64,000 bases of DNA from Macrostomum lignano (GCA_002269645.1 NIVC01003467.1:1-64000); one strand, 5' to 3'; shown: positions 1-64,000, counted from the stretch's first letter. Notes: a model not told the origin generated them from the sequence alone. Translations and numbers: made by a program.

Positions 1-838
1 AAGCCAAGTCGTATTGCGTTAGATAATTTAGAGTTCTGTATCACAATTTTCAAATTCCATTCTTTATAAATTAATCTGATTTGTACCATTATGAATTTAG
101 CGTCATAAATAAGCTTGCCAAGTTAGAATTTACAGTGAAAAAATCTGATTTCCATGAAAATTTGGCCTCTTGGGCAGAAATGCGATTGCAGAGCTAGTCA
201 AACTGGTTTTTGTTTTTAGACTAGCCATCTGCGCCCCCTTTGGGGTAGCGAAAAGGAGAGGAATGATTGACTCAAAATTCCAAAACGCAAGCAAACCCAA
301 GCAACCAGGCTATCAGTCTAACCGAGCCCTCTTGCACTAAAATGATCACACTCCTAACCAGCCTACATTACCAGCCTTATGCCTGATGAAATTCTATTAG
401 ATCTTGACTCTGCATTTTAAAGCACCCACTCCCTGCAGACAATTAATGTGGCAGTGCTGGGCAAAAGTAGGGGTTAGGCAATGTTATATGAATAGAAGGT
501 AGAGTCTTGTTTCTTTTTTGTGCTTCTGTACCCTGCCTGTCTGCACGCCGCCAAAAGCTGACAGTGGGGTGGGCCCTCCACTCCACTGCCCTCCCCAGCC
601 GACGGGTGGCGCCACGTTCTTACTTTTTTCCAGAATTTTCCGCTATCCACCCTCTCAATCTGTGAAAGTTCTACTGTTTCCTTTTTTGAAAAGTAGCCAG
701 GTTGGCGTGGTTGGCGTGTTAGTAGTATGTTACGCGCATTTTTCTTTGCTTACTTGCATTTAACATTTCTCATATATTAACTTAAATTTAACTTGCATGC
801 AGACACTCTAGCATTAGAGAACTATTCGGCCGCAACCG

Positions 839-3800
839 ATGGAGCCGGACTCTTCTAAAGGAGTCGAAGTGCCGAATGATGGCGATCCGATGGTATCGTT
901 TGAGCCTCAGCCGACGCCGCCGCCACCGCCATCAACGCAGCCTCCGCCGCCAACACAGCCTCCACTGCCAACGCCACCAAATGACGACGACTGCAAACGT
1001 GAACTACTGCTTCAGCTGACACAACAGAAGAAATTTGATGACGCAAAGAAGATTATACAAAGTTTAAAGAACACAGCTGCACCTTTACGTCGAGATCAGC
1101 TGCTACGGACAGCTGTTCACTACTCCGCGATGGATCCAAGCGGGTTTGAGCTATTGAAGGATCTCACAGAACTGGTTGGCGCAGGCTGCTTGGCAACCCC
1201 AGACCGCAATGGAGTGACTCCGTTTCACTTCGCAGCGCAATATCTGCCTGATAATGCCTGGAATACATTTATTAACCCGCTTGTAACGGAAAGCCATCTT
1301 AAGAAGAGAGATAACGCAGGAAATACTTGCGCACACTATGCAGTCCGCGAACAGCGTGCCAATGATGGAGTAATACTTTCTATAGTCCATAAGTCGGGGC
1401 CGAGATGCCTGGATGTTTCAAATGAGATTAAAGAGACGCCTCTTCAGCTTGCGGTAAAAAACTGCACCTCAAAAACAGTTAAAAAGCTGTTGAAAGAGCT
1501 CAATCCGAGGTGGCTTCAGGAGGCAGATGAAGAAGGCAACACAGTAGCACATTACGCGGCCATGAACCCGAGAGGCGCGGTACTTAAAGTTGTAAAAAAA
1601 GTGGGCGATCCCGTTCTTTTTTGGTCTAACAATCACAAAGAAACCGTTTTACAAATAGCGCTTCAGTTCTGCTCGATTTCGAAATCGCACTTGCTTCTGA
1701 AAAAAGCTGTAGCAAAGGCTGCTAAATTGCCAGGGTCGAAAGAGTCGAAAAAACTCCGGCAGCAGGATTCGACTGGAAAGACATGCTTACACAGTACAGC
1801 GATGCTTAGCGACAGGCAAGAAATTCTGCTTCAGGCAGTAGAGTTAGGGAAGCCACTCGGACCCGAATGTCTAGCCTGGAAGAACCAAGCCGGAAGTTCA
1901 GTGCTGCACGTTGCACTTGAGCATGGCCGCCAGTCCGAACCCGCAAGCACAGAAGTCTTAGTCAAATTGATTTCAAAATCTACAAAAGACGTTCTAGCAA
2001 AGGTTGATGCAAACGGTAATACATGTCTTCACATAGCCGCTAAGAGGAGAGACAATCATCGATTGTTACGTGAGGCTATCCAGAAGTGCGGAAAAGATTG
2101 CATGTTCTGGCCAAACAAAAGAAATCAATTGGTAATGTTCTTTGCTATTGGAGTTGTCTCTTCCAAAGAACTAGAAGAGGCATTGAAGAATGACATCCCT
2201 TCTGACGATTTCGGCAACACTCTGTTGCATTACCTCCTTCAAGGCTACAGCAGCGAGTCAGTCTGTGTTGGCTTAACCGATTCTGCAATCGAAAAGCAGT
2301 CTACAACTGATATTCTTGAGAAGATCGATATCCTTATTGCTTTTGGCGTGGATCCACTTGAGGAGAATATTGCCGCTCAAAACTTTCTACATTGGGCTAA
2401 GTTGCCGCAAAATTTGCTTAAGAAGCTTTTAACAGATTTTTCCGAATCTCATGGGCTTAAGGCCCTGTACGAAAAGCTAGATTGTGGGTCAAATGGACTC
2501 CACTTGGTTCACACGTACTCAAGAAAGTACAATTTGGAAGTTTTATTAGAGCCATTATCGAAACTGTCGGATTTAAAAGAAAATAGACTTTTGAGCTTGG
2601 CTGTTTCCAAGGGCGACAACAAGGGTGCCACCTGTTTTCATTTCGCCTGCGAAGGTGGCCAAACAAGCAGTTTTCGATTCTTATTGAAAAAAGGTCCAAA
2701 TATTAGCGTCAGCATCAAGACGCTGACAGATTCCGAACTGTCTTGCATTGACTTTGCTATTGATAGAGGTCACCTCGAGCCGGTAATGAAAGTCTATACA
2801 GAATTTGAAGCTAAGGCACTTCAGAAAAAAGGAATAGGCTCCAAAGCAGCATCAAATGCCGCAAGAATTACTCTCTTGCGCCTCGTTGATCCGATTAAGA
2901 AGGCCGTCTCGCTGCCGGACCGGGTGGCAGCTCAGAAAGCGCTTGCTTCAATAATCGACCAGCTATCCGACGATTCAACTGCCTGTCGGAAGGGCAGAAG
3001 AGGCCTGCAAATACTAGAAAGGGCGATAACGCTCAACTCAACAAAACTATTTCGCAGCGCTTTAAAGATGAACTTTGTTAACGCCACAACGGAGAGACTT
3101 TTGCCAGAGTTCTTGCGCTGCCAGCAGCATCGAAATTTAGAGCTAAGCGTGATAAATTGCCTGTGCATGGGTGACAAAATTGGAAGGCACGGTTGGGTCG
3201 ATGCTTTTTCTGAGTTGTCTGTCATTGACATTACATGTTCACACTCTGAGCACTACGATGAGATTTTGTTGGACTTGGTACTCACTAGGCAATTTGAGCT
3301 GATTCCGGCCAGCATTAACCTACTCATCAGGCTGGGCCCCGAGATCGACAAGCTACGCTCGCAGGCACGTGGCAAGCACGCTACGCTGCAGGAGTTGTAC
3401 AGAAAAGTGCAGGAAATCGCTGTCAATTCTCTTGAAGAGTTGTTCGCTAGCGCTACTCAAAAGCGTCAGCGAGAGCTTCTCTTTGAGTTCCTTCAGGGTC
3501 GAATCGAAAGCGCAGAAGGCGTGTCCGGTCCCAAGTTTCCATTTAGAACTCTAAACAAGAAAATAAGGCATGGCGCCGTAACAGACATGATTGAGGAAGC
3601 TGACTGTAACGAGATTTTCGCGACAGACTGCATCTACAGCTTGGTGCAGCAGGAGTGGAAGACTGGACGAAGGCCCTGCAGGTGTAGCACATGCTCAGTT
3701 TCGAATAGCAAACAAAGTAGTGAAGACTGCTGCTGCAGGTGCACCGCGAGTTCTATTCACCGCGAGCAAAATTCGGGACTTACTGTACCTTTTTCGCCTT

Positions 3801-5024
3801 TCTAATTATATACTTTACATGGTACACGGTTGACTTCAAAAATAGTTTCGCCCACATTTCAACTGACATTCCTTTGATATTCTATTGGCTATCCTTCGTT
3901 TCCAAGAAGTTGTCGACTTCCGCAGACGGCGGAAGCGGCGCAGCTATCTCGTATGCGGCCGCCTCTGCAGATGGCCCACTTATTTTGAGGACTTACTGAA
4001 CTTTCTAGAATGGCTCGTAATCGTTTTTTTACTGGTTGGTCTGATTTTGAAATGGATACTGCTTGCTAATTCGCTACCTTTAACTGCAGCATACCCCTGT
4101 CAGATGGTATTTAGCGTCGCTTTCGGTCTGCTAATGTTTCGGGCAGTGCACTTTCTGAGCCTATCAGCCGTCATTGGTCCTGTAATAACGATGCTATGGA
4201 GTCTAGTATTCAATGACTTGCTGCCATTTCTGGCAATTATCGCCGTCATCATAATCGCTTTCGGAGTGTTTTTCTTCAACCTACTTTTCTCTGTGACTGG
4301 AGTGAACACCCAGTCAACTTACTACAACAGTCCTTGGTACAGCTGGGACGCCACTGTTGCAGCGATAACTCTACCATTTAACATACTGTTTACAAACTTT
4401 GAGAAGCTAGAATTTGGGAAGACGTTAACGAATATCACGATTGGAAAATCAGCCCACACGCAAGGAATCGGAGTGTTTGAGAATCTGATGCTGTTCCTTT
4501 TCATGGGCTGGTGAACATTGTTATGCTGAACCTACTGATCGCGCTCTTCAACCTTCGGGTCAACCGCATGGCTAATGAAGCTCTGGGGATCTGGCGAAGG
4601 ACGTACTTCGGCATGCTGAAGGAGTACCAAAACTTGAGTCCGGTTCCGCCACCGCTGTCATTTCTGTGGTACATCTACGATTGCTTTGTGAGAAAATGCT
4701 CTTGCAAAAAATGTAAAAACTCTGCGGGAGTGGCTCCGAAGAAGAAGGTTTGTTTTGTTTTTTTAATGGCGCGGTGACTCAGTAGGCTAATTGACAATTG
4801 TTTTGTCTCTATTTCAGACCGAAAACTGGTGGCGTGACCCTAAAAAGTATCCCGAGGAGTACATGGATTTTCTGGAGTTCCAAGCTAACCAATTAAGGCG
4901 GTTCCGCGCTTCTCTGCTATCCAATTCCAACTCCAATAGCCGAGATGATCTCATTGATCAATTGAGTCATCGATTGAAAGTACTGGAAGAACAGACTCAG
5001 GCGGTACATGAGAAGCTGAAGTAA
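839..5024 (+). CDS. Ankyrin-repeat TRP cation channel, paralog 1. Exon 1 is 839-4747 with three apparent -1 frameshifts near 3745, 3898 and 4507; intron 4748-4817; exon 2 is 4818-5024.
   Basis: About 12 ankyrin motifs (GNTCAHYAV, GNTVAHYAA, GNTCLHIAA, GATCFHFAC). Pre-S1 FATDCIYSLVQQEW and six hydrophobic segments across ORFs 3739, 3885 and 4511. S6/TRP-domain sequence NIVMLNLLIALFN...IWRRTYFGMLKEY...PVPPPLS. Colinear with the intact paralog at 25258-30940. The GT at 4748 and AG at 4817 splice in phase 0. Confidence 0.9.
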
Positions 5025-5255
5025 CCAGCTGGTTAAAACAAATATTCCATTATTTTTTCGCTTATGCAAGGCTCTTTAATGACCAATAATTTTAATTTTA
5101 TAGCATATTTTGAGGAGAACTTAAGTCTTCAAAGAAAGCTATTACAGTGTAGGCTTCCAATTAAGAGTTTGCAAAGGTTATAAATAAATCCTGTTCAGAA
5201 TTGTTGGCATAAGAAAAGCGACACAAGGAGCAAGGAAATATTTCAAAGGCATTGC

Positions 5256-5300
5256 CAGTGGCGTACGCAGGGGGGGGGGAAGGGGCCGCGGCCCCCCTTC
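5256..5300 (+). mobile_element. Solo terminus of a hAT-like non-autonomous DNA transposon
   Basis: CAGTGGCGTACGCAGGGGGG followed by a GC hairpin (GGGGCCGCGGCCCC) resembles common invertebrate hAT-type MITE ends. No matching opposite end was found in the window. Confidence 0.3.
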
Positions 5301-5852
5301 CTCAATCGCCCGCCAAAAAAAATTGATAGTATTGCTATTCAGGTATTCTTGTTAAAGCAAAATCGGTTTACTCAGAAAAACAAAAAATTGCAAGTATTCT
5401 AGTATTCTGTTACTCAAGTGTAATCGAGATTGAAATGGAAAATACGTTATTCATTGCAAAAAACAATGATAATCCGCTCTTTTGACATCCGGTTTTTTCA
5501 CTGTTCGAGCCATATTGCTATGGTCAGTTTGAAAATATTTATATTTTAACAAATGTAGGGTATAAATTTGAAGAGTAATTTTGTGATTGAAATATTTTTA
5601 TTCGGTTCTGTGGACACTTCAAAGACTTTTTGTTTATGCACAGATTTACGATTTTTGTTATTCGAATGTTTATTCTAGAATGTTAGTATCAACGCTCTAT
5701 TTATTGTTCGAGCAAATGCTATAAAATTAATAAGAAAAATTCTTTTAACATACAGATATCTTAAAATTATACTCGTAGTTTCACCTCTGGACTTATTTCA
5801 TTTAAATTTACGTCTCATTTAGACAGTGTCTCTAAGAACATTTTATTCTGCA

Positions 5853-7724
5853 ATATCCCCTGCCACCGATTTCCAGTCACTAATTCCCCTGCCACCAATT
5901 TCCTGTCACTAATTCCCCTGCCACCGATTTCATGTCACTAATTCACCTGCCACCAATTTCATGTCACTAATTCCCCTGCCACCGATTTCATGTCACTAAT
6001 TCCCCTGCCACCAATTTCCTGTCACTAATTCCCCTGCCACCGATTTCATGTCACTAATTCACCTGCCACCAATTTCATGTCACTAATTCACCTGCCACCA
6101 ATTTCATGTCACTAATTCCCCTGCCACCGATTTCCTGTCACTAATTCCCCTGCCACCGATTTCCTGTCACAAATTCTTCTGCTACCAATTTCCTGTCACT
6201 AATTCCCCTGCCACTAATTTCCTGTCACTAATTCCCCTGCCACCGATTTCCTGTCACAAATTCCCCTGCCACCGATTTCCTGTCACTAATTCCCCTCTGC
6301 CACCGATTTCCTGTCACTAATTCCCCTCTGCCACCGATTTCATTCCCCTGCAACCGATTTCCTGTCACTAATTCCCCTGCCACCAATTTCCTGTCACTGA
6401 TTCCCCTGCGACCAATTTCCTGTCACTGATTCCCCTGCCACCGATTTCCTGTCACTGATTCCCCTGCCACCAATATCCTGTCACTAATTCCCCTGCCACC
6501 GATTTCCTGTCACTAATTCCCCTCTGCCACCGATTTCCTGTCACTAATTCCCCTGCCACCGATTTCTTGTCACTAATTCTCCTGCCACCGATTTCCTGTC
6601 ACTAATTCCCCTCTGCCACCGATTTCCTGTCACTAATTCCCCTCTGCCACCGATTTCATTCCCCTGCAACCGATTTCCTGTCACTAATTCCCCTGCCACC
6701 GATTTCCTGTCACTGATTCTTCTGCTACCTACTTTATGTCACTAATTCCCCTGCCACCGATTTCCTGTCACAAATTTCCCTGCCACCGATTTCCTGTCAC
6801 AAATTCCCCTGCCACCGATTTCCTGTCACAAATTCTTCTGCTACCAATTTCCTGTCACTAATTCCCCTGCCACCGATTTCCTGTCACTAATTCCCCTTTG
6901 CCACTGATTTCCTGTCACTAATTCCCCTGCCACCGATTTCCTGTCACTAATTCCCCTCTGCCACCGATTTCCTGTCACTAATTCCCCTGCCACCGATTTC
7001 CTGTCACTAATTCCCCTCTGCCACCGATTTCCTGTCACTAATTCCCCTGCCACCGATTTCCTGTCACTAATTCCCCTCTGCCACCGATTTCCTGTCACTA
7101 ATTCCCCTCTGCCACCGATTTCCTGTCACTAATTCCCCTGCCACCGATTTCCTGTCACTAATTCCCCTCTGCCACCGATTTCCTGTCACTAATTCCCCTG
7201 CCACCAATTTCCTGTCACAAATTCCCCTGCCACCGATTTCGTGTCACAAATTCCCCTGCCACCGATTTCCTGTCACTAATTCCCCTGCCACCGATTTCCT
7301 GTCACTAATTCCCCTCTGCCACCGATTTCCTGTCACTAATTCCCCTGCCACCGATTTCCTGTCACTAATTCCCCTCTGCCACCGATTTCCTGTCACTAAT
7401 TCCCCTGCCACCGATTTCCTGTCACTGATTCCCCTGCCACCAATTTCCTGTCACTAATTCACCTGCCACCAATTTCCTGTCACTGATTCCACTGCCACTA
7501 ATTTCTTGTCACTGATTCCCCTGCCACCAATATCCTGTCACTAATTCCCCTGCCACCGATTTCCTGTCACTAATTCCCCTCTGCCACCGATTTCCTGTCA
7601 CTAATTCCCCTGCCACCGATTTCCTGTCACTAATTCCTCTGCCACCGATTTTCTGTCACTAATTCCCCTGCCACTAATTTCCTGTCACTAATTCCCCTGC
7701 TAGCAATTTCACGTCACAAATTCC
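5853..7724. repeat. 29/31-bp minisatellite, about 60 units (TCACTAATTCCCC[TC]TGCCACCGATTTCCTG)
   Basis: Directly visible tandem array. Alternating 29- and 31-bp units give the 20-aa periodicity of ORF 6841-7098. Confidence 0.95.
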
Positions 7725-7744
7725 ATGAGCGCTTCTTGTCTGTG

Positions 7745-7925
7745 GGTGAGCGCCCCTGCCTCTGGGTGGGGGTGCCCCTGTATCTTGGTGGACGCCCATA
7801 TCTTTGAGTAGGCGCCCATATCTCTGGGTGAGCGCCCATATCTCTGGGTGGGCGCCCCTATCTCTGGGTGGGCGCCCCTATCTCTGGGTGGGCGCCCCTA
7901 TCTCTGGGTGGGCGACCCTGTCTCT
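7745..7925. repeat. 20-bp tandem repeat (GGGCGCCCCTATCTCTGGGT), about 9 units
   Basis: Visible array. The unit resembles the reverse complement of the 31895-32277 array. Confidence 0.85.
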
Positions 7926-9794
7926 GACTGACTGACTCCCATTATTTTCATCAAGTTAAACAACCTAATTAGGCACTTAACGTAAATTCTAAATTTGCAG
8001 ATCGCTCTCGTACTGTATGGACCACTAGCAGTAGGCTGCCAGCGTTTTTTGTGTGTTCGTCCTCCAAATCTTACGATTATCAATATTTGACATACATGTA
8101 GTTTTGCTTATTAACGTATTTTTAGGTCACATATTGTACTCTCTCAGGGATTACTAGCTCGTATTGAGGTATTTGAATTTTTAGTCTTCATGATGAAGTT
8201 GTCAATCATTTTTACAACGGGTTTTATAAGTTTTGGCCCAGAAAGTCTGAAAAGGTCATGTGATTTTCGAATTTAGTTCTTATTATTCTTCGTTGATATG
8301 GAATCAAAGATCATTGTTCTGGTCTCACCAGACAATCACGTCGACCTCCGCGGTAACTGAAATTATTGATCCAGTCAATAATGAGAAGCGAAATTGTTTA
8401 TATTGACTAAGATCGGTAGATGTACACGAAAAATATTTGAGTGCAAGATTACAAACTCAATGATAAAAAACAAACATCGTTCAACAAAGTAATTTAAGCA
8501 AGACTATTTAATTAAAAATTCGATACCTGCTTATTTCATTCAATCATAGTTTGATTTGTTCTTCCAAAAACAATAAAGCCATCGGCCTACGCGAAAGTCC
8601 TTCATCGCTAGAGTTATATTTCCAGTTCGTGATAATCATTTCCCATGTCCCACGCACTCAAATCCCAGTTCCTATTTAGCACTTACTTATCCCAGCTCTA
8701 TATCGACCAAGTAATTACCGGAACTCTAATCCTACTCATTTTTTTCGCACCTATCTTACCATCCTCATCTACTTTCCAATCCTCCTCTCCATCTCTGTCA
8801 TTCGCGTGCAGAGTCCCACAGTTCTTCCCTCAGCCCTTAGCAACAGCAATTTTCCACGAATCCTATTCCCGATCACCCGATAGGCCTCCCAGCGTCCTCG
8901 CTTAGTGCTGTACCATGCTTATATGGAGTATTTTTCCATAAAAGTATCTGGCCACTTCAGGCTCTTCCGCGCAGCTCACTTCCCTCATCCTCTCTCTCTC
9001 TCTGTTCCTCATTCGCTCTCCCCTCCTACTTAAGCTACCTTCAGTCTCTGCTTGCGCATGATCCCGCAGCAAAAAAGTGTCTATAAGCCCTTAGGCGCTA
9101 TTTCTGCTCCCCCTCTTAGCCTTCGTCCTCCGGAATATCCTCCGGTCGGGTCTCCCCATCTCTTCCTCTTGATCGCCCCGGCCCGTCCCTCTTCACATCG
9201 CTCTTCAATTTTGCGGCCCCAGCCAGCGGCTATAAAGTCAGAAAGCGTCCAACAAACCTAATTTACTGCAGGCCCCGTTCAGGAGAGAGAATTAAAAAAG
9301 AGCAGCATATACAACGGCTGCAACCGCGTCCTCGGCTCTTTTCCAGCAGAGCGCGGAGCCACCTGGACTTTGGCGAGTAAAAAGCTCCGTCAGAGTGTCT
9401 AGGTGGATCCAGCAACGGTGAAGCTGTAACGTTTTAACCTCCCCCTTCCCCAATTCGACTTTTTACCCCCCCCCCCTCCCTGCCTGGCCGGTGGGCCATC
9501 CAGTTGTGTCCCAGCACGGCATCGAAGCTTCTCTATTTGTTCCTTTTCTTCCAGACTGAACGGTTGCACGAAATTTAAACCTTTTTTGATTACTGGATGC
9601 CCCACACAGCCTATATTTAGAGATTGCAACATGCCATGTAGCAGCAGTACGTCTAACCTTCGCTTCGCATGTAAACATTGATATATTCATCGCTAACGTA
9701 CTAAGGTAAGTGTAATCATAATTTTTTCTAATTGCTAATGGGCTAGTTAGGTTATTAAGTACTGTTTCCTAAAAAAATATGTAGATGACAATGA

Positions 9795-10018
<224 letters not shown>

Positions 10019-10091
10019 GTTGACCAAAAGCTATCAGCTATCAGCTAATCGCGTCAACTCACTTCCAGAACGTCAGCCGTGTATTTTGAGC

Positions 10092-10573
10092 ATGTCGAGT
10101 TCGTGTCTTCCCGAACCACCGAGTGACTGCGATAACAACACGGGTGGCGGCGACGACTTCAATGCAGCAGCTTCGAGAGGTTCACCCGTGACAGGCCTGT
10201 CCGTGCTCAACAGTCAGGACTCAGAGATGCAGATGCAGCTTGCCAGGCTATCCCGTCTGATGGCTCCAGCCGGTGGAAGCTCCACTGCGCTGCCACTAGA
10301 GTGCGACGCTGGATTCGAGAGCTCTTCTCTCTGCGGCAATTTCAACAATGTCGACCCGGAGTCCGATGATCGACCGACAGCCAAACAGAAGCGAGTAGCT
10401 CGCGTGGTGATGGCTGTCGCCTTCATTCTGCTGTCAATGTGCTTCGTGCTGATTGTTGTCACGCTGTCAATGTCTGATCACATTGACAGAATGGGTGAGT
10501 TTCCGGGAAGTGTGTTGAAATTAAAAAAGCGCATCTTTTTCTTCTGTCTACAGCATTGGAAAACGACTATTAG
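10092..10573 (+). CDS. Small protein of about 140 aa with one C-terminal transmembrane helix. Exons 10092-10494 and 10554-10573.
   Basis: ATG at 10092, a Ser/Asp-rich N-terminus, then KQKRVARVVMAVAFILLSMCFVLIVVTLSMSDHIDRM. A strong donor G|GTGAGT at 10495 and a pyrimidine tract plus CAG at 10553 splice to ALENDY-stop. Confidence 0.6.
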
Positions 10574-10587
10574 CACACTTCTCTCTT

Positions 10588-10856
10588 TACTCACCGTACT
10601 CTACTCTCTACTCACTGTACTCTACTCTCTAATCACTGTACTCTACTCTCTAATCACTGTACTCTACTCTCTAATCACTGTACTCTACTCTCTAATCAAT
10701 GTACTCTACTCTCTACTCATTGTACTCTACTCTCTAATCAATGTACTCTACTCTCTAATCACTATACTCTACTCTCTAATCACTGTACTCTACTCTCTAA
10801 TCACTGTACTCTACTCTCTACTCATTGTACTCTAATTTATACTCACTAAACTCTAA
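10588..10856. repeat. 21-bp tandem repeat (TCACTGTACTCTACTCTCTAA), about 12 units
   Basis: Visible array. It produces the artefactual LYSLITV tail of ORF 10020-10835. Confidence 0.95.
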
Positions 10857-12021
10857 TCTCTGCTTTCGATCCAAAGATGAGACGGGATTGAAGGGTTGAG
10901 GTCTCTCTGCCCTAGACGCTTACGGAAAGGTTATTAATAGGCTTTTAGGCCATGCATTGGTTTCCATGCCTTGTTTCTATTCTACTCGTAGAGCATTGTT
11001 ATAATTGTTATAATGACCAAGGAAGAAGCATTGCCAAAGAATGTTATTTCTTCGGTGAAAAGTACCAACTAACAGAATGCAAATCGGAATGAAGGCTAAA
11101 TGCTGATTACCTTATCAACTGAAGACTTATAAACGTAGACTTCTGGAAGACTCGACACTGAAGCTTAGGAATATTGGCTATAATGCTTTTAAAATCTTGA
11201 AAAAAATACTCTGGTATATTTAGCTTCTCAATCTTCTTACTAAGAAGTAGCAAGAAAAGAATATAGTTTTTCTCCTTTAGTTTCCTCAAGAAACTATTCA
11301 ATCTGCATTTTATCTCTTTACTATAATTAGAGATAAATTACAAGCATTGATTGTTCATTTCAGTTCGAAAAGCTCTAATGCACAGTCTGAGCAAGGCCAG
11401 GTCGCAGTCAAGCTCAAAGTTGTCATCGGAGTTTCGACAGACTTGGAATTTGGCTACCACTGCAGCATCAGCAACCGATAACTGATTGATGCAATGCAGA
11501 TTCGTTTTAGTATATTTAAGAATACCGAAACCAAAAAACGCTGTGGGCTGCAAATGACAACATTGCTTGTTTATTTGTATCTGTGTAACGTACATGTACT
11601 GCTCGATTTAAACTAAATTAAGTGATTCCTGTTTTGCGGTTCATGGCTTAAAAATCATTATGAAGGTAAATAAAAAAGCTAAAGGTAATATTACTCGTAG
11701 ATCGCGGCTCATTTCCCACGGTGAACTAGTAAAAGTAGGTTAAGTGTAGGCAGAAGTGTAGCTTCTGGTGTCAAGTGGTTAAAATGAATAAAAAGGTTTC
11801 TTGAGAGGCGTCTGAAGAGTCTAAGTGCCACGCATTAAAGGAAAAGTAAAACTCAATTAAACGGATACTATACTCGTATGGAATCAGCTTTGAATTTTGT
11901 TAACAAACGTAATTATTGGTTAGAGGTTACGTTTATAATTATAGAAAACGCCTGCTAGAAAAAGAACACAGCAAATTCTATAGAGTCTTGTAAGAAAGTA
12001 AACTCTGCAAAACCACAGGAG

Positions 12022-13140
12022 CTACTGACGCTGCACCATGCACGCCTCCAGCCAGTCGTCGCGCACCCTCGCTTCGTTCACTTGGCTAATACCATTGCGC
12101 AACTCGATAAGATCTACGTCATCCGGCAGTTGGCCAAGTATGAAGATGCAAATTCGAGCAAGAGGCCGGTAGATAATTCCATAGTTGTCCTGCTGAAGGA
12201 ATTCTTGCTGATTAAAGTCGATCCTGGCCACCTTTTGGGGAGATTCGTCCAGCCGCTGCCAGCCGGTGTTGTCATCCCAGTGCGGGAAGGTGACAAAAAA
12301 CCAAAACTTGCCTGGCTCCGCATCTTCCAGAGTTTCTAAGACTCTCTCGGCAGTGGCGTTCAGCACAGGCTCCACAAAGGGCGGGCCGAGACTCCAGCCG
12401 CCCGGATATCCGGACAGGTCGAGGCGGAAGAAGTTTCCCAGACTGCCAAACGCGGCGTCAGTGTCATTGAACAGGCTGCAGAACTTGACGCCATCTCGTC
12501 CCAGAAGGCGGCAGTTCAGAGGCGACGAGAAGCCCTCATAGGTGACGTGGCCAACGTCGTACAGAGCGTCGAGTCCCGACACGCACATGCCAGACTCACC
12601 GCCGTAGAACTTGCACAGATGAGCGTAGCGGAGGCACATCAGCGCAGTCGCGTCAGTGCCGTATGTTTGCGCCAGGTAGCGAATTCGAAGACAATTCCGG
12701 GTTTGGAAATCACCCACGAATAATTTTCCACTGGTTCCGCTCTCGGTGTATCGAACAGCAACATCAGGCAGTGGTTCATCCTCGAGATCAGTGCCCAGAA
12801 ATTCTTCGATACTGTCGAACACCTGGTTGGATATTCTCTTTGCCGTATCTTCATTCGCGCGTAAATTCTGTTGCAGCATCCTCTCCAGTTCCGTCCTGAG
12901 GTTTTCATTAAACGGTTGCTGTGGCAACAACGGATAGGCAGCTTCTTGATCCGCTGTGTTGAAGAGTTGCACGATTTGCAGAAACCTACCAAACACGTTT
13001 AATGCGGCATTCTTGTGCTTATTCTCGGGACCCCATTTAGGAAGGGCTGTTCGAAAGTCTTGAAAAAGTGTTTCGATAAAATTGTATTGTCGCATCTCTT
13101 TGGCGATTTTTTCCGGTTCTATTCCAGCGAATTCGGCCAT
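12022..13140 (-). CDS. PCIF1/CAPAM-like N6-adenine methyltransferase-fold protein, 372 aa, no WW domain, intronless, copy 1
   Basis: Motifs YEGFSSPLN, FCSLFNDTDAAFGSLGNFF, GGWSLGPPFVEPVL and WFFVTFPHW align to the PCIF1 catalytic domain (ECFASPLN, YCSAFPDTD..FGS.G, GSFEANPPFCEELM, FIVFIPEW). True ATG at 13140. Confidence 0.88.
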   Translation of the reverse strand: MAEFAGIEPEKIAKEMRQYNFIETLFQDFRTALPKWGPENKHKNAALNVFGRFLQIVQLFNTADQEAAYPLLPQQPFNENLRTELERMLQQNLRANEDTAKRISNQVFDSIEEFLGTDLEDEPLPDVAVRYTESGTSGKLFVGDFQTRNCLRIRYLAQTYGTDATALMCLRYAHLCKFYGGESGMCVSGLDALYDVGHVTYEGFSSPLNCRLLGRDGVKFCSLFNDTDAAFGSLGNFFRLDLSGYPGGWSLGPPFVEPVLNATAERVLETLEDAEPGKFWFFVTFPHWDDNTGWQRLDESPQKVARIDFNQQEFLQQDNYGIIYRPLARICIFILGQLPDDVDLIELRNGISQVNEARVRDDWLEACMVQRQ

Positions 13141-14848
13141 TATTTTCACACGGCTTGATTGTCTCAGTAATCGTTAGGGTAGTTTAGAGTGCAGATATTT
13201 GCAGCTCGGTGTTTTTTCAATGGCCTGTATTTATGTCGTTGCTCTCCAGCCGGTAGAGATTTTCATCGTTTATATTTCCAAGAAATGAAACAAAATCTAC
13301 GACAATAAAAATTCTCGCTGACGCGAGCGAGGGCAGGGAAATGTACAGTTTTGCAACTGAGGCAAAATTCCAGGAAATGGCTACTGTACATAACTCAGAT
13401 CCAAATAACTGGATGTATAGTCTCTTCGGCCCTGAAAATTGTTTTTTTTAACTAGAAACAATAGCCCAAGTGGCGCGCGCCGCCACTCGCTCATTGTAGG
13501 CAGCGCTAGAGCAGCTTATGTCCAGACAAAAAGTGCGCACAGTTATGTTCTTACCCCAAAAAGTCTGACCCCCGGCCTCAGTTCGTCTTTATGCAAAAGA
13601 GAGAGGCATACGAAGCTGCCGTGAAATGCGCAAGTACCTGCCGCAAAGTTTTGCTAGATTAATTTTCAAAATATATGATGAGACCATCTTCAATTCGAGC
13701 ACAAGAACGACGACTTAACTGGACAAGCTTTTTATCTTCGAGTACTATTAGTAGCATTTAAAGCTCGACACTTCGAATGATGGAAACTTAAAGCTTAATC
13801 AAAGTGGTATTTTCTGGAATTTTGCAGATACAAGCATCTGATAACTGGTCATTTCGGACATTGATTTTAAACTAGGATGACTGTAGGAAATTATTTTGAA
13901 GACAATTTCACTTCTAGGATTATAAACTCAAAGCTGAAGTTTCTAATCGGTGTCATATCTTAACTGCAACAGGTACAAACAAGATTAATAATTATATTTG
14001 CAGGAGGGTTGTGGGCACCCTTGCATAGCATCTTCCCTGAAATAGCTCTACAAACAGCACTGAGACAATTCTGCCTCAGTCTTTTTGTCTTTTTGTTTTC
14101 AGTCTTTTCTGTCTCACTCCGGAGCACATTAGCACGCTTCAAACAAAAGTGTACATCGTCTCTGACTTTCAAATCGTCAGGAATGTAACACTATGTGCTT
14201 TGGAGGTTGGCATACATGTTTGTAAATCGCATCGGCCAATTTTCGTTTACAAGCCCTAGATTGAATCAAACCAGAGGTTACGCTCGTAGTGGTGCGAGAG
14301 TCAAATGCGTTTACCGCTGGCTTATCGTCTGGAGACAATGGCGCAACATTTATGAGTGCGACTTTATGACTTGCTTTAGGTTTTGTTTTTTATCGGAGTC
14401 CAGATTTCAGGGTGACAGATCAGGACGTGCTCAACTTAATTCAATCAAAATCAATTGATGAAATCTATGGCATCGTCTTCGCCCTCCCAGTATGATCAGC
14501 AGCATCTCGAACGGAGATAGATTAGAGACTAAGACGCTGAAAAGATGCAACAGATTACCATGTCTCTTTCTACTTTAAAAAAGGTCTTTACGCTCAAACC
14601 AAGCCACTGGTAACTTTTGAGCATTCTACTTTTGCCAAACAACTTTCCAAACATGATATTTAATAGCAATTAGTAGCAAAACGTCCAAAAGCACAGTTCT
14701 AGACTTTTTATGCGTAAAATAGTTGCTGAGGATCTATCGAAATATAGAGGGTATTCAGAGAAATTCAGTACATCAGAGAAATTGTCCTTGGGTATCTGGT
14801 GCCACATGTTGAAGGCCAAGACACTCTGCTTGGGCCACGACACTCTGC

Positions 14849-16347
14849 TTGGGCCAAGACACTCTGCTTGCTCCCGATGAGGCATCTGCGGTGTCAGCAT
14901 GGGAAGCGCAATCTGCTAATTTCAACATTTCTACGGTGCTAAAAACACCAACTCCAAGACTTAAAAAAAAAGTCCAAGCAGACTTTTCGACGAACATATC
15001 GGAAGCAGCACCGACGCCCACAGAGCCGACTCCTCCGGTGCTCCCTTCAATGAGGCTTGGGCCTGGCTACATCCACAATATGCAGCAGCAGATCCAAGGC
15101 CTTGTTGATTTTCCGTTGGAGAGCCCACATGGTCTTCTTTATGTGCAGCTGAGCATTCACCGAGAGTTTGCGATGAGAAGCAGCGCACTTGAGGCCAAAG
15201 TCGATGCGCTAACGAGTGAGATAACCGGATATCGCTCGGAGATCAAGCGGCTGTCATCTATTATTGATCCTAATAGTGAATCTGTCCAGGTGACAACTTT
15301 CGAAGCGATAGACTCGTGGGAAGACTATATCCGCTTCATTGAAAACCCCGAGGTTTTGCACGAGAATTCGGTGAGTGTATAATACGCTTTTTGTAAAAAG
15401 TGTTTGTTTTGTAAAAAGATGTAAAAAGATTTACATCTTTTGAGATTGAGGCTGAGCAAATTGATGCATTAACTACTGTGTATATATACATAAAATACAA
15501 AAACTGAAGTAAAGTTTAAATATCCCAGCTAATTAAAAATCGCTTTGAACTCTTCCCTTTGACAGAGAAATCATTTGCGAGTCTTCGCGCGTGCCAAGTG
15601 GGAAGATTCGGTACGCGACATGCTCGACTCCGCCCCAAGGCTGAAGATGCAGGCCGTGGTCAACTACAAGGGAGTCGACATACAGCAGCGAGCCACACAG
15701 GCTGGTGTACCTACCCATTTAAGTGACGATGATCTTGGACTTAAAAAAGTATTTTTGCCATTTGTTCAAGGTTAGTGCTATTTTTCACTATAACATTTAT
15801 GAGCAGATCTTTAGCTCCTATGATTCAATACAAGTTAGACCGCATGCACTGCTTAAAAAGACTTCAAGAATAAGCCAAATTATATCTCCAATCTACTACT
15901 ACCCGACCATGAGTAGCAATGCAAAAATGTTTTTCCAAGAAATTTTAATTAAGATCTAATTGTTGCTGTTCATTTATCTTTAACAGAAGCGGTCACGAAG
16001 ATCTTCGGCAAAATCGGAGATGACAAAAGGCCTCCGATCCGAGCGGTCGCAAACGCTTGCGATCGTTTCAGACGGCGAATTCATCGCAAGGCCAGTGAAA
16101 AACCTCGGTCTACTAATAAACCTCAGCGGCTGGTTTGCAAGTATCGACCTCAGCAACCCAGGAGCTTTCAAAGACTGCAGCCGCTTCTGGAGCAGCTTGT
16201 GCCGTGCAGCAAAGACAGACCCAGAAGAAAGCTGCCGCCTCTTCAAAGGCGGCTTCACGCAAGCGCCGAAGATCTAGCGACTCTGATTCCTCTGATGCTA
16301 GTTCTATCGTGGACGTGTACTCGAATTCTAGCGATTTTGAAATCTAG
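14849..16347 (+). CDS. DUF4806-like, transposon-associated protein, probably 5'-incomplete. Exons about 14849-15370, 15566-15770 and 15987-16347, with one likely frameshift near 16120.
   Basis: Canonical splice sites (GTGAGT 15371, CAG 15565, GTTAGT 15771, CAG 15986) join in frame. A low-complexity N-terminus and coiled coil (LEAKVDALTSEI) are followed by VVNYKG...FLPFVQEAVTKIF...VANACDRFRRR, which resembles DUF4806. The domain call is by eye. Confidence 0.5.
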
Positions 16348-17239
16348 TAAAGTATGAACACTTGACGTCATCTCATTGTAGTTAACAATTATTTTTGTGT
16401 AATTTTATCGAGCTAAATTAGCTAAACAGTGAGTTTAATGTATGATTATGAGTGCATGCAAATTTGAAGGATCTCGTAAACCAGTGCTAACGGATACGAT
16501 TATCAATAGTCGCTGAACTCAGAATTGTCTATTCAGCTTGAGTGCTCACATTATGTATTTTCTATTTTGTTTAAACTTCATTAGTTACTGGTAGTTAGAA
16601 ACAAAATTATTTTGTTTAATTTCTTGCTAATGCAAATTTTCCTTACGCTTATGTTAGTTTTTTTCAGAAATTCAATGATTAATTACTAGCATATTTTAAA
16701 CATAAAGTTTTTTATAAATATTAATAAACCTTTCGTACTCTGAAAAGTATTTGTTTGCTCATGTACTCGCTCATGGGCTAAGCTCATGTACTCGTAGTTA
16801 CTAAAGAAGTCAGCTGATGCAGACACATGTCGTCGACGTGCTGATGGCTTGGCAAGGCGCATAGAGGCTTATTAAATATTCTAGCGCTCATGAAAAAAAT
16901 CCGACCTTCTGGCAGAATCGTTCAATATATCGACGGTCCTGAGGGCTGCTGACTTGATTCTGCGTTGCTCCAGTAACGACGCAGCGAAAACGCGTTCACA
17001 TAAAAACATTTAATTTTTAGCTCAACTCGAGATCATAGCACTATTTCAGCTTTCAGCATCTTTCTCTTTGCTTTTATTTGATAATCGAGCCAACCGGTGC
17101 TGGAAAATTAAATCAGTTTGAGGAGGACGAGAGGTGAGCGGGTGGGGTTGCGCTGAGCTTGCACAGCAAAATGCCTACTGAGCACTAGAGCTTAACCCAG
17201 CCCAAATGAACAAGCTCTAGGCCAGTGTGGTTGACACTC

Positions 17240-17460
17240 GAACAACCCCGGAATCTGGAGTGAGCTTCCACAGCCAGCCTCTCCAAATTCTCCAAGATTT
17301 GCTCTCGCGATTTTTATTTCCCCATGACTTTATTAAAGCATCAGCGGATACCAACGTCACACGCAAAGAGAAGCGAGTCGCTATCAAGGAGGTGTCTGAA
17401 GCTTGAAGCGGTTCCATTCATTTTCCCAAATGCTCCCATCTACTTATGATCTCACAAGAA
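17240..17460 (+). pseudogene. Decayed THAP zinc-finger domain (THAP or P-element-like N-terminus)
   Basis: Frameshifted fragments read SGVSFH, SKICSRDF, DFIKASADTNVTRK and LKLEAVPFIFPNAPIYL, matching the THAP FH..CS.HF..AVP.IF pattern. Confidence 0.55.
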
Positions 17461-18742
17461 GGCACAGCGAGCAACCTCAGTGACCTCAGGAGAAAGAGCT
17501 GGAATTGGAGTCTTTCTGGAAGCCGACTTCAATGCTGAGACGAACCTTCAGGAGATTTAGCTGCAAGCTGGAGCAGGAAGCAGCCAAGCCAGCTGGATTC
17601 CAGACGGCTACCCAAGGCAAGCTCTGCATCTATATGCTACAGACAGCTTCTGAATTCGTAACCTTGTTTTTTCTTGCGCTTAATGTGTTACAGAGGCATT
17701 GCCATAGAATGCTATTTTCGGGTGAAAAGTGCTAATGAACAGGAGGAAAACCGACATTCATACGAGCGTATTGGCTGAAGGCTGATTCTCTTATCAACTG
17801 GACTTATAAACGGAGGGCTTCTGGAAGACGTGACATTGAAGCTTAAGAATGTTGACTTTCATACTTTGAAAATCTTGAAAAAAAACTCTATCTGAGCGTG
17901 TGAATCAGTAAAAAATGACACTTGTATGGGGAATTGTCGTGCGGAATTGTCTACTAAGAAGTAGCAAGAACAGAATATAAACTTCTTTTTCTGTATATTT
18001 TTCAATAAAATTTGAAGTCTGCATTCTTCAAACGTATGCAAGAACTCAGAAATCGATGCTGGGATTTCTTGGTCTTGAATCTCTTTACTTGAATTGAAAA
18101 TAAATCGCCAACACTGACCGGTCATTTCAGTTCGACAAGCTCTTATGCGCATCATGAGCAAGGCAAGGTCGCAGTCAAACTCGAAGTTGTCGTTGGAGTT
18201 TCGGCAGACTTTTAATTTTGCTACCTCAACAATTCGGCAACTGATAACTGATTGATGCAATGCAGATTGGCTTAATATATCTATATTTAAAAACACCGAG
18301 TAACCCTTTGGGCTTTAAATGAAAAGATTGTTTGTTAATTTGCACTTGTGTAACATACTGCTCGATTTAAACTGAACTGAGTGAAAAACTTACTATGAAA
18401 GTAAATAAACAAAGCTTATTACGTAATATAAATCCCGGCTCATTACATACGGTAAACTAGAAAGTGTAAGCTAAAGTGAACGCATGCCCGACTTTTAAAG
18501 AAAAAGTTGTTTTATTCAACAGGTTTTTGAGCTACGCTCATAGCTTCCGGTATTACATGTGAGAGGTTAAACTGAATAAAAAATTATTTCTGTGGTGTCT
18601 GAAGATTTTTCAAATGGCTGCTGTTAGCTAGTTGTCAGAGGTTTTTAACTATAGGAAACTCCTGGTAGAAATATATTATATAACACAGAAAATTATATAG
18701 AGTAGAGTCTTTTAAGAAGTTAACTCTGCCAAACCACAGGAA

Positions 18743-19861
18743 CTACTGAGGCTGCACCCTGCACGCCTCCAGCCAGTCGTCGTGCACCTTCGCTTCGTCC
18801 AATTGGCTAATACGATTGCGCAACTCGATTAAATCTACGTCGTCAGGCAGTTGGCCGAGTATGAAGATGCAAATTCGAGCAAGAGGCCGGTAGATAATTC
18901 CATAGTTGTCCTGCTGAAGGAATTCTTGCTGATCAAAGTCGATCCTGGCCACCTTTTGGGTAGATTCATCCAGCCTCTGCCAGCCGGTGTTGTCATCCCA
19001 GTGCGGGAAGGTGACAAAAAACCAAAACTTGCCCGGCTCCGCATCGTCCAGAGTTTCTAAGACTCTCTCGGCAGTGGCGTTTAGAACGGGCTCCACAAAG
19101 GGCGGGCCGAGACTCCAGCCACCCGGATATCCGGACAGGTCGAGGCGGAAGAAGTTTCCCAGACTGCCAAACGCGGCGTCAGTGTCCTTGAACAGGCTGC
19201 AGAACTTGACGCCATCTCGTCCCAGAAGGCGGCAGTTCAGAGGCGACGAGAAGCCCTCATAGGTGACGTGGCCAACGTCGTACAGAGCGTCGAGTCCCGA
19301 CACGCACATGCCAGACTCACCGCCGTAGAACTTGCACAGATGAGCGTAGCGGAGGCACATCAGCGCAGTCGCGTCAGTTCCGTATGTTTGCGCCAGGTAG
19401 CGAATTCGAATACAGTTCCGGGTTTGGAAATCACCCACGAGTATATTTCCACTGGTTCCGCTCTCGGTGTATCGAACAGCAACATCAGGCAGCGGTTCAC
19501 CCTCGAGATCAATGCCTAGAAATTCTTCGATACTGTCGAACACCTGGTTGGATATTCTCTCTGCCGTATCTGCATTCGCGCGTAAATTCTGTTGAAGCAT
19601 CCTCTCCAGTTCCGTCCTGACGTTTTCATCCAATGGTTGCTGTGGCAACAACTGATAGGCAGCTTCTTGATCCGCTGTGTTGAAGAATTGCACGATTTGC
19701 AGAAACCTGCCAAACACAGCAAAAGTCGCATCCCTGTGCCTTTCCTCGGGACCCCATTGAGGAAGAGCGGTTCGATAGTCTTGAAAAAGCCTTTCGATAA
19801 AATTGTATTGTCGCATCTCCCTGGTGAGTTGGTCCGGTTCTATTCCAGCGAATTCGGCCAT
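18743..19861 (-). CDS. PCIF1/CAPAM-like N6-adenine methyltransferase-fold protein, 372 aa, copy 2
   Basis: About 39 aa differences from copy 1 by manual alignment (about 89% identity). Same motifs, including GPPF. Confidence 0.88.
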   Translation of the reverse strand: MAEFAGIEPDQLTREMRQYNFIERLFQDYRTALPQWGPEERHRDATFAVFGRFLQIVQFFNTADQEAAYQLLPQQPLDENVRTELERMLQQNLRANADTAERISNQVFDSIEEFLGIDLEGEPLPDVAVRYTESGTSGNILVGDFQTRNCIRIRYLAQTYGTDATALMCLRYAHLCKFYGGESGMCVSGLDALYDVGHVTYEGFSSPLNCRLLGRDGVKFCSLFKDTDAAFGSLGNFFRLDLSGYPGGWSLGPPFVEPVLNATAERVLETLDDAEPGKFWFFVTFPHWDDNTGWQRLDESTQKVARIDFDQQEFLQQDNYGIIYRPLARICIFILGQLPDDVDLIELRNRISQLDEAKVHDDWLEACRVQPQ

Positions 19862-20835
19862 TACTAACAGAAGGCTTGATTATCTTAGTAATTGTGAGAA
19901 TAGATGTTGAATGTTGAGGTTTTCAGCCCAGGATTTTTTCATAACCTGCATTTATATCGTTGCTTCCCAGCCCATAGAGATGTCATTGTTTAAATTTCCA
20001 AGAAATAAAAAAATCCACGAAGTACGAGGGCAGGGAACTGTACGGTTTTACAGATAGAGCGAAGGTCTCCAGGAAATGTCTACCGTACATAACTCAGGTT
20101 CAGGAGCGTAGAGTAGGGTTGGAGCGCCTGGGGGGAGCTCAGTGCTGCGTTTGTTTCCTGTCCTCCTGTGCGGGCCGGCCCACGCATCCACCCCTCCGTT
20201 GCCATGTCAGGTCGGGGTTGGGCGTCGGTCCCGGGCCTGCCCGCGGCTCCTCCCCAGGAGTGGCCTCCGCGCCGGGCTCATTTAGAGTTCTCCGGCCGGC
20301 CGTCCCGGCCTGTCAACCGTCCAGGTCAAACTGCTGTCTCGCCTTTGATGTCTGCCTGAAATCGATGGAAGCTGCTGTAGCTTTGCTATGCGCTGCATGT
20401 ACTATTTGAAGGCTGAGCCTATTTGCCCATTTCTATTATTCTAGCTTGTTTTCTAAGGTATATTTACATTTTAACCGCAGCAAAGTTCTGACCACCAACT
20501 ATTTATAAGCAAAAGAGAGAGGCCTACGGAGCTGTCGTGAAATGCATAAGCACTTGCTGCAAAGTTTTCCTCGACTACTTTTTAAAAGATGAGACCAACT
20601 TCAATTCCAGTATCAGATTTCTATTTTCTGCATCTATGTTCTGCAGTCTACTTTTAGTAGCATCGACACTTAAAGTGATAACCACAAACATCTTGATCGA
20701 AGTCGTATTTTAGGCAAAAAGTATCGGTTTTTTATTGGCATTACATTAATTTTAAACTAAGAGAAAATAAAAAGCTAAGAATCAACATTAGTAAAAGAGT
20801 ATATCAGTATTAGTATTAGTATATTAGTATATTTC

Positions 20836-20879
20836 AATTACTACGTGTTTCGCACACCAAGGTGCATCTTCAGGTTTTT
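20836..20879 (-). ncRNA. Minimal type I hammerhead ribozyme motif (Penelope-like element or retrozyme remnant)
   Basis: Minus strand reads AAAAAC-CUGAAGA-U-GCAC(CUUGGU)GUGC-GAAAC-AC-GUA|GUAAUU. Conserved core and paired stem II, very short stem III, imperfect stem I. Confidence 0.55.
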
Positions 20880-22262
20880 TGGTAGCAAAAGAAACGAACG
20901 ATGTTTTGATATTAAAAAAATGAATTCAATGAGGGTATGAAAATCAATAGCATTTGTTAAGATGGCCAGGTTTAGGCGGGTTAAGACGGTTCTTGAATTA
21001 ATTCAAACAAAACTAATAAAATCTATGGCATCATCATCGCCATCCCAGCATGATTAGTACCGTCTTGAACAGAGATAGATTAGAGACAAAGACGCGATGA
21101 GAAGATGGAACAGATGACCAGTCTCTTCCTACGTCCGAAAAAAGCCCTTACGCTCAAACCAAGCTACTGACAATTTTTTGCAGCGCCGGACGGAGCAACG
21201 CAGACACAAGAAGTTCAAGAACGCGAGCTAACTTTTTGTTGTTGCACTCCTTCTCAAACAAGAATCAAGTTGCCAGCTCTCCGGACCGTCGAGAATTCAA
21301 CAATTCTGCCATTTTCCATAAGCGCCAGTCAGGGCCATAACTGCCCCTCAGTGCCGTCTTACCAAGCTAACAAAGTTCATCAGCACTTCGATGACATGTG
21401 TCTGCATCAGCTCTGACTCTGTTGGTCACTACATGGGCTGAACCCAGACCGAGTTTCTGGGCTTTCTAGGAAACTATTTCAAATTTCCCTGATGTCGCTG
21501 ACCAAGATTCAATAATGGACAAAGTTAAACTGCTGGACATCCTCAGCTATATATAGCCTTTCAAGCATTCTATCATCACCCCGAGACCGTCGCCAACTTC
21601 AGCGTCCCCCCGAACGTGATTTTTCATCACAACCTTTACATTTCTTAAGGTCTTAAAAAACTATTTTACTCATAAAGAAGGCTACAAGTATGCTTTTAAA
21701 AGTAATTGCTACCTATTTCTATTAATAAAATTAGTGGAAAGTTGTTTTCATAAGGAGAATCTTCAAATCAAAACGCGGTCACTTACAAACATTTAATTTT
21801 TAGCTCAACACGAGCTCATAGCACTTTTTCGGCTTTCAGCATCTTTCTCTTTGTTTTACTTTGATAATTGAGCCAACCGGCGCTGGACAAACAAAACAGT
21901 TTGAGAAGGACGATCGAGAGAGGTGAGCGAGTTGGGGTGAAGCGTTTTAAATGAGCCGACTGACTCAGCATGCACAGCAAAATGCCCAGTGAGCACTAGA
22001 GCTCGACCCAGCCCGACCGAGCTATCCATAGGCCAGTGGGGTTGACCTGTCCAGCATCACGTGCTGTGTGGATATACACTGGCCACTCTTGAGCTCTGAC
22101 CGAGCTGCTTAGCCAGTGCATTTCTATTACTCTTCGTTGTCGCTATATTAGCTCTGAGCAATTTTACAATGCTTCACCTCTCTGAGCACAAAGGCTAGTG
22201 GTCAATTGCTTCAAAACTTGCTTGTGTGCTACAACGCAGCAAGGTGCAGAAGCGGCTTCATC

Positions 22263-23596
22263 ATGCAGCTTCACTTACCGCCTATGCCAAGTAACTATTT
22301 TGATAAGCAGTTTCTGCCTACCAAGGATACCACCTGGGCGACGATGTCAAACTAATCAGCTGCGACATGAAGCCAGATATGGTTGAGCAAGTTGTCGGAT
22401 CGGCCAGAGAGATTCTCAGTCGCAGAATTGTTAACGAACAGGTGAGGATTGAGGACGCGAAATAAGTTAGCTTTAATATAGAGTGAATTAAGAATAAAAA
22501 AGATGTATTAGAAAGGATTCGAATTAAATCTTTTGGTGGTCCGATTAATTCTATGTGTAGTGTTTTGTGTGTGGTGATTTTTATACAGCTACATGGCTAC
22601 ATGTGCATGTACAATTGTACACCTGTAAATCCATATTTTTCTATAGCGGGTCAATCTAAATGTAGCACAGATAGTTTTTTATTACTGCTATTACATGTCA
22701 CTCAGCATGAGAGTGCTAAAAGATCAATAGCACTAATGTTGCCCCATGACTACAAAGAGGATCAAAAGGGGAATGGAAGTGAAAGAGGACAAAGTTAGAA
22801 GATGAAAGGAGAACAAGACAAAGGAAAAGAGAAGCCAAAAAACTGATCAAGGTGATCTTTGAGATGCCTGGTTCTAGAAAACGGCTGGCTTGATACCAGG
22901 ATTAGCTAGTGCTGCAGGTAGAGCATTCCATAATTTACTGTAATTGTAATAAATCACTGCTTCTGTTCTAGAAGAAGGAACTTGAAGGAGTAGCTTTGCT
23001 GTATGTTGTTATCTCCGTTCTGGAGACCATAGTATGACTTCATAGTGTGAGTTCAAATTTTCTCTTCTTGTCTGAATAGGCTTTGAACGGCAGGGTGTTA
23101 ACTGTCGAAATGCTTGCGATAGTCCAGGGCGGGTTTACTGAGCATTCTGACAGCTCAAACGGGCCTGGCTCTTGCGTCACCAGACAAGACGATTATAAAG
23201 TCAGGGCAGCTGTACACCCTGTGTGAGCGTGTGCATGAGTACAGCATCAGTGCGCTTGCATGTGCTCAGGGGACAGCTGGTTGTGAGACGATGTCTCAAA
23301 AGGCGTCGGGACAGGGTGCCCGCAGACCGACAGATAATAATCGTTTTTTTCTGTCTGCGGAACTTTTCTAGAGTCTCAACAACTATTTCGTGCACCCAAC
23401 TCAATTCAAGATTCTTCCTCGCGAGCTCAAGGAGGAGCTGGACGAGAAATTCGGCCACAACTGGCAAGTGGTGGTCACTTCAGGCCAGTTCTGGGCCTGG
23501 TTCACCCACCTCGCTGGCTACTGCGTGGTGTTCAAGCTGCAGAGGTATTGCTTTCTGGTGTGGCGTACCAAGACTTGTTATTACAGAAAAAGTTGA
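22263..23596 (+). CDS. Divergent dynein light chain (LC8/DYNLL-type domain). Exons about 22263-22441 (one likely frameshift near 22325) and 23411-23596.
   Basis: VKLISCDMKPDMVEQVV...EQ|ILPRELKEELDEKFGHNWQVVV...F..WFTH...VVFKL...LVWRT matches the LC8 pattern (DM...IA..IKKEFDKKY..TWHCIVG..F...VTH). Phase-0 intron 22442-23410. The start codon is uncertain. Confidence 0.75.
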
Positions 23597-23630
23597 AAAA
23601 TGAATGCAACAACTACCTCACTGTGCTATG

Positions 23631-23976
23631 CGGGGGCGTCGCCATGGAGTTTATGGTGGGGGGACAAAACCAACAACTCTACATGTACATGTACATAATT
23701 TTCAGAATCGGTGTTGTCAGCGCTCAATTGACGCCATAGGCACTCATTTAAGCGCCGCAGTCACTCATTTAAGCGCCGCAGGCACTCATTTAAGCGCCGA
23801 AGGCACTCATTTAAGCGCCGCAGGCACTATTTTCTGTCACCCTGAAACAAAATTATTGATTTTAAAAACGGGTCATGAGGTTGGGTGGGGGAGGGGGACA
23901 AAGCATTGGCATGTCCCCAGCTTTTACTAGGGGGGGGGACATGTCCCCCCTGTCCCCTCCCGGTGGCGACGCCCTG
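23631..23976. mobile_element. hAT-like MITE with an internal 21-bp tandem repeat
   Basis: TIRs CGGGGGCGTCGCCA / TGGCGACGCCCTG. 8-bp TSD GTGCTATG / ATGCTATG (7 of 8 match). Four copies of GCACTCATTTAAGCGCCGCAG at 23738-23828. Confidence 0.8.
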
Positions 23977-25257
23977 ATGCTATGCTTTTAATAATTTTTG
24001 CCTCAGTTATTTTTAAAATTTTATGTAAACTGAATATGCTCCTGTACAATGCTGCAGTTTGGCTAGCTTTTCTTGTTTTTGACCTTTGCACGATGTTCTA
24101 AGTACGCTCTTACTACTATTGGTATTGATATATTAAATTAAGTCGAAATAATTACGACAGTAGAAACTGTTCACCAGTCTTCATGACTTTCAGTTTTATA
24201 TTTCTTTGCGTACATTTCGGAATTAAGAAACTGAAAAGTGCTGCATTAGAACGGTAGCTCCAAAGCTTTTCTTGCTAAGTTTTGTATGCCGGTGCCAAAA
24301 AAGTACTGTTGACAGGTATTTTGATGTTTATCAACATCTATAAACTGAGTTTTGGTTATCTTGTAACTTGAACTTCTGAAAAACACATTTTAATGCATAT
24401 GATCGAATGCTAATTTTATTCAAAGCTCGTAAAAATCGTTCGTTATATATTTTTATTTCTGTATGGAGCCAAACATCATTTATTAAACAAATCACAGCAC
24501 TGCAAACAAGGTTAGTCAGAATGATGTTTAAAATTTTGTGGACAGAATCTCGCTGGCTACGGTGAATTCGAGTCAAAAAATTCCAGCAAATCGTCATCAG
24601 GAAAATGTAGCAAAAGTGGGAACAATGTTTTTGTCTTTAATTTTGTAAGAAATCTATATAGATTAACAAAATAAAAAGCTGTGAAAAGTACGTATACATT
24701 ACGGTATGCTAGCCATAGCTACTGTCATATAATTTAAAAAACAGGAAGAAAAAGTGAATAGTGAAAGTGACACAGAAAAATGTTCAGCATTTAAAACACT
24801 ACAAAAAGCTAAACTATTTTTAGTCGTGGCTACTAAAAACTACAGCAGATGGTGGAAATCGTTATATTATTTTTACCGTCTAAAGCTGAAACTAAAACTA
24901 AAACTAAAACTAACGGAAATTTTTTGTTAATTTTGTCGTCCTTTTTGATTTGCATGTAAAAGTAGCATCTAGCTAGTTGTAGATGATGTAGTGGAGCCCC
25001 TGTCTATCACAGGCTCATTTCTCTCATGAGAAATTTTACTTTGATTTATAGAAACGATGGCACTTCGGTATTTGCGTAGACCCTCATCCTTAATGATCAA
25101 TTTAGTAAAAAATATCTTCATGATTTTAATTATTGGGGTATAGTTGTCACTAAAAGTTTTTGCAATAATAAAAATTGATAAGTTTTGATAAGATAACTTT
25201 CAAAAATCTTTTCTGGTGTAAAAAAGCAAGCGAATCTTTAGCGAATCAGAGCTATCT

Positions 25258-28200
25258 TTAAGATGATTCGACTTTTTCTAGGCCATCTGGGGCAGCTTCT
25301 GGTTCATTATCAAAGTCTCGCTTTCGATGGAAATTGGCCTTTCTATTCTTCTTTCGCTTGCTGAGAATCTCTTCCATTGACTCGATTTTGGTCTCCAGCC
25401 GTTGCAGATATTCAACCAGGTTTTGGCTCGCGGTGGCAGAAACATTTACTGCGTGCGACTTCAGTATCTCAGTATCGCTCTTGTTTCGCGTTATTTCGTT
25501 TAATAATTTCGGTCGAATTTCACGAAAAATAGCCGCTTGAAATTTTAAGAACTCCAGATAATCTTCCGGGTATTCGGATTCATGACTCCAGTAGCCCCTC
25601 TGCAACGAAGATTTGTTAATATAAACTAATGAGACAAGCAAGACAATAAAATATTCAGTTTTACAAGTTTCGTGCTTATTCAATACAGTAGAGGAAAAAA
25701 TCTAGTTTATTCCATTATAATCCGTCCTGTACAACTGGGTCGTGACTGCCCTCTCAGCACAATGATCTACAGGATCTCCCAGAATTATGTGACAACCTTA
25801 GAAAAAGATCCTGACCGCACCTACTGGCTACATCTAGAACAAAATTCAAAATATTCCGTGGGAGCCTTACCGGTTTTTGTCCAACTTTTGATCTTCGAAT
25901 ATGCTGCTTCTTGCATCGGATTATTATTCTGATCGGATATTCCAGAAAAGAAAATGGAGGCGGCAAAAAACTGATGTTCTTGTACTCCTGCAGCATTTCA
26001 TAGTACGTCCTCCTCCAGATTCCCAAAGCCCTGCTGTGCATGCTGATCACAGTGAGGTTGAACCGAGCTATCAACAGATTGAGCATGACAATATTAGACA
26101 GAGTCAAGAACACGAACATGAACAGGTTGTTAAACCAGCCGAAGCCGTCTGGATGGGCAACTCGGCCCACATCCTGGCTTTCAGTACTACTGGTTGTTTC
26201 AAATCCGATCTTGTCAAAGTTTGTGAACAGCAGGTGAAACGGCAGTGTCAATATCTGCACGGTAGCATTCAACCTGTATTCTGTCGTGTTTGTTTTCGAT
26301 GACAAAGCTGCGACGACTGGGAACAATAAATTGAAGAAAAACACCCCAAACAAGTAGAAAATCACCAGCAGAATCAGTAGGAAAGGAACCAAATCCTTGA
26401 CGAGCAGGCTCTTAAGCATCGAGATGACCGGTCCAGTTCTTTGAAAACGATTGAGGAATGACACTGAACGAAATCCCCACAGCAGAAACGAGGTGGTCAG
26501 AATCATCTGGCAGACGTATTGTGTTTGTGGAGAAACAAACCATTGCGTTTCCAGCAGCTGTGCATTGTTGCGATTAAAAAAGCAAAAATCATTTTTTAGG
26601 TCACGGTTTGCAGGAAAGCATCCCCACGTAAGCCACAGTTTCAGTGATAAACCGGCCCACATGAAAAGAAGGGCCAACATGTCGAAATAATTCAGGATTT
26701 CCTTCAGGTACTTGTTGCAGTGACAGAATCCGCAAAGCGAGACAGCATTCACTCGCTTATTTCGCCTGAGAAATTCATTAACTTCCTGCATTGTCAGCGA
26801 AGCAGCGTATGCAAGCATCACAACATCCGGCGACCAATACTGGAACGTTGTTCGAAAATCCACGATGTACCAAGCAAAGTAAAGCATGAACACAATGAAC
26901 CCCACTAAATGACACAAAAAGCGTTGATTCGGCGTGTAGAGCTTTCCTTTGCCTAATGTGCTACAACTTTCGGTTGTCACTTTGTTGCTTTTTTTCAACC
27001 GATTGTGCCATTCCTCATGAACCAGATTGTGCACGCAATCTGTTGCAAACAGATCATCGACAGAGGCCTCCTCGACCATTTCCATCACGGTGCGAAACTG
27101 AACTTCTTCATCACTACTGTACCGTTTGACACAACAGCAGCTTTCCAATTTTTGCACACTGGCCGTAGACCGCCGACAAGGAAATCTCGGTCCCTGTTCT
27201 TCAGGCGGCGTGCCTTCGTCGCAAAGTGTACCGCGCATGTAATTCATTAAAATTTCCTTTTCTGTCCTGTTTGCGCCATTGAAGAGTCCATCAAGTGCGT
27301 TTACAGCAATGCCAATCACCTTATTGTACAGCTGTTGCAGGTCCTCGTTTTGGGAAGCTCCTCTAGCACCATAAACGTGTGGCTTCAGAGTGATCAGTGC
27401 GCTCGTGCATGCAGGAATTAGTTCAAACTGCCTAGTAGCCAATAAATCAGGCAGAACTTCTCGTGATATCTTTTTCTTTTTTGCGTCGTCAACATGAATT
27501 GCTGCATCTATGATTTCTAGCTCAGAGTATCCAGTTTTTGGTTCTCTTAATAAACCTTCGTACTCTTTATTGGTGAACTTCATTTGCTGCAAAAACTTTT
27601 TCTCTTCTTCATCATTAATCATGTTCAAGCAGAAGGCGCTACGTAGAATCATAGGGCTGTCCATTTCAAACGCCTGAATAAGAAGTGCCAATGACCGATC
27701 GACTCCATTGTCACGCTTCTCAATTATGCCTTCGCAAATCTGTCTTGCTGCCGATCTGTCCGGTAGAATCAGTCCCCTCTTCTTTGGATCAATCAGACTG
27801 CATTTTTCGGATACTTCTAGTCTTATCGGAAAAGTATCTAACTTTTGCTTAACTTGATCCAAGCTATAATTTTCCATTGCGAAACCGATGCAGGTCCAGC
27901 CGCGATCAGTTTCGTGGGCTAGTTGCAAACCCTCATTTTTTAGGTATTTGATATTTGCTCTATGCTCAGCCCTGGAGGCAAAGTGCAAGCAGGTAGCGCC
28001 TTTGTGTATTCCACCAGTGACTGTGAGGCGCAGTAAGTCATGGGGTGACAATTGCGACTGTGACAATATGGCTAGCGGTTCCACCAACTCCTTCAGTTCC
28101 TGGCTGCTCGAGAATGCGTGTATAGCATGCACACCGTTTGAATTCGACAGAATGCGCGCAATAAACAGCATTTCCCCAGCTTTTTGCTCCTGTAGAATGC

Positions 28201-30940
28201 CTTTCAATACGTCTTTAATTGGAACACCCGAGTTGGCGGCGCACAAAAAACTGAGGCCTGTTTTGTTCAACGCGTACTTGCTAACTTTTTTACCAATCAA
28301 GGCTTTAATAGCGTCAATGTAGTGTTGCCATTCACTTTCAGAAATCTGCCTATTGGGCTGGAACAGGGAATGCAGCAGGGTGTTCTCTTCAGAGTCTGTT
28401 TCCCTGAATAGTCTCATTATTTCGCTATTCCTGGGGCGCCCGACACTGCCAACGGAGCGGATTTCGTTCGCTCCCAGGCTCTGCGGCGCGCCATCTGACG
28501 CGCCCTGCTCTAACTGACTTTGTTTGCGGGGCCGCGTATTTTGTTGTTGTTGTTTTTGTTGTTCGCTATTGTTCTGGTTGCTTGGTTTTATATCTAACTT
28601 TTCAATGAGTTTCCTGACGGTCGCTGGATTTTTTACGGCTAGATGCAAAACCGACTGTCCTTCAAAGTTTTTCCAGCCAAGACATTTCGGTATTTCTTGT
28701 AACAGCCAGAAAAATACGTATTCTTTTTCTTTGCAGTTGTCAGCAGCAATATGAGCGACTGAGTTTCCCCATGAGTCCCTGCGCGAAAGATTCTTCTCAA
28801 GATCTGTCTTTCTTACTTCGGTCAACACATCCCTCAAAAATTTAGAATCGCAGTATCGTATGGAAATCTGGAATAACGAAATTCCAAAATCGTTTTTCCA
28901 ACTGAGGCAATCGATGCCAAACGTTTGAATTATTGAACGAATTATTTTTGAATTTTCTTCCGGTGTTGTTTTGGACTTTTCTTCCGGTGTTGCTTTGGAT
29001 TTTTCTTCCGGTGTTGCTTTGGACTTTTCTTCCGAGTTTGCATTAGAACTCGATCGTTCTAGCTTCTTAATGCTCTCATATTCTTTGCTCAGAAGTTTCG
29101 AATAGAATCGATCAATCTTTTTCAGCCTCGCTAACAGAACAGGATTGTTCCAACTAGAAGCAGCTACATTGAAAACTGTTTCTCCATGGTTATTCCGCCA
29201 ACTGAGGCACCTGGGTCCTAATTCTGCTTGTGTTTCCCAGAATTTTAATGCTGCCTCGTGGCTAGGGTTTCTGGCCAAGCAGTGCATCACAGTGTCTCCG
29301 TTGATGTCTTTCCATTGCCAACTGTCAATGCTAGCCTTTCCAGTAAGCTTCTGTACGGTATCTAGACTGTAGTTCTCCGCTGCCATGTGGAGAACCGATT
29401 TCTTTTTATAGTTCTTAAGATACAAGTTACATGTAGACAAGTTAGCGAAGATACCAGCGACATTCTGATTGTCTGTTTTTTTCAACATCAATTTTTCCGC
29501 TTTAGAGTTTTGTGCCACGTAGTGCCAAATTGTGTTGCCTTCACTGTCCAGTTTCGCTTCAGCATTTCTGTCGATTAATTGCCCAAACACACCGGGTTCG
29601 CAATTCGCTGCCAAGAGCTGCAGTACAGTTTGACCTGCCTGATTCTTCTTGTACAGATCCCAGTTTGAAAAATCAGCTGATGTCAATTGTATCGCCTTAT
29701 TTCTGGCCAAAAAGTGCATGATAGTATTATCGAAGGCATCCATCATGTCTAGGCCTGTCAACTCGGCATTGGTTTTGAGTTCATTAAACGTCTCTTTGCT
29801 GCAGTTCTCAGCTGCAACATGTAATACAGTTTGGTTAAAGTTGTTTACAGAAAGCAGATACCGCTTTTCACCGAATTGCTTTTTGTCCACAAGAAAGTAT
29901 GTAGAGGCACCTTCGTTTCGAGCAATACAATGCAAAACTGTATTGCCATTTTTGTCCTTCATAAGCGCCCTAGCAACTCGCGTACTCGGGTCATTCGACA
30001 ATAGTGTGTCCAAAACCTTGAAGTCGCAGTTTTGTGCTGCAACGTGCAGTACTGTTTCTCCTAGATAATTGCTTTCATTTATTAACACTGCGCCAAAAAA
30101 GTTTTCAAGCATCGTGAAAATATCTGGCGTTGCTTTCTTATTCTTTGCTAAGTAATGCCATACTCTGTTAAGGCCAGAATCTTTCCAGCCGGCACTCTGA
30201 CTGACGTCAGCTGCTTGTAAGAACTCTTGGACAGTCAACGAATCGTAATTTCGAGCCAAGATGTGTAAAACAGTTTGCTTTTCATGGTTAGGGATACCCA
30301 GCCAGTAATAGGCTGACTGTCCGTTAGAAATCGCAGCCCGAATAGCCTTTTTCATGCTTTCGTTTCTCGCAGCATAATGAAGAATGCTATCGCCTCTCGA
30401 GTCTGACCTTTTCAAAGAATTCGGCTTTGTGTCGAGCAGCTGGCAGCAATAACGTAAGGGCTCCTCTGAGACATCTTTGTTTCTTGCAGCGCAGAGTAAT
30501 ACGGCATTACAGGCAACAATGTCTCTAATTTTACCTGAGACCCGGTAAAGATTTTTTTCAAATTGTTTTTCAGTGTGACACCGAGCAGAAAGGTGCAATG
30601 GAGTGACTCCGTCTTCATCAGGAGTTAACAGGCATTCGTAGCCAACTTTATCGACAATAAGATCAAGCGCTGTCTCCCCATCAGGGCAACCGGCGGCGTA
30701 GTGGACAGCGGTCCTATTAACGCTATCTGCAAGTTCGAGGTCTTCTCTTTTCAGAGTTTTCATAAATTCAATCGCCTCGGTGAAATTACCATCGCGAATC
30801 CGCTTTAGAAGTTCCGTTGAGCGTTGAAAATCTAGCGGACCCGCTGCACCAAATCCACACGCGAACACTTGCTCAACCAGCTCCAAAACTGTTTCATCTT
30901 TGTCCATAGGCCTATTCTTTCCGTCAGATTGCTGAGCCAT
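25258..30940 (-). CDS. Ankyrin-repeat TRP cation channel, paralog 2. Exon 30940-25871, intron 25870-25600, exon 25599-25258.
   Basis: Uninterrupted 1690-codon exon with about 19 ankyrin motifs, FATDCVHNLVHEEW, six TM segments and NIVMLNLLIARFN...IWRRTYYEMLQEY...LPPPFSFL. Donor GTAAGG at 25870 and acceptor TTGCAG at 25600 are in phase 0. An acceptor near 30988 suggests an additional upstream exon. Confidence 0.93.
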
Positions 30941-31094
30941 TTTTGGGTTCTGGAATCGGCCCGGATGATCCCTCGACGCTGGACTGTCTGGTAAAGTTGA
31001 TTAAAAATTGCAGTATTCAAAATCACTTAGAACAAAAACAGACATGTAAGATAAGATATGAAGATGAGAACTAAGGTAAAATTGTAAAAAAAAC

Positions 31095-31670
<576 letters not shown>

Positions 31671-31894
31671 AAGAGCTTCTTTAAGAAAGGCCCTACTTTG
31701 CACATGAGCTGCGCAGCACACCAACTCTTATTCTTTGGCCTTCAAGCCTACATGTACTGAAGTGTAAAAACTCTGTAGGACTTCGCTCAGTCTTAAAGCA
31801 AATATAAAGTAAGTCGTTTGAAACAGTGTAACACAGCGGGAATGCTCTCGTGAGGCTTACAGCTAATTGTTTAGCTGTTACAGCTAACAGCTTA

Positions 31895-32277
31895 CACCAA
31901 GAGACAGGGGTGCCCACCAAGAGACAGGGGCGCACACCAAGAGACAGGGGCGCCCACCAAAAGACAGGGGCGCCCACCTAAGAGACAGGGGCGCCCACTA
32001 AGAGACAGGGGCGCCCACCAAAAGACAGGGGCACCCACCAAGAGACAGGGGCGCCCACCAAGAGACAGGGGCGCCCGCCAAGAGACAGTGGAACCCACCA
32101 AGAGACAGGGGCGCCCACCAAAAGACAGGGGCCGCCCACAGCCGACCAAGAGACAGGGGCGCCAAACAAGAGACAGGGGCGCCTACCAAGAGGCAGGGGC
32201 GCCCACCAAGAGACAGGGGCGACCACCAAGAGACAGGGGCGACCACCAAGAGACAGGGGCGACCACCAAGAGACAGC
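31895..32277. repeat. 20-bp tandem repeat (CCACCAAGAGACAGGGGCGC), about 19 units
   Basis: Direct inspection. Confidence 0.95.
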
Positions 32278-32559
32278 GATCGATCATTAAAAAAAGTATT
32301 GTAGTGCTTAAGCGGAGACTTAAATCTACAGAGTACAGTAGAGCATGTCCAACCATAACACTTTTGTTTGAGATTAAGTAGATATATACATAAAAAATCA
32401 AGGAGCTGGGCACTTACCCAGTCCCGCTCACTCTTTGCAGCTCAGTGACCAGGAGTTATTTTGTTGTCTAAGCCTTGGACTTTGTCCTAGAAATCCTGCC
32501 TTGCCGCTACGACTCCGAGAAAACTGCTGTATATTTATCTACATCGAAGGATAGTCAGG

Positions 32560-32720
32560 TCTCACCGATGCAAACCAAATATGGCAATGGCGGTCCGCAG
32601 TAAAATGGTCTCAAGTCCATTTTTGGTGATGGACGAGCACAAGAGCTTGGCTTCTTGAAGTCCAATTATGGAAATTTTTCTCCGATGGAGTTTCTCAGTC
32701 TAGAATATTTCTATTATTGC
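32560..32720 (-). mobile_element. Possible decayed non-LTR retrotransposon APE-endonuclease fragment
   Basis: Minus-strand KLHRRKISIIGLQEAK resembles the APE motif (IDI..LQET). It is surrounded by stop codons. Confidence 0.3.
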
Positions 32721-33819
32721 CAGTCCATACGTTAGTCTGTGTACAATGAGAACAATGGGATTCTATTTTAAAAACTGAAACTCAGACTTAGACTTAGGCC
32801 AGCTGCCTGTAAGCAACAACACTTATCTTAGACTTAGGTGAGAAAATGAACTAGCCTTATTTTTTTCAATGACAGTGTACTGAACCTGTGCACCTTTTTA
32901 CTGTCAGAAATTGTAAACTAGAAAACAGACTCGAGAAGTACTTCTAAGTAGATATACTGTGTAGGCATAATTTGTCCTGTGAATTCCAAAAACTTATCTG
33001 TATTAATCTTAGCAACAAATCGACCATTAAGAAGGAAACTAATGAAAAAAACTGTCAAACTCGACTCGGTTTAGTAACTCGATGAGAGGCAGCCTAGCTG
33101 ATAACTAAAATATTATTTATAGTGTAATATTTTGAATTTTTCACCATTATCATGTTGATAGTTTATCTTTTCATGTAACAATGAATTAATTTCTATCAAC
33201 GCCGAGTGCTTTTTGAGCTTGCATTGATTGATCGACTTTTGTCTATGGTCGAAACCGACGAGCCCGAGCTTTCGTAGAAATTTACACCCCCACGTAATGG
33301 GTTGGTCGGCCGTTTAATTTGGCTCTTCTTTTTCAGTGGAACTCCAAGTCTATGGTAATAGTTGGGACTTTTGCTGGGCGTCGTAAGAAGACACGATGGC
33401 TAAACCGACTATATGATGCTGTTGAAGCAATCGTCGGAGTTCGAGTAAGAAGTAGAATCGAATTTTTATCAAGCCCCAGTGAAAAAGAAAGTCCTTAGGA
33501 TACCTTTCTTAGGCCGAGCTTGAGAATAGCGTTCATGGACTCTCGACCATAGGCGCCGATGTGACACTTATTAGTTACTCTATATACCTATAGAAAGTAA
33601 GCTAAAAACACAACCATTTGAATTTGTAAACACTTATCGCCGATTAGAACTAATCGAGAGTTTTAAAGATCAGATCGTCAAACTCTGTAGTCTAAAAATA
33701 GCTGCAAATGAAAACCGAAACTGCGCAATGAAAATGTACTCAAACAGCTGTGTACAGTCTGTTAGGTAGCGAACGCAGACTAGTTTTATTTTTAGCTTCG
33801 AATAAAAGAGAGATAGAAG

Positions 33820-34212
33820 CATGGATGAATGAATAGAATGGATTGCTATTCTGGCTCTGGCTATTTTCGTTTTTGACTCTTTTGCATCCGGTTCCCCCCC
33901 GTGCCTTTTCATTGGTTGATGATTGCCATAGACAATTTTCGGCCTTCGCCCCTTTCTTTCGATGCACAAGCGCTTTCGCTCGTGTTTTGAAATAAAGGGG
34001 GAAGACCTACGAGCGCTCGATATTCTCTGCAAGTAACTGACATTCTCAGTTCTTTGCGCCTGTGCATCGAAAGAAAGGGGCGAAGGCCGAAAATTGTCTA
34101 TGGCAATCATCAACCAATGAAAAGGCACGGGGGGGGGGAACCGGATGCAAAAGAGTCAAAAACGAAAATAGCCAGAGCCAGAATAGCAATCCATTCTATT
34201 CATTCATCCATG
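33820..34212. mobile_element. Foldback MITE, P-superfamily-like, 393 bp
   Basis: Near-perfect TIRs of about 154 bp (33820-33973 / 34056-34212) starting CATGGATGAATG. Perfect 8-bp TSD GATAGAAG (33812-33819 / 34213-34220). Confidence 0.88.
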
Positions 34213-34502
34213 GATAGAAGGCTCAACTCAAGTGAACTTAAATTCGACAGGACAAGCCATAATTGTACTCATAACTATGATCATTGCGCATATATCCATA
34301 GTTTTAAAATCTTATATAATGCATGCTGTCAACTACTTGATTTGACGAACAAAATAAGTAATTTATTTTGCCTTCCTGTATAATAATTTTACGGTTTTCT
34401 GTTGCATAGTTAAGAACTTGAATTCCGATTTGAAGGCCGATGAGCAGTGCTCGGCAGAAAGGAGCCAAAGAGCCTTGGCTGTAATAGTAGTAGTACGAGT
34501 AA

Positions 34503-35484
34503 AGGCTCAATCACACTGCAATCAAATGAAAGACCAAGTCACACGACTAGTTTGACTACACAGCATTTCCTCATTTTTCTGTGATCACTTGAAATCTCAG
34601 CTAACATAGAAAATTTTCAAATTCAGCGACAAAAGTTAATAACGCGAGGGCCAGTTGATTAACTAAAACGCTGTAAATTGGTCGCTTGCCTCTTACACAG
34701 CACTCGAAGTTGCGCAACACACAAAACTCAACTCAAGCCACTCTATTTCAACAACTCTCCGTCTAGTTTGACTGTCGCTTCACAATTGATTGGTCATCAC
34801 ACCAGTCAGGTTATTAACTATTTTATTTTCACATGAGCCAGGGGTCGGCAAACTCCGGCCGGCAGGGCACATGCGGCTTGCAAAGCCTCTCTGTCCAACC
34901 TTAGCGGTCCTTTGAAGCTCCACAATAGCAATCCGGCCCTTAATGTTGGTCTCTTCTCAGTTCTCTTCTCTCCTCCCCTCTCTTCTTCTCTCCTTCCTCC
35001 TCTCCCTCTCTCTCCTCTTTTCTACTCTCCTAACCTAATTCTCATCTCTCCTCTCCTCTCGTCTCCTCTTTGCTCCATTTCCTCGCCTCTCCCTTCTCCT
35101 ATCTCCCTTCTTTCTTTTTTATTCCCTCTCATCTTCTCCTTCCTCCGGACCGCAGTCATGCTCTATAGGCTCTCTATCTGCCCCTTGAGATAAAAATCCG
35201 AACCCTGACATAATAGGAAAAAGAACCATCAGGAAAGTGTAATATGCTTGCTAGGTTGTTCGTTAGCTCGCGCCAGTTATATCAATAAGAGCGCTGGCCT
35301 TTGTACTCTGATACAGACTGTACACTGGTACAATGTACAAAATAGCTTTCTCAAACTTGCTCAAAATATATATGTACAATTTAGGCTCGACTGAGGTCAT
35401 TGTCAAAGATTCGTTATTCATCAACTCAAATTTAGTGTGATCACTCGAAAATTGGCCTCATTTGATGGCGGTGTGAACGAGCCT
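34503..35484. mobile_element. PIF/Harbinger-like non-autonomous element
   Basis: Imperfect TIRs AGGCTCAATCACACTGCAATCAAATGA / reverse complement AGGCTCGTTCACACCGCCATCAAATGA. TAA TSD at 34500-34502 and 35485-35487. Confidence 0.7.
34839..35207. mobile_element. hAT/Charlie-like fragment with a CT-rich tract, nested in the Harbinger element
   Basis: The left end CAGGGGTCGGCAAACT is typical of Charlie-type hATs. The candidate right end TCCGAACCCTG matches only partly, and the TSD is degenerate. Confidence 0.35.
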
Positions 35485-36442
35485 TAATGGTTGTGCTACT
35501 CCCGACTCGGGATGTGCTAGATAAGTTTCTAGAAGTTCCCAGAATACGTTAGGACAAAATTAGTAAACTCTATGATTAAATATGTTATTAAGGTCAGCCA
35601 GGTTTGGAACTATATTTAGTTTGGCTGGAATGAAGAATTTGTATTTAATTTGCGTATTTGTAGAATTTGAAATTGCGCGCTCTAATCTTTAATGCTAGCT
35701 ACTTACTCAATGACTACTCAAGTAGATGGAGGGGAAACTATGTTTCCTTAAAAAATTGTATTTTAACAAAAATTTTACTAAATGCGTATAATGTGTACTG
35801 GAATGATAAATTTGATTTGTAAAAATACTGAGTCAACCTGTTTCCGTATTTTTATGATTTTAGGTATATGACGCGTACGTAAGATATCAAATTAACGGAA
35901 TTCTAATTTTATAAACGAAAAGCTTTATGAAAACCTACTATATCTCCTTAATGCATTTTTCGGTAAAATCTGCCTTCAAAAAATTCCCAAGAAGCTTAGT
36001 TTCCTGTCCTTCTACTTGACTAGTCCTTAATGCTACTATGAGTAGCTCAAAGCTGCCACCACAGCATTTATAATGTCTACGTACCGGAAATTTCTCAGAG
36101 AGTCTTCGAAGAGTTGAGGTAAATTTTCCAGCTCATGTTACCTGTCGGGGTAAAGTTACTTTAAGAAAAACTGCTTTGTTTTTTGGAACCAGATTTTGAT
36201 TATTAATATGATACGTCCCTTCGACTTCCCGATAAAATTGGCAGAGGTAGCCTCTGATACGAGAAAGCCATCTTCGAATAGATATTATAGACACAGAAGA
36301 AAACTGGAATTGTAAACAGATGAAACATTTATTACATCCTTGATAACACATTTAAGTACGATATTTGAGTATACTCGTATTGTCACAGTTATATGATTTA
36401 ACAATTTGGCAATTAGTAAGACTTAATTAAAAGCGCATTAAT

Positions 36443-39688
<3,246 letters not shown>

Positions 39689-42286
39689 TTCAGTTGCTAC
39701 GAGAAGTGTACAGACAGACAGTTTTATTTTAATTATTCTGTCTGAAAGGAGTTGATATACACGTATGCGACGCTCACGCTAGGGCTTTTTTGTGCACCAT
39801 TCAAACAACTGAAGGCAGACTAATTGTGTTGCAGACCGCACAAAATATTTTAGCTCTGCCTTGTACAAGCGTACTTGTACATTAATTTAAGTTAATGGTA
39901 AAGTCAGTGTAAAGTAAAAAATCAATAATTTGAACCGTTGGGTTTGCTCACGGTCACGACAGCTGTTGTAGCAAAGAATGTATGGATAGAAAACTTAGTG
40001 TTTCTCTCGCTCTATTGTACATTGTCTTTTGGTTTTCCTAGAAAGGACTTTTTATTTAGTTTTGCCTACTCAATTGCGTGCCAGTTCACCTTAACCTCAT
40101 TAGATCTATCTAAAAATGCAATTTTAACTATATTGGACTAGCAATTTTAGCCCCCCATTTGGGGGAAAGGGCTGAAAAATCAAGCATTAGCTACTATGAT
40201 ACTATGATGGAAAATCCCCAGGATGACATCCGTTCATTACTTGGAACAAGTTCCTAAAAGTAGCACATCCCCTCATAGTGAAAAAGCACTTAGAATAATA
40301 AGGAATTCTTTCAAACGTATAAAAAATTAACGTTTTATTGAGTTTTCATGGTAACGAAATAAAAAATTTGCTTTAATTTTTCTAACTCGCGTTACCTTCC
40401 GTTACTCTCTTTTTTAGCTTCTTCTTGTGACGGGGGACTTGTGGAAAACTTCATTGTTTTACTATCATTTTTACTATCAGTAGACTACTACGTACCTGGT
40501 AAGTGTATCATATTTTGTATGAATTCTGTGTACGAGTACATTCATTGAATCGGCTTTTATATGTCGGCAAGTGATGAATTTTTAACAAATCAATAATTTG
40601 CCCAGCGCCCATCGTAACTCTCAGCCAATTACAATTCGCTGTATCATCTATCGTTTTATATTAACTGTTCGTTTTTCGTCGCTACTCAAAAACAAATAAA
40701 AAACTTGGCCAACTAAGCAAGCAAAATATATATAAATTCAATTGAATATTGGACTGCGCTATACTTGCATTTTTCTTCGGTCTTGTTCGGTCTTGTTCTG
40801 CCAAGGACTGCCAGATTAAATTCGTCACATTCTTACAGATTTTCTTCCGGTTTTTTCGCCATTTTTCCTGGCACTGACGACAATCGTTTTACACCTAAAA
40901 CTTACCTTTTTTAAAAGGTTTATTATTAAATTTAGATCTTTTTGGTCAACCTATACTATTTGAATGAAAAATGAAAAGAAACAAGCAAATACACGCGAAA
41001 TTATTGTTGCAGATTCTTGGAAACACAAACTGATATAATTGTACAGGTGTGTCAGGTGAGAACCTAAGACACGACGTATACATGATTTTCTCCCGATTAA
41101 TTAAACTCTCTGACAAAGCAGCTCGATGCTTGTCTTCAATTAGGAACGTCATTTGTTTTATTCTGCTGATGTTGTTCAAATTTTCAACCACAATTACCAA
41201 CTAATCAACAGAACAGAGTTTTGAAACACGTCTGCGATTGATGGACTTGATGGCATTAAGAGTTTTACTATCAATTCAAGTCTTCTTGTCTTCTTCGATG
41301 CGGATTCGAGTTCTGGGACTATCATTAAGTTGCTCTTCACCAAGTACTACTAATCCTCCGAAGCTACCTTTTTTGCAAAAGCTGTCAAAAATCTTTGCAG
41401 TGGAATTAGTAGAATTCTTGCTATGTTTATTCATTGTAGCAACTGCCATTTGTCCCATCCATCTAATATACAGGAAAAAAAACTATTTTTGGACAGAGAA
41501 ATAAGCAAACCATTTCATTAAATTGGAGAGAGTGATGGGTGCACATGGATAAACACAGGCTCTCAGTTCTCAGTCCCTAATGGTCGGCCAATAGAGACAG
41601 CACAACCCTCTTGAAAATGAGGGAGGTTGTAGGAACGAGGAACGAGCTTACCTTTAAAACTGACTCAGTCGCCTTAGTTATCTAAGCTCATTGCATGGGT
41701 TCCTTAATAAAGTTCATTTAACATAGTCTTTATTTAACATTTGAAACTCAGAAGACAAAAAAAATTATTCAAATATAGGCCAACCCTACCGCTCCGACCC
41801 GAGTTTGCTGTCCAATTTCTATTTATTAGTAATTCTGACTGCTCAGACGGTTGAGCTTAGATCTTATCTGATCTTATCTGGCTAAAGTATCTGAATCTGA
41901 ATAGCTTTGCTAACAAATTTTCTTTCTTGAACGCAAGCATTTCTATTCCTAAATAATTTAGACTGGCCTGTTCTTTATGGGGGTTAGGGGCTAAGTATGA
42001 GTATGTACCCATTAGATTTTTCTGTCTGGCTCTTAAAATCTTAAATAGCTCACAGATTGCACAGCTGCACAATAGAGACAACATTACGAAGCTAGCACAG
42101 GGTAATTTCAATTCTCAAGCATTTCAAGGGCGATTTCTAAGAAAGATGTGCGCAGACTACAGAGATGTCGAGGTAAGAAAGTTTAATATTTCAATTGTGC
42201 AAAATTGATCCCCAAATCTACATGTATGTCTAACATTAAATTCAATAATGCTTTCTTGTTGATAGTACGTAGTACATGTATTGTCG

Positions 42287-42470
42287 TAGTTAGCTAAATT
42301 ATAGTTGATAACTGCGATAGTTTGCTAAATTATAGTTGATAACTGCGATAGTTTGCTAAATTATAGTTGATAACTGCGATAGTTTGCTAAATTATAGTTG
42401 ATAACTGCGATAGTTTGCTAAATTATAGTTGATAACTGCGATAGTTAGCTAAATTATAGTTGATAACTGC
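42287..42470. repeat. 31-bp tandem repeat (GCTAAATTATAGTTGATAACTGCGATAGTTT), about 6 units
   Basis: Direct inspection. Confidence 0.95.
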
Positions 42471-42981
42471 GAGCGTAGAAATCAGCGCCCCCGTTGGGGA
42501 GCTAACAAAGAATGGAATACAAATTTTTGAATAAATTACATGTAGCTTCTCCTTGCAATAACCTCTGAAATTCCCCTTGTAAGTGGCTACGGGCTTCGGG
42601 GTTGGATTTAATGGCTGTGAATAACGAGACAATCACAAGTCCCAAATGACGCTTTTGTTGTTGAACTGCCCTAAAAATCTGCTCCTCCCTACTCAACTGC
42701 CAGGAATTTTCTTTTCCTCCCTTTGAGTTCCCACTTTTCCCAGCTCTTTTGCACTCCTGATCACCATCCCTTCACTAAAGTCGTACATATTAGATCGCGA
42801 GTTTGCAACTCCAAAATCCATCGGCTTGACAGCTTTTTGCGGGGTTACAATTGATTTTCAAATTTTTACCCGCGATATTTTGTTACATTAAAATTTTTTT
42901 AGGGCTAACGCTTCTCGAGATTTATGGACTTGGAGGTGTGCCTGGTTGCTAGCGAGCTGTCTGAAGGCTGATTCTCGGGGC

Positions 42982-43245
42982 GTGCCATCTATAGGGGGTG
43001 CCATCTATAGGGGGTGCCATCTATAGGGGGTGCCATCTATAGGGGTGCCATCTATAGGGGTGCCATCTATAGGGGGTGCCATCTATAGGGGGTGCCATCT
43101 ATAGGGGTGCCATCTATAGGGGTGCCATCTATAGGGGGTGCCATCTATAGGGGTGCCATCTATAGGAGTGCCATCTATAGGGGTGCCATCTATAGGGGGT
43201 GCCATCTATAGGGGGTGCCATCTATAGGGGGTGCCATCTAGGGGG
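42982..43245. repeat. 15-17-bp tandem repeat (GTGCCATCTATAGGGG[G]), about 17 units
   Basis: Direct inspection. Confidence 0.95.
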
Positions 43246-43362
43246 CGAAGTTTGGAAACCCGACCTTGTTTGTTTGCAACTCAACTGTGATTTTGCAGCT
43301 TAAAAAATTACAATCTTATATTTCCTGCCAAGGTTTAAACTGTCTATTTCTACCAGACAAAC

Positions 43363-46300
43363 ATGAAGCATGACCAAAAACCATACTGGAACTTTCAGTT
43401 ACAAAAGCTCTGCAGGCTCGTCATCCGCGGTGACTACCCTCTGCTACGTCAGCAGGCTACAGAGCAGCTGGTAGCTGCGGCTGATGGGGCAGGTAGGACT
43501 GTCCTCATGCTGGTGGCTGGCACTCGTTCGACAATCGTACAGTCTGAAAAGTGCATACGGTACTTAATCCAGCTGGGCGCGGATCCCATGGCAGCTGATC
43601 AAACTGGAAACACGGCTGCTCACCTTGCGGCCCAGCGGGACCATCTGCGGCTGCTGGAGCTGCTGCCGTTCAATGCGAAGTGGCTGTCGAACCAGCAGGG
43701 CGCCACTCCGCTGATGGAGGCGTCGCGGACCGGCAGCTGGAGATGCGCCAAGCACCTGTTGCACCTGTTGCGGCAGAAGGCCTGGAACAACAGTAGGAGG
43801 TTTGGAAACGAAACAAGAGAAGAGCTGCTTGGTCAGACAGATGCCGACGGGCAAACAGCGTTGGATCTTGCTCGGCGCAGTGGCTACAAAGATATGGCTG
43901 CGGAAATTGAGCTGTGAGTTCTTGCTAACTCTGACTCTGAAACGTTATTTACCGTAATTTACAGGTTTCTCCATAGCAAAGTAGGCAGGCATATCCCGGA
44001 TCTGTTTAGTTACAAATAAAATTACATTTAAAACTATTTTTAGAGAGCTGCGACTATCGGTGGATAGATCGGGGTTTATTCACGGCCTCACAGAATCCGT
44101 AAGTTTGCACATTTTTCTGTGGTGTTGCACTCAGATGGATTTGCCTATGATCCGTCACGTTTTTACTCCAAAAAGTTTTTTACCCTCAGCTTGGCTCCTC
44201 TCTCAACTACGTTCTTTATAACTTGAATGATGATTCATGGTCTCAAAATTGGCACTTTTGGCTCGGCTCCTGCAAAGTCCCCTGGAGTCTGAGAGGTCTC
44301 CCAGTAGAGTAGCTAGTTTGTGGGTCTGGATGTCAGAGCCATCCCGGTCTCGTCCAGTGAGAAAACTTGACGATTTAACTAGTTTCGCCGAGACTTAAGT
44401 CATCATCCCCCTTCGTCATCAAGTTAGCGATGAAGCCTGAGATCATTTGAGATCAGCACAGCATGTTGGTTCTGCATGTAGTGTAGTTTTACATATGTAG
44501 TTCCGCATATTTTCCGCTAAATCATACATATTATTTGCTAAGTCGGGGCATTTCAGGCCAAGACCGTACATATGCATGTACATTATGGTTATTCGATAAT
44601 GTATTTATATGTTCAGCTGTTCAGTGTATATATTCATATGTTCAGTGTATTTATAGGTTCAATTCAAGTTACCTCCTACAAAAGTTCTCTCTGTCCCTGT
44701 ATGGTCAATGGAATGTAGTCCCAGCAGTGTCCCTTGATATCAAATATAATTTGGGGATGGACAGCAAAAAGTTTACAGGTAAGTCCAGTGCCCCATCTAG
44801 TCGTATATCTGATTGTAAAGGAGAAGCTGATTTCGTGAGTTACATGTAGTTGGAACGGATTTGGTGCACGGTGGGTTAGTTCAATCTCAGGGTAAGTAAC
44901 AGCATACAATGGTAGCTTCTAGTATTCCCTGGCTTGTCTCTCGCTGCCTGCTCCTAGCTCATAAATGGCAAGTCTTTTGTATGCTTTTAGAATTTGTAAA
45001 ATTCTTGCAAAAATATTTAGGAAGAGGCGATCAGAGCTGAGCTGGAGCAGCTGGCAAGATCCGGTGACGCGATGGAGCTGCGACGAGTTGTGACTCGAAG
45101 CAACTGCGACCTGCCTGACGCCCGCGGCTTCACCCTGCCAATGTGGGCAGCTGCCAACAAGGAACTGAATGATCCGGAATTGTGGGCTCGCCTGCTGCAA
45201 CTGGCTGATGCCACCTGCGCAGCGGTGTCAGGAGAGAGCTGTCTGCATCGGGCAGCTGGCAGCGGTAGCCCCATCGCAGCTAATGCGCTAATGGATGCTG
45301 GAGCGTCATCAAACAGCACAGCCCAGTTCGGACTCACACCCTTGATGGTGGCGGCCAGTGCGGAGAGACTCAGCAATGCTGACGCGGTGGGCTGGGTTCT
45401 GCTGTCTGCCGGATCTGACTGGACGGCCATCGAACGAAAGGGCAGGACTGCCTTGAACTTGGCTACTAAGAATCCGTATAGATCTGACGGATTAGTTGAG
45501 CTGCTGAGTGGGTAAGCTGCCAATTTACTCATTTGAAAACGTAATCTAAAAAATGAAAGCCGCTAGAAGTTACGGTTGTATCGATGCACATTTTTCGGAA
45601 GTCCACGTTTGCTCAAAATTGCATGAACAGTGTTGGCCGGGTCATAGCATTTATCTCGACGGAATCAAGATTCAAATCTGATGGTGGTTCCGTTGATGCA
45701 GAGTATTACAGGTCACAACTCTTGCAACATGAAGGGGTGGCGCATACCAGTACAGTAACCCGACTTCGGCGATGTTGCATTTTGGCCGACGTTTTCGAAG
45801 TCCATCTACGACGCTAGAAAATAAAAATTTTTACATTGCGTCGACATTTGACCGACATATTTCAGGATGTACGCCCCACGTTTCAGCAGAGTTAGTCAAA
45901 ATAATCTGGTGTAAGGATTCTTCGGCCATAATCTCAGATGAATTCGTTCGTTTCGATGCAACCAAATACCCAAAACACCAAATGCATTTATCAGTATGCT
46001 TATACGAAATCTATTGAACCTTAGCACGATATTTAATAATATATGATGCACATGCATAATCTCCATGCAATGCAGATACGATGGAAAGGGTTACTTCGAC
46101 GAGCCGATTGAACCACCGTGAGTTGACCTTTGTAATTTTGTTACAAAACAATACAACACTGCATTACTTACAACACTGCATAGAGGGTTTCAAATAAATA
46201 TTATAAATATAAAAGATGAAAGCTCATAGTTTGTCTCGTGTCACATATGCATGTCACTTGTTCCGCCACATAGTTGGTCACTAAAAAACGTCGTCCGTAC

Positions 46301-47807
46301 GGGTCATGACACCTGGCGTGAAAATAACAAACAAAACTGTATTTTATTGACAAACATTTCAGCAAACCCTTTTGGAGGAGTTGGTCCAACAAGATTTTGC
46401 TCGGACGTGGCGGCTTCGGTGACGTTAACGAAGTGTTCACCGACAGAGAGGTCAGATGCGTCGCAAAGACTCTCAGATTTCCCATACAGTTGGGAGACGA
46501 TCGTCACGTCTTGTCTGAAAAAGTTAACAAAGCAGTTGAAAGCGAGAGGAATATGTGCTTACTATGGCATGAGAACATCGTCCGATTCATGCACATTGCT
46601 CAGCAGGAGCAAATAACGGTTGTGATATTCATGGAGCTCCTTAGTGGCCAGTCATTAGAAAGGTTTCTTCAAGAAAAGCCCCTAGAAGAAGCTACGACTA
46701 GGAAGTTCTGCACACAGGTAAGAGAATCGGATTTTGTTCACACGTCTTTTTATAAACTATAGAACAGTCAGGAACCTGGGGAAAGTTTTTATGGAGAGTG
46801 AATAGAATTCAACCTTATATAAAACTTCTCAGATTCCGCAGCGGGGTGCTGTACTTTGTTACCGCACACGACACTTTATTTGCTAAAAGTGCAAGCGTCC
46901 TTTAAACGGACTTTTGACGCATTTTAGCATATCGCATCTCTATAGGGAACCAGGGAGCTATAAATTGCTGTTTCAAAGTGACATTCAAGAGATTATTTAT
47001 CAAACTGAAAGGTACATGTACACGTATGTATTCACCTCTTTCGAGATTTATTCTTTCGTATTTGGTTTCTCATATTTTTCGAACGACAGTTTATCCAAAA
47101 TAATTGTAAGGTTGGAGATGAAAGGGTCCCCAATTTAAAATTAAAACCCTAAATTACTGCATACATCGCTAAAGGGAAGATTAGCGTTGATGTAGCTCGT
47201 GTCATACCCCAGCTAGGCTGCACACTGTGAGATTGTTTCTGAGTATTAAACGTAAATGCAGATCACCATGACTGCTTTTCAATTTGGCTGGCAGATCTGC
47301 AGCGCTCTGGAGTACATGCACGGAAGACAACGGCCCGTGATCCACAGGGACATCAACTGCGCCAACATTATTGTACTCGCTGACAACACCCGGATTAAGC
47401 TGATCGACTTCGGCTTGTCAATCAAACTGGAGGAGTCGGTCAGCCACTATTCAGCTTCCGCAGCGACACCAAAAGGCACGTTGAACTTCATGGCGCCGGA
47501 GCTGGTGGCGCCTGAAGGTCTGGCAAACCCGCGGTACAGCAGAGAGTCGGACATCTGGGCGCTCGGCTGCTCGCTCTACCAGATGGCATCCGGGATCAGG
47601 CCCTACGCTGGGATTAAAAACTTCCTGCAGTTGGCCTATCAGCTGGATAAAAACGGTGCCCCAGACCTTCCAGATGGTTGCTCTGCTCAACTAATTAACT
47701 TCTACGGCTGCTGCACTGCTAAGGATAGAAGAGAGCGCAAGTCTGCAGAGGAGCTGATGCAGCACGAGTTTCTGACGTCAAATTGGCACACTCTTGCAAT
47801 CGTTTAA
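43363..47807 (+). CDS. Double-ankyrin-module Ser/Thr protein kinase, paralog B. Exons 43363-43913, 44044-44098, 45021-45511, 46363-46717 and 47295-47807.
   Basis: Same exon phases as paralog A, including a 55-nt micro-exon (ELRLSVDRSGFIHGLTES versus EMYLTLDQNGLISGLSAQ). Kinase motifs GRGGFG, VAK, HRDINCAN, DFG and APE. An upstream exon is possible (acceptor near 43356). Confidence 0.88.
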
Positions 47808-47904
47808 AGTGCTTTTGTTAATTTAACATCTGCGTCGACTGCAGAATGTAATATTTATTCATTTATTCATAGTTTCTTTAAGAGTTCGAAAGAGTAAACA
47901 AATG

Positions 47905-48095
47905 TCTGGATGAAGCTGTAAGGCTGAGCAGTGGGTCTGGATGACGGTGTGAGGCTGAGCAGTTGGTCTGGATGAAGTTAAGTGGTTACCGTGATGTCGT
48001 AATGAGGCAATGTTACTGCTAGTTACCGTGATGACGCAATGATCTTGAAAATCAAGTAACTCAAATCAATTATAACTCATAAATAAATTTGTGTG
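47905..48095. repeat. Dispersed repeat, copy 1 (direct copy at 56030-56258)
   Basis: GATGAAGCTGTAAGGCTGAGCAG...GTAACTCAAATCA.TTATAACTCATAAATAAATTTGTG is shared, with scattered substitutions and indels. Confidence 0.8.
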
Positions 48096-48311
48096 TATGA
48101 ATATACTTTACCATAAATAAACAAATATTGCAATCGTTACTCTCTGAGTAAGGTGTGTTAGACACGCCGGAGGGTGCCGCTGTACATGCCTCTGAACTCT
48201 GGCGGGGGTTAAGGTGTGGGGGTGTTGGCCGCGCCGGCCAGCTTAAAGCCTCTGCACCCGGCCCGGCTTGTCTCCGCCGCCATTTCTCAATTTTTTTGCT
48301 CAGCCACCGCC

Positions 48312-51300
48312 ATGAGTGCCAGCCCAAAGTGACAAAACGTGCGCCAACTCAATGCTGAGTTGCGAAACAGAGGCCTGCCTACTATGGGCCGCAAACAACA
48401 GCTCTCCAAGCGCTTGTCCACTGCACTCGGTTTAGAGCGAGCTGACGAAGACTTCAACAACTCCAAGATGACTTTTGCTCCGGACGCCGAGGACGGCATC
48501 GGCAGCGCAGCGAGGCGCCTCCGGGGGCGGAGAGTGACCGGCTGGCGGCGCTGCAGCAGGAGGTGGAGCTGCTCGAACTGCAAGTCCTGGAAGGCCGTCG
48601 TCGAGATCTTCAGCAACAGCTTCACACTCGGCAGCGCTTGACGGCTCAGCCCCAGCCAGCATTATCATCAGGTGAGAAAAACGCAGATGCCAGTCTGCAG
48701 TTGCCCGAAGTTTTTGAATCTGGGATGAGGGAGGCGGCTCAGCTTCAGGCCGCTAATTGCCAGGCTCCGACTCGCAAGTTGCATCTCGTCAGAGACTACA
48801 TCAAGCTAGCCAGAGGACCCGGCTCTGAAAGTCAGGAGCAACTGATCGCCACAATGGAGAATGGCTCTCTCATATTCAGAAAGCAGGAGCCGAAGCTGTC
48901 CAGTATCTCTGCGGGTCAGTGGATCGCGGCTAACTCAATCATCCTGCAAAAGCTGATCAAGGAAAAACTCCCGGCGGCTGCCGGAAGCACTGATGGTCTC
49001 CTGACTAACGTCCTTGCCTACCTTGACTACAATCGCAAGATCAGAGAGCTGCTGGCCGCTGACTACTCGGAGTCCGTAATCTGGGAGTTTGTCGAGGACT
49101 ACCGAAGGCTGGTGGCGGAGTCGGGCATGGCGTGGGGTGAGGAGCCCCCTCAGCTGTACCACAAGCACCTCAACGCCCCCAGAAACCTGCCGTTTATGTT
49201 CACTAAGCAGCCCAGCCAGCAGAAAATCCCGGCAGCATCCAGGCCGATCTGTCTGCGTTTTTAACTCCGAGTCGGGGTGCAGCCGCCAGAACTGCAAGTT
49301 CCGCCACGTCTGCAAAATCCAAGGCTGCCTGGCATCGCACCCAGCCTACGCTCACACTCAGTCGCCGCACCTATCTCTCACCGGACAGCTGTGCGAGTGC
49401 AAAAACTGATGCCATTTTATCCAGCTGACATCTCTGTTTTTAATTCCGAATTCTCTGCTTTTACTTCTTCGCTGCCCATCTCGTCTGACCTGCAACCTGA
49501 CGCCTGGAGTGCTCTGCTCAGCGACGACCCAGACTATAATTTTCTGATGCAAGGCGTCGTCAACAGTCTCGCTCTCACCAATGCTGGCCAGCCGCCTTTG
49601 AATTCGTCCAAGAACCACGCCTCCGCCCTGCTGCACTGCTCTGCTGTGGAAGCCCAGGTCGAGGAGGAGCTGCGCTTTGCGAGGTACATCCGGTGGAGCG
49701 GCCCGATCAAAGTCAACCCCATCGGCGCCGTTCCCAAGTCCGACGGACGGGTCCGCCTGATCCATGACCTGTCCTATCCGACCGGCCGGTCTGTCTGCAA
49801 CGACTGCTACGACCAACAGAAGCACATTAAGTACTGCACTGTCCAGCAGCTGGTTCGTCATCTCCGTCCGGGACACTACATGGCCAAAATTAATCTCAAA
49901 AGCGCCTACAGGTCCGTGCCAATCAGGCCTGCTGACTACCGGCTCGTCGGCCTCGCCTGGTGGTTTGACTCGGACAGCCTGGACAGTCTGCTCTGCGACA
50001 CCAGGCTTCCCTTCGGCGCCAAAGCTGCTTGCGAAGTTTTCCAACGTCTTTCAGCCGTTGTTACCCGGCACATGCACCGGCTTGGCTTTTCTGCCACGGA
50101 GAACTACCTGGATGACTGGGCAGTCGCTGGGAAATCCGAGTCCGGGGCTTTCGCTGCTTTCAATTGCCTGCTGGACATCTTGCAGCGCCTCGGCTTTGCC
50201 ATCAACTGGGACAAGGTTGTCAGGCCTACGCGAGGCATCGACTTCCTTGGCGTGCGCATCAACACCGCTACCGGCACCAAGTCGCTGCCCGAAGAGATAG
50301 CTCTCGAGACGACAAAGCTGCAGACTCAAACCTGCTCGGAGACTCGGGTGCACCTGCGCTCTGCTCAGAAGCTGATTGGCAAGCTTGGCTGGTTCTGTCA
50401 GATTGTCCCTCATGTCAGAGTCATCCTGCGTCCGCTCTTCGACTGGCTTACAACTGCCGTTGACTGCAAGCTTTGGGTGACCGATGAGACCCGCGCCAAA
50501 CTGTCCTGGTGGCTCAGAGCCCTAGCTTGGCTCCCCCCGGTGTCTTTGTGGCCGCGCTTTGATGAGGAGTTTGCCATGGAGACTGACAGCAGCCGGTCAG
50601 GTGCAGCCGCAGTCATCTGGGGTGCCGAGAGTTTCTGGAGTGCCATCGACTGGGAGCTGGACTGCGGTGGTGTGTTCAAGGATGTTCATATCAGCTTCAA
50701 GGAGGCTCTAGGACCTTTGCTGATCATCCTGCACCGTCGCTCTCAGCTAAAAAAACTGCAAAATTGTCATCTACACCGACAGCACCGCTGCGGCTGGCAT
50801 GATCAATCGGCTGAGCTGTCGTGACCCGCGGTTCCTGCAGGTGTACCAGACTGTGGCTCTGCTGTGCATCAGGAACAGCATCGGTTTGGAGGCTTTTCAC
50901 CTTCCTGGTCGGATGCAGATTTTTGCTGATGCCGCCTCCCACATGTTTGCCTCGCAGTCTGAGCTCATTAACTTTTGCTGCCGCTACTACCGTACGCTCG
51001 TGATCTGCCCGCTTGAGTTCGCGTCGCACGCTCTCTCTGCCGCTTCCCAATCTCGCCTCCTTTTGCAGGTCGCCCTCGCCCTCCGGAGATGCCGCCCGCC
51101 CCCTGCGCTGTGTCCGCCGGACACCTGAGCCGCCTCGGCCTGGCGGAGAACTCTGGTGATCCTAACTCAGCTAGCTGCGCTCCTGGGAAGCCTTCTGTTT
51201 TGGCACAGGCCGCCCTTCATCTCCAGCTGACGGTGACCTGCTCTGCCGCTACATCGCGCACCTGGTGAGCACCCGGCTCCGGCCCTTCTCCAGCCTCTGA

Positions 51301-51625
51301 TCGTTTCTGCACCAAGCCACCGGCGCCCCCGACCCAGCGAAAGACTTCACCGTGTAGCTGGCCCTCCGCGGCGCCAAACGTCATCTGGGCCTGCGATGCA
51401 AACAGGCGAAGCCGCTGACCATCGAGCACCTCAAGAGCATCCATCAGCAGCTCCCACGCTCCATCTCAAACGCAGATCTCCGGGCCGCCTTCTGGGCGGC
51501 ACTTCTGGTGGGCTGGTGGGGCATGTTGCGCCTTGGCGACTTCCTATCGACCCGCGGCAGCCGCTCTGTCTCGCGGGCCTGCCTGTCGGCTTCATCTGGC
51601 TGCTGGAAGTTGCCCCTCCCTAAGT
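48312..51625 (+). mobile_element. Decayed tyrosine-recombinase retrotransposon (DIRS order, possibly Ngaro-like): gag-like, RT/RNase H, and a 3'-truncated YR
   Basis: The gag-like ORF has a SAP-like N-terminus and a C-terminal Cys/His knuckle. RT motifs RLIHDLS, KINLKSAYR, LPFG, YLDDW and FLG. RNase H motifs TDSS, HISFKE and FADAAS. The YR N-terminus reads LLCRYIAHL...LRGAKR...FWAALLVGWWGMLRLGDF. Stops and frameshifts are present, and no terminal repeats were recognised. Confidence 0.88.
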
Positions 51626-52082
51626 AGGCTACCATGATTGGAGATCTCTACAGGATATAGGAGTCTAGGCTAGGAGTAGAGGAGCAGCGGAAGCGGCAGC
51701 AAAGGGAGGCGGAGAAGGGGAAGCGGAGCTTCATTCGCACTGAACGCTAGTACATATACTATTTCTATAAGGCATTTCATTGGTGTTCGCTTCACGCAAT
51801 GGGATCTTTACTGCCGCACAAGCATGTGCTGTACTTTCCTGATGCATGTAGTTCAAACACCTGAAAGTCGCTTCGGAATCTTATTCGAATTCTTGTAAAT
51901 CTGATAATGCTAGAGTCGATAGTGAGGCAGCAATATGTGATTTGGTTGCTACTGCTGCCATTGTGCCTGCTGCAGCTGCCTCGATTGATTAAGATAAAAA
52001 ATAAATTTATTTACCGTTAAGCTACTGCTCAGAAGCCGCTAAAATTCTTTCCTTTCGGCGGTGAAACTTTTCATTTTATTTG

Positions 52083-53085
52083 AACTCAGATGGTGTCAGA
52101 AATCACAGAGTTCAGCAATCAGATGGTGTCAGAAATCACAGAGTTCAGCAATCAGAGGGTGTCAGAAATCACAGAGTTCAGCAATCAGAGGGTGTCAGAA
52201 ATCACAGAGTTCAGCAATCAGAGGGTGTCAGAAATCATAGAGTTCAGCAATCAGAGGGTGTCAGAAATCACAGAGTTCACCAATCAGAGGGTGTCAGAAA
52301 TCACAGAGTTCAGCAATCAGAGGGTGTCAGAAATCACAGAGTTCAGCAATCAGATGGTGTCAGAAATCACAGAGTTCACCAATCAGATGGTGTCAGAAAT
52401 CACAGAGTTCAGCAATCAGAGGGTGTCAGAAATCACACAGTTCAGCAATCAGATGGTGTCAGAAATCACACAGTTCAGCAATCAGAGGATGTCAGAAATC
52501 ACAGAGTTCAGCAATCAGATGGTGTCAGAAATCACAGAGTTCAGCAATCAGAGGGTGTCAGAAATCACAGAGTTCAGCAATCAGAGGGTGTCAGAAATCA
52601 TAGAGTTCAGCAATCAGAGGGTGTCAGAAATCACAGAGTTCACCAATCAGATGGTGTCAGAAATCACAGAGTTCAGCAACCAGAGGGTGTCAGAAATCAC
52701 AGAAGTTCACCAATCAGATGGTGTCAGAAATCACAGAGTTCAGCAATCAGAGGATGTCAGAAATCACAGAGTTCACCAATCAGAGGGTGTCAGAAATCAC
52801 AGAGTTCACCAATCAGAGGGTGTCAGAAATCACAGAGTTCACCAATCAGAGGGTGTCAGAAATCACAGAGTTCAGCAATCAGAGGGTGTCAGAAATCACA
52901 GAGTTCACCAATCAGAGGGTGTCAGAAATCACAGAGTTCAGCAATCAGAGGGTGTCAGAAATCACAGAGTTCACCAATCAGATGGTGTCAGAAATCACAG
53001 AGTTCAGCAACCAGAGGGTGTCAGAAATCACAGAGTTCACCAATCAGAGGGTGTCAGAAATCACAGAGTTCAGCAACCAGAAGGC
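52083..53085. repeat. 33-bp tandem repeat (TCAGAAATCACAGAGTTCAGCAATCAGAGGGTG), about 30 units
   Basis: Direct inspection. There is a one-base insertion near 52703. The array abuts the 3' end of the WSC gene. Confidence 0.97.
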
Positions 53086-53125
53086 TTCAGCAACCGAGAC
53101 TCCTTGCTCCGAATCAGGCGGTCCC

Positions 53126-54786
53126 TCACACACGGATGGCGAACTTCCCAGCCTCGTTCTTCAGCTCGTGCGGCAGAACGGGAAATCTCAGCAGGTGGCA
53201 GGCGTCCAGGTGGAACAGCACGGCCTGGCAGTCAGCATCGCAGCGATATACGCACTCAGTCAGACTCCTGACGGGCTGCTCATTGCGGTAGAAGGGCCCG
53301 CTGGTAGAGGTCAGGTTCACATAGTCTCGGTCAACCAGAGTGAAATGATTGCTATCTGGAAGGGAAAAAAGAGGCATCTGTGCGTTCCTACTTTGGTGAG
53401 ACCAACACGAGTGCATCTCCTTCAAAATATCGACTGCAGTCGATCAAATTCTAAATCTGCGTTCATCTTTCGAAAAATGGCCCCGTGGTCGTTGAGCGTG
53501 TGTGTGTGCGTGCCTGCGGCAGTATCCGTGCTCTTGTACATGCTCAGAGTCAGCGGAACGGGCTGAAAATCGACCAACCCTTGGTTGTGGGACGCCGTTT
53601 CCGATAGCGCTTTACCAGCCCTCCGGACAATACTTATCTACATGCATTTGTGTTTCATCAGAAATTCGATTGGAATTTATGAACTGCCTTTTGTCGCTTG
53701 TTGGGTTATTCAATGCTGAGCTCAAGTAGAAGTACATGTAGATGCGTGCTAAACCATTGATGCTATGCTTACCACCGCCGCGGTAGCGACGCCAGACGGA
53801 CCGTCGGAACTGTTTAGCACGACCTCCGGAGTGCTACAGGGTGACACTCTGGCGCCCTTTCTCTTCGTGCTGGTGATGGACTGGGTGCTCAGGACCGGCC
53901 TGCCGACAACAGAGAACAGCTTTCTGCTGCAAAGGCGCACCAGTAGACGGCACCCGGGGAAGAAACTGTCTGTCCTTGGCTAAGCGGACGACCTCGCCCT
54001 GCTGTCTTCGACGGCCGAAGGCGCCCAACGGCTGCTGGACGCGGCCTGACTGCGGCGGCGGCGAGGGTCGGTCTCGTCATCAACGCCAGGAAAACCGAGG
54101 TGCTGACGGTGCCGCATGATCTACCCGCCGAGATTCGACTTCGAGACGGTGATGGCCCCGGGACGGCGCTCCCGAAGTGCCTTCAGTTCGTCTACCTCGG
54201 CGGGCTGGTGCCTGACGTCGGCGACGACCTAGCGAGACGGCGCGGCAAGGCCTGGGCTGCCTTCCGATCTGTGCGGGCGGTGCTGCTCTCCAAGGCCCTG
54301 TCCGACGGCGCCAGGTCCCAGCTGTTCCAGGTGGTTGTTGAGACCGCCCTGCTGTACAATGCTGAGACCTGGACGCTGACCGGGGCGCTTGAGGCGCAGC
54401 TCGACGCGGCGCATGCGGCTCTAGTCCGCGCCGCTTTCGGCGCCCGCCGCGGCCCTGGCAGCGAGACAACCGAGTCCCTGTACAGGCGCACAGGCCTGAC
54501 GCGGCCTTCTGCCCTGCTGAGTCAGCGGCGCCTGCGGCTTGCCGGACATGTCATCCGGGCCGAAGCCTACTGCCCAGAGCCGCTGCAGGACGTCCTGCTG
54601 TGGACCCCGCAGGGACCGCGCAGGCGTGGCCAGGGACGATCAGCCCGCTACGTCGACCGCCTTTTTGAAGACGTGCGAGCACCCAGCCAGGCGGCCGGTG
54701 TGAAGCACGTTAGAGACCTAGCTCTGAAACGCGCGATTTGACGCTCCCCCCTTTTGGCCACTCCCGTGGCTGGCGTGGGGCGCAAC

Positions 54787-54828
<42 letters not shown>

Positions 54829-55301
54829 GCTGAGTGCAAGTGGGGAAGTGCGTGAACAGAACAGCACCGATTGTAAATTCCGCTACGCTCACCTGGACGA
54901 TTGTAGACCTGCCGGTACACGGAGTTTCGATACGCCCCTCCACAGATTATGGCCGTGTTGCCAGAGCATTCCATGTTGCAGTCGCTGTCGGCTGCCCTGC
55001 CGTGTCGGCCGTACGAGTTTCCGCAGAAACAAGAACTTGAATACTGAACACCAAAGTAGCGGAATTTTCCATAGGCGCAGATTTCGCTGCAAAGCTGCAG
55101 AGTCATGCTGCTGAGTTCGACTGTCCCCCCGGAGTTCCATGTCACTGAGTAGGGCCCGATGGTGGACCAGCCATTCAGACCGTTGATATCTCGATCTCCG
55201 GTGTCCACAAAGCAGCCTAACAGGCCGAATTCAGCGCCCAGCGAGTGGCCGAAAGCGATGCAACAGCAGAGAATCAGCGGCAGAATTGACAAAGTCTGCA
55301 T
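53126..55301 (-). CDS. Secreted WSC-domain protein with a C-terminal PAN/Apple-like Cys module. Exons 55301-54893 and 53355-53126.
   Basis: Signal peptide MQTLSILPLILCCCIAFG. WSC pattern LGCFVD...MTLQLCSEIC...YFGVQYSSSCFCGN...CNMECSGN..IICGG..RNSVY. A phase-1 donor (54892) and acceptor (53356) join it to SLTECVYRCDADCQAVLF...CHLL. Confidence 0.82.
53750..54826 (+). mobile_element. 5'-truncated non-LTR retrotransposon (RTE-like RT) with an (ATT)n tail, antisense in the WSC gene intron
   Basis: GVLQGDTLAPFLFVLVMDWVLR. The YADD motif is broken by a stop (TAA-GCG-GAC-GAC). C-terminal FVYLG...LLYNAETW...RRLRLAGHV. Tail 54785-54826. Confidence 0.88.
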
Positions 55302-56029
55302 GGTCAGAGCGGCTGTGGAGAGTCTCACGAGACGGAATGTGCTTATCGCTTTTGTGCCTCTCGCCAGCTGCAGGACTGCGGGCTTTATGCAGCTTCCCAA
55401 CTCATCATTTGGGGTGGCGGGCGTTGCGATGGCTGCGCGGAGGGGAGCGCAGCGTCGAGCCAGTCGATCCCGATGAATCCGAGCTTTGGATTGGCTTAGA
55501 GATATTCTTTGTTGTCTCTCTGTTGCTTTTTACTCTGAATTCAGAATCTTGTTGCAAAGCGACAGAGACAACTGTTTGTTGTGCGATGCCTTGGGGAGGC
55601 TGGGTTGCTACCAGTGGCTGCTCCTCGATGCGTAGAATTTTAATGCAGCTTTCGGATTGTTCAAATGCATTTTTGCGTGAATTTTCTGTCTTCGTTTAAT
55701 CCGTGAGTGTCCCATTGTCAGTGTCTTTCACTCTCAACTGTCTGATTTTTCTGCTGCTTTTGTTAGAGAAAGAGATGCAGATGTTTTGCATTCTCTTTTG
55801 ATTTTCCTGCCATTAGTCACTTCTCACGCCATCATCCCAGGCGTTTTAGAATTCAATTTTAGCAAAATCTGAGCAAATTCGATTTTTCAATAATTTCAAT
55901 TTCACGTGCATGTTTCTCTGAGGACTGCTCAGCAGGCACTGCACGGAATAGGGGCTCAAAGTTGACGAGCAAGTGCCCCTCGCTTTGACATGGTGACGCT
56001 GTCCTCTGAATTTCAGTTTAGGTGCCTCT

Positions 56030-56258
56030 AATGAAGCTGTAAGGCTGAGCAGCGGATCTGGATGAAACTGTGAGGCTGAAAAGTGGGTGGTTCTGGATGA
56101 TTTAGTGAGGTTCAGCAGTGGGTCTGGATGAAGTCAAGTGGCTACCGTCATGACGGAATGACGCAATGTTACTGCTGGTTACCGGGATGAGTCGGATGAC
56201 GCAATAAACTTGAAAATGAAGTAACTCAAATCATTTATAAACTCATAAATAAATTTGT
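56030..56258. repeat. Dispersed repeat, copy 2 (see 47905-48095)
   Basis: Manual alignment. Confidence 0.8.
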
Positions 56259-56277
56259 GCAGAACCTTACGACTTAT

Positions 56278-56471
56278 TGGGCCGTATGCAGAAAGCTCTG
56301 TCTAGGGTAGTCCGGTCTTGAAAAACTAGTCTGGACTTGGATTTGGTATGCAGAAACGCAAAGTTAGACCGGTCTACTAAAGCAGAACTAGGGTAGCTAG
56401 ACCATAGACTATAGACTGAACTACCCAAGTCCGGACTAGCTAGTCTGGACTAAGCTTTCTGCATACGGCCC
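56278..56471. mobile_element. Tourist/PIF-Harbinger-like MITE, 194 bp
   Basis: Perfect 19-bp TIRs GGGCCGTATGCAGAAAGCT / AGCTTTCTGCATACGGCCC. Flanked by ATT/ATT (3-bp TSD; an alternative parse gives TTAT/TTAT). Confidence 0.8.
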
Positions 56472-56877
56472 ATTATTAAAGACATCAATAAAAACTCTCT
56501 GTGGCTACTCAGTCTACTGCATGCATGTAAGTTTAACGTGAGAAAGCTAATGGATTCAGAAAACAAGAATGAAAAGCAGATACTAAAACGATACAGGGAC
56601 GGATCAAATGAAATTCAATCAGTTTCTAAGAAAGGAATAAAAACGGAACCAGTGACTCTGAAACCGGCGTGCGTTAAAAGGAATATGAAGGGCAAAGTTT
56701 ATAATGTTCATGTAAATAAAAGAATCACATTATAGCAATATTTATCAGTCAGATTATGACATTTCAGGTAAGGTACACCGTTTGAGGAAAGTCAGGAAAA
56801 TGAAAGCAAAGGCGAACATTCGCATTTTTATCTTTGATAATACGAAATTACGAAATTACAATTTATTGATCAATCTT

Positions 56878-56920
56878 CGCGCGACATGTTTCGCCGAACA
56901 ATCGGCATCTTCAGGCAAGG
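56878..56920 (-). ncRNA. Minimal type I hammerhead ribozyme motif (Penelope-like)
   Basis: Minus strand reads CCUUGC-CUGAAGA-U-GCCGA(UUGU)UCGGC-GAAAC-AU-GUC|GCG. Perfect core, 5-bp stem II, palindromic ACAUGU stem III, 3-bp stem I. Confidence 0.65.
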
Positions 56921-57483
56921 CAATAATATATTTTCAGAGAGATGGTAAAATATTTAAAGTCTAGTAGGCCAAAAAGATTGTCAGTATGGGTAACCGAGTT
57001 AAATGGCCCTAAATAAGAGGCAAGCGCATGGGGTCAGAACACCCTTAGATGGACACTCGCCCCTCTACCACTAAGTTGGATGTTCATGGTGGGCTTTAGC
57101 TGTTTAATGTACAACGACTCAAGAGTAGACAACTTCACAACGAGTAGACAACTTGACTGAGATCAACATCTGCTAAAATCTCATTATACACAATGCTTTT
57201 ATATATAAAATCAAGCACCTCAATGCAATACTTACAACCGCTCATCTAAGGGCGATAAAAAAGGTCAAGCACCCCCCCCCAAATCCCCGTGAGATCAACA
57301 TCTACTAAAATCTATCTAAACATAATGCCCTAACACCTAAGACCAACCACCCCATCGCAATGCTTACAACTTCCATATACTAAAAATGGTCTGTCGGTAT
57401 CTATCTTGGTATCTATCTAGTACTGATCTAAACGGGATTTTATTGTTTTTTTGTCCTAGAAACTCCGGACGGTAAAAAATCGA

Positions 57484-58443
57484 CATCCAACATCTAACAT
57501 CCAACATCCAACATCCAACATCCAACACCCAACATCCAACACCCAACACCCAACATCCAACATCCAACACCCAACACCAACACCCATCACTCAACATCCA
57601 ACACCCAACATCCAACATCCAACACCCAACACCCAACACCCAATATCCAACACCCAACACCAACACCCATCACTCAACATCCAACACCCAACATCCAACA
57701 TCCAACACAACACCCAACATCCAACATCCAACACCCAACATCCAACACCCAACATCCAACATCCAACACCCAACATCCAACACCCAACATCCAACACAAC
57801 ACCCAAAATCCAACATCCAACATCCAACATCCAACACCCAACATCCAACACCCAACATCCAACACCCAACACCCAACATCCAACATCCAACATCCAACAC
57901 CCAACATCCAACACAACACCCAACATCCAACACAACACCCAAAATCCAACATCCAACATCCAACATCCAACACCCAACATCCAACACCCAACATCCAACA
58001 CCCAACACCCAACATCCAACACAACACCCAACATCCAACATCCAACATTCAACACCCAACATCCAACATCCAACACCCAACATCCAACACCCAACACCCA
58101 ACATCCAACACTCAACATCCAACACAACACCCAAAATCCAACATCCAACATCCAACATTCAACACCCAACACCCAACATCCAACATCCAACACCCAACAT
58201 CCAACACCCAACATCCAACACTCAACACCCAACATCCAACATCCAACATCCAACATTCAACACCCAACACCCAACATCCAACATCCAACACCCAACATCC
58301 AACATCCAACATCCAACACCCAACATCCAACACCCAACATCCAACACTCAACACCCAACATCCAACATCCAACATCCAACATTCAACACCCAACACCCAA
58401 CATCCAACATCCAACACCCAACATCCAACATCCAACATCCAAC
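57484..58443. repeat. 7-bp CCAACA(T/C) satellite
   Basis: Direct inspection. It gives the artefactual MLDVGCW ORFs. Confidence 0.97.
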
Positions 58444-59518
58444 AGATGCAGATATGATGCTAGAGATGCAAATTGATAATTTAAAAGCTTAAGAATAGCG
58501 GGTCATAGCTGCGTTGCAGACAGTCTAAGTATTGTAGTGCACTCGTAGGACGGTTTTTTATTGTTCTAACTAAATTTGGTACAATTAATTGCTACAAAGT
58601 TAAATTTATTGATTTTTCTGTCCAGAAGACACCAACGAAATTACTTGTACTGATCACTCAAACTTACTGACACTTACCAGGGCAAAAACGAAAGCACCTA
58701 AAAATTACAACAAAGTTCTCATTTTTTTTAAATTAGACCTCGTATGTTATGATCCTTCTATTAAAAAAACTACGCTTGGAAAATCATCGCAATGTCGCTG
58801 ATAGTCCAGCAATGGAAGTGATAGCGAATATACATGTAGAAACGGTTTGTTGTCTTTAGTTATCATCATTATCCCTCTTAAGGCAGCCTTCTCAACACAG
58901 TCTCCATCTGTAGCATCACACTTCCCCCATCGCGTGAGCATCGCGTCAATCGCATCAGAACAGCCTGCTGGCACCAACTCACCTCCTCAAACGATCTGGG
59001 AGATTACAGCAGAAGATCCAGTTTGAGCTATTTAATTAACTCACATCAATGGTTCAAAAACCATCAAGCCTGAAAATCATCAAATCGCTGTCACTTTCAA
59101 AAAAGTAAAATGACACCAAAGTTGCTTCTTTCCGACAACCTCTCGCATGTTTCTTACACCAACCGAGATAACAATGGAAGTATGGATAAACTGATAGCTC
59201 TTGTCACAAAGTAGGGATAGTAGGGTTAAAAATTATCTAATGGAAAAATCTAACAGCTAATCAATCGCGTATGATAGCATAAATATTGGGAAAAAGCTGG
59301 GAAGATAACAGACAGAGAATTATGATGAGGAGCACATGACAGTCTAAATAGATTTCTACGAATAAAAGGAAGCTTTGAAAACTAAAAAAAGTCATACTTA
59401 TACCAATTAAATTCAAATAAAATTTTCGTTTACTACTTTTTGTTTACTGCCCAGTCTAAAGTCTACTGAAAATCGATATCAAGTCGGTATGATTGTGCTA
59501 CACAAAGACAGTCGGAGT

Positions 59519-61135
59519 TCAGATTTCAAAGACGCGCTGTCTCAAGGAATTGTTAGCCACATCGAAGGCCACGCAGCGCCTGCTGTCGGTGCTGAACTCA
59601 ATCGCCAAGTCATCGGTGAACGGAACTTTGATTGCAGCACCGAAGTAGGGCGTTCCGAAGCCGCTGCTGACCTGCTGAGCAACGAGGGAGGCCATGTTTC
59701 GGTTGCCTCGCAGCAGTTCAGCATTCAAGTCGAACTTTCCTTTGTCCTGCACACTGTTCGAGGCCAGCAGCATCCCAGTGATCGAGCACACTGTGTGCAG
59801 CTTCTCACCGTCATCAACGAACAGCATGCGGTCCCTCACCGAAATGCGAGGCCTGGCGCCCGCCTTGTCGATGCCGGTCACCGCGAGCTTCAGCTGGACT
59901 TCATTCGACTTCTTGGACAGTCCGAAAATCACCGGCTTGCCGTCGGCTCGCTCAGCGAGGATGAACAGCTTGTCAGAGTCTCCGGCGATGCAGCGCAGCT
60001 TCTGCACGTCATCTTGCAGGTCAGAGACGCCGACTCGAGACTGCTCCACTCCGCACATGTCGGTGATGATCAGCTGTCGATCTTGGACGATGAACAGCAG
60101 TTGCAGTTTTGTGTCGCAGTGCAGATCTCTGATGGGCTGATCCCAGCTGCCGGGTACCTTGCCGACCTCCTCGGAGTCGAATGAAACCAAAACGAAATTT
60201 TTCTCGCTGGCAGAACGATCCACGGCGACAAGAATGGATTTGGGAGGCAGCTGACGTATTTCAGACACTTGGGTCTCTTCAATAGTTGTCTGAGATGTTT
60301 CGGTGACTTCAGTAGCTGGCTGAGGTATTTGAATGTCTTCAGAATCTGGTTGAGGCACGCACTTTGTACGCGACTTACAACCTCCAGTCGCTGTTTTAGC
60401 TCCAACGATGCTACCAGAACCGTCAAGAGCAAAGCCCTCAGTGCTATTCCACACTGTCAAGCAAGATGGGGTTCCGCTGAGTTGGACATTATTTTGTTTT
60501 GGAACTGCGTCAGTATTTGGGACACTCTGGCTTCTGCTAGCACGAATATCAAGGCTTTTAACCAAATTCTGAGCAAGCTGAAGCGACATATCGAAGCTCA
60601 TCTGCAGGTTTCTAACCATCGAGCTCACATCCGGGAAGGCAGCCATCGTGACCTCGGTTTTCCCTTCATTAATGCACACAAGCTCTGAGTTAAGCTCAAG
60701 TGACTCAAGCGACTTGTCCATATTCTCCGTGATGAGGAAGGCCTGTCTCAGGTCGCTCTCGTTCTTCGCCGTCCTGAACTCCGTCTCAAGTTCGTCAACC
60801 ACGGCTAGAGTCGCAAGAGACTCCGACACCTTTTCGTAGTGCTCGTTGACGGCTTCAGTGAGCTCCGCCTGGCACTTTTCGAATGAGTCGCGCAGATCTT
60901 GAAAGGTGTCACAGAGAAGCTCCAGGTCGGACGCCAGCCTCTGCTGCATGAGACGCAGCGGGCGCTGGTAATTGCGGAAGTGAGCGATTCTCTCCGCCAC
61001 AGCGGCCTCCGCATTCTCGCACCTGCGCAGGTCGGCCTGCAGATGGTGCTCACAGAGCGGCTGGTCCGAGATCGGAGACTTACTGGCTGACGGATTTTTG
61101 CACAGTCTCACGAAGCAAGTCGCTTGGGTATCCAT
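59519..61135 (-). CDS. Intronless 538-aa protein with a B-box-like Cys/His finger, a coiled coil and a C-terminal beta-propeller-like region (TRIM/NHL-like)
   Basis: CFVRLC...PLCEHH at the N-terminus, then about 130 aa of heptad-rich helix. The C-terminus has repeated short beta-strand segments (IRDLHCD..LQLLFIV, LRCIAGD.DKLFILA, PRISVRDRMLFVDD). Confidence 0.65.
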   Translation of the reverse strand: MDTQATCFVRLCKNPSASKSPISDQPLCEHHLQADLRRCENAEAAVAERIAHFRNYQRPLRLMQQRLASDLELLCDTFQDLRDSFEKCQAELTEAVNEHYEKVSESLATLAVVDELETEFRTAKNESDLRQAFLITENMDKSLESLELNSELVCINEGKTEVTMAAFPDVSSMVRNLQMSFDMSLQLAQNLVKSLDIRASRSQSVPNTDAVPKQNNVQLSGTPSCLTVWNSTEGFALDGSGSIVGAKTATGGCKSRTKCVPQPDSEDIQIPQPATEVTETSQTTIEETQVSEIRQLPPKSILVAVDRSASEKNFVLVSFDSEEVGKVPGSWDQPIRDLHCDTKLQLLFIVQDRQLIITDMCGVEQSRVGVSDLQDDVQKLRCIAGDSDKLFILAERADGKPVIFGLSKKSNEVQLKLAVTGIDKAGARPRISVRDRMLFVDDGEKLHTVCSITGMLLASNSVQDKGKFDLNAELLRGNRNMASLVAQQVSSGFGTPYFGAAIKVPFTDDLAIEFSTDSRRCVAFDVANNSLRQRVFEI

Positions 61136-61927
61136 TCCTGTCCCGAAATTCAGTGAGCAAATAGCTTTGGGAGTAAATAGCGAACGAAACTACAGGGGTC
61201 GCAGCGGCAGTGGTTTATACAAAAAGTAAAATATTGCGAATAAACTAGGCACTACGGATTTTTATCTTCACAGCAATCATTTTGTGTTCTCAGATAGAGT
61301 TAACAAGTACATTCAGGTACAGTACATACTTGTGGGCTGTATTTACTGCAATCCCGGAATACATGTCTATAGCCATGTACTTGCATTACGTGTACAGGCC
61401 GAGATTACGTGAAAGTACGCAATGTGCAGTTTTTATCCTGTACGGCATACGAAGTTCCGCTTTTTTCAACGCTGATATTAGTGACTGTTCTAGTGACGAA
61501 GAAATGCCTGGCCAACCGAGCCACGTGTTTTGTAAAGTACTGCACTTGTGACTTTTTACGTGGGGAGTAGCGTAAGGGGAAGCGCGGGGATTTTACTCTG
61601 GGTTAGTGAACGCATCGTGGAGGGGCTGCTCCAGGCTTGGATTAGCTCTGCGCTGTGCTCGCTGTGCTTTCTCTCTCACTGCTCTCTCAAAAAATATTTT
61701 CCGCGTGAGCGCTGCATTGATCTTGGCAGGGCGCTAAAATGGGCACTCAAAGGCTGAAATTGGCGCCGGAATATTGAAATTGGCGCCAAGAAGTAGCAAG
61801 CTGATATACGCTGCCACTTGTGCGCCGTTCCAGCGCTGATTTCAGCATTCCAGCGCTTATTTTGAGATCCTGGCGCTGATTTGGGGATTCTGGCGCCAAA
61901 TTTGGCTTCAGGCGCCAATTCGAGCTT

Positions 61928-63725
61928 TTACACACCAATTGTAGCTATCCAGAGCCGATTTGAGCTTTCCAGCGCTGGTTTGGGCCTTTTAGCGCTGATT
62001 TGGGGATCCTGGGGCTGATTTGGTGACGAAGGCAGACAAGATAATGAGAACTGAATAGTGGCATCCTGTTGCTTAACATTGGGACTTGTCGATTGCAGAA
62101 TTCCACCTCCAGCGTGCACTAGTAACTGTCTAAAGGCTGAGCAAAACTGTCTCAGAGTCAGATTGTGATTCCAGCCGTTTCGAAGTCTGATGGCATTAAA
62201 AAATAACTCAAGAAAATCCTGCGACAACTCGTAAGTGCAAATAAAGAAAAAACCACAACTTGAAAACAAATACTTGGCAAGGGCCATACGAGCTAACAGC
62301 CTCACAATTCACCATGAAGCCGAGAAAGCCTGTTTTCTTTGAAGTTTCAACAATTTTGCGTCCAGACAGATTTTCAAGACTTCCGAGAAGCTTAATCGAG
62401 TCAGTAAAGATGTCAATAAAGTCCGACTGGTTGTCAGCCCTTAGAGCCATTTTGGCCCCCTAATTTACTAGTCGCTTGGAGTTAAAGGCGTCGAACAAGT
62501 CATTCATGTGCTCAATAAAATCTGCCGTCACAAGTACATCATGGTGCTCGAATCCGGCCAAAGCTTGCTGATGTACCCACCGCAGGGAGTCAGCAACTGA
62601 CTTACTAAAAAGCTGGGATGCTAAATAGACCTTCATCTTTAAATTGGCAAAGTTGATGTGATGCCTGCTTAGTTTATTTCCCAGTTTGAGCCCGTAACTA
62701 TCCTGAACTTGCTGCAATAGTGAAACATATTTCCAATCAATATTCCCCCTATTCGGCCAAACTATCGTGCCCATTGATCGCCACTGATTGCGAATCAGCT
62801 TCAACATATGAGGCTGATCGAGTAAGGCAGAAACCTGAATGCTTGGGTCACAAGGATGAGGGAACGTGGCGACAATTGAGTCCGGAGAACTAATTTTAGC
62901 CCCAAGAAGTTCAATAGCTCGAATGTTGTGCTGCGTTCCATCGCATGTGAGCGATGTGGTGACAACGTGATCCTTGATTCTTCTACAACACTAGACATTA
63001 ATTCACCATCCACACCATTTACTAGAAAATAACCCAATGGCAACTTCCAGTAGTTCTTCAGACCCACAGCCATCACTACCAATGCCGACGTCGCCTCCTG
63101 ATCACTTGCCTTGCCATCCCTTTGTCAACATAGCCGAAGAACATGCCTTCATTCGAATTCCATTCAATCATTGATTCAAATTACATCTCATCGGCCACTA
63201 CATTGCAGTAGTCAAAGGCTGTGCCATCGTCGAAACATTTAGCGTTTGAAATCCATCTACGAAGAGACGCTCTGACATATTCATAGGCTTTGGGGCTGTA
63301 GAAGTGCAGGGTGGACGCGAATTTTCGCACTTCAGTAGGAAACTTTCTTGTCCGCTTATTGCTTTGAGGCAAAATGCTGCTAATCAAAGAATTCGAGGTC
63401 AAAAAATTCAGGCGCAAAGCAGCCGCTTCATTCAGAATGCTCTTTTTCCTCAACTCTCCGATTGCCTCCATCAGGGTTCTCGCTCTTCGCTTAATTTGCC
63501 TATGCTTTGAGCGCAATGATTTGAAGAGTTTTGAAGAGAACGTTGTAAGATTTCAATAGCTTTCGCACCCTTCTTGGACTTGGCATGAGCCGATGGAAGC
63601 CTATTGTACCTGCGGCTCAGATTTTTCAAAGCTCTTACCTTCGTATTGAAATCTTCCCTGCTTACAGGTCTGGCTGAGGAAGATCTGATGAGGACGCACT
63701 TTTTTTCCAAATCCCGCGCTAGCAC
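61928..63725 (-). pseudogene. Decayed P-element/THAP9-family transposase
   Basis: FASTLHFYSPKAYEYVR, VADEM, ALVVMAVG...WKLPLGYF, TCDG, DQPHMLKLIRN, KMKVYLASQLFS.SVAD, KTGFLGF and YELSQDFLELFFNAIR are spread over several frames. Deletions are present, for example the LP..RT segment before LRRW is missing. Confidence 0.92.
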
Positions 63726-64000
63726 ATGGGCTCTAAACTTACTAGCCTACTAACAGCAGGCTATGGGCATTTTTATCCTTTTTTGCGAATTGTCATAGAA
63801 TCTATACTAGATATAATTTTTGGTCATACTAGTAGTCAAATTAACATAGGCGTAGCTTTTTGGGTCATAAATCATCGCTTTCGAAGCTGGTCTGACAGCC
63901 ACCTGCGCCTCACTCCGTGTTGAGGCGGGCGCCAGATGGTCTGAGGGGATGCGGGCGGTAGCTTTTTTCTCATCATTTTGACAGGCCATCAAGATTTATG

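Follow-up and report, generated by a model that had tools for sequence, protein, structure and literature searches.

The 64,000-nucleotide stretch of Macrostomum lignano DNA analysed here (NIVC01003467.1:1-64000, assembly Mlig_3_7; hereafter the window) carries two transcribed tandem paralogues of the gene cluster Mlig015920, copies A and B, which encode short PCIF1/CAPAM-like proteins reading GPPF at the catalytic NPPF motif. Judged from sequence comparison, there is about an even chance that these genes are maintained, probably non-catalytic paralogues that bind SAM and capped RNA.

The positions of the two genes and their parts are given in Table 1. The proteins of copies A and B are identical at 333 of 372 residues (90%) and align without gaps. 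The duplicated DNA amounts to about 2.1 kb per copy in the self-BLAST comparison, and in sliding windows the two units are 62-77% identical in the 5' flank and 99-100% identical in the middle of the ORF; just past the stop codon the identity is down to 64% and then 40%, before it recovers to 71-78% across a second block (11322-11621). In the flank alignment, the TATAAAT of copy B sits 89 nt upstream of the ATG within a conserved upstream block, and copy A carries CATAAAT at this place. The public gene model of copy A on NIVC01003467.1 is a single exon of 372 aa and is a member of the transcript-based cluster Mlig015920; Mlig gene names derive from an annotation made solely from RNA-seq transcripts. 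The PacBio assembly also contains a redundant contig of the locus, which has four single-base deletions but is free of substitutions.

Table 1. Features of the two GPPF genes and their duplicated units, in window coordinates
Feature	Position	Strand	Basis and remarks
Copy A, intronless 372-codon ORF	12022-13140	-	ORF list, public gene model; ATG at 13140, in-frame GTG at 13149
Copy B, intronless 372-codon ORF	18743-19861	-	ORF list, PF12237, CAPAM match
GPPF codons of copy A (GGC CCG CCC TTT)	12376-12387	-	Position of catalytic motif IV (NPPF) in family and PDB alignment
GPPF codons of copy B	19097-19108	-	Codon GGC, same motif IV position
Duplicated unit A (ORF with ~250 bp upstream and ~700 bp downstream)	11312-13398	-	Self-BLAST, sliding identity
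Duplicated unit B	18079-20097	-	Self-BLAST, sliding identity
Probable recent gene-conversion tract, copy A residues ~141-250	12391-12721	-	Inferred, limits approximate
Matching probable tract in copy B	~19112-19442	-	Counterpart of the copy A tract
Copy A segment, residues 251-341 (GPPF and C-terminal half of the methyltransferase core)	12118-12390	-	Purifying selection
Copy B segment matching residues 251-341	18839-19111	-	Counterpart of 12118-12390
TATAAAT, possible core promoter element	19950-19956	-	Sequence read, flank alignment; function inferred

Copies A and B score 89-90 bits against the Pfam profile PF12237 (PCIF1_WW, methyltransferase domain), the curated cut-off of which is 31.1, and the E-values of the two ORFs are 1e-25 to 3e-25 (3e-25 for copy A). 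In alignments of both ORFs with human and zebrafish CAPAM (6irv/6irx), the glycine faces the asparagine of NPPF, and copy B matches 6irv with an E-value of 7e-10 in a phmmer search of the PDB. The AlphaFold2 model of copy B (pLDDT 88.9, pTM 0.88) predicts a CAPAM-like fold, and the best six PDB matches of this model in Foldseek are all CAPAM (E 8e-15 to 1e-11, probability 1.00). The profile, the PDB sequence search and the predicted fold agree on the PCIF1/CAPAM family, to which the initial annotation had assigned both copies. The motifs EGFSSPLN, FCSLF.DTD..FGSLG and FPHW are retained in both.

The Pfam search of the two proteins returned PF12237 alone and no WW domain. Because the reading frames upstream of both ATGs close within 6-11 codons and the gene model is single-exon, the ORFs have no WW domain, as initially proposed. 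They had also been taken for duplicated PCIF1 orthologues that lost this domain; this has to be given up in favour of a distinct short, viral-type family in which a WW domain never occurs. A canonical PCIF1 orthologue was considered and rejected, the nearest relatives being Macrostomum lignano paralogues and short giant-virus and metagenomic proteins; in phmmer, human PCIF1 scored 42 bits versus up to 122 bits for metagenomic members. The search yielded 1639 relatives, of which the full-length matches are proteins of about 310-450 aa, and in several of them the query is covered from residues 12-16 to residues 346-362. The alignment with the short relatives is co-linear over the full length, comprising an N-terminal helical region and the core, with no WW domain. 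Nineteen family loci sit on contigs of giant viruses, the largest of 956 kb, and the structure matches in BFVD include the CroV protein E3T4I2, with a TM-score of 0.68/0.69 across the full length. By these sequence comparisons, copies A and B belong to a short family without a WW domain, with proteins of about 310-450 aa, and the relatives that match over the full length come from giant viruses; the NJ tree does not resolve the deeper branching. Some relatives are fused to Rpb1, Rpb2, a capping enzyme, poly(A) polymerase or XRN, and the family is therefore tied to mRNA ends.

In motif IV, the asparagine positions the N6 amino group of adenine so that the methyl group can be transferred to it. 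In copies A and B and in all seven copies on three other contigs the motif reads GPPF with the codon GGC, so the replacement is not a read error, as had been argued from the two copies. All of them fall outside the motif IV consensus of active N6-adenine methyltransferases, which Iyer et al. give as [DNSH]PP[YFW] and which has no glycine. Of the 26 core columns conserved at 80% or more, 23 are retained, which agrees with the earlier observation that the SAM- and cap-proximal motifs are kept; the remaining three columns carry A205S, S210C and N252G, and of these only N252G is a radical change. The PPF and the helix residues R171-Y172 are also retained in the GPPF proteins.

Several NPPF paralogues of the same short family occur in Macrostomum lignano (Mlig030305g1, Mlig000263g2/4/6 and A0A1I8HAP9). 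Since the sister clade Mlig030305g1 (codon AAT; NJ bootstrap 98%) and the other paralogues have NPPF, the glycine is derived. The Mlig015920 lineage has diverged by about 60% from its NPPF sister with no acceleration of rate (Tajima tests, p 0.10-0.90). With 23 of the 26 core columns retained as well, the Asn-to-Gly replacement appears to be a specific change and not general decay. Glycine turns up again in dinoflagellates, in a GPPY clade, and on one giant-virus-like contig; among single-domain members that are otherwise intact, no other non-canonical residue recurs as often. It is nevertheless rare, the column being 96% Asn in the family. Because inactive members of the PCIF1 clade are known and the glycine recurs elsewhere, GPPF is a variant within an expanded family and not the undescribed system that the initial annotation had seen in it.

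Between the copies, 4 amino acid differences fall in residues 156-341 and 28 in residues 1-155, which reproduces the reported contrast between the core and the N-terminal part. The accompanying statement that most core differences are synonymous is just true, with 9 synonymous versus 6 non-synonymous changes in residues 141-330, barely a majority. Estimated from one sequence pair with small counts, omega is 0.47 for the whole ORF (p=0.004) and 0.09 for residues 251-341 (dS 0.166, dN 0.014, Fisher p<0.001); for the N-terminal 140 residues it is 0.61, which is not significantly below 1. In residues 141-250, dS is 0.038. The dS of the ORF is 0.11 versus a flank divergence of 0.4-0.6; the aligned p-distance of the flanks is 0.32-0.42 with many indels, so they are indeed far more diverged, and the ORFs have 0 indels, whereas stretches of 400-700 bp of flank contain 68-70 gap columns, the identity collapsing immediately past the stop codon. 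On another contig a three-copy array contains a clean single-crossover A/B recombinant, and short B-like conversion patches are seen in an A copy. The array evolves in concert by gene conversion and unequal crossing-over, and its copy number varies. High core identity therefore has two causes, these exchanges and purifying selection, and the strong conservation, first read as selection, is so in residues 251-341 but in part reflects concerted evolution.

It is improbable that the copies are young decaying duplicates without a function of their own, with frames kept by gene conversion alone. Such decay would fit the hybrid-bearing array, the B-like patches, the low dS of residues 141-250 and of the ORF relative to its flanks, and the weak constraint on the N-terminal part, as well as the additional A in an A6 run in two copies on NIVC01002998.1; this last may be an assembly error, because it lies in a homopolymer of a PacBio assembly whose redundant contig differs by single-base deletions only. 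Conversion between two copies, however, cannot purge disabling mutations without selection, and residues 251-341 have a low dN where dS is substantial, which speaks against an origin of the core identity by conversion alone. Moreover, the ORFs are free of indels and stops while the flanks are full of them, with the boundary exactly at the stop codon; nearly all conserved residues have survived the divergence from the sister at the sister's own rate; and transcript-based gene models exist. Still less probable, and by a wide margin, is an origin of the ORFs from DIRS1-type retrotransposons, as methyltransferase domains that were domesticated or left behind. In favour of it, the genes lack introns and are repeated, a reverse-transcriptase element lies in the window at 48563-50824, and Iyer et al. 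assign the DIRS1 domains to the PCIF1 clade, all of them being inactive in their view. But this element is 30 kb away, no reverse transcriptase, RNase H or recombinase adjoins either copy, and the family HMM finds just the two ORFs in the window. The nearest full-length relatives are free-standing proteins of giant viruses and of Macrostomum lignano that have the same N-terminal domain, rather than polyproteins. Where long relatives were tested, they proved to be fused to enzymes of transcription and capping and not to reverse transcriptase, and one catalytic residue is altered versus several in the DIRS1 domains. This comparison covers the gene context, the relatives and the published description of the DIRS1 domains.

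A more serious alternative, though still an unlikely one, is that the GPPF proteins are active methyltransferases with an altered active site or enlarged pocket, in which the Pro-Pro backbone carbonyls, the stacking Phe and water stand in for the Asn side chain, or in which the larger pocket admits another base or cap, or one that already carries a modification. The remaining conserved positions are intact, the motif-bearing segment is under strong purifying selection, and glycine has arisen independently at least three times and is stable in the dinoflagellate clade. The retention of the other motifs without rate acceleration is equally expected of a still-active enzyme, and the recurrence of glycine would fit a tolerated or altered active site too. 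The path from AAY to GGC may also have passed through Asp (GAC) or Ser (AGC), both of which are in the consensus of Iyer et al. On the other hand, glycine is missing from this consensus of all known N6-adenine methyltransferases, the column is nearly invariant, and loss of the first-position Asn, alone or with other motif changes, inactivates PCIF1, METTL16 and METTL5: the cited PCIF1 NPPF mutants, which are inactive, are double mutants (APPA, SPPG), the METTL16 N184 mutant is inactive, and so is METTL5 when the motif is altered at its first and its last residue together.

The reading we prefer, that of a maintained binding protein, is as follows. A short, WW-less, giant-virus-type branch of PCIF1/CAPAM is expanded in Macrostomum lignano, and the Asn-to-Gly change arose after the split from the NPPF sister and before the tandem duplication. 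Most likely as a pseudo-methyltransferase, the protein would keep the CAPAM fold and its binding of SAM and of the capped 5' end, with methyl transfer poor or absent. It would act through binding, either as a competitor or as a modulator of the NPPF paralogues at the cap-adjacent adenosine. Against this reading, PCIF1 is not known to have a non-catalytic partner. We regard it as doubtful, if somewhat less so than retained activity, that the locus holds either a glycine array that binds and does not methylate, in a giant-virus-type family fixed and expanded in an animal, or, with GPP[FY], a functional variant of motif IV not recognised before, with altered chemistry and common to these proteins and dinoflagellates. 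If so, the array might regulate or compete with the NPPF paralogues, possibly on spliced-leader caps, or serve as a decoy against viruses or transposons. The links to spliced-leader or TMG caps and the decoy role, all raised initially, are speculative.

Among known systems, vertebrate PCIF1/CAPAM (6irv, 6irw, 6irx-6is0), the cap-specific mRNA (2'-O-methyladenosine-N6-)-methyltransferase, has PF12237 and the predicted fold in common with copies A and B, together with the motifs E-x-F-[AS]-S-P-L-N, FCS-F-D-T-D-x-x-FGS-x-G, x-PPF and P-x-W. The window proteins differ from it in having neither the WW domain nor the long linker (372 versus about 700 aa) and in carrying Gly at the position of the catalytic Asn553; the phmmer match is confined to about 110 core residues, the structure-based identity is 16% and the TM-score is about 0.5. 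Closer in architecture are the uncharacterised proteins of giant viruses (Nucleocytoviricota; for example, CroV E3T4I2, Hokovirus, Tetraselmis virus 1, Bodo saltans virus, Pithovirus LCPAC and Salmon gill poxvirus), which, like the window proteins, fit the N-terminal helical region and core into about 315-390 aa; these are nearly all NPP[FY], whereas the window genes are GPPF and sit among the ordinary host genes of an animal. Mlig030305g1 (361 aa, intronless), Mlig000263g2/4/6 and A0A1I8HAP9 belong to the same short family and are alignable over the full length, and the Macrostomum lignano NPPF paralogues are 31-40% identical to the window proteins.

Drosophila Pcif1 and the DIRS1 domains provide a precedent for PCIF1-clade proteins that are kept with a disabled motif and act by binding. 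In Drosophila Pcif1 it is the last motif residue that has changed (NPPF to NPPH) and the WW domain is kept, and flies have no m6Am; the DIRS1 domains carry several substitutions inside a polyprotein that includes reverse transcriptase and RNase H, with a tyrosine recombinase alongside, whereas the window ORFs are free-standing. In Trypanosoma cruzi, PCIF1 makes m7Gpppm6Am, and on this, on Drosophila and on the inactive NPPF mutants the literature cited initially was sound. The dinoflagellate GPPY proteins, uncharacterised members of a canonical-like branch (for example, a Tripos fusus MMETSP1074 transcript), have Gly at the same position with the other motifs intact and are 62-84% identical within their clade; they differ from the window proteins in size (446-541 aa) and in the final Tyr, and their glycine is of independent origin.

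The stretch lies within contig NIVC01003467.1 of assembly GCA_002269645.1, whose accession series (NIVC00000000) is that of the Mlig_3_7 genome, and its features are listed in the table. The proteins encoded by the two tandem PCIF1-like ORFs, copies A and B, are identical at 333 of 372 residues and align with zero gaps. Both matched the Pfam family PF12237 (E about 1e-25, well over the curated cut-off), and both matched by sequence the solved structures of human and zebrafish CAPAM (PCIF1), the cap-adenosine N6-methyltransferase. In the alignment to the sequences of these structures, the glycine of the GPPF motif takes the place of the asparagine in the catalytic motif, NPPF, and its codon is GGC in both copies. 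For the AlphaFold2 model of copy B (pLDDT 88.9, pTM 0.88), the six best matches in PDB were all CAPAM structures (E 8e-15 to 1e-11). The ORFs, the family match, the alignment, the codons and the fold therefore confirm the initial annotation, which had read the two genes as PCIF1-family copies with GPPF in place of NPPF and had named the PF12237 profile and structure prediction as checks.

Features of the window and of two related loci on other contigs
Feature	Position	Strand	Remarks
Ankyrin-repeat ORF	839-4514	plus	large, intronless; paralogue of the ORF at 25754-30940
Satellite array	5856-7724		29 bp x 64
Copy A	12022-13140	minus	ORF, 372 residues; ATG start; in-frame GTG at 13149
GPPF codons, copy A	12376-12387	minus	
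Copy B	18743-19861	minus	ORF, 372 residues
GPPF codons, copy B	19097-19108	minus	
Ankyrin-repeat ORF	25754-30940	minus	large, intronless; paralogue of the ORF at 839-4514
CT-rich low-complexity stretch	31001-31724		source of long spurious ORFs
Inverted segmental duplication	36443-39179 vs 43363-47807	minus vs plus	
Protein-kinase C-terminal ORF in the inverted duplication	36443-37000 / 47256-47807		about 85% DNA identity
Ankyrin-repeat ORFs in the inverted duplication	38682-39179 / 43363-43917		
Satellite array	39206-39646		TTAC x 110
Retroelement remnant	48563-50824	plus	gag-like ORF, then reverse-transcriptase ORF (RVT_1, E 8e-10)
Satellite array	52086-53081		33 bp x 30; open in several frames
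Satellite array	57483-58444		7 bp x 139
Three-copy array B - C - A	L023:7570-22294, contig NIVC01002998.1		the window array has two copies
Mlig000263g2/4/6	L026:8519-15017, contig NIVC01002568.1		models of 1204-1283 aa; three tandem NPPF units joined in frame

The two large ankyrin ORFs flank the PCIF1-like pair, and the same genes adjoin the array on other contigs. Their many ankyrin repeats were the sole Pfam detection, and their hydrophobic C-terminal region, which by eye is multi-membrane-spanning, may perhaps be TRP-channel-like.

The copies are named BOX15_Mlig015920g2 and g4 in the Mlig_3_7 annotation. Since this annotation consists of RNA-seq-derived transcripts only (StringTie/TACO, de novo assembly and TransDecoder), the naming is an indirect sign that copies A and B are transcribed; these names are absent from the genome paper's text supplements. 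Upstream, both copies share a conserved block of some 230 bp, in which a TATA-like element precedes the ATG by about 89 nt. A scan for bacterial promoters and terminators was set aside as irrelevant to a eukaryotic locus. A second conserved block was observed 3' of each copy (11322-11621 vs 18079-18300, 71-78% identity), about 400-700 bp past the stop codon, and the sequence between it and the ORF cannot be aligned. This block holds short similar ORFs of 85 and 145 aa.

An exhaustive HMMER search gave 1639 relatives, the nearest of which were other than the animal PCIF1 orthologues. The M. lignano paralogues were recovered by this search alone, having been missed by word-indexed searches with the protein query and with A1, the alignment of copies A and B with their short relatives. 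Among them, Mlig030305g1 (361 aa) is 39-40% identical to the window proteins, likewise intronless, and carries NPPF, as do A0A1I8HAP9 and the gene models Mlig000263g2/4/6, in which units 1 and 2 are split near residue 289 and which may represent either a genuine protein of several domains or a model that reads through a tandem array. Short metagenomic relatives (about 310-450 aa) align over nearly their full length, including the N-terminal helical region. When viral contigs were scanned, 19 loci proved to lie on giant-virus contigs, which reach 956 kb and several of which bear the name GVMAG. The contig of one relative, P0030, also encodes homologues of Rpb5, RNase III, Skp1 and OTU. The best matches in a viral structure library were the PCIF1-like proteins of Bodo saltans virus, Pithovirus LCPAC, Hokovirus, Cafeteria roenbergensis virus (CroV), Tetraselmis virus 1 and Salmon gill poxvirus; the CroV protein (362 aa) aligned over its full length to the copy B model with TM scores of 0.68/0.69, whereas human CAPAM reached only 0.50/0.39. 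Because the nearest relatives are short paralogue, metagenomic and giant-virus proteins, absence of the WW domain is the usual state of this branch and no loss particular to copies A and B. The paralogue loci are surrounded by ordinary host genes. A canonical WW-NPPF PCIF1 was sought in M. lignano with a fragment of human CAPAM, which yielded only short, mostly vertebrate-like matches.

In long metagenomic relatives located outside the window (P0051, P0136, P0128, P0110, P0071 and P0167), the PCIF1-like domain is fused with Rpb1, with Rpb2, with an mRNA capping enzyme plus methyltransferase, with the catalytic subunit of the NCLDV poly(A) polymerase plus GT8, with the 5'-3' exonuclease XRN or with an SNF2 helicase. 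These fusions to enzymes of transcription, capping and mRNA ends link the branch to mRNA synthesis and mRNA ends. They also suggest that viruses encode cap-adjacent adenosine methylation directly coupled to transcription; in the literature searched we found no description of virus-encoded modification of this adenosine and nothing useful on the function of giant-virus PCIF1. The N-terminal regions of P0036 and P0040 resemble glycosyltransferase family 8 by eye. Six two-domain metagenomic members (P0101, P0152, P0161, P0124, P0069 and P0073) have a degenerate motif IV at one or both sites, the states among them being VPPY+FPPF, VPPN+FPPN, IPPH+HIPY, APSY+HPPY, GIVM and GVIF.

A neighbour-joining tree built on the core joins the window clade to the Mlig030305 group as its sister (98% bootstrap), and values fall to 0-35% outside these two. 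Since Mlig030305g1 has NPPF with AAT as its asparagine codon, the glycine is derived, having arisen on the window-clade branch through at least two nucleotide changes. The candidate codon intermediates, Asp (GAC) and Ser (AGC), both fit the motif IV consensus [DNSH]PP[YFW]. The window proteins retain 23 of the 26 columns conserved at 80% or more across 168 other core domains. Of the exceptions, A205S also occurs in NPPF members, S210C gives the cysteine of human and zebrafish PCIF1, and N252G falls in a column otherwise 96% asparagine. Of about 185 domain instances surveyed, 165 (about 89%) had asparagine at the first motif IV position, and glycine was found in three places: the window clade; P0125, a GPPF protein on a gene-dense, giant-virus-like contig of 27% GC; and a dinoflagellate GPPY clade of transcripts (P0014, P0016, P0018 and P0019, e.g. 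Tripos fusus), in which it is kept across 62-84% identity with all other motifs intact. Another dinoflagellate, Durusdinium trenchii (P0017), has NPPF, unlike this clade. Glycine at motif IV is thus specific and rare, yet not unique to the window clade. Our literature search turned up no publication on GPPF or GPPY variants and nothing useful on PCIF1 in Macrostomum or flatworms.

The duplicated DNA amounts to about 2.1 kb per copy, and the same array was found on further contigs of the Mlig_3_7 assembly, which is stated to be redundant. NIVC01000859.1 carries copy B at 100% and copy A at 99.7% identity. On NIVC01002998.1, one clean crossover makes copy C a hybrid whose sequence follows the A type up to nucleotide 267 and the B type from nucleotide 345 on, the product expected of unequal crossing-over within a B-A array. 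Copy A there carries B-like patches (K139N, L140I, F141L and E272D) that are short conversion tracts. The hybrid and the patches therefore demonstrate gene conversion between copies, which explains the very low dS of residues 141-250 (0.038). Copies C and A on this contig have one additional A in the A6 run at ORF nucleotides 24-29, which may be a real frameshift or an assembly error. Mlig002616g1 (P0029, 131 aa, frameshifted) was rejected as a third, broken copy. Its locus at the end of contig NIVC01000620.1 is 99.7% identical to window positions 2629-14197 and, across the 1401 bp that span copy A with its immediate flanks, differs by four single-base deletions and zero substitutions; it is a redundant assembly of the window locus with indel errors, which make the frameshifted model spurious, and gives no evidence of decay. 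P0183 (Mlig015920g2) was rejected as a separate gene, being a 14.7-kb chimeric model of a B-type 5' part and an A-type copy.

We compared copy A with copy B, as a single pair, by the Nei-Gojobori method with Fisher tests. Over the whole ORF, dS was 0.108 and dN 0.050 (omega 0.47, p=0.004). Residues 251-341, which hold GPPF and the rest of the core, had a dS of 0.166, matching that of the termini, and a dN of 0.014 (omega 0.09, p<0.001). Evolution is much faster in the N-terminal 140 residues, whose omega (0.61) is not significantly lower than 1. The strong core conservation noted initially reflects purifying selection at residues 251-341; the mid-ORF identity is partly concerted evolution. The flanks differ by Jukes-Cantor distances of 0.4-0.6 with many indels, the ORFs by zero indels; identity runs from 62-77% upstream to 99-100% mid-ORF, then to 64% and 40% just past the stop codon. 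Conservation of the frame stops exactly at the stop codon, which calls for selection. This, together with the omega of residues 251-341, shows that gene conversion alone is insufficient. In Tajima relative-rate tests with seven outgroups, the GPPF lineage did not evolve faster than its NPPF sister (p 0.10-0.90). That the GPPF copies are decaying, masked by conversion, is therefore unlikely.

Motif IV of N6-adenine methyltransferases begins with Asp, Asn, Ser or His, and this residue bonds the target amino group. The PCIF1 mutants APPA and SPPG are inactive, as are an N184 mutant of METTL16 and a METTL5 mutant in which alanine replaces both the first and the last residue of the motif. Disabled PCIF1-clade proteins are nevertheless retained in nature: Drosophila Pcif1 has NPPH for NPPF and makes no m6Am, and DIRS1 retrotransposons keep disabled domains. 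By analogy with these mutants and relatives, we consider it an even prospect that the change from asparagine to glycine leaves N6-methyl transfer by the GPPF proteins weak or absent and that they act by binding. The SAM pocket and cap-binding architecture would be retained, and the proteins could compete with or modulate the NPPF paralogues at the cap-adjacent adenosine. The main rival is that GPPF forms an altered yet active site. In its favour, glycine recurs and has long been kept elsewhere, and everything else is fully conserved; the inactive motif IV mutants stand on the other side, and we regard it as doubtful. The analysis turned up nothing for or against the suggested link to spliced-leader or TMG caps. 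An origin of the GPPF genes from DIRS1 would account for a disabled PCIF1-clade domain, but is most improbable; the nearest relatives are of giant-virus type, and the retroelement remnant of the window, in a GC-rich stretch (56-58%), has no PCIF1-like domain.

PCIF1 is the sole known writer of cap m6Am, and the role of this mark is still debated. In M. lignano, several NPPF paralogues of the giant-virus-type branch exist alongside a selected GPPF paralogue; they offer a natural pair, active-looking and dead-looking, for separating methylation-dependent from binding roles, in an animal in which transgenesis is feasible (Wudarski et al. 2017). With glycine recurring in dinoflagellates and on a giant-virus-like contig, one may ask whether the active site tolerates GPP[FY] as a variant. 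A broader lead, which may be more interesting, is a giant-virus-type cap methyltransferase family that has expanded in an animal and has informative viral domain fusions. Of the initial interpretation, a selected PCIF1-family variant without the catalytic asparagine stands; the genes are not orthologues that lost the WW domain, and NPPF paralogues coexist with them. Inactive members of the PCIF1 clade were already known from Drosophila and DIRS1, and the GPPF genes would lengthen this list of disabled catalytic motifs retained in the clade.
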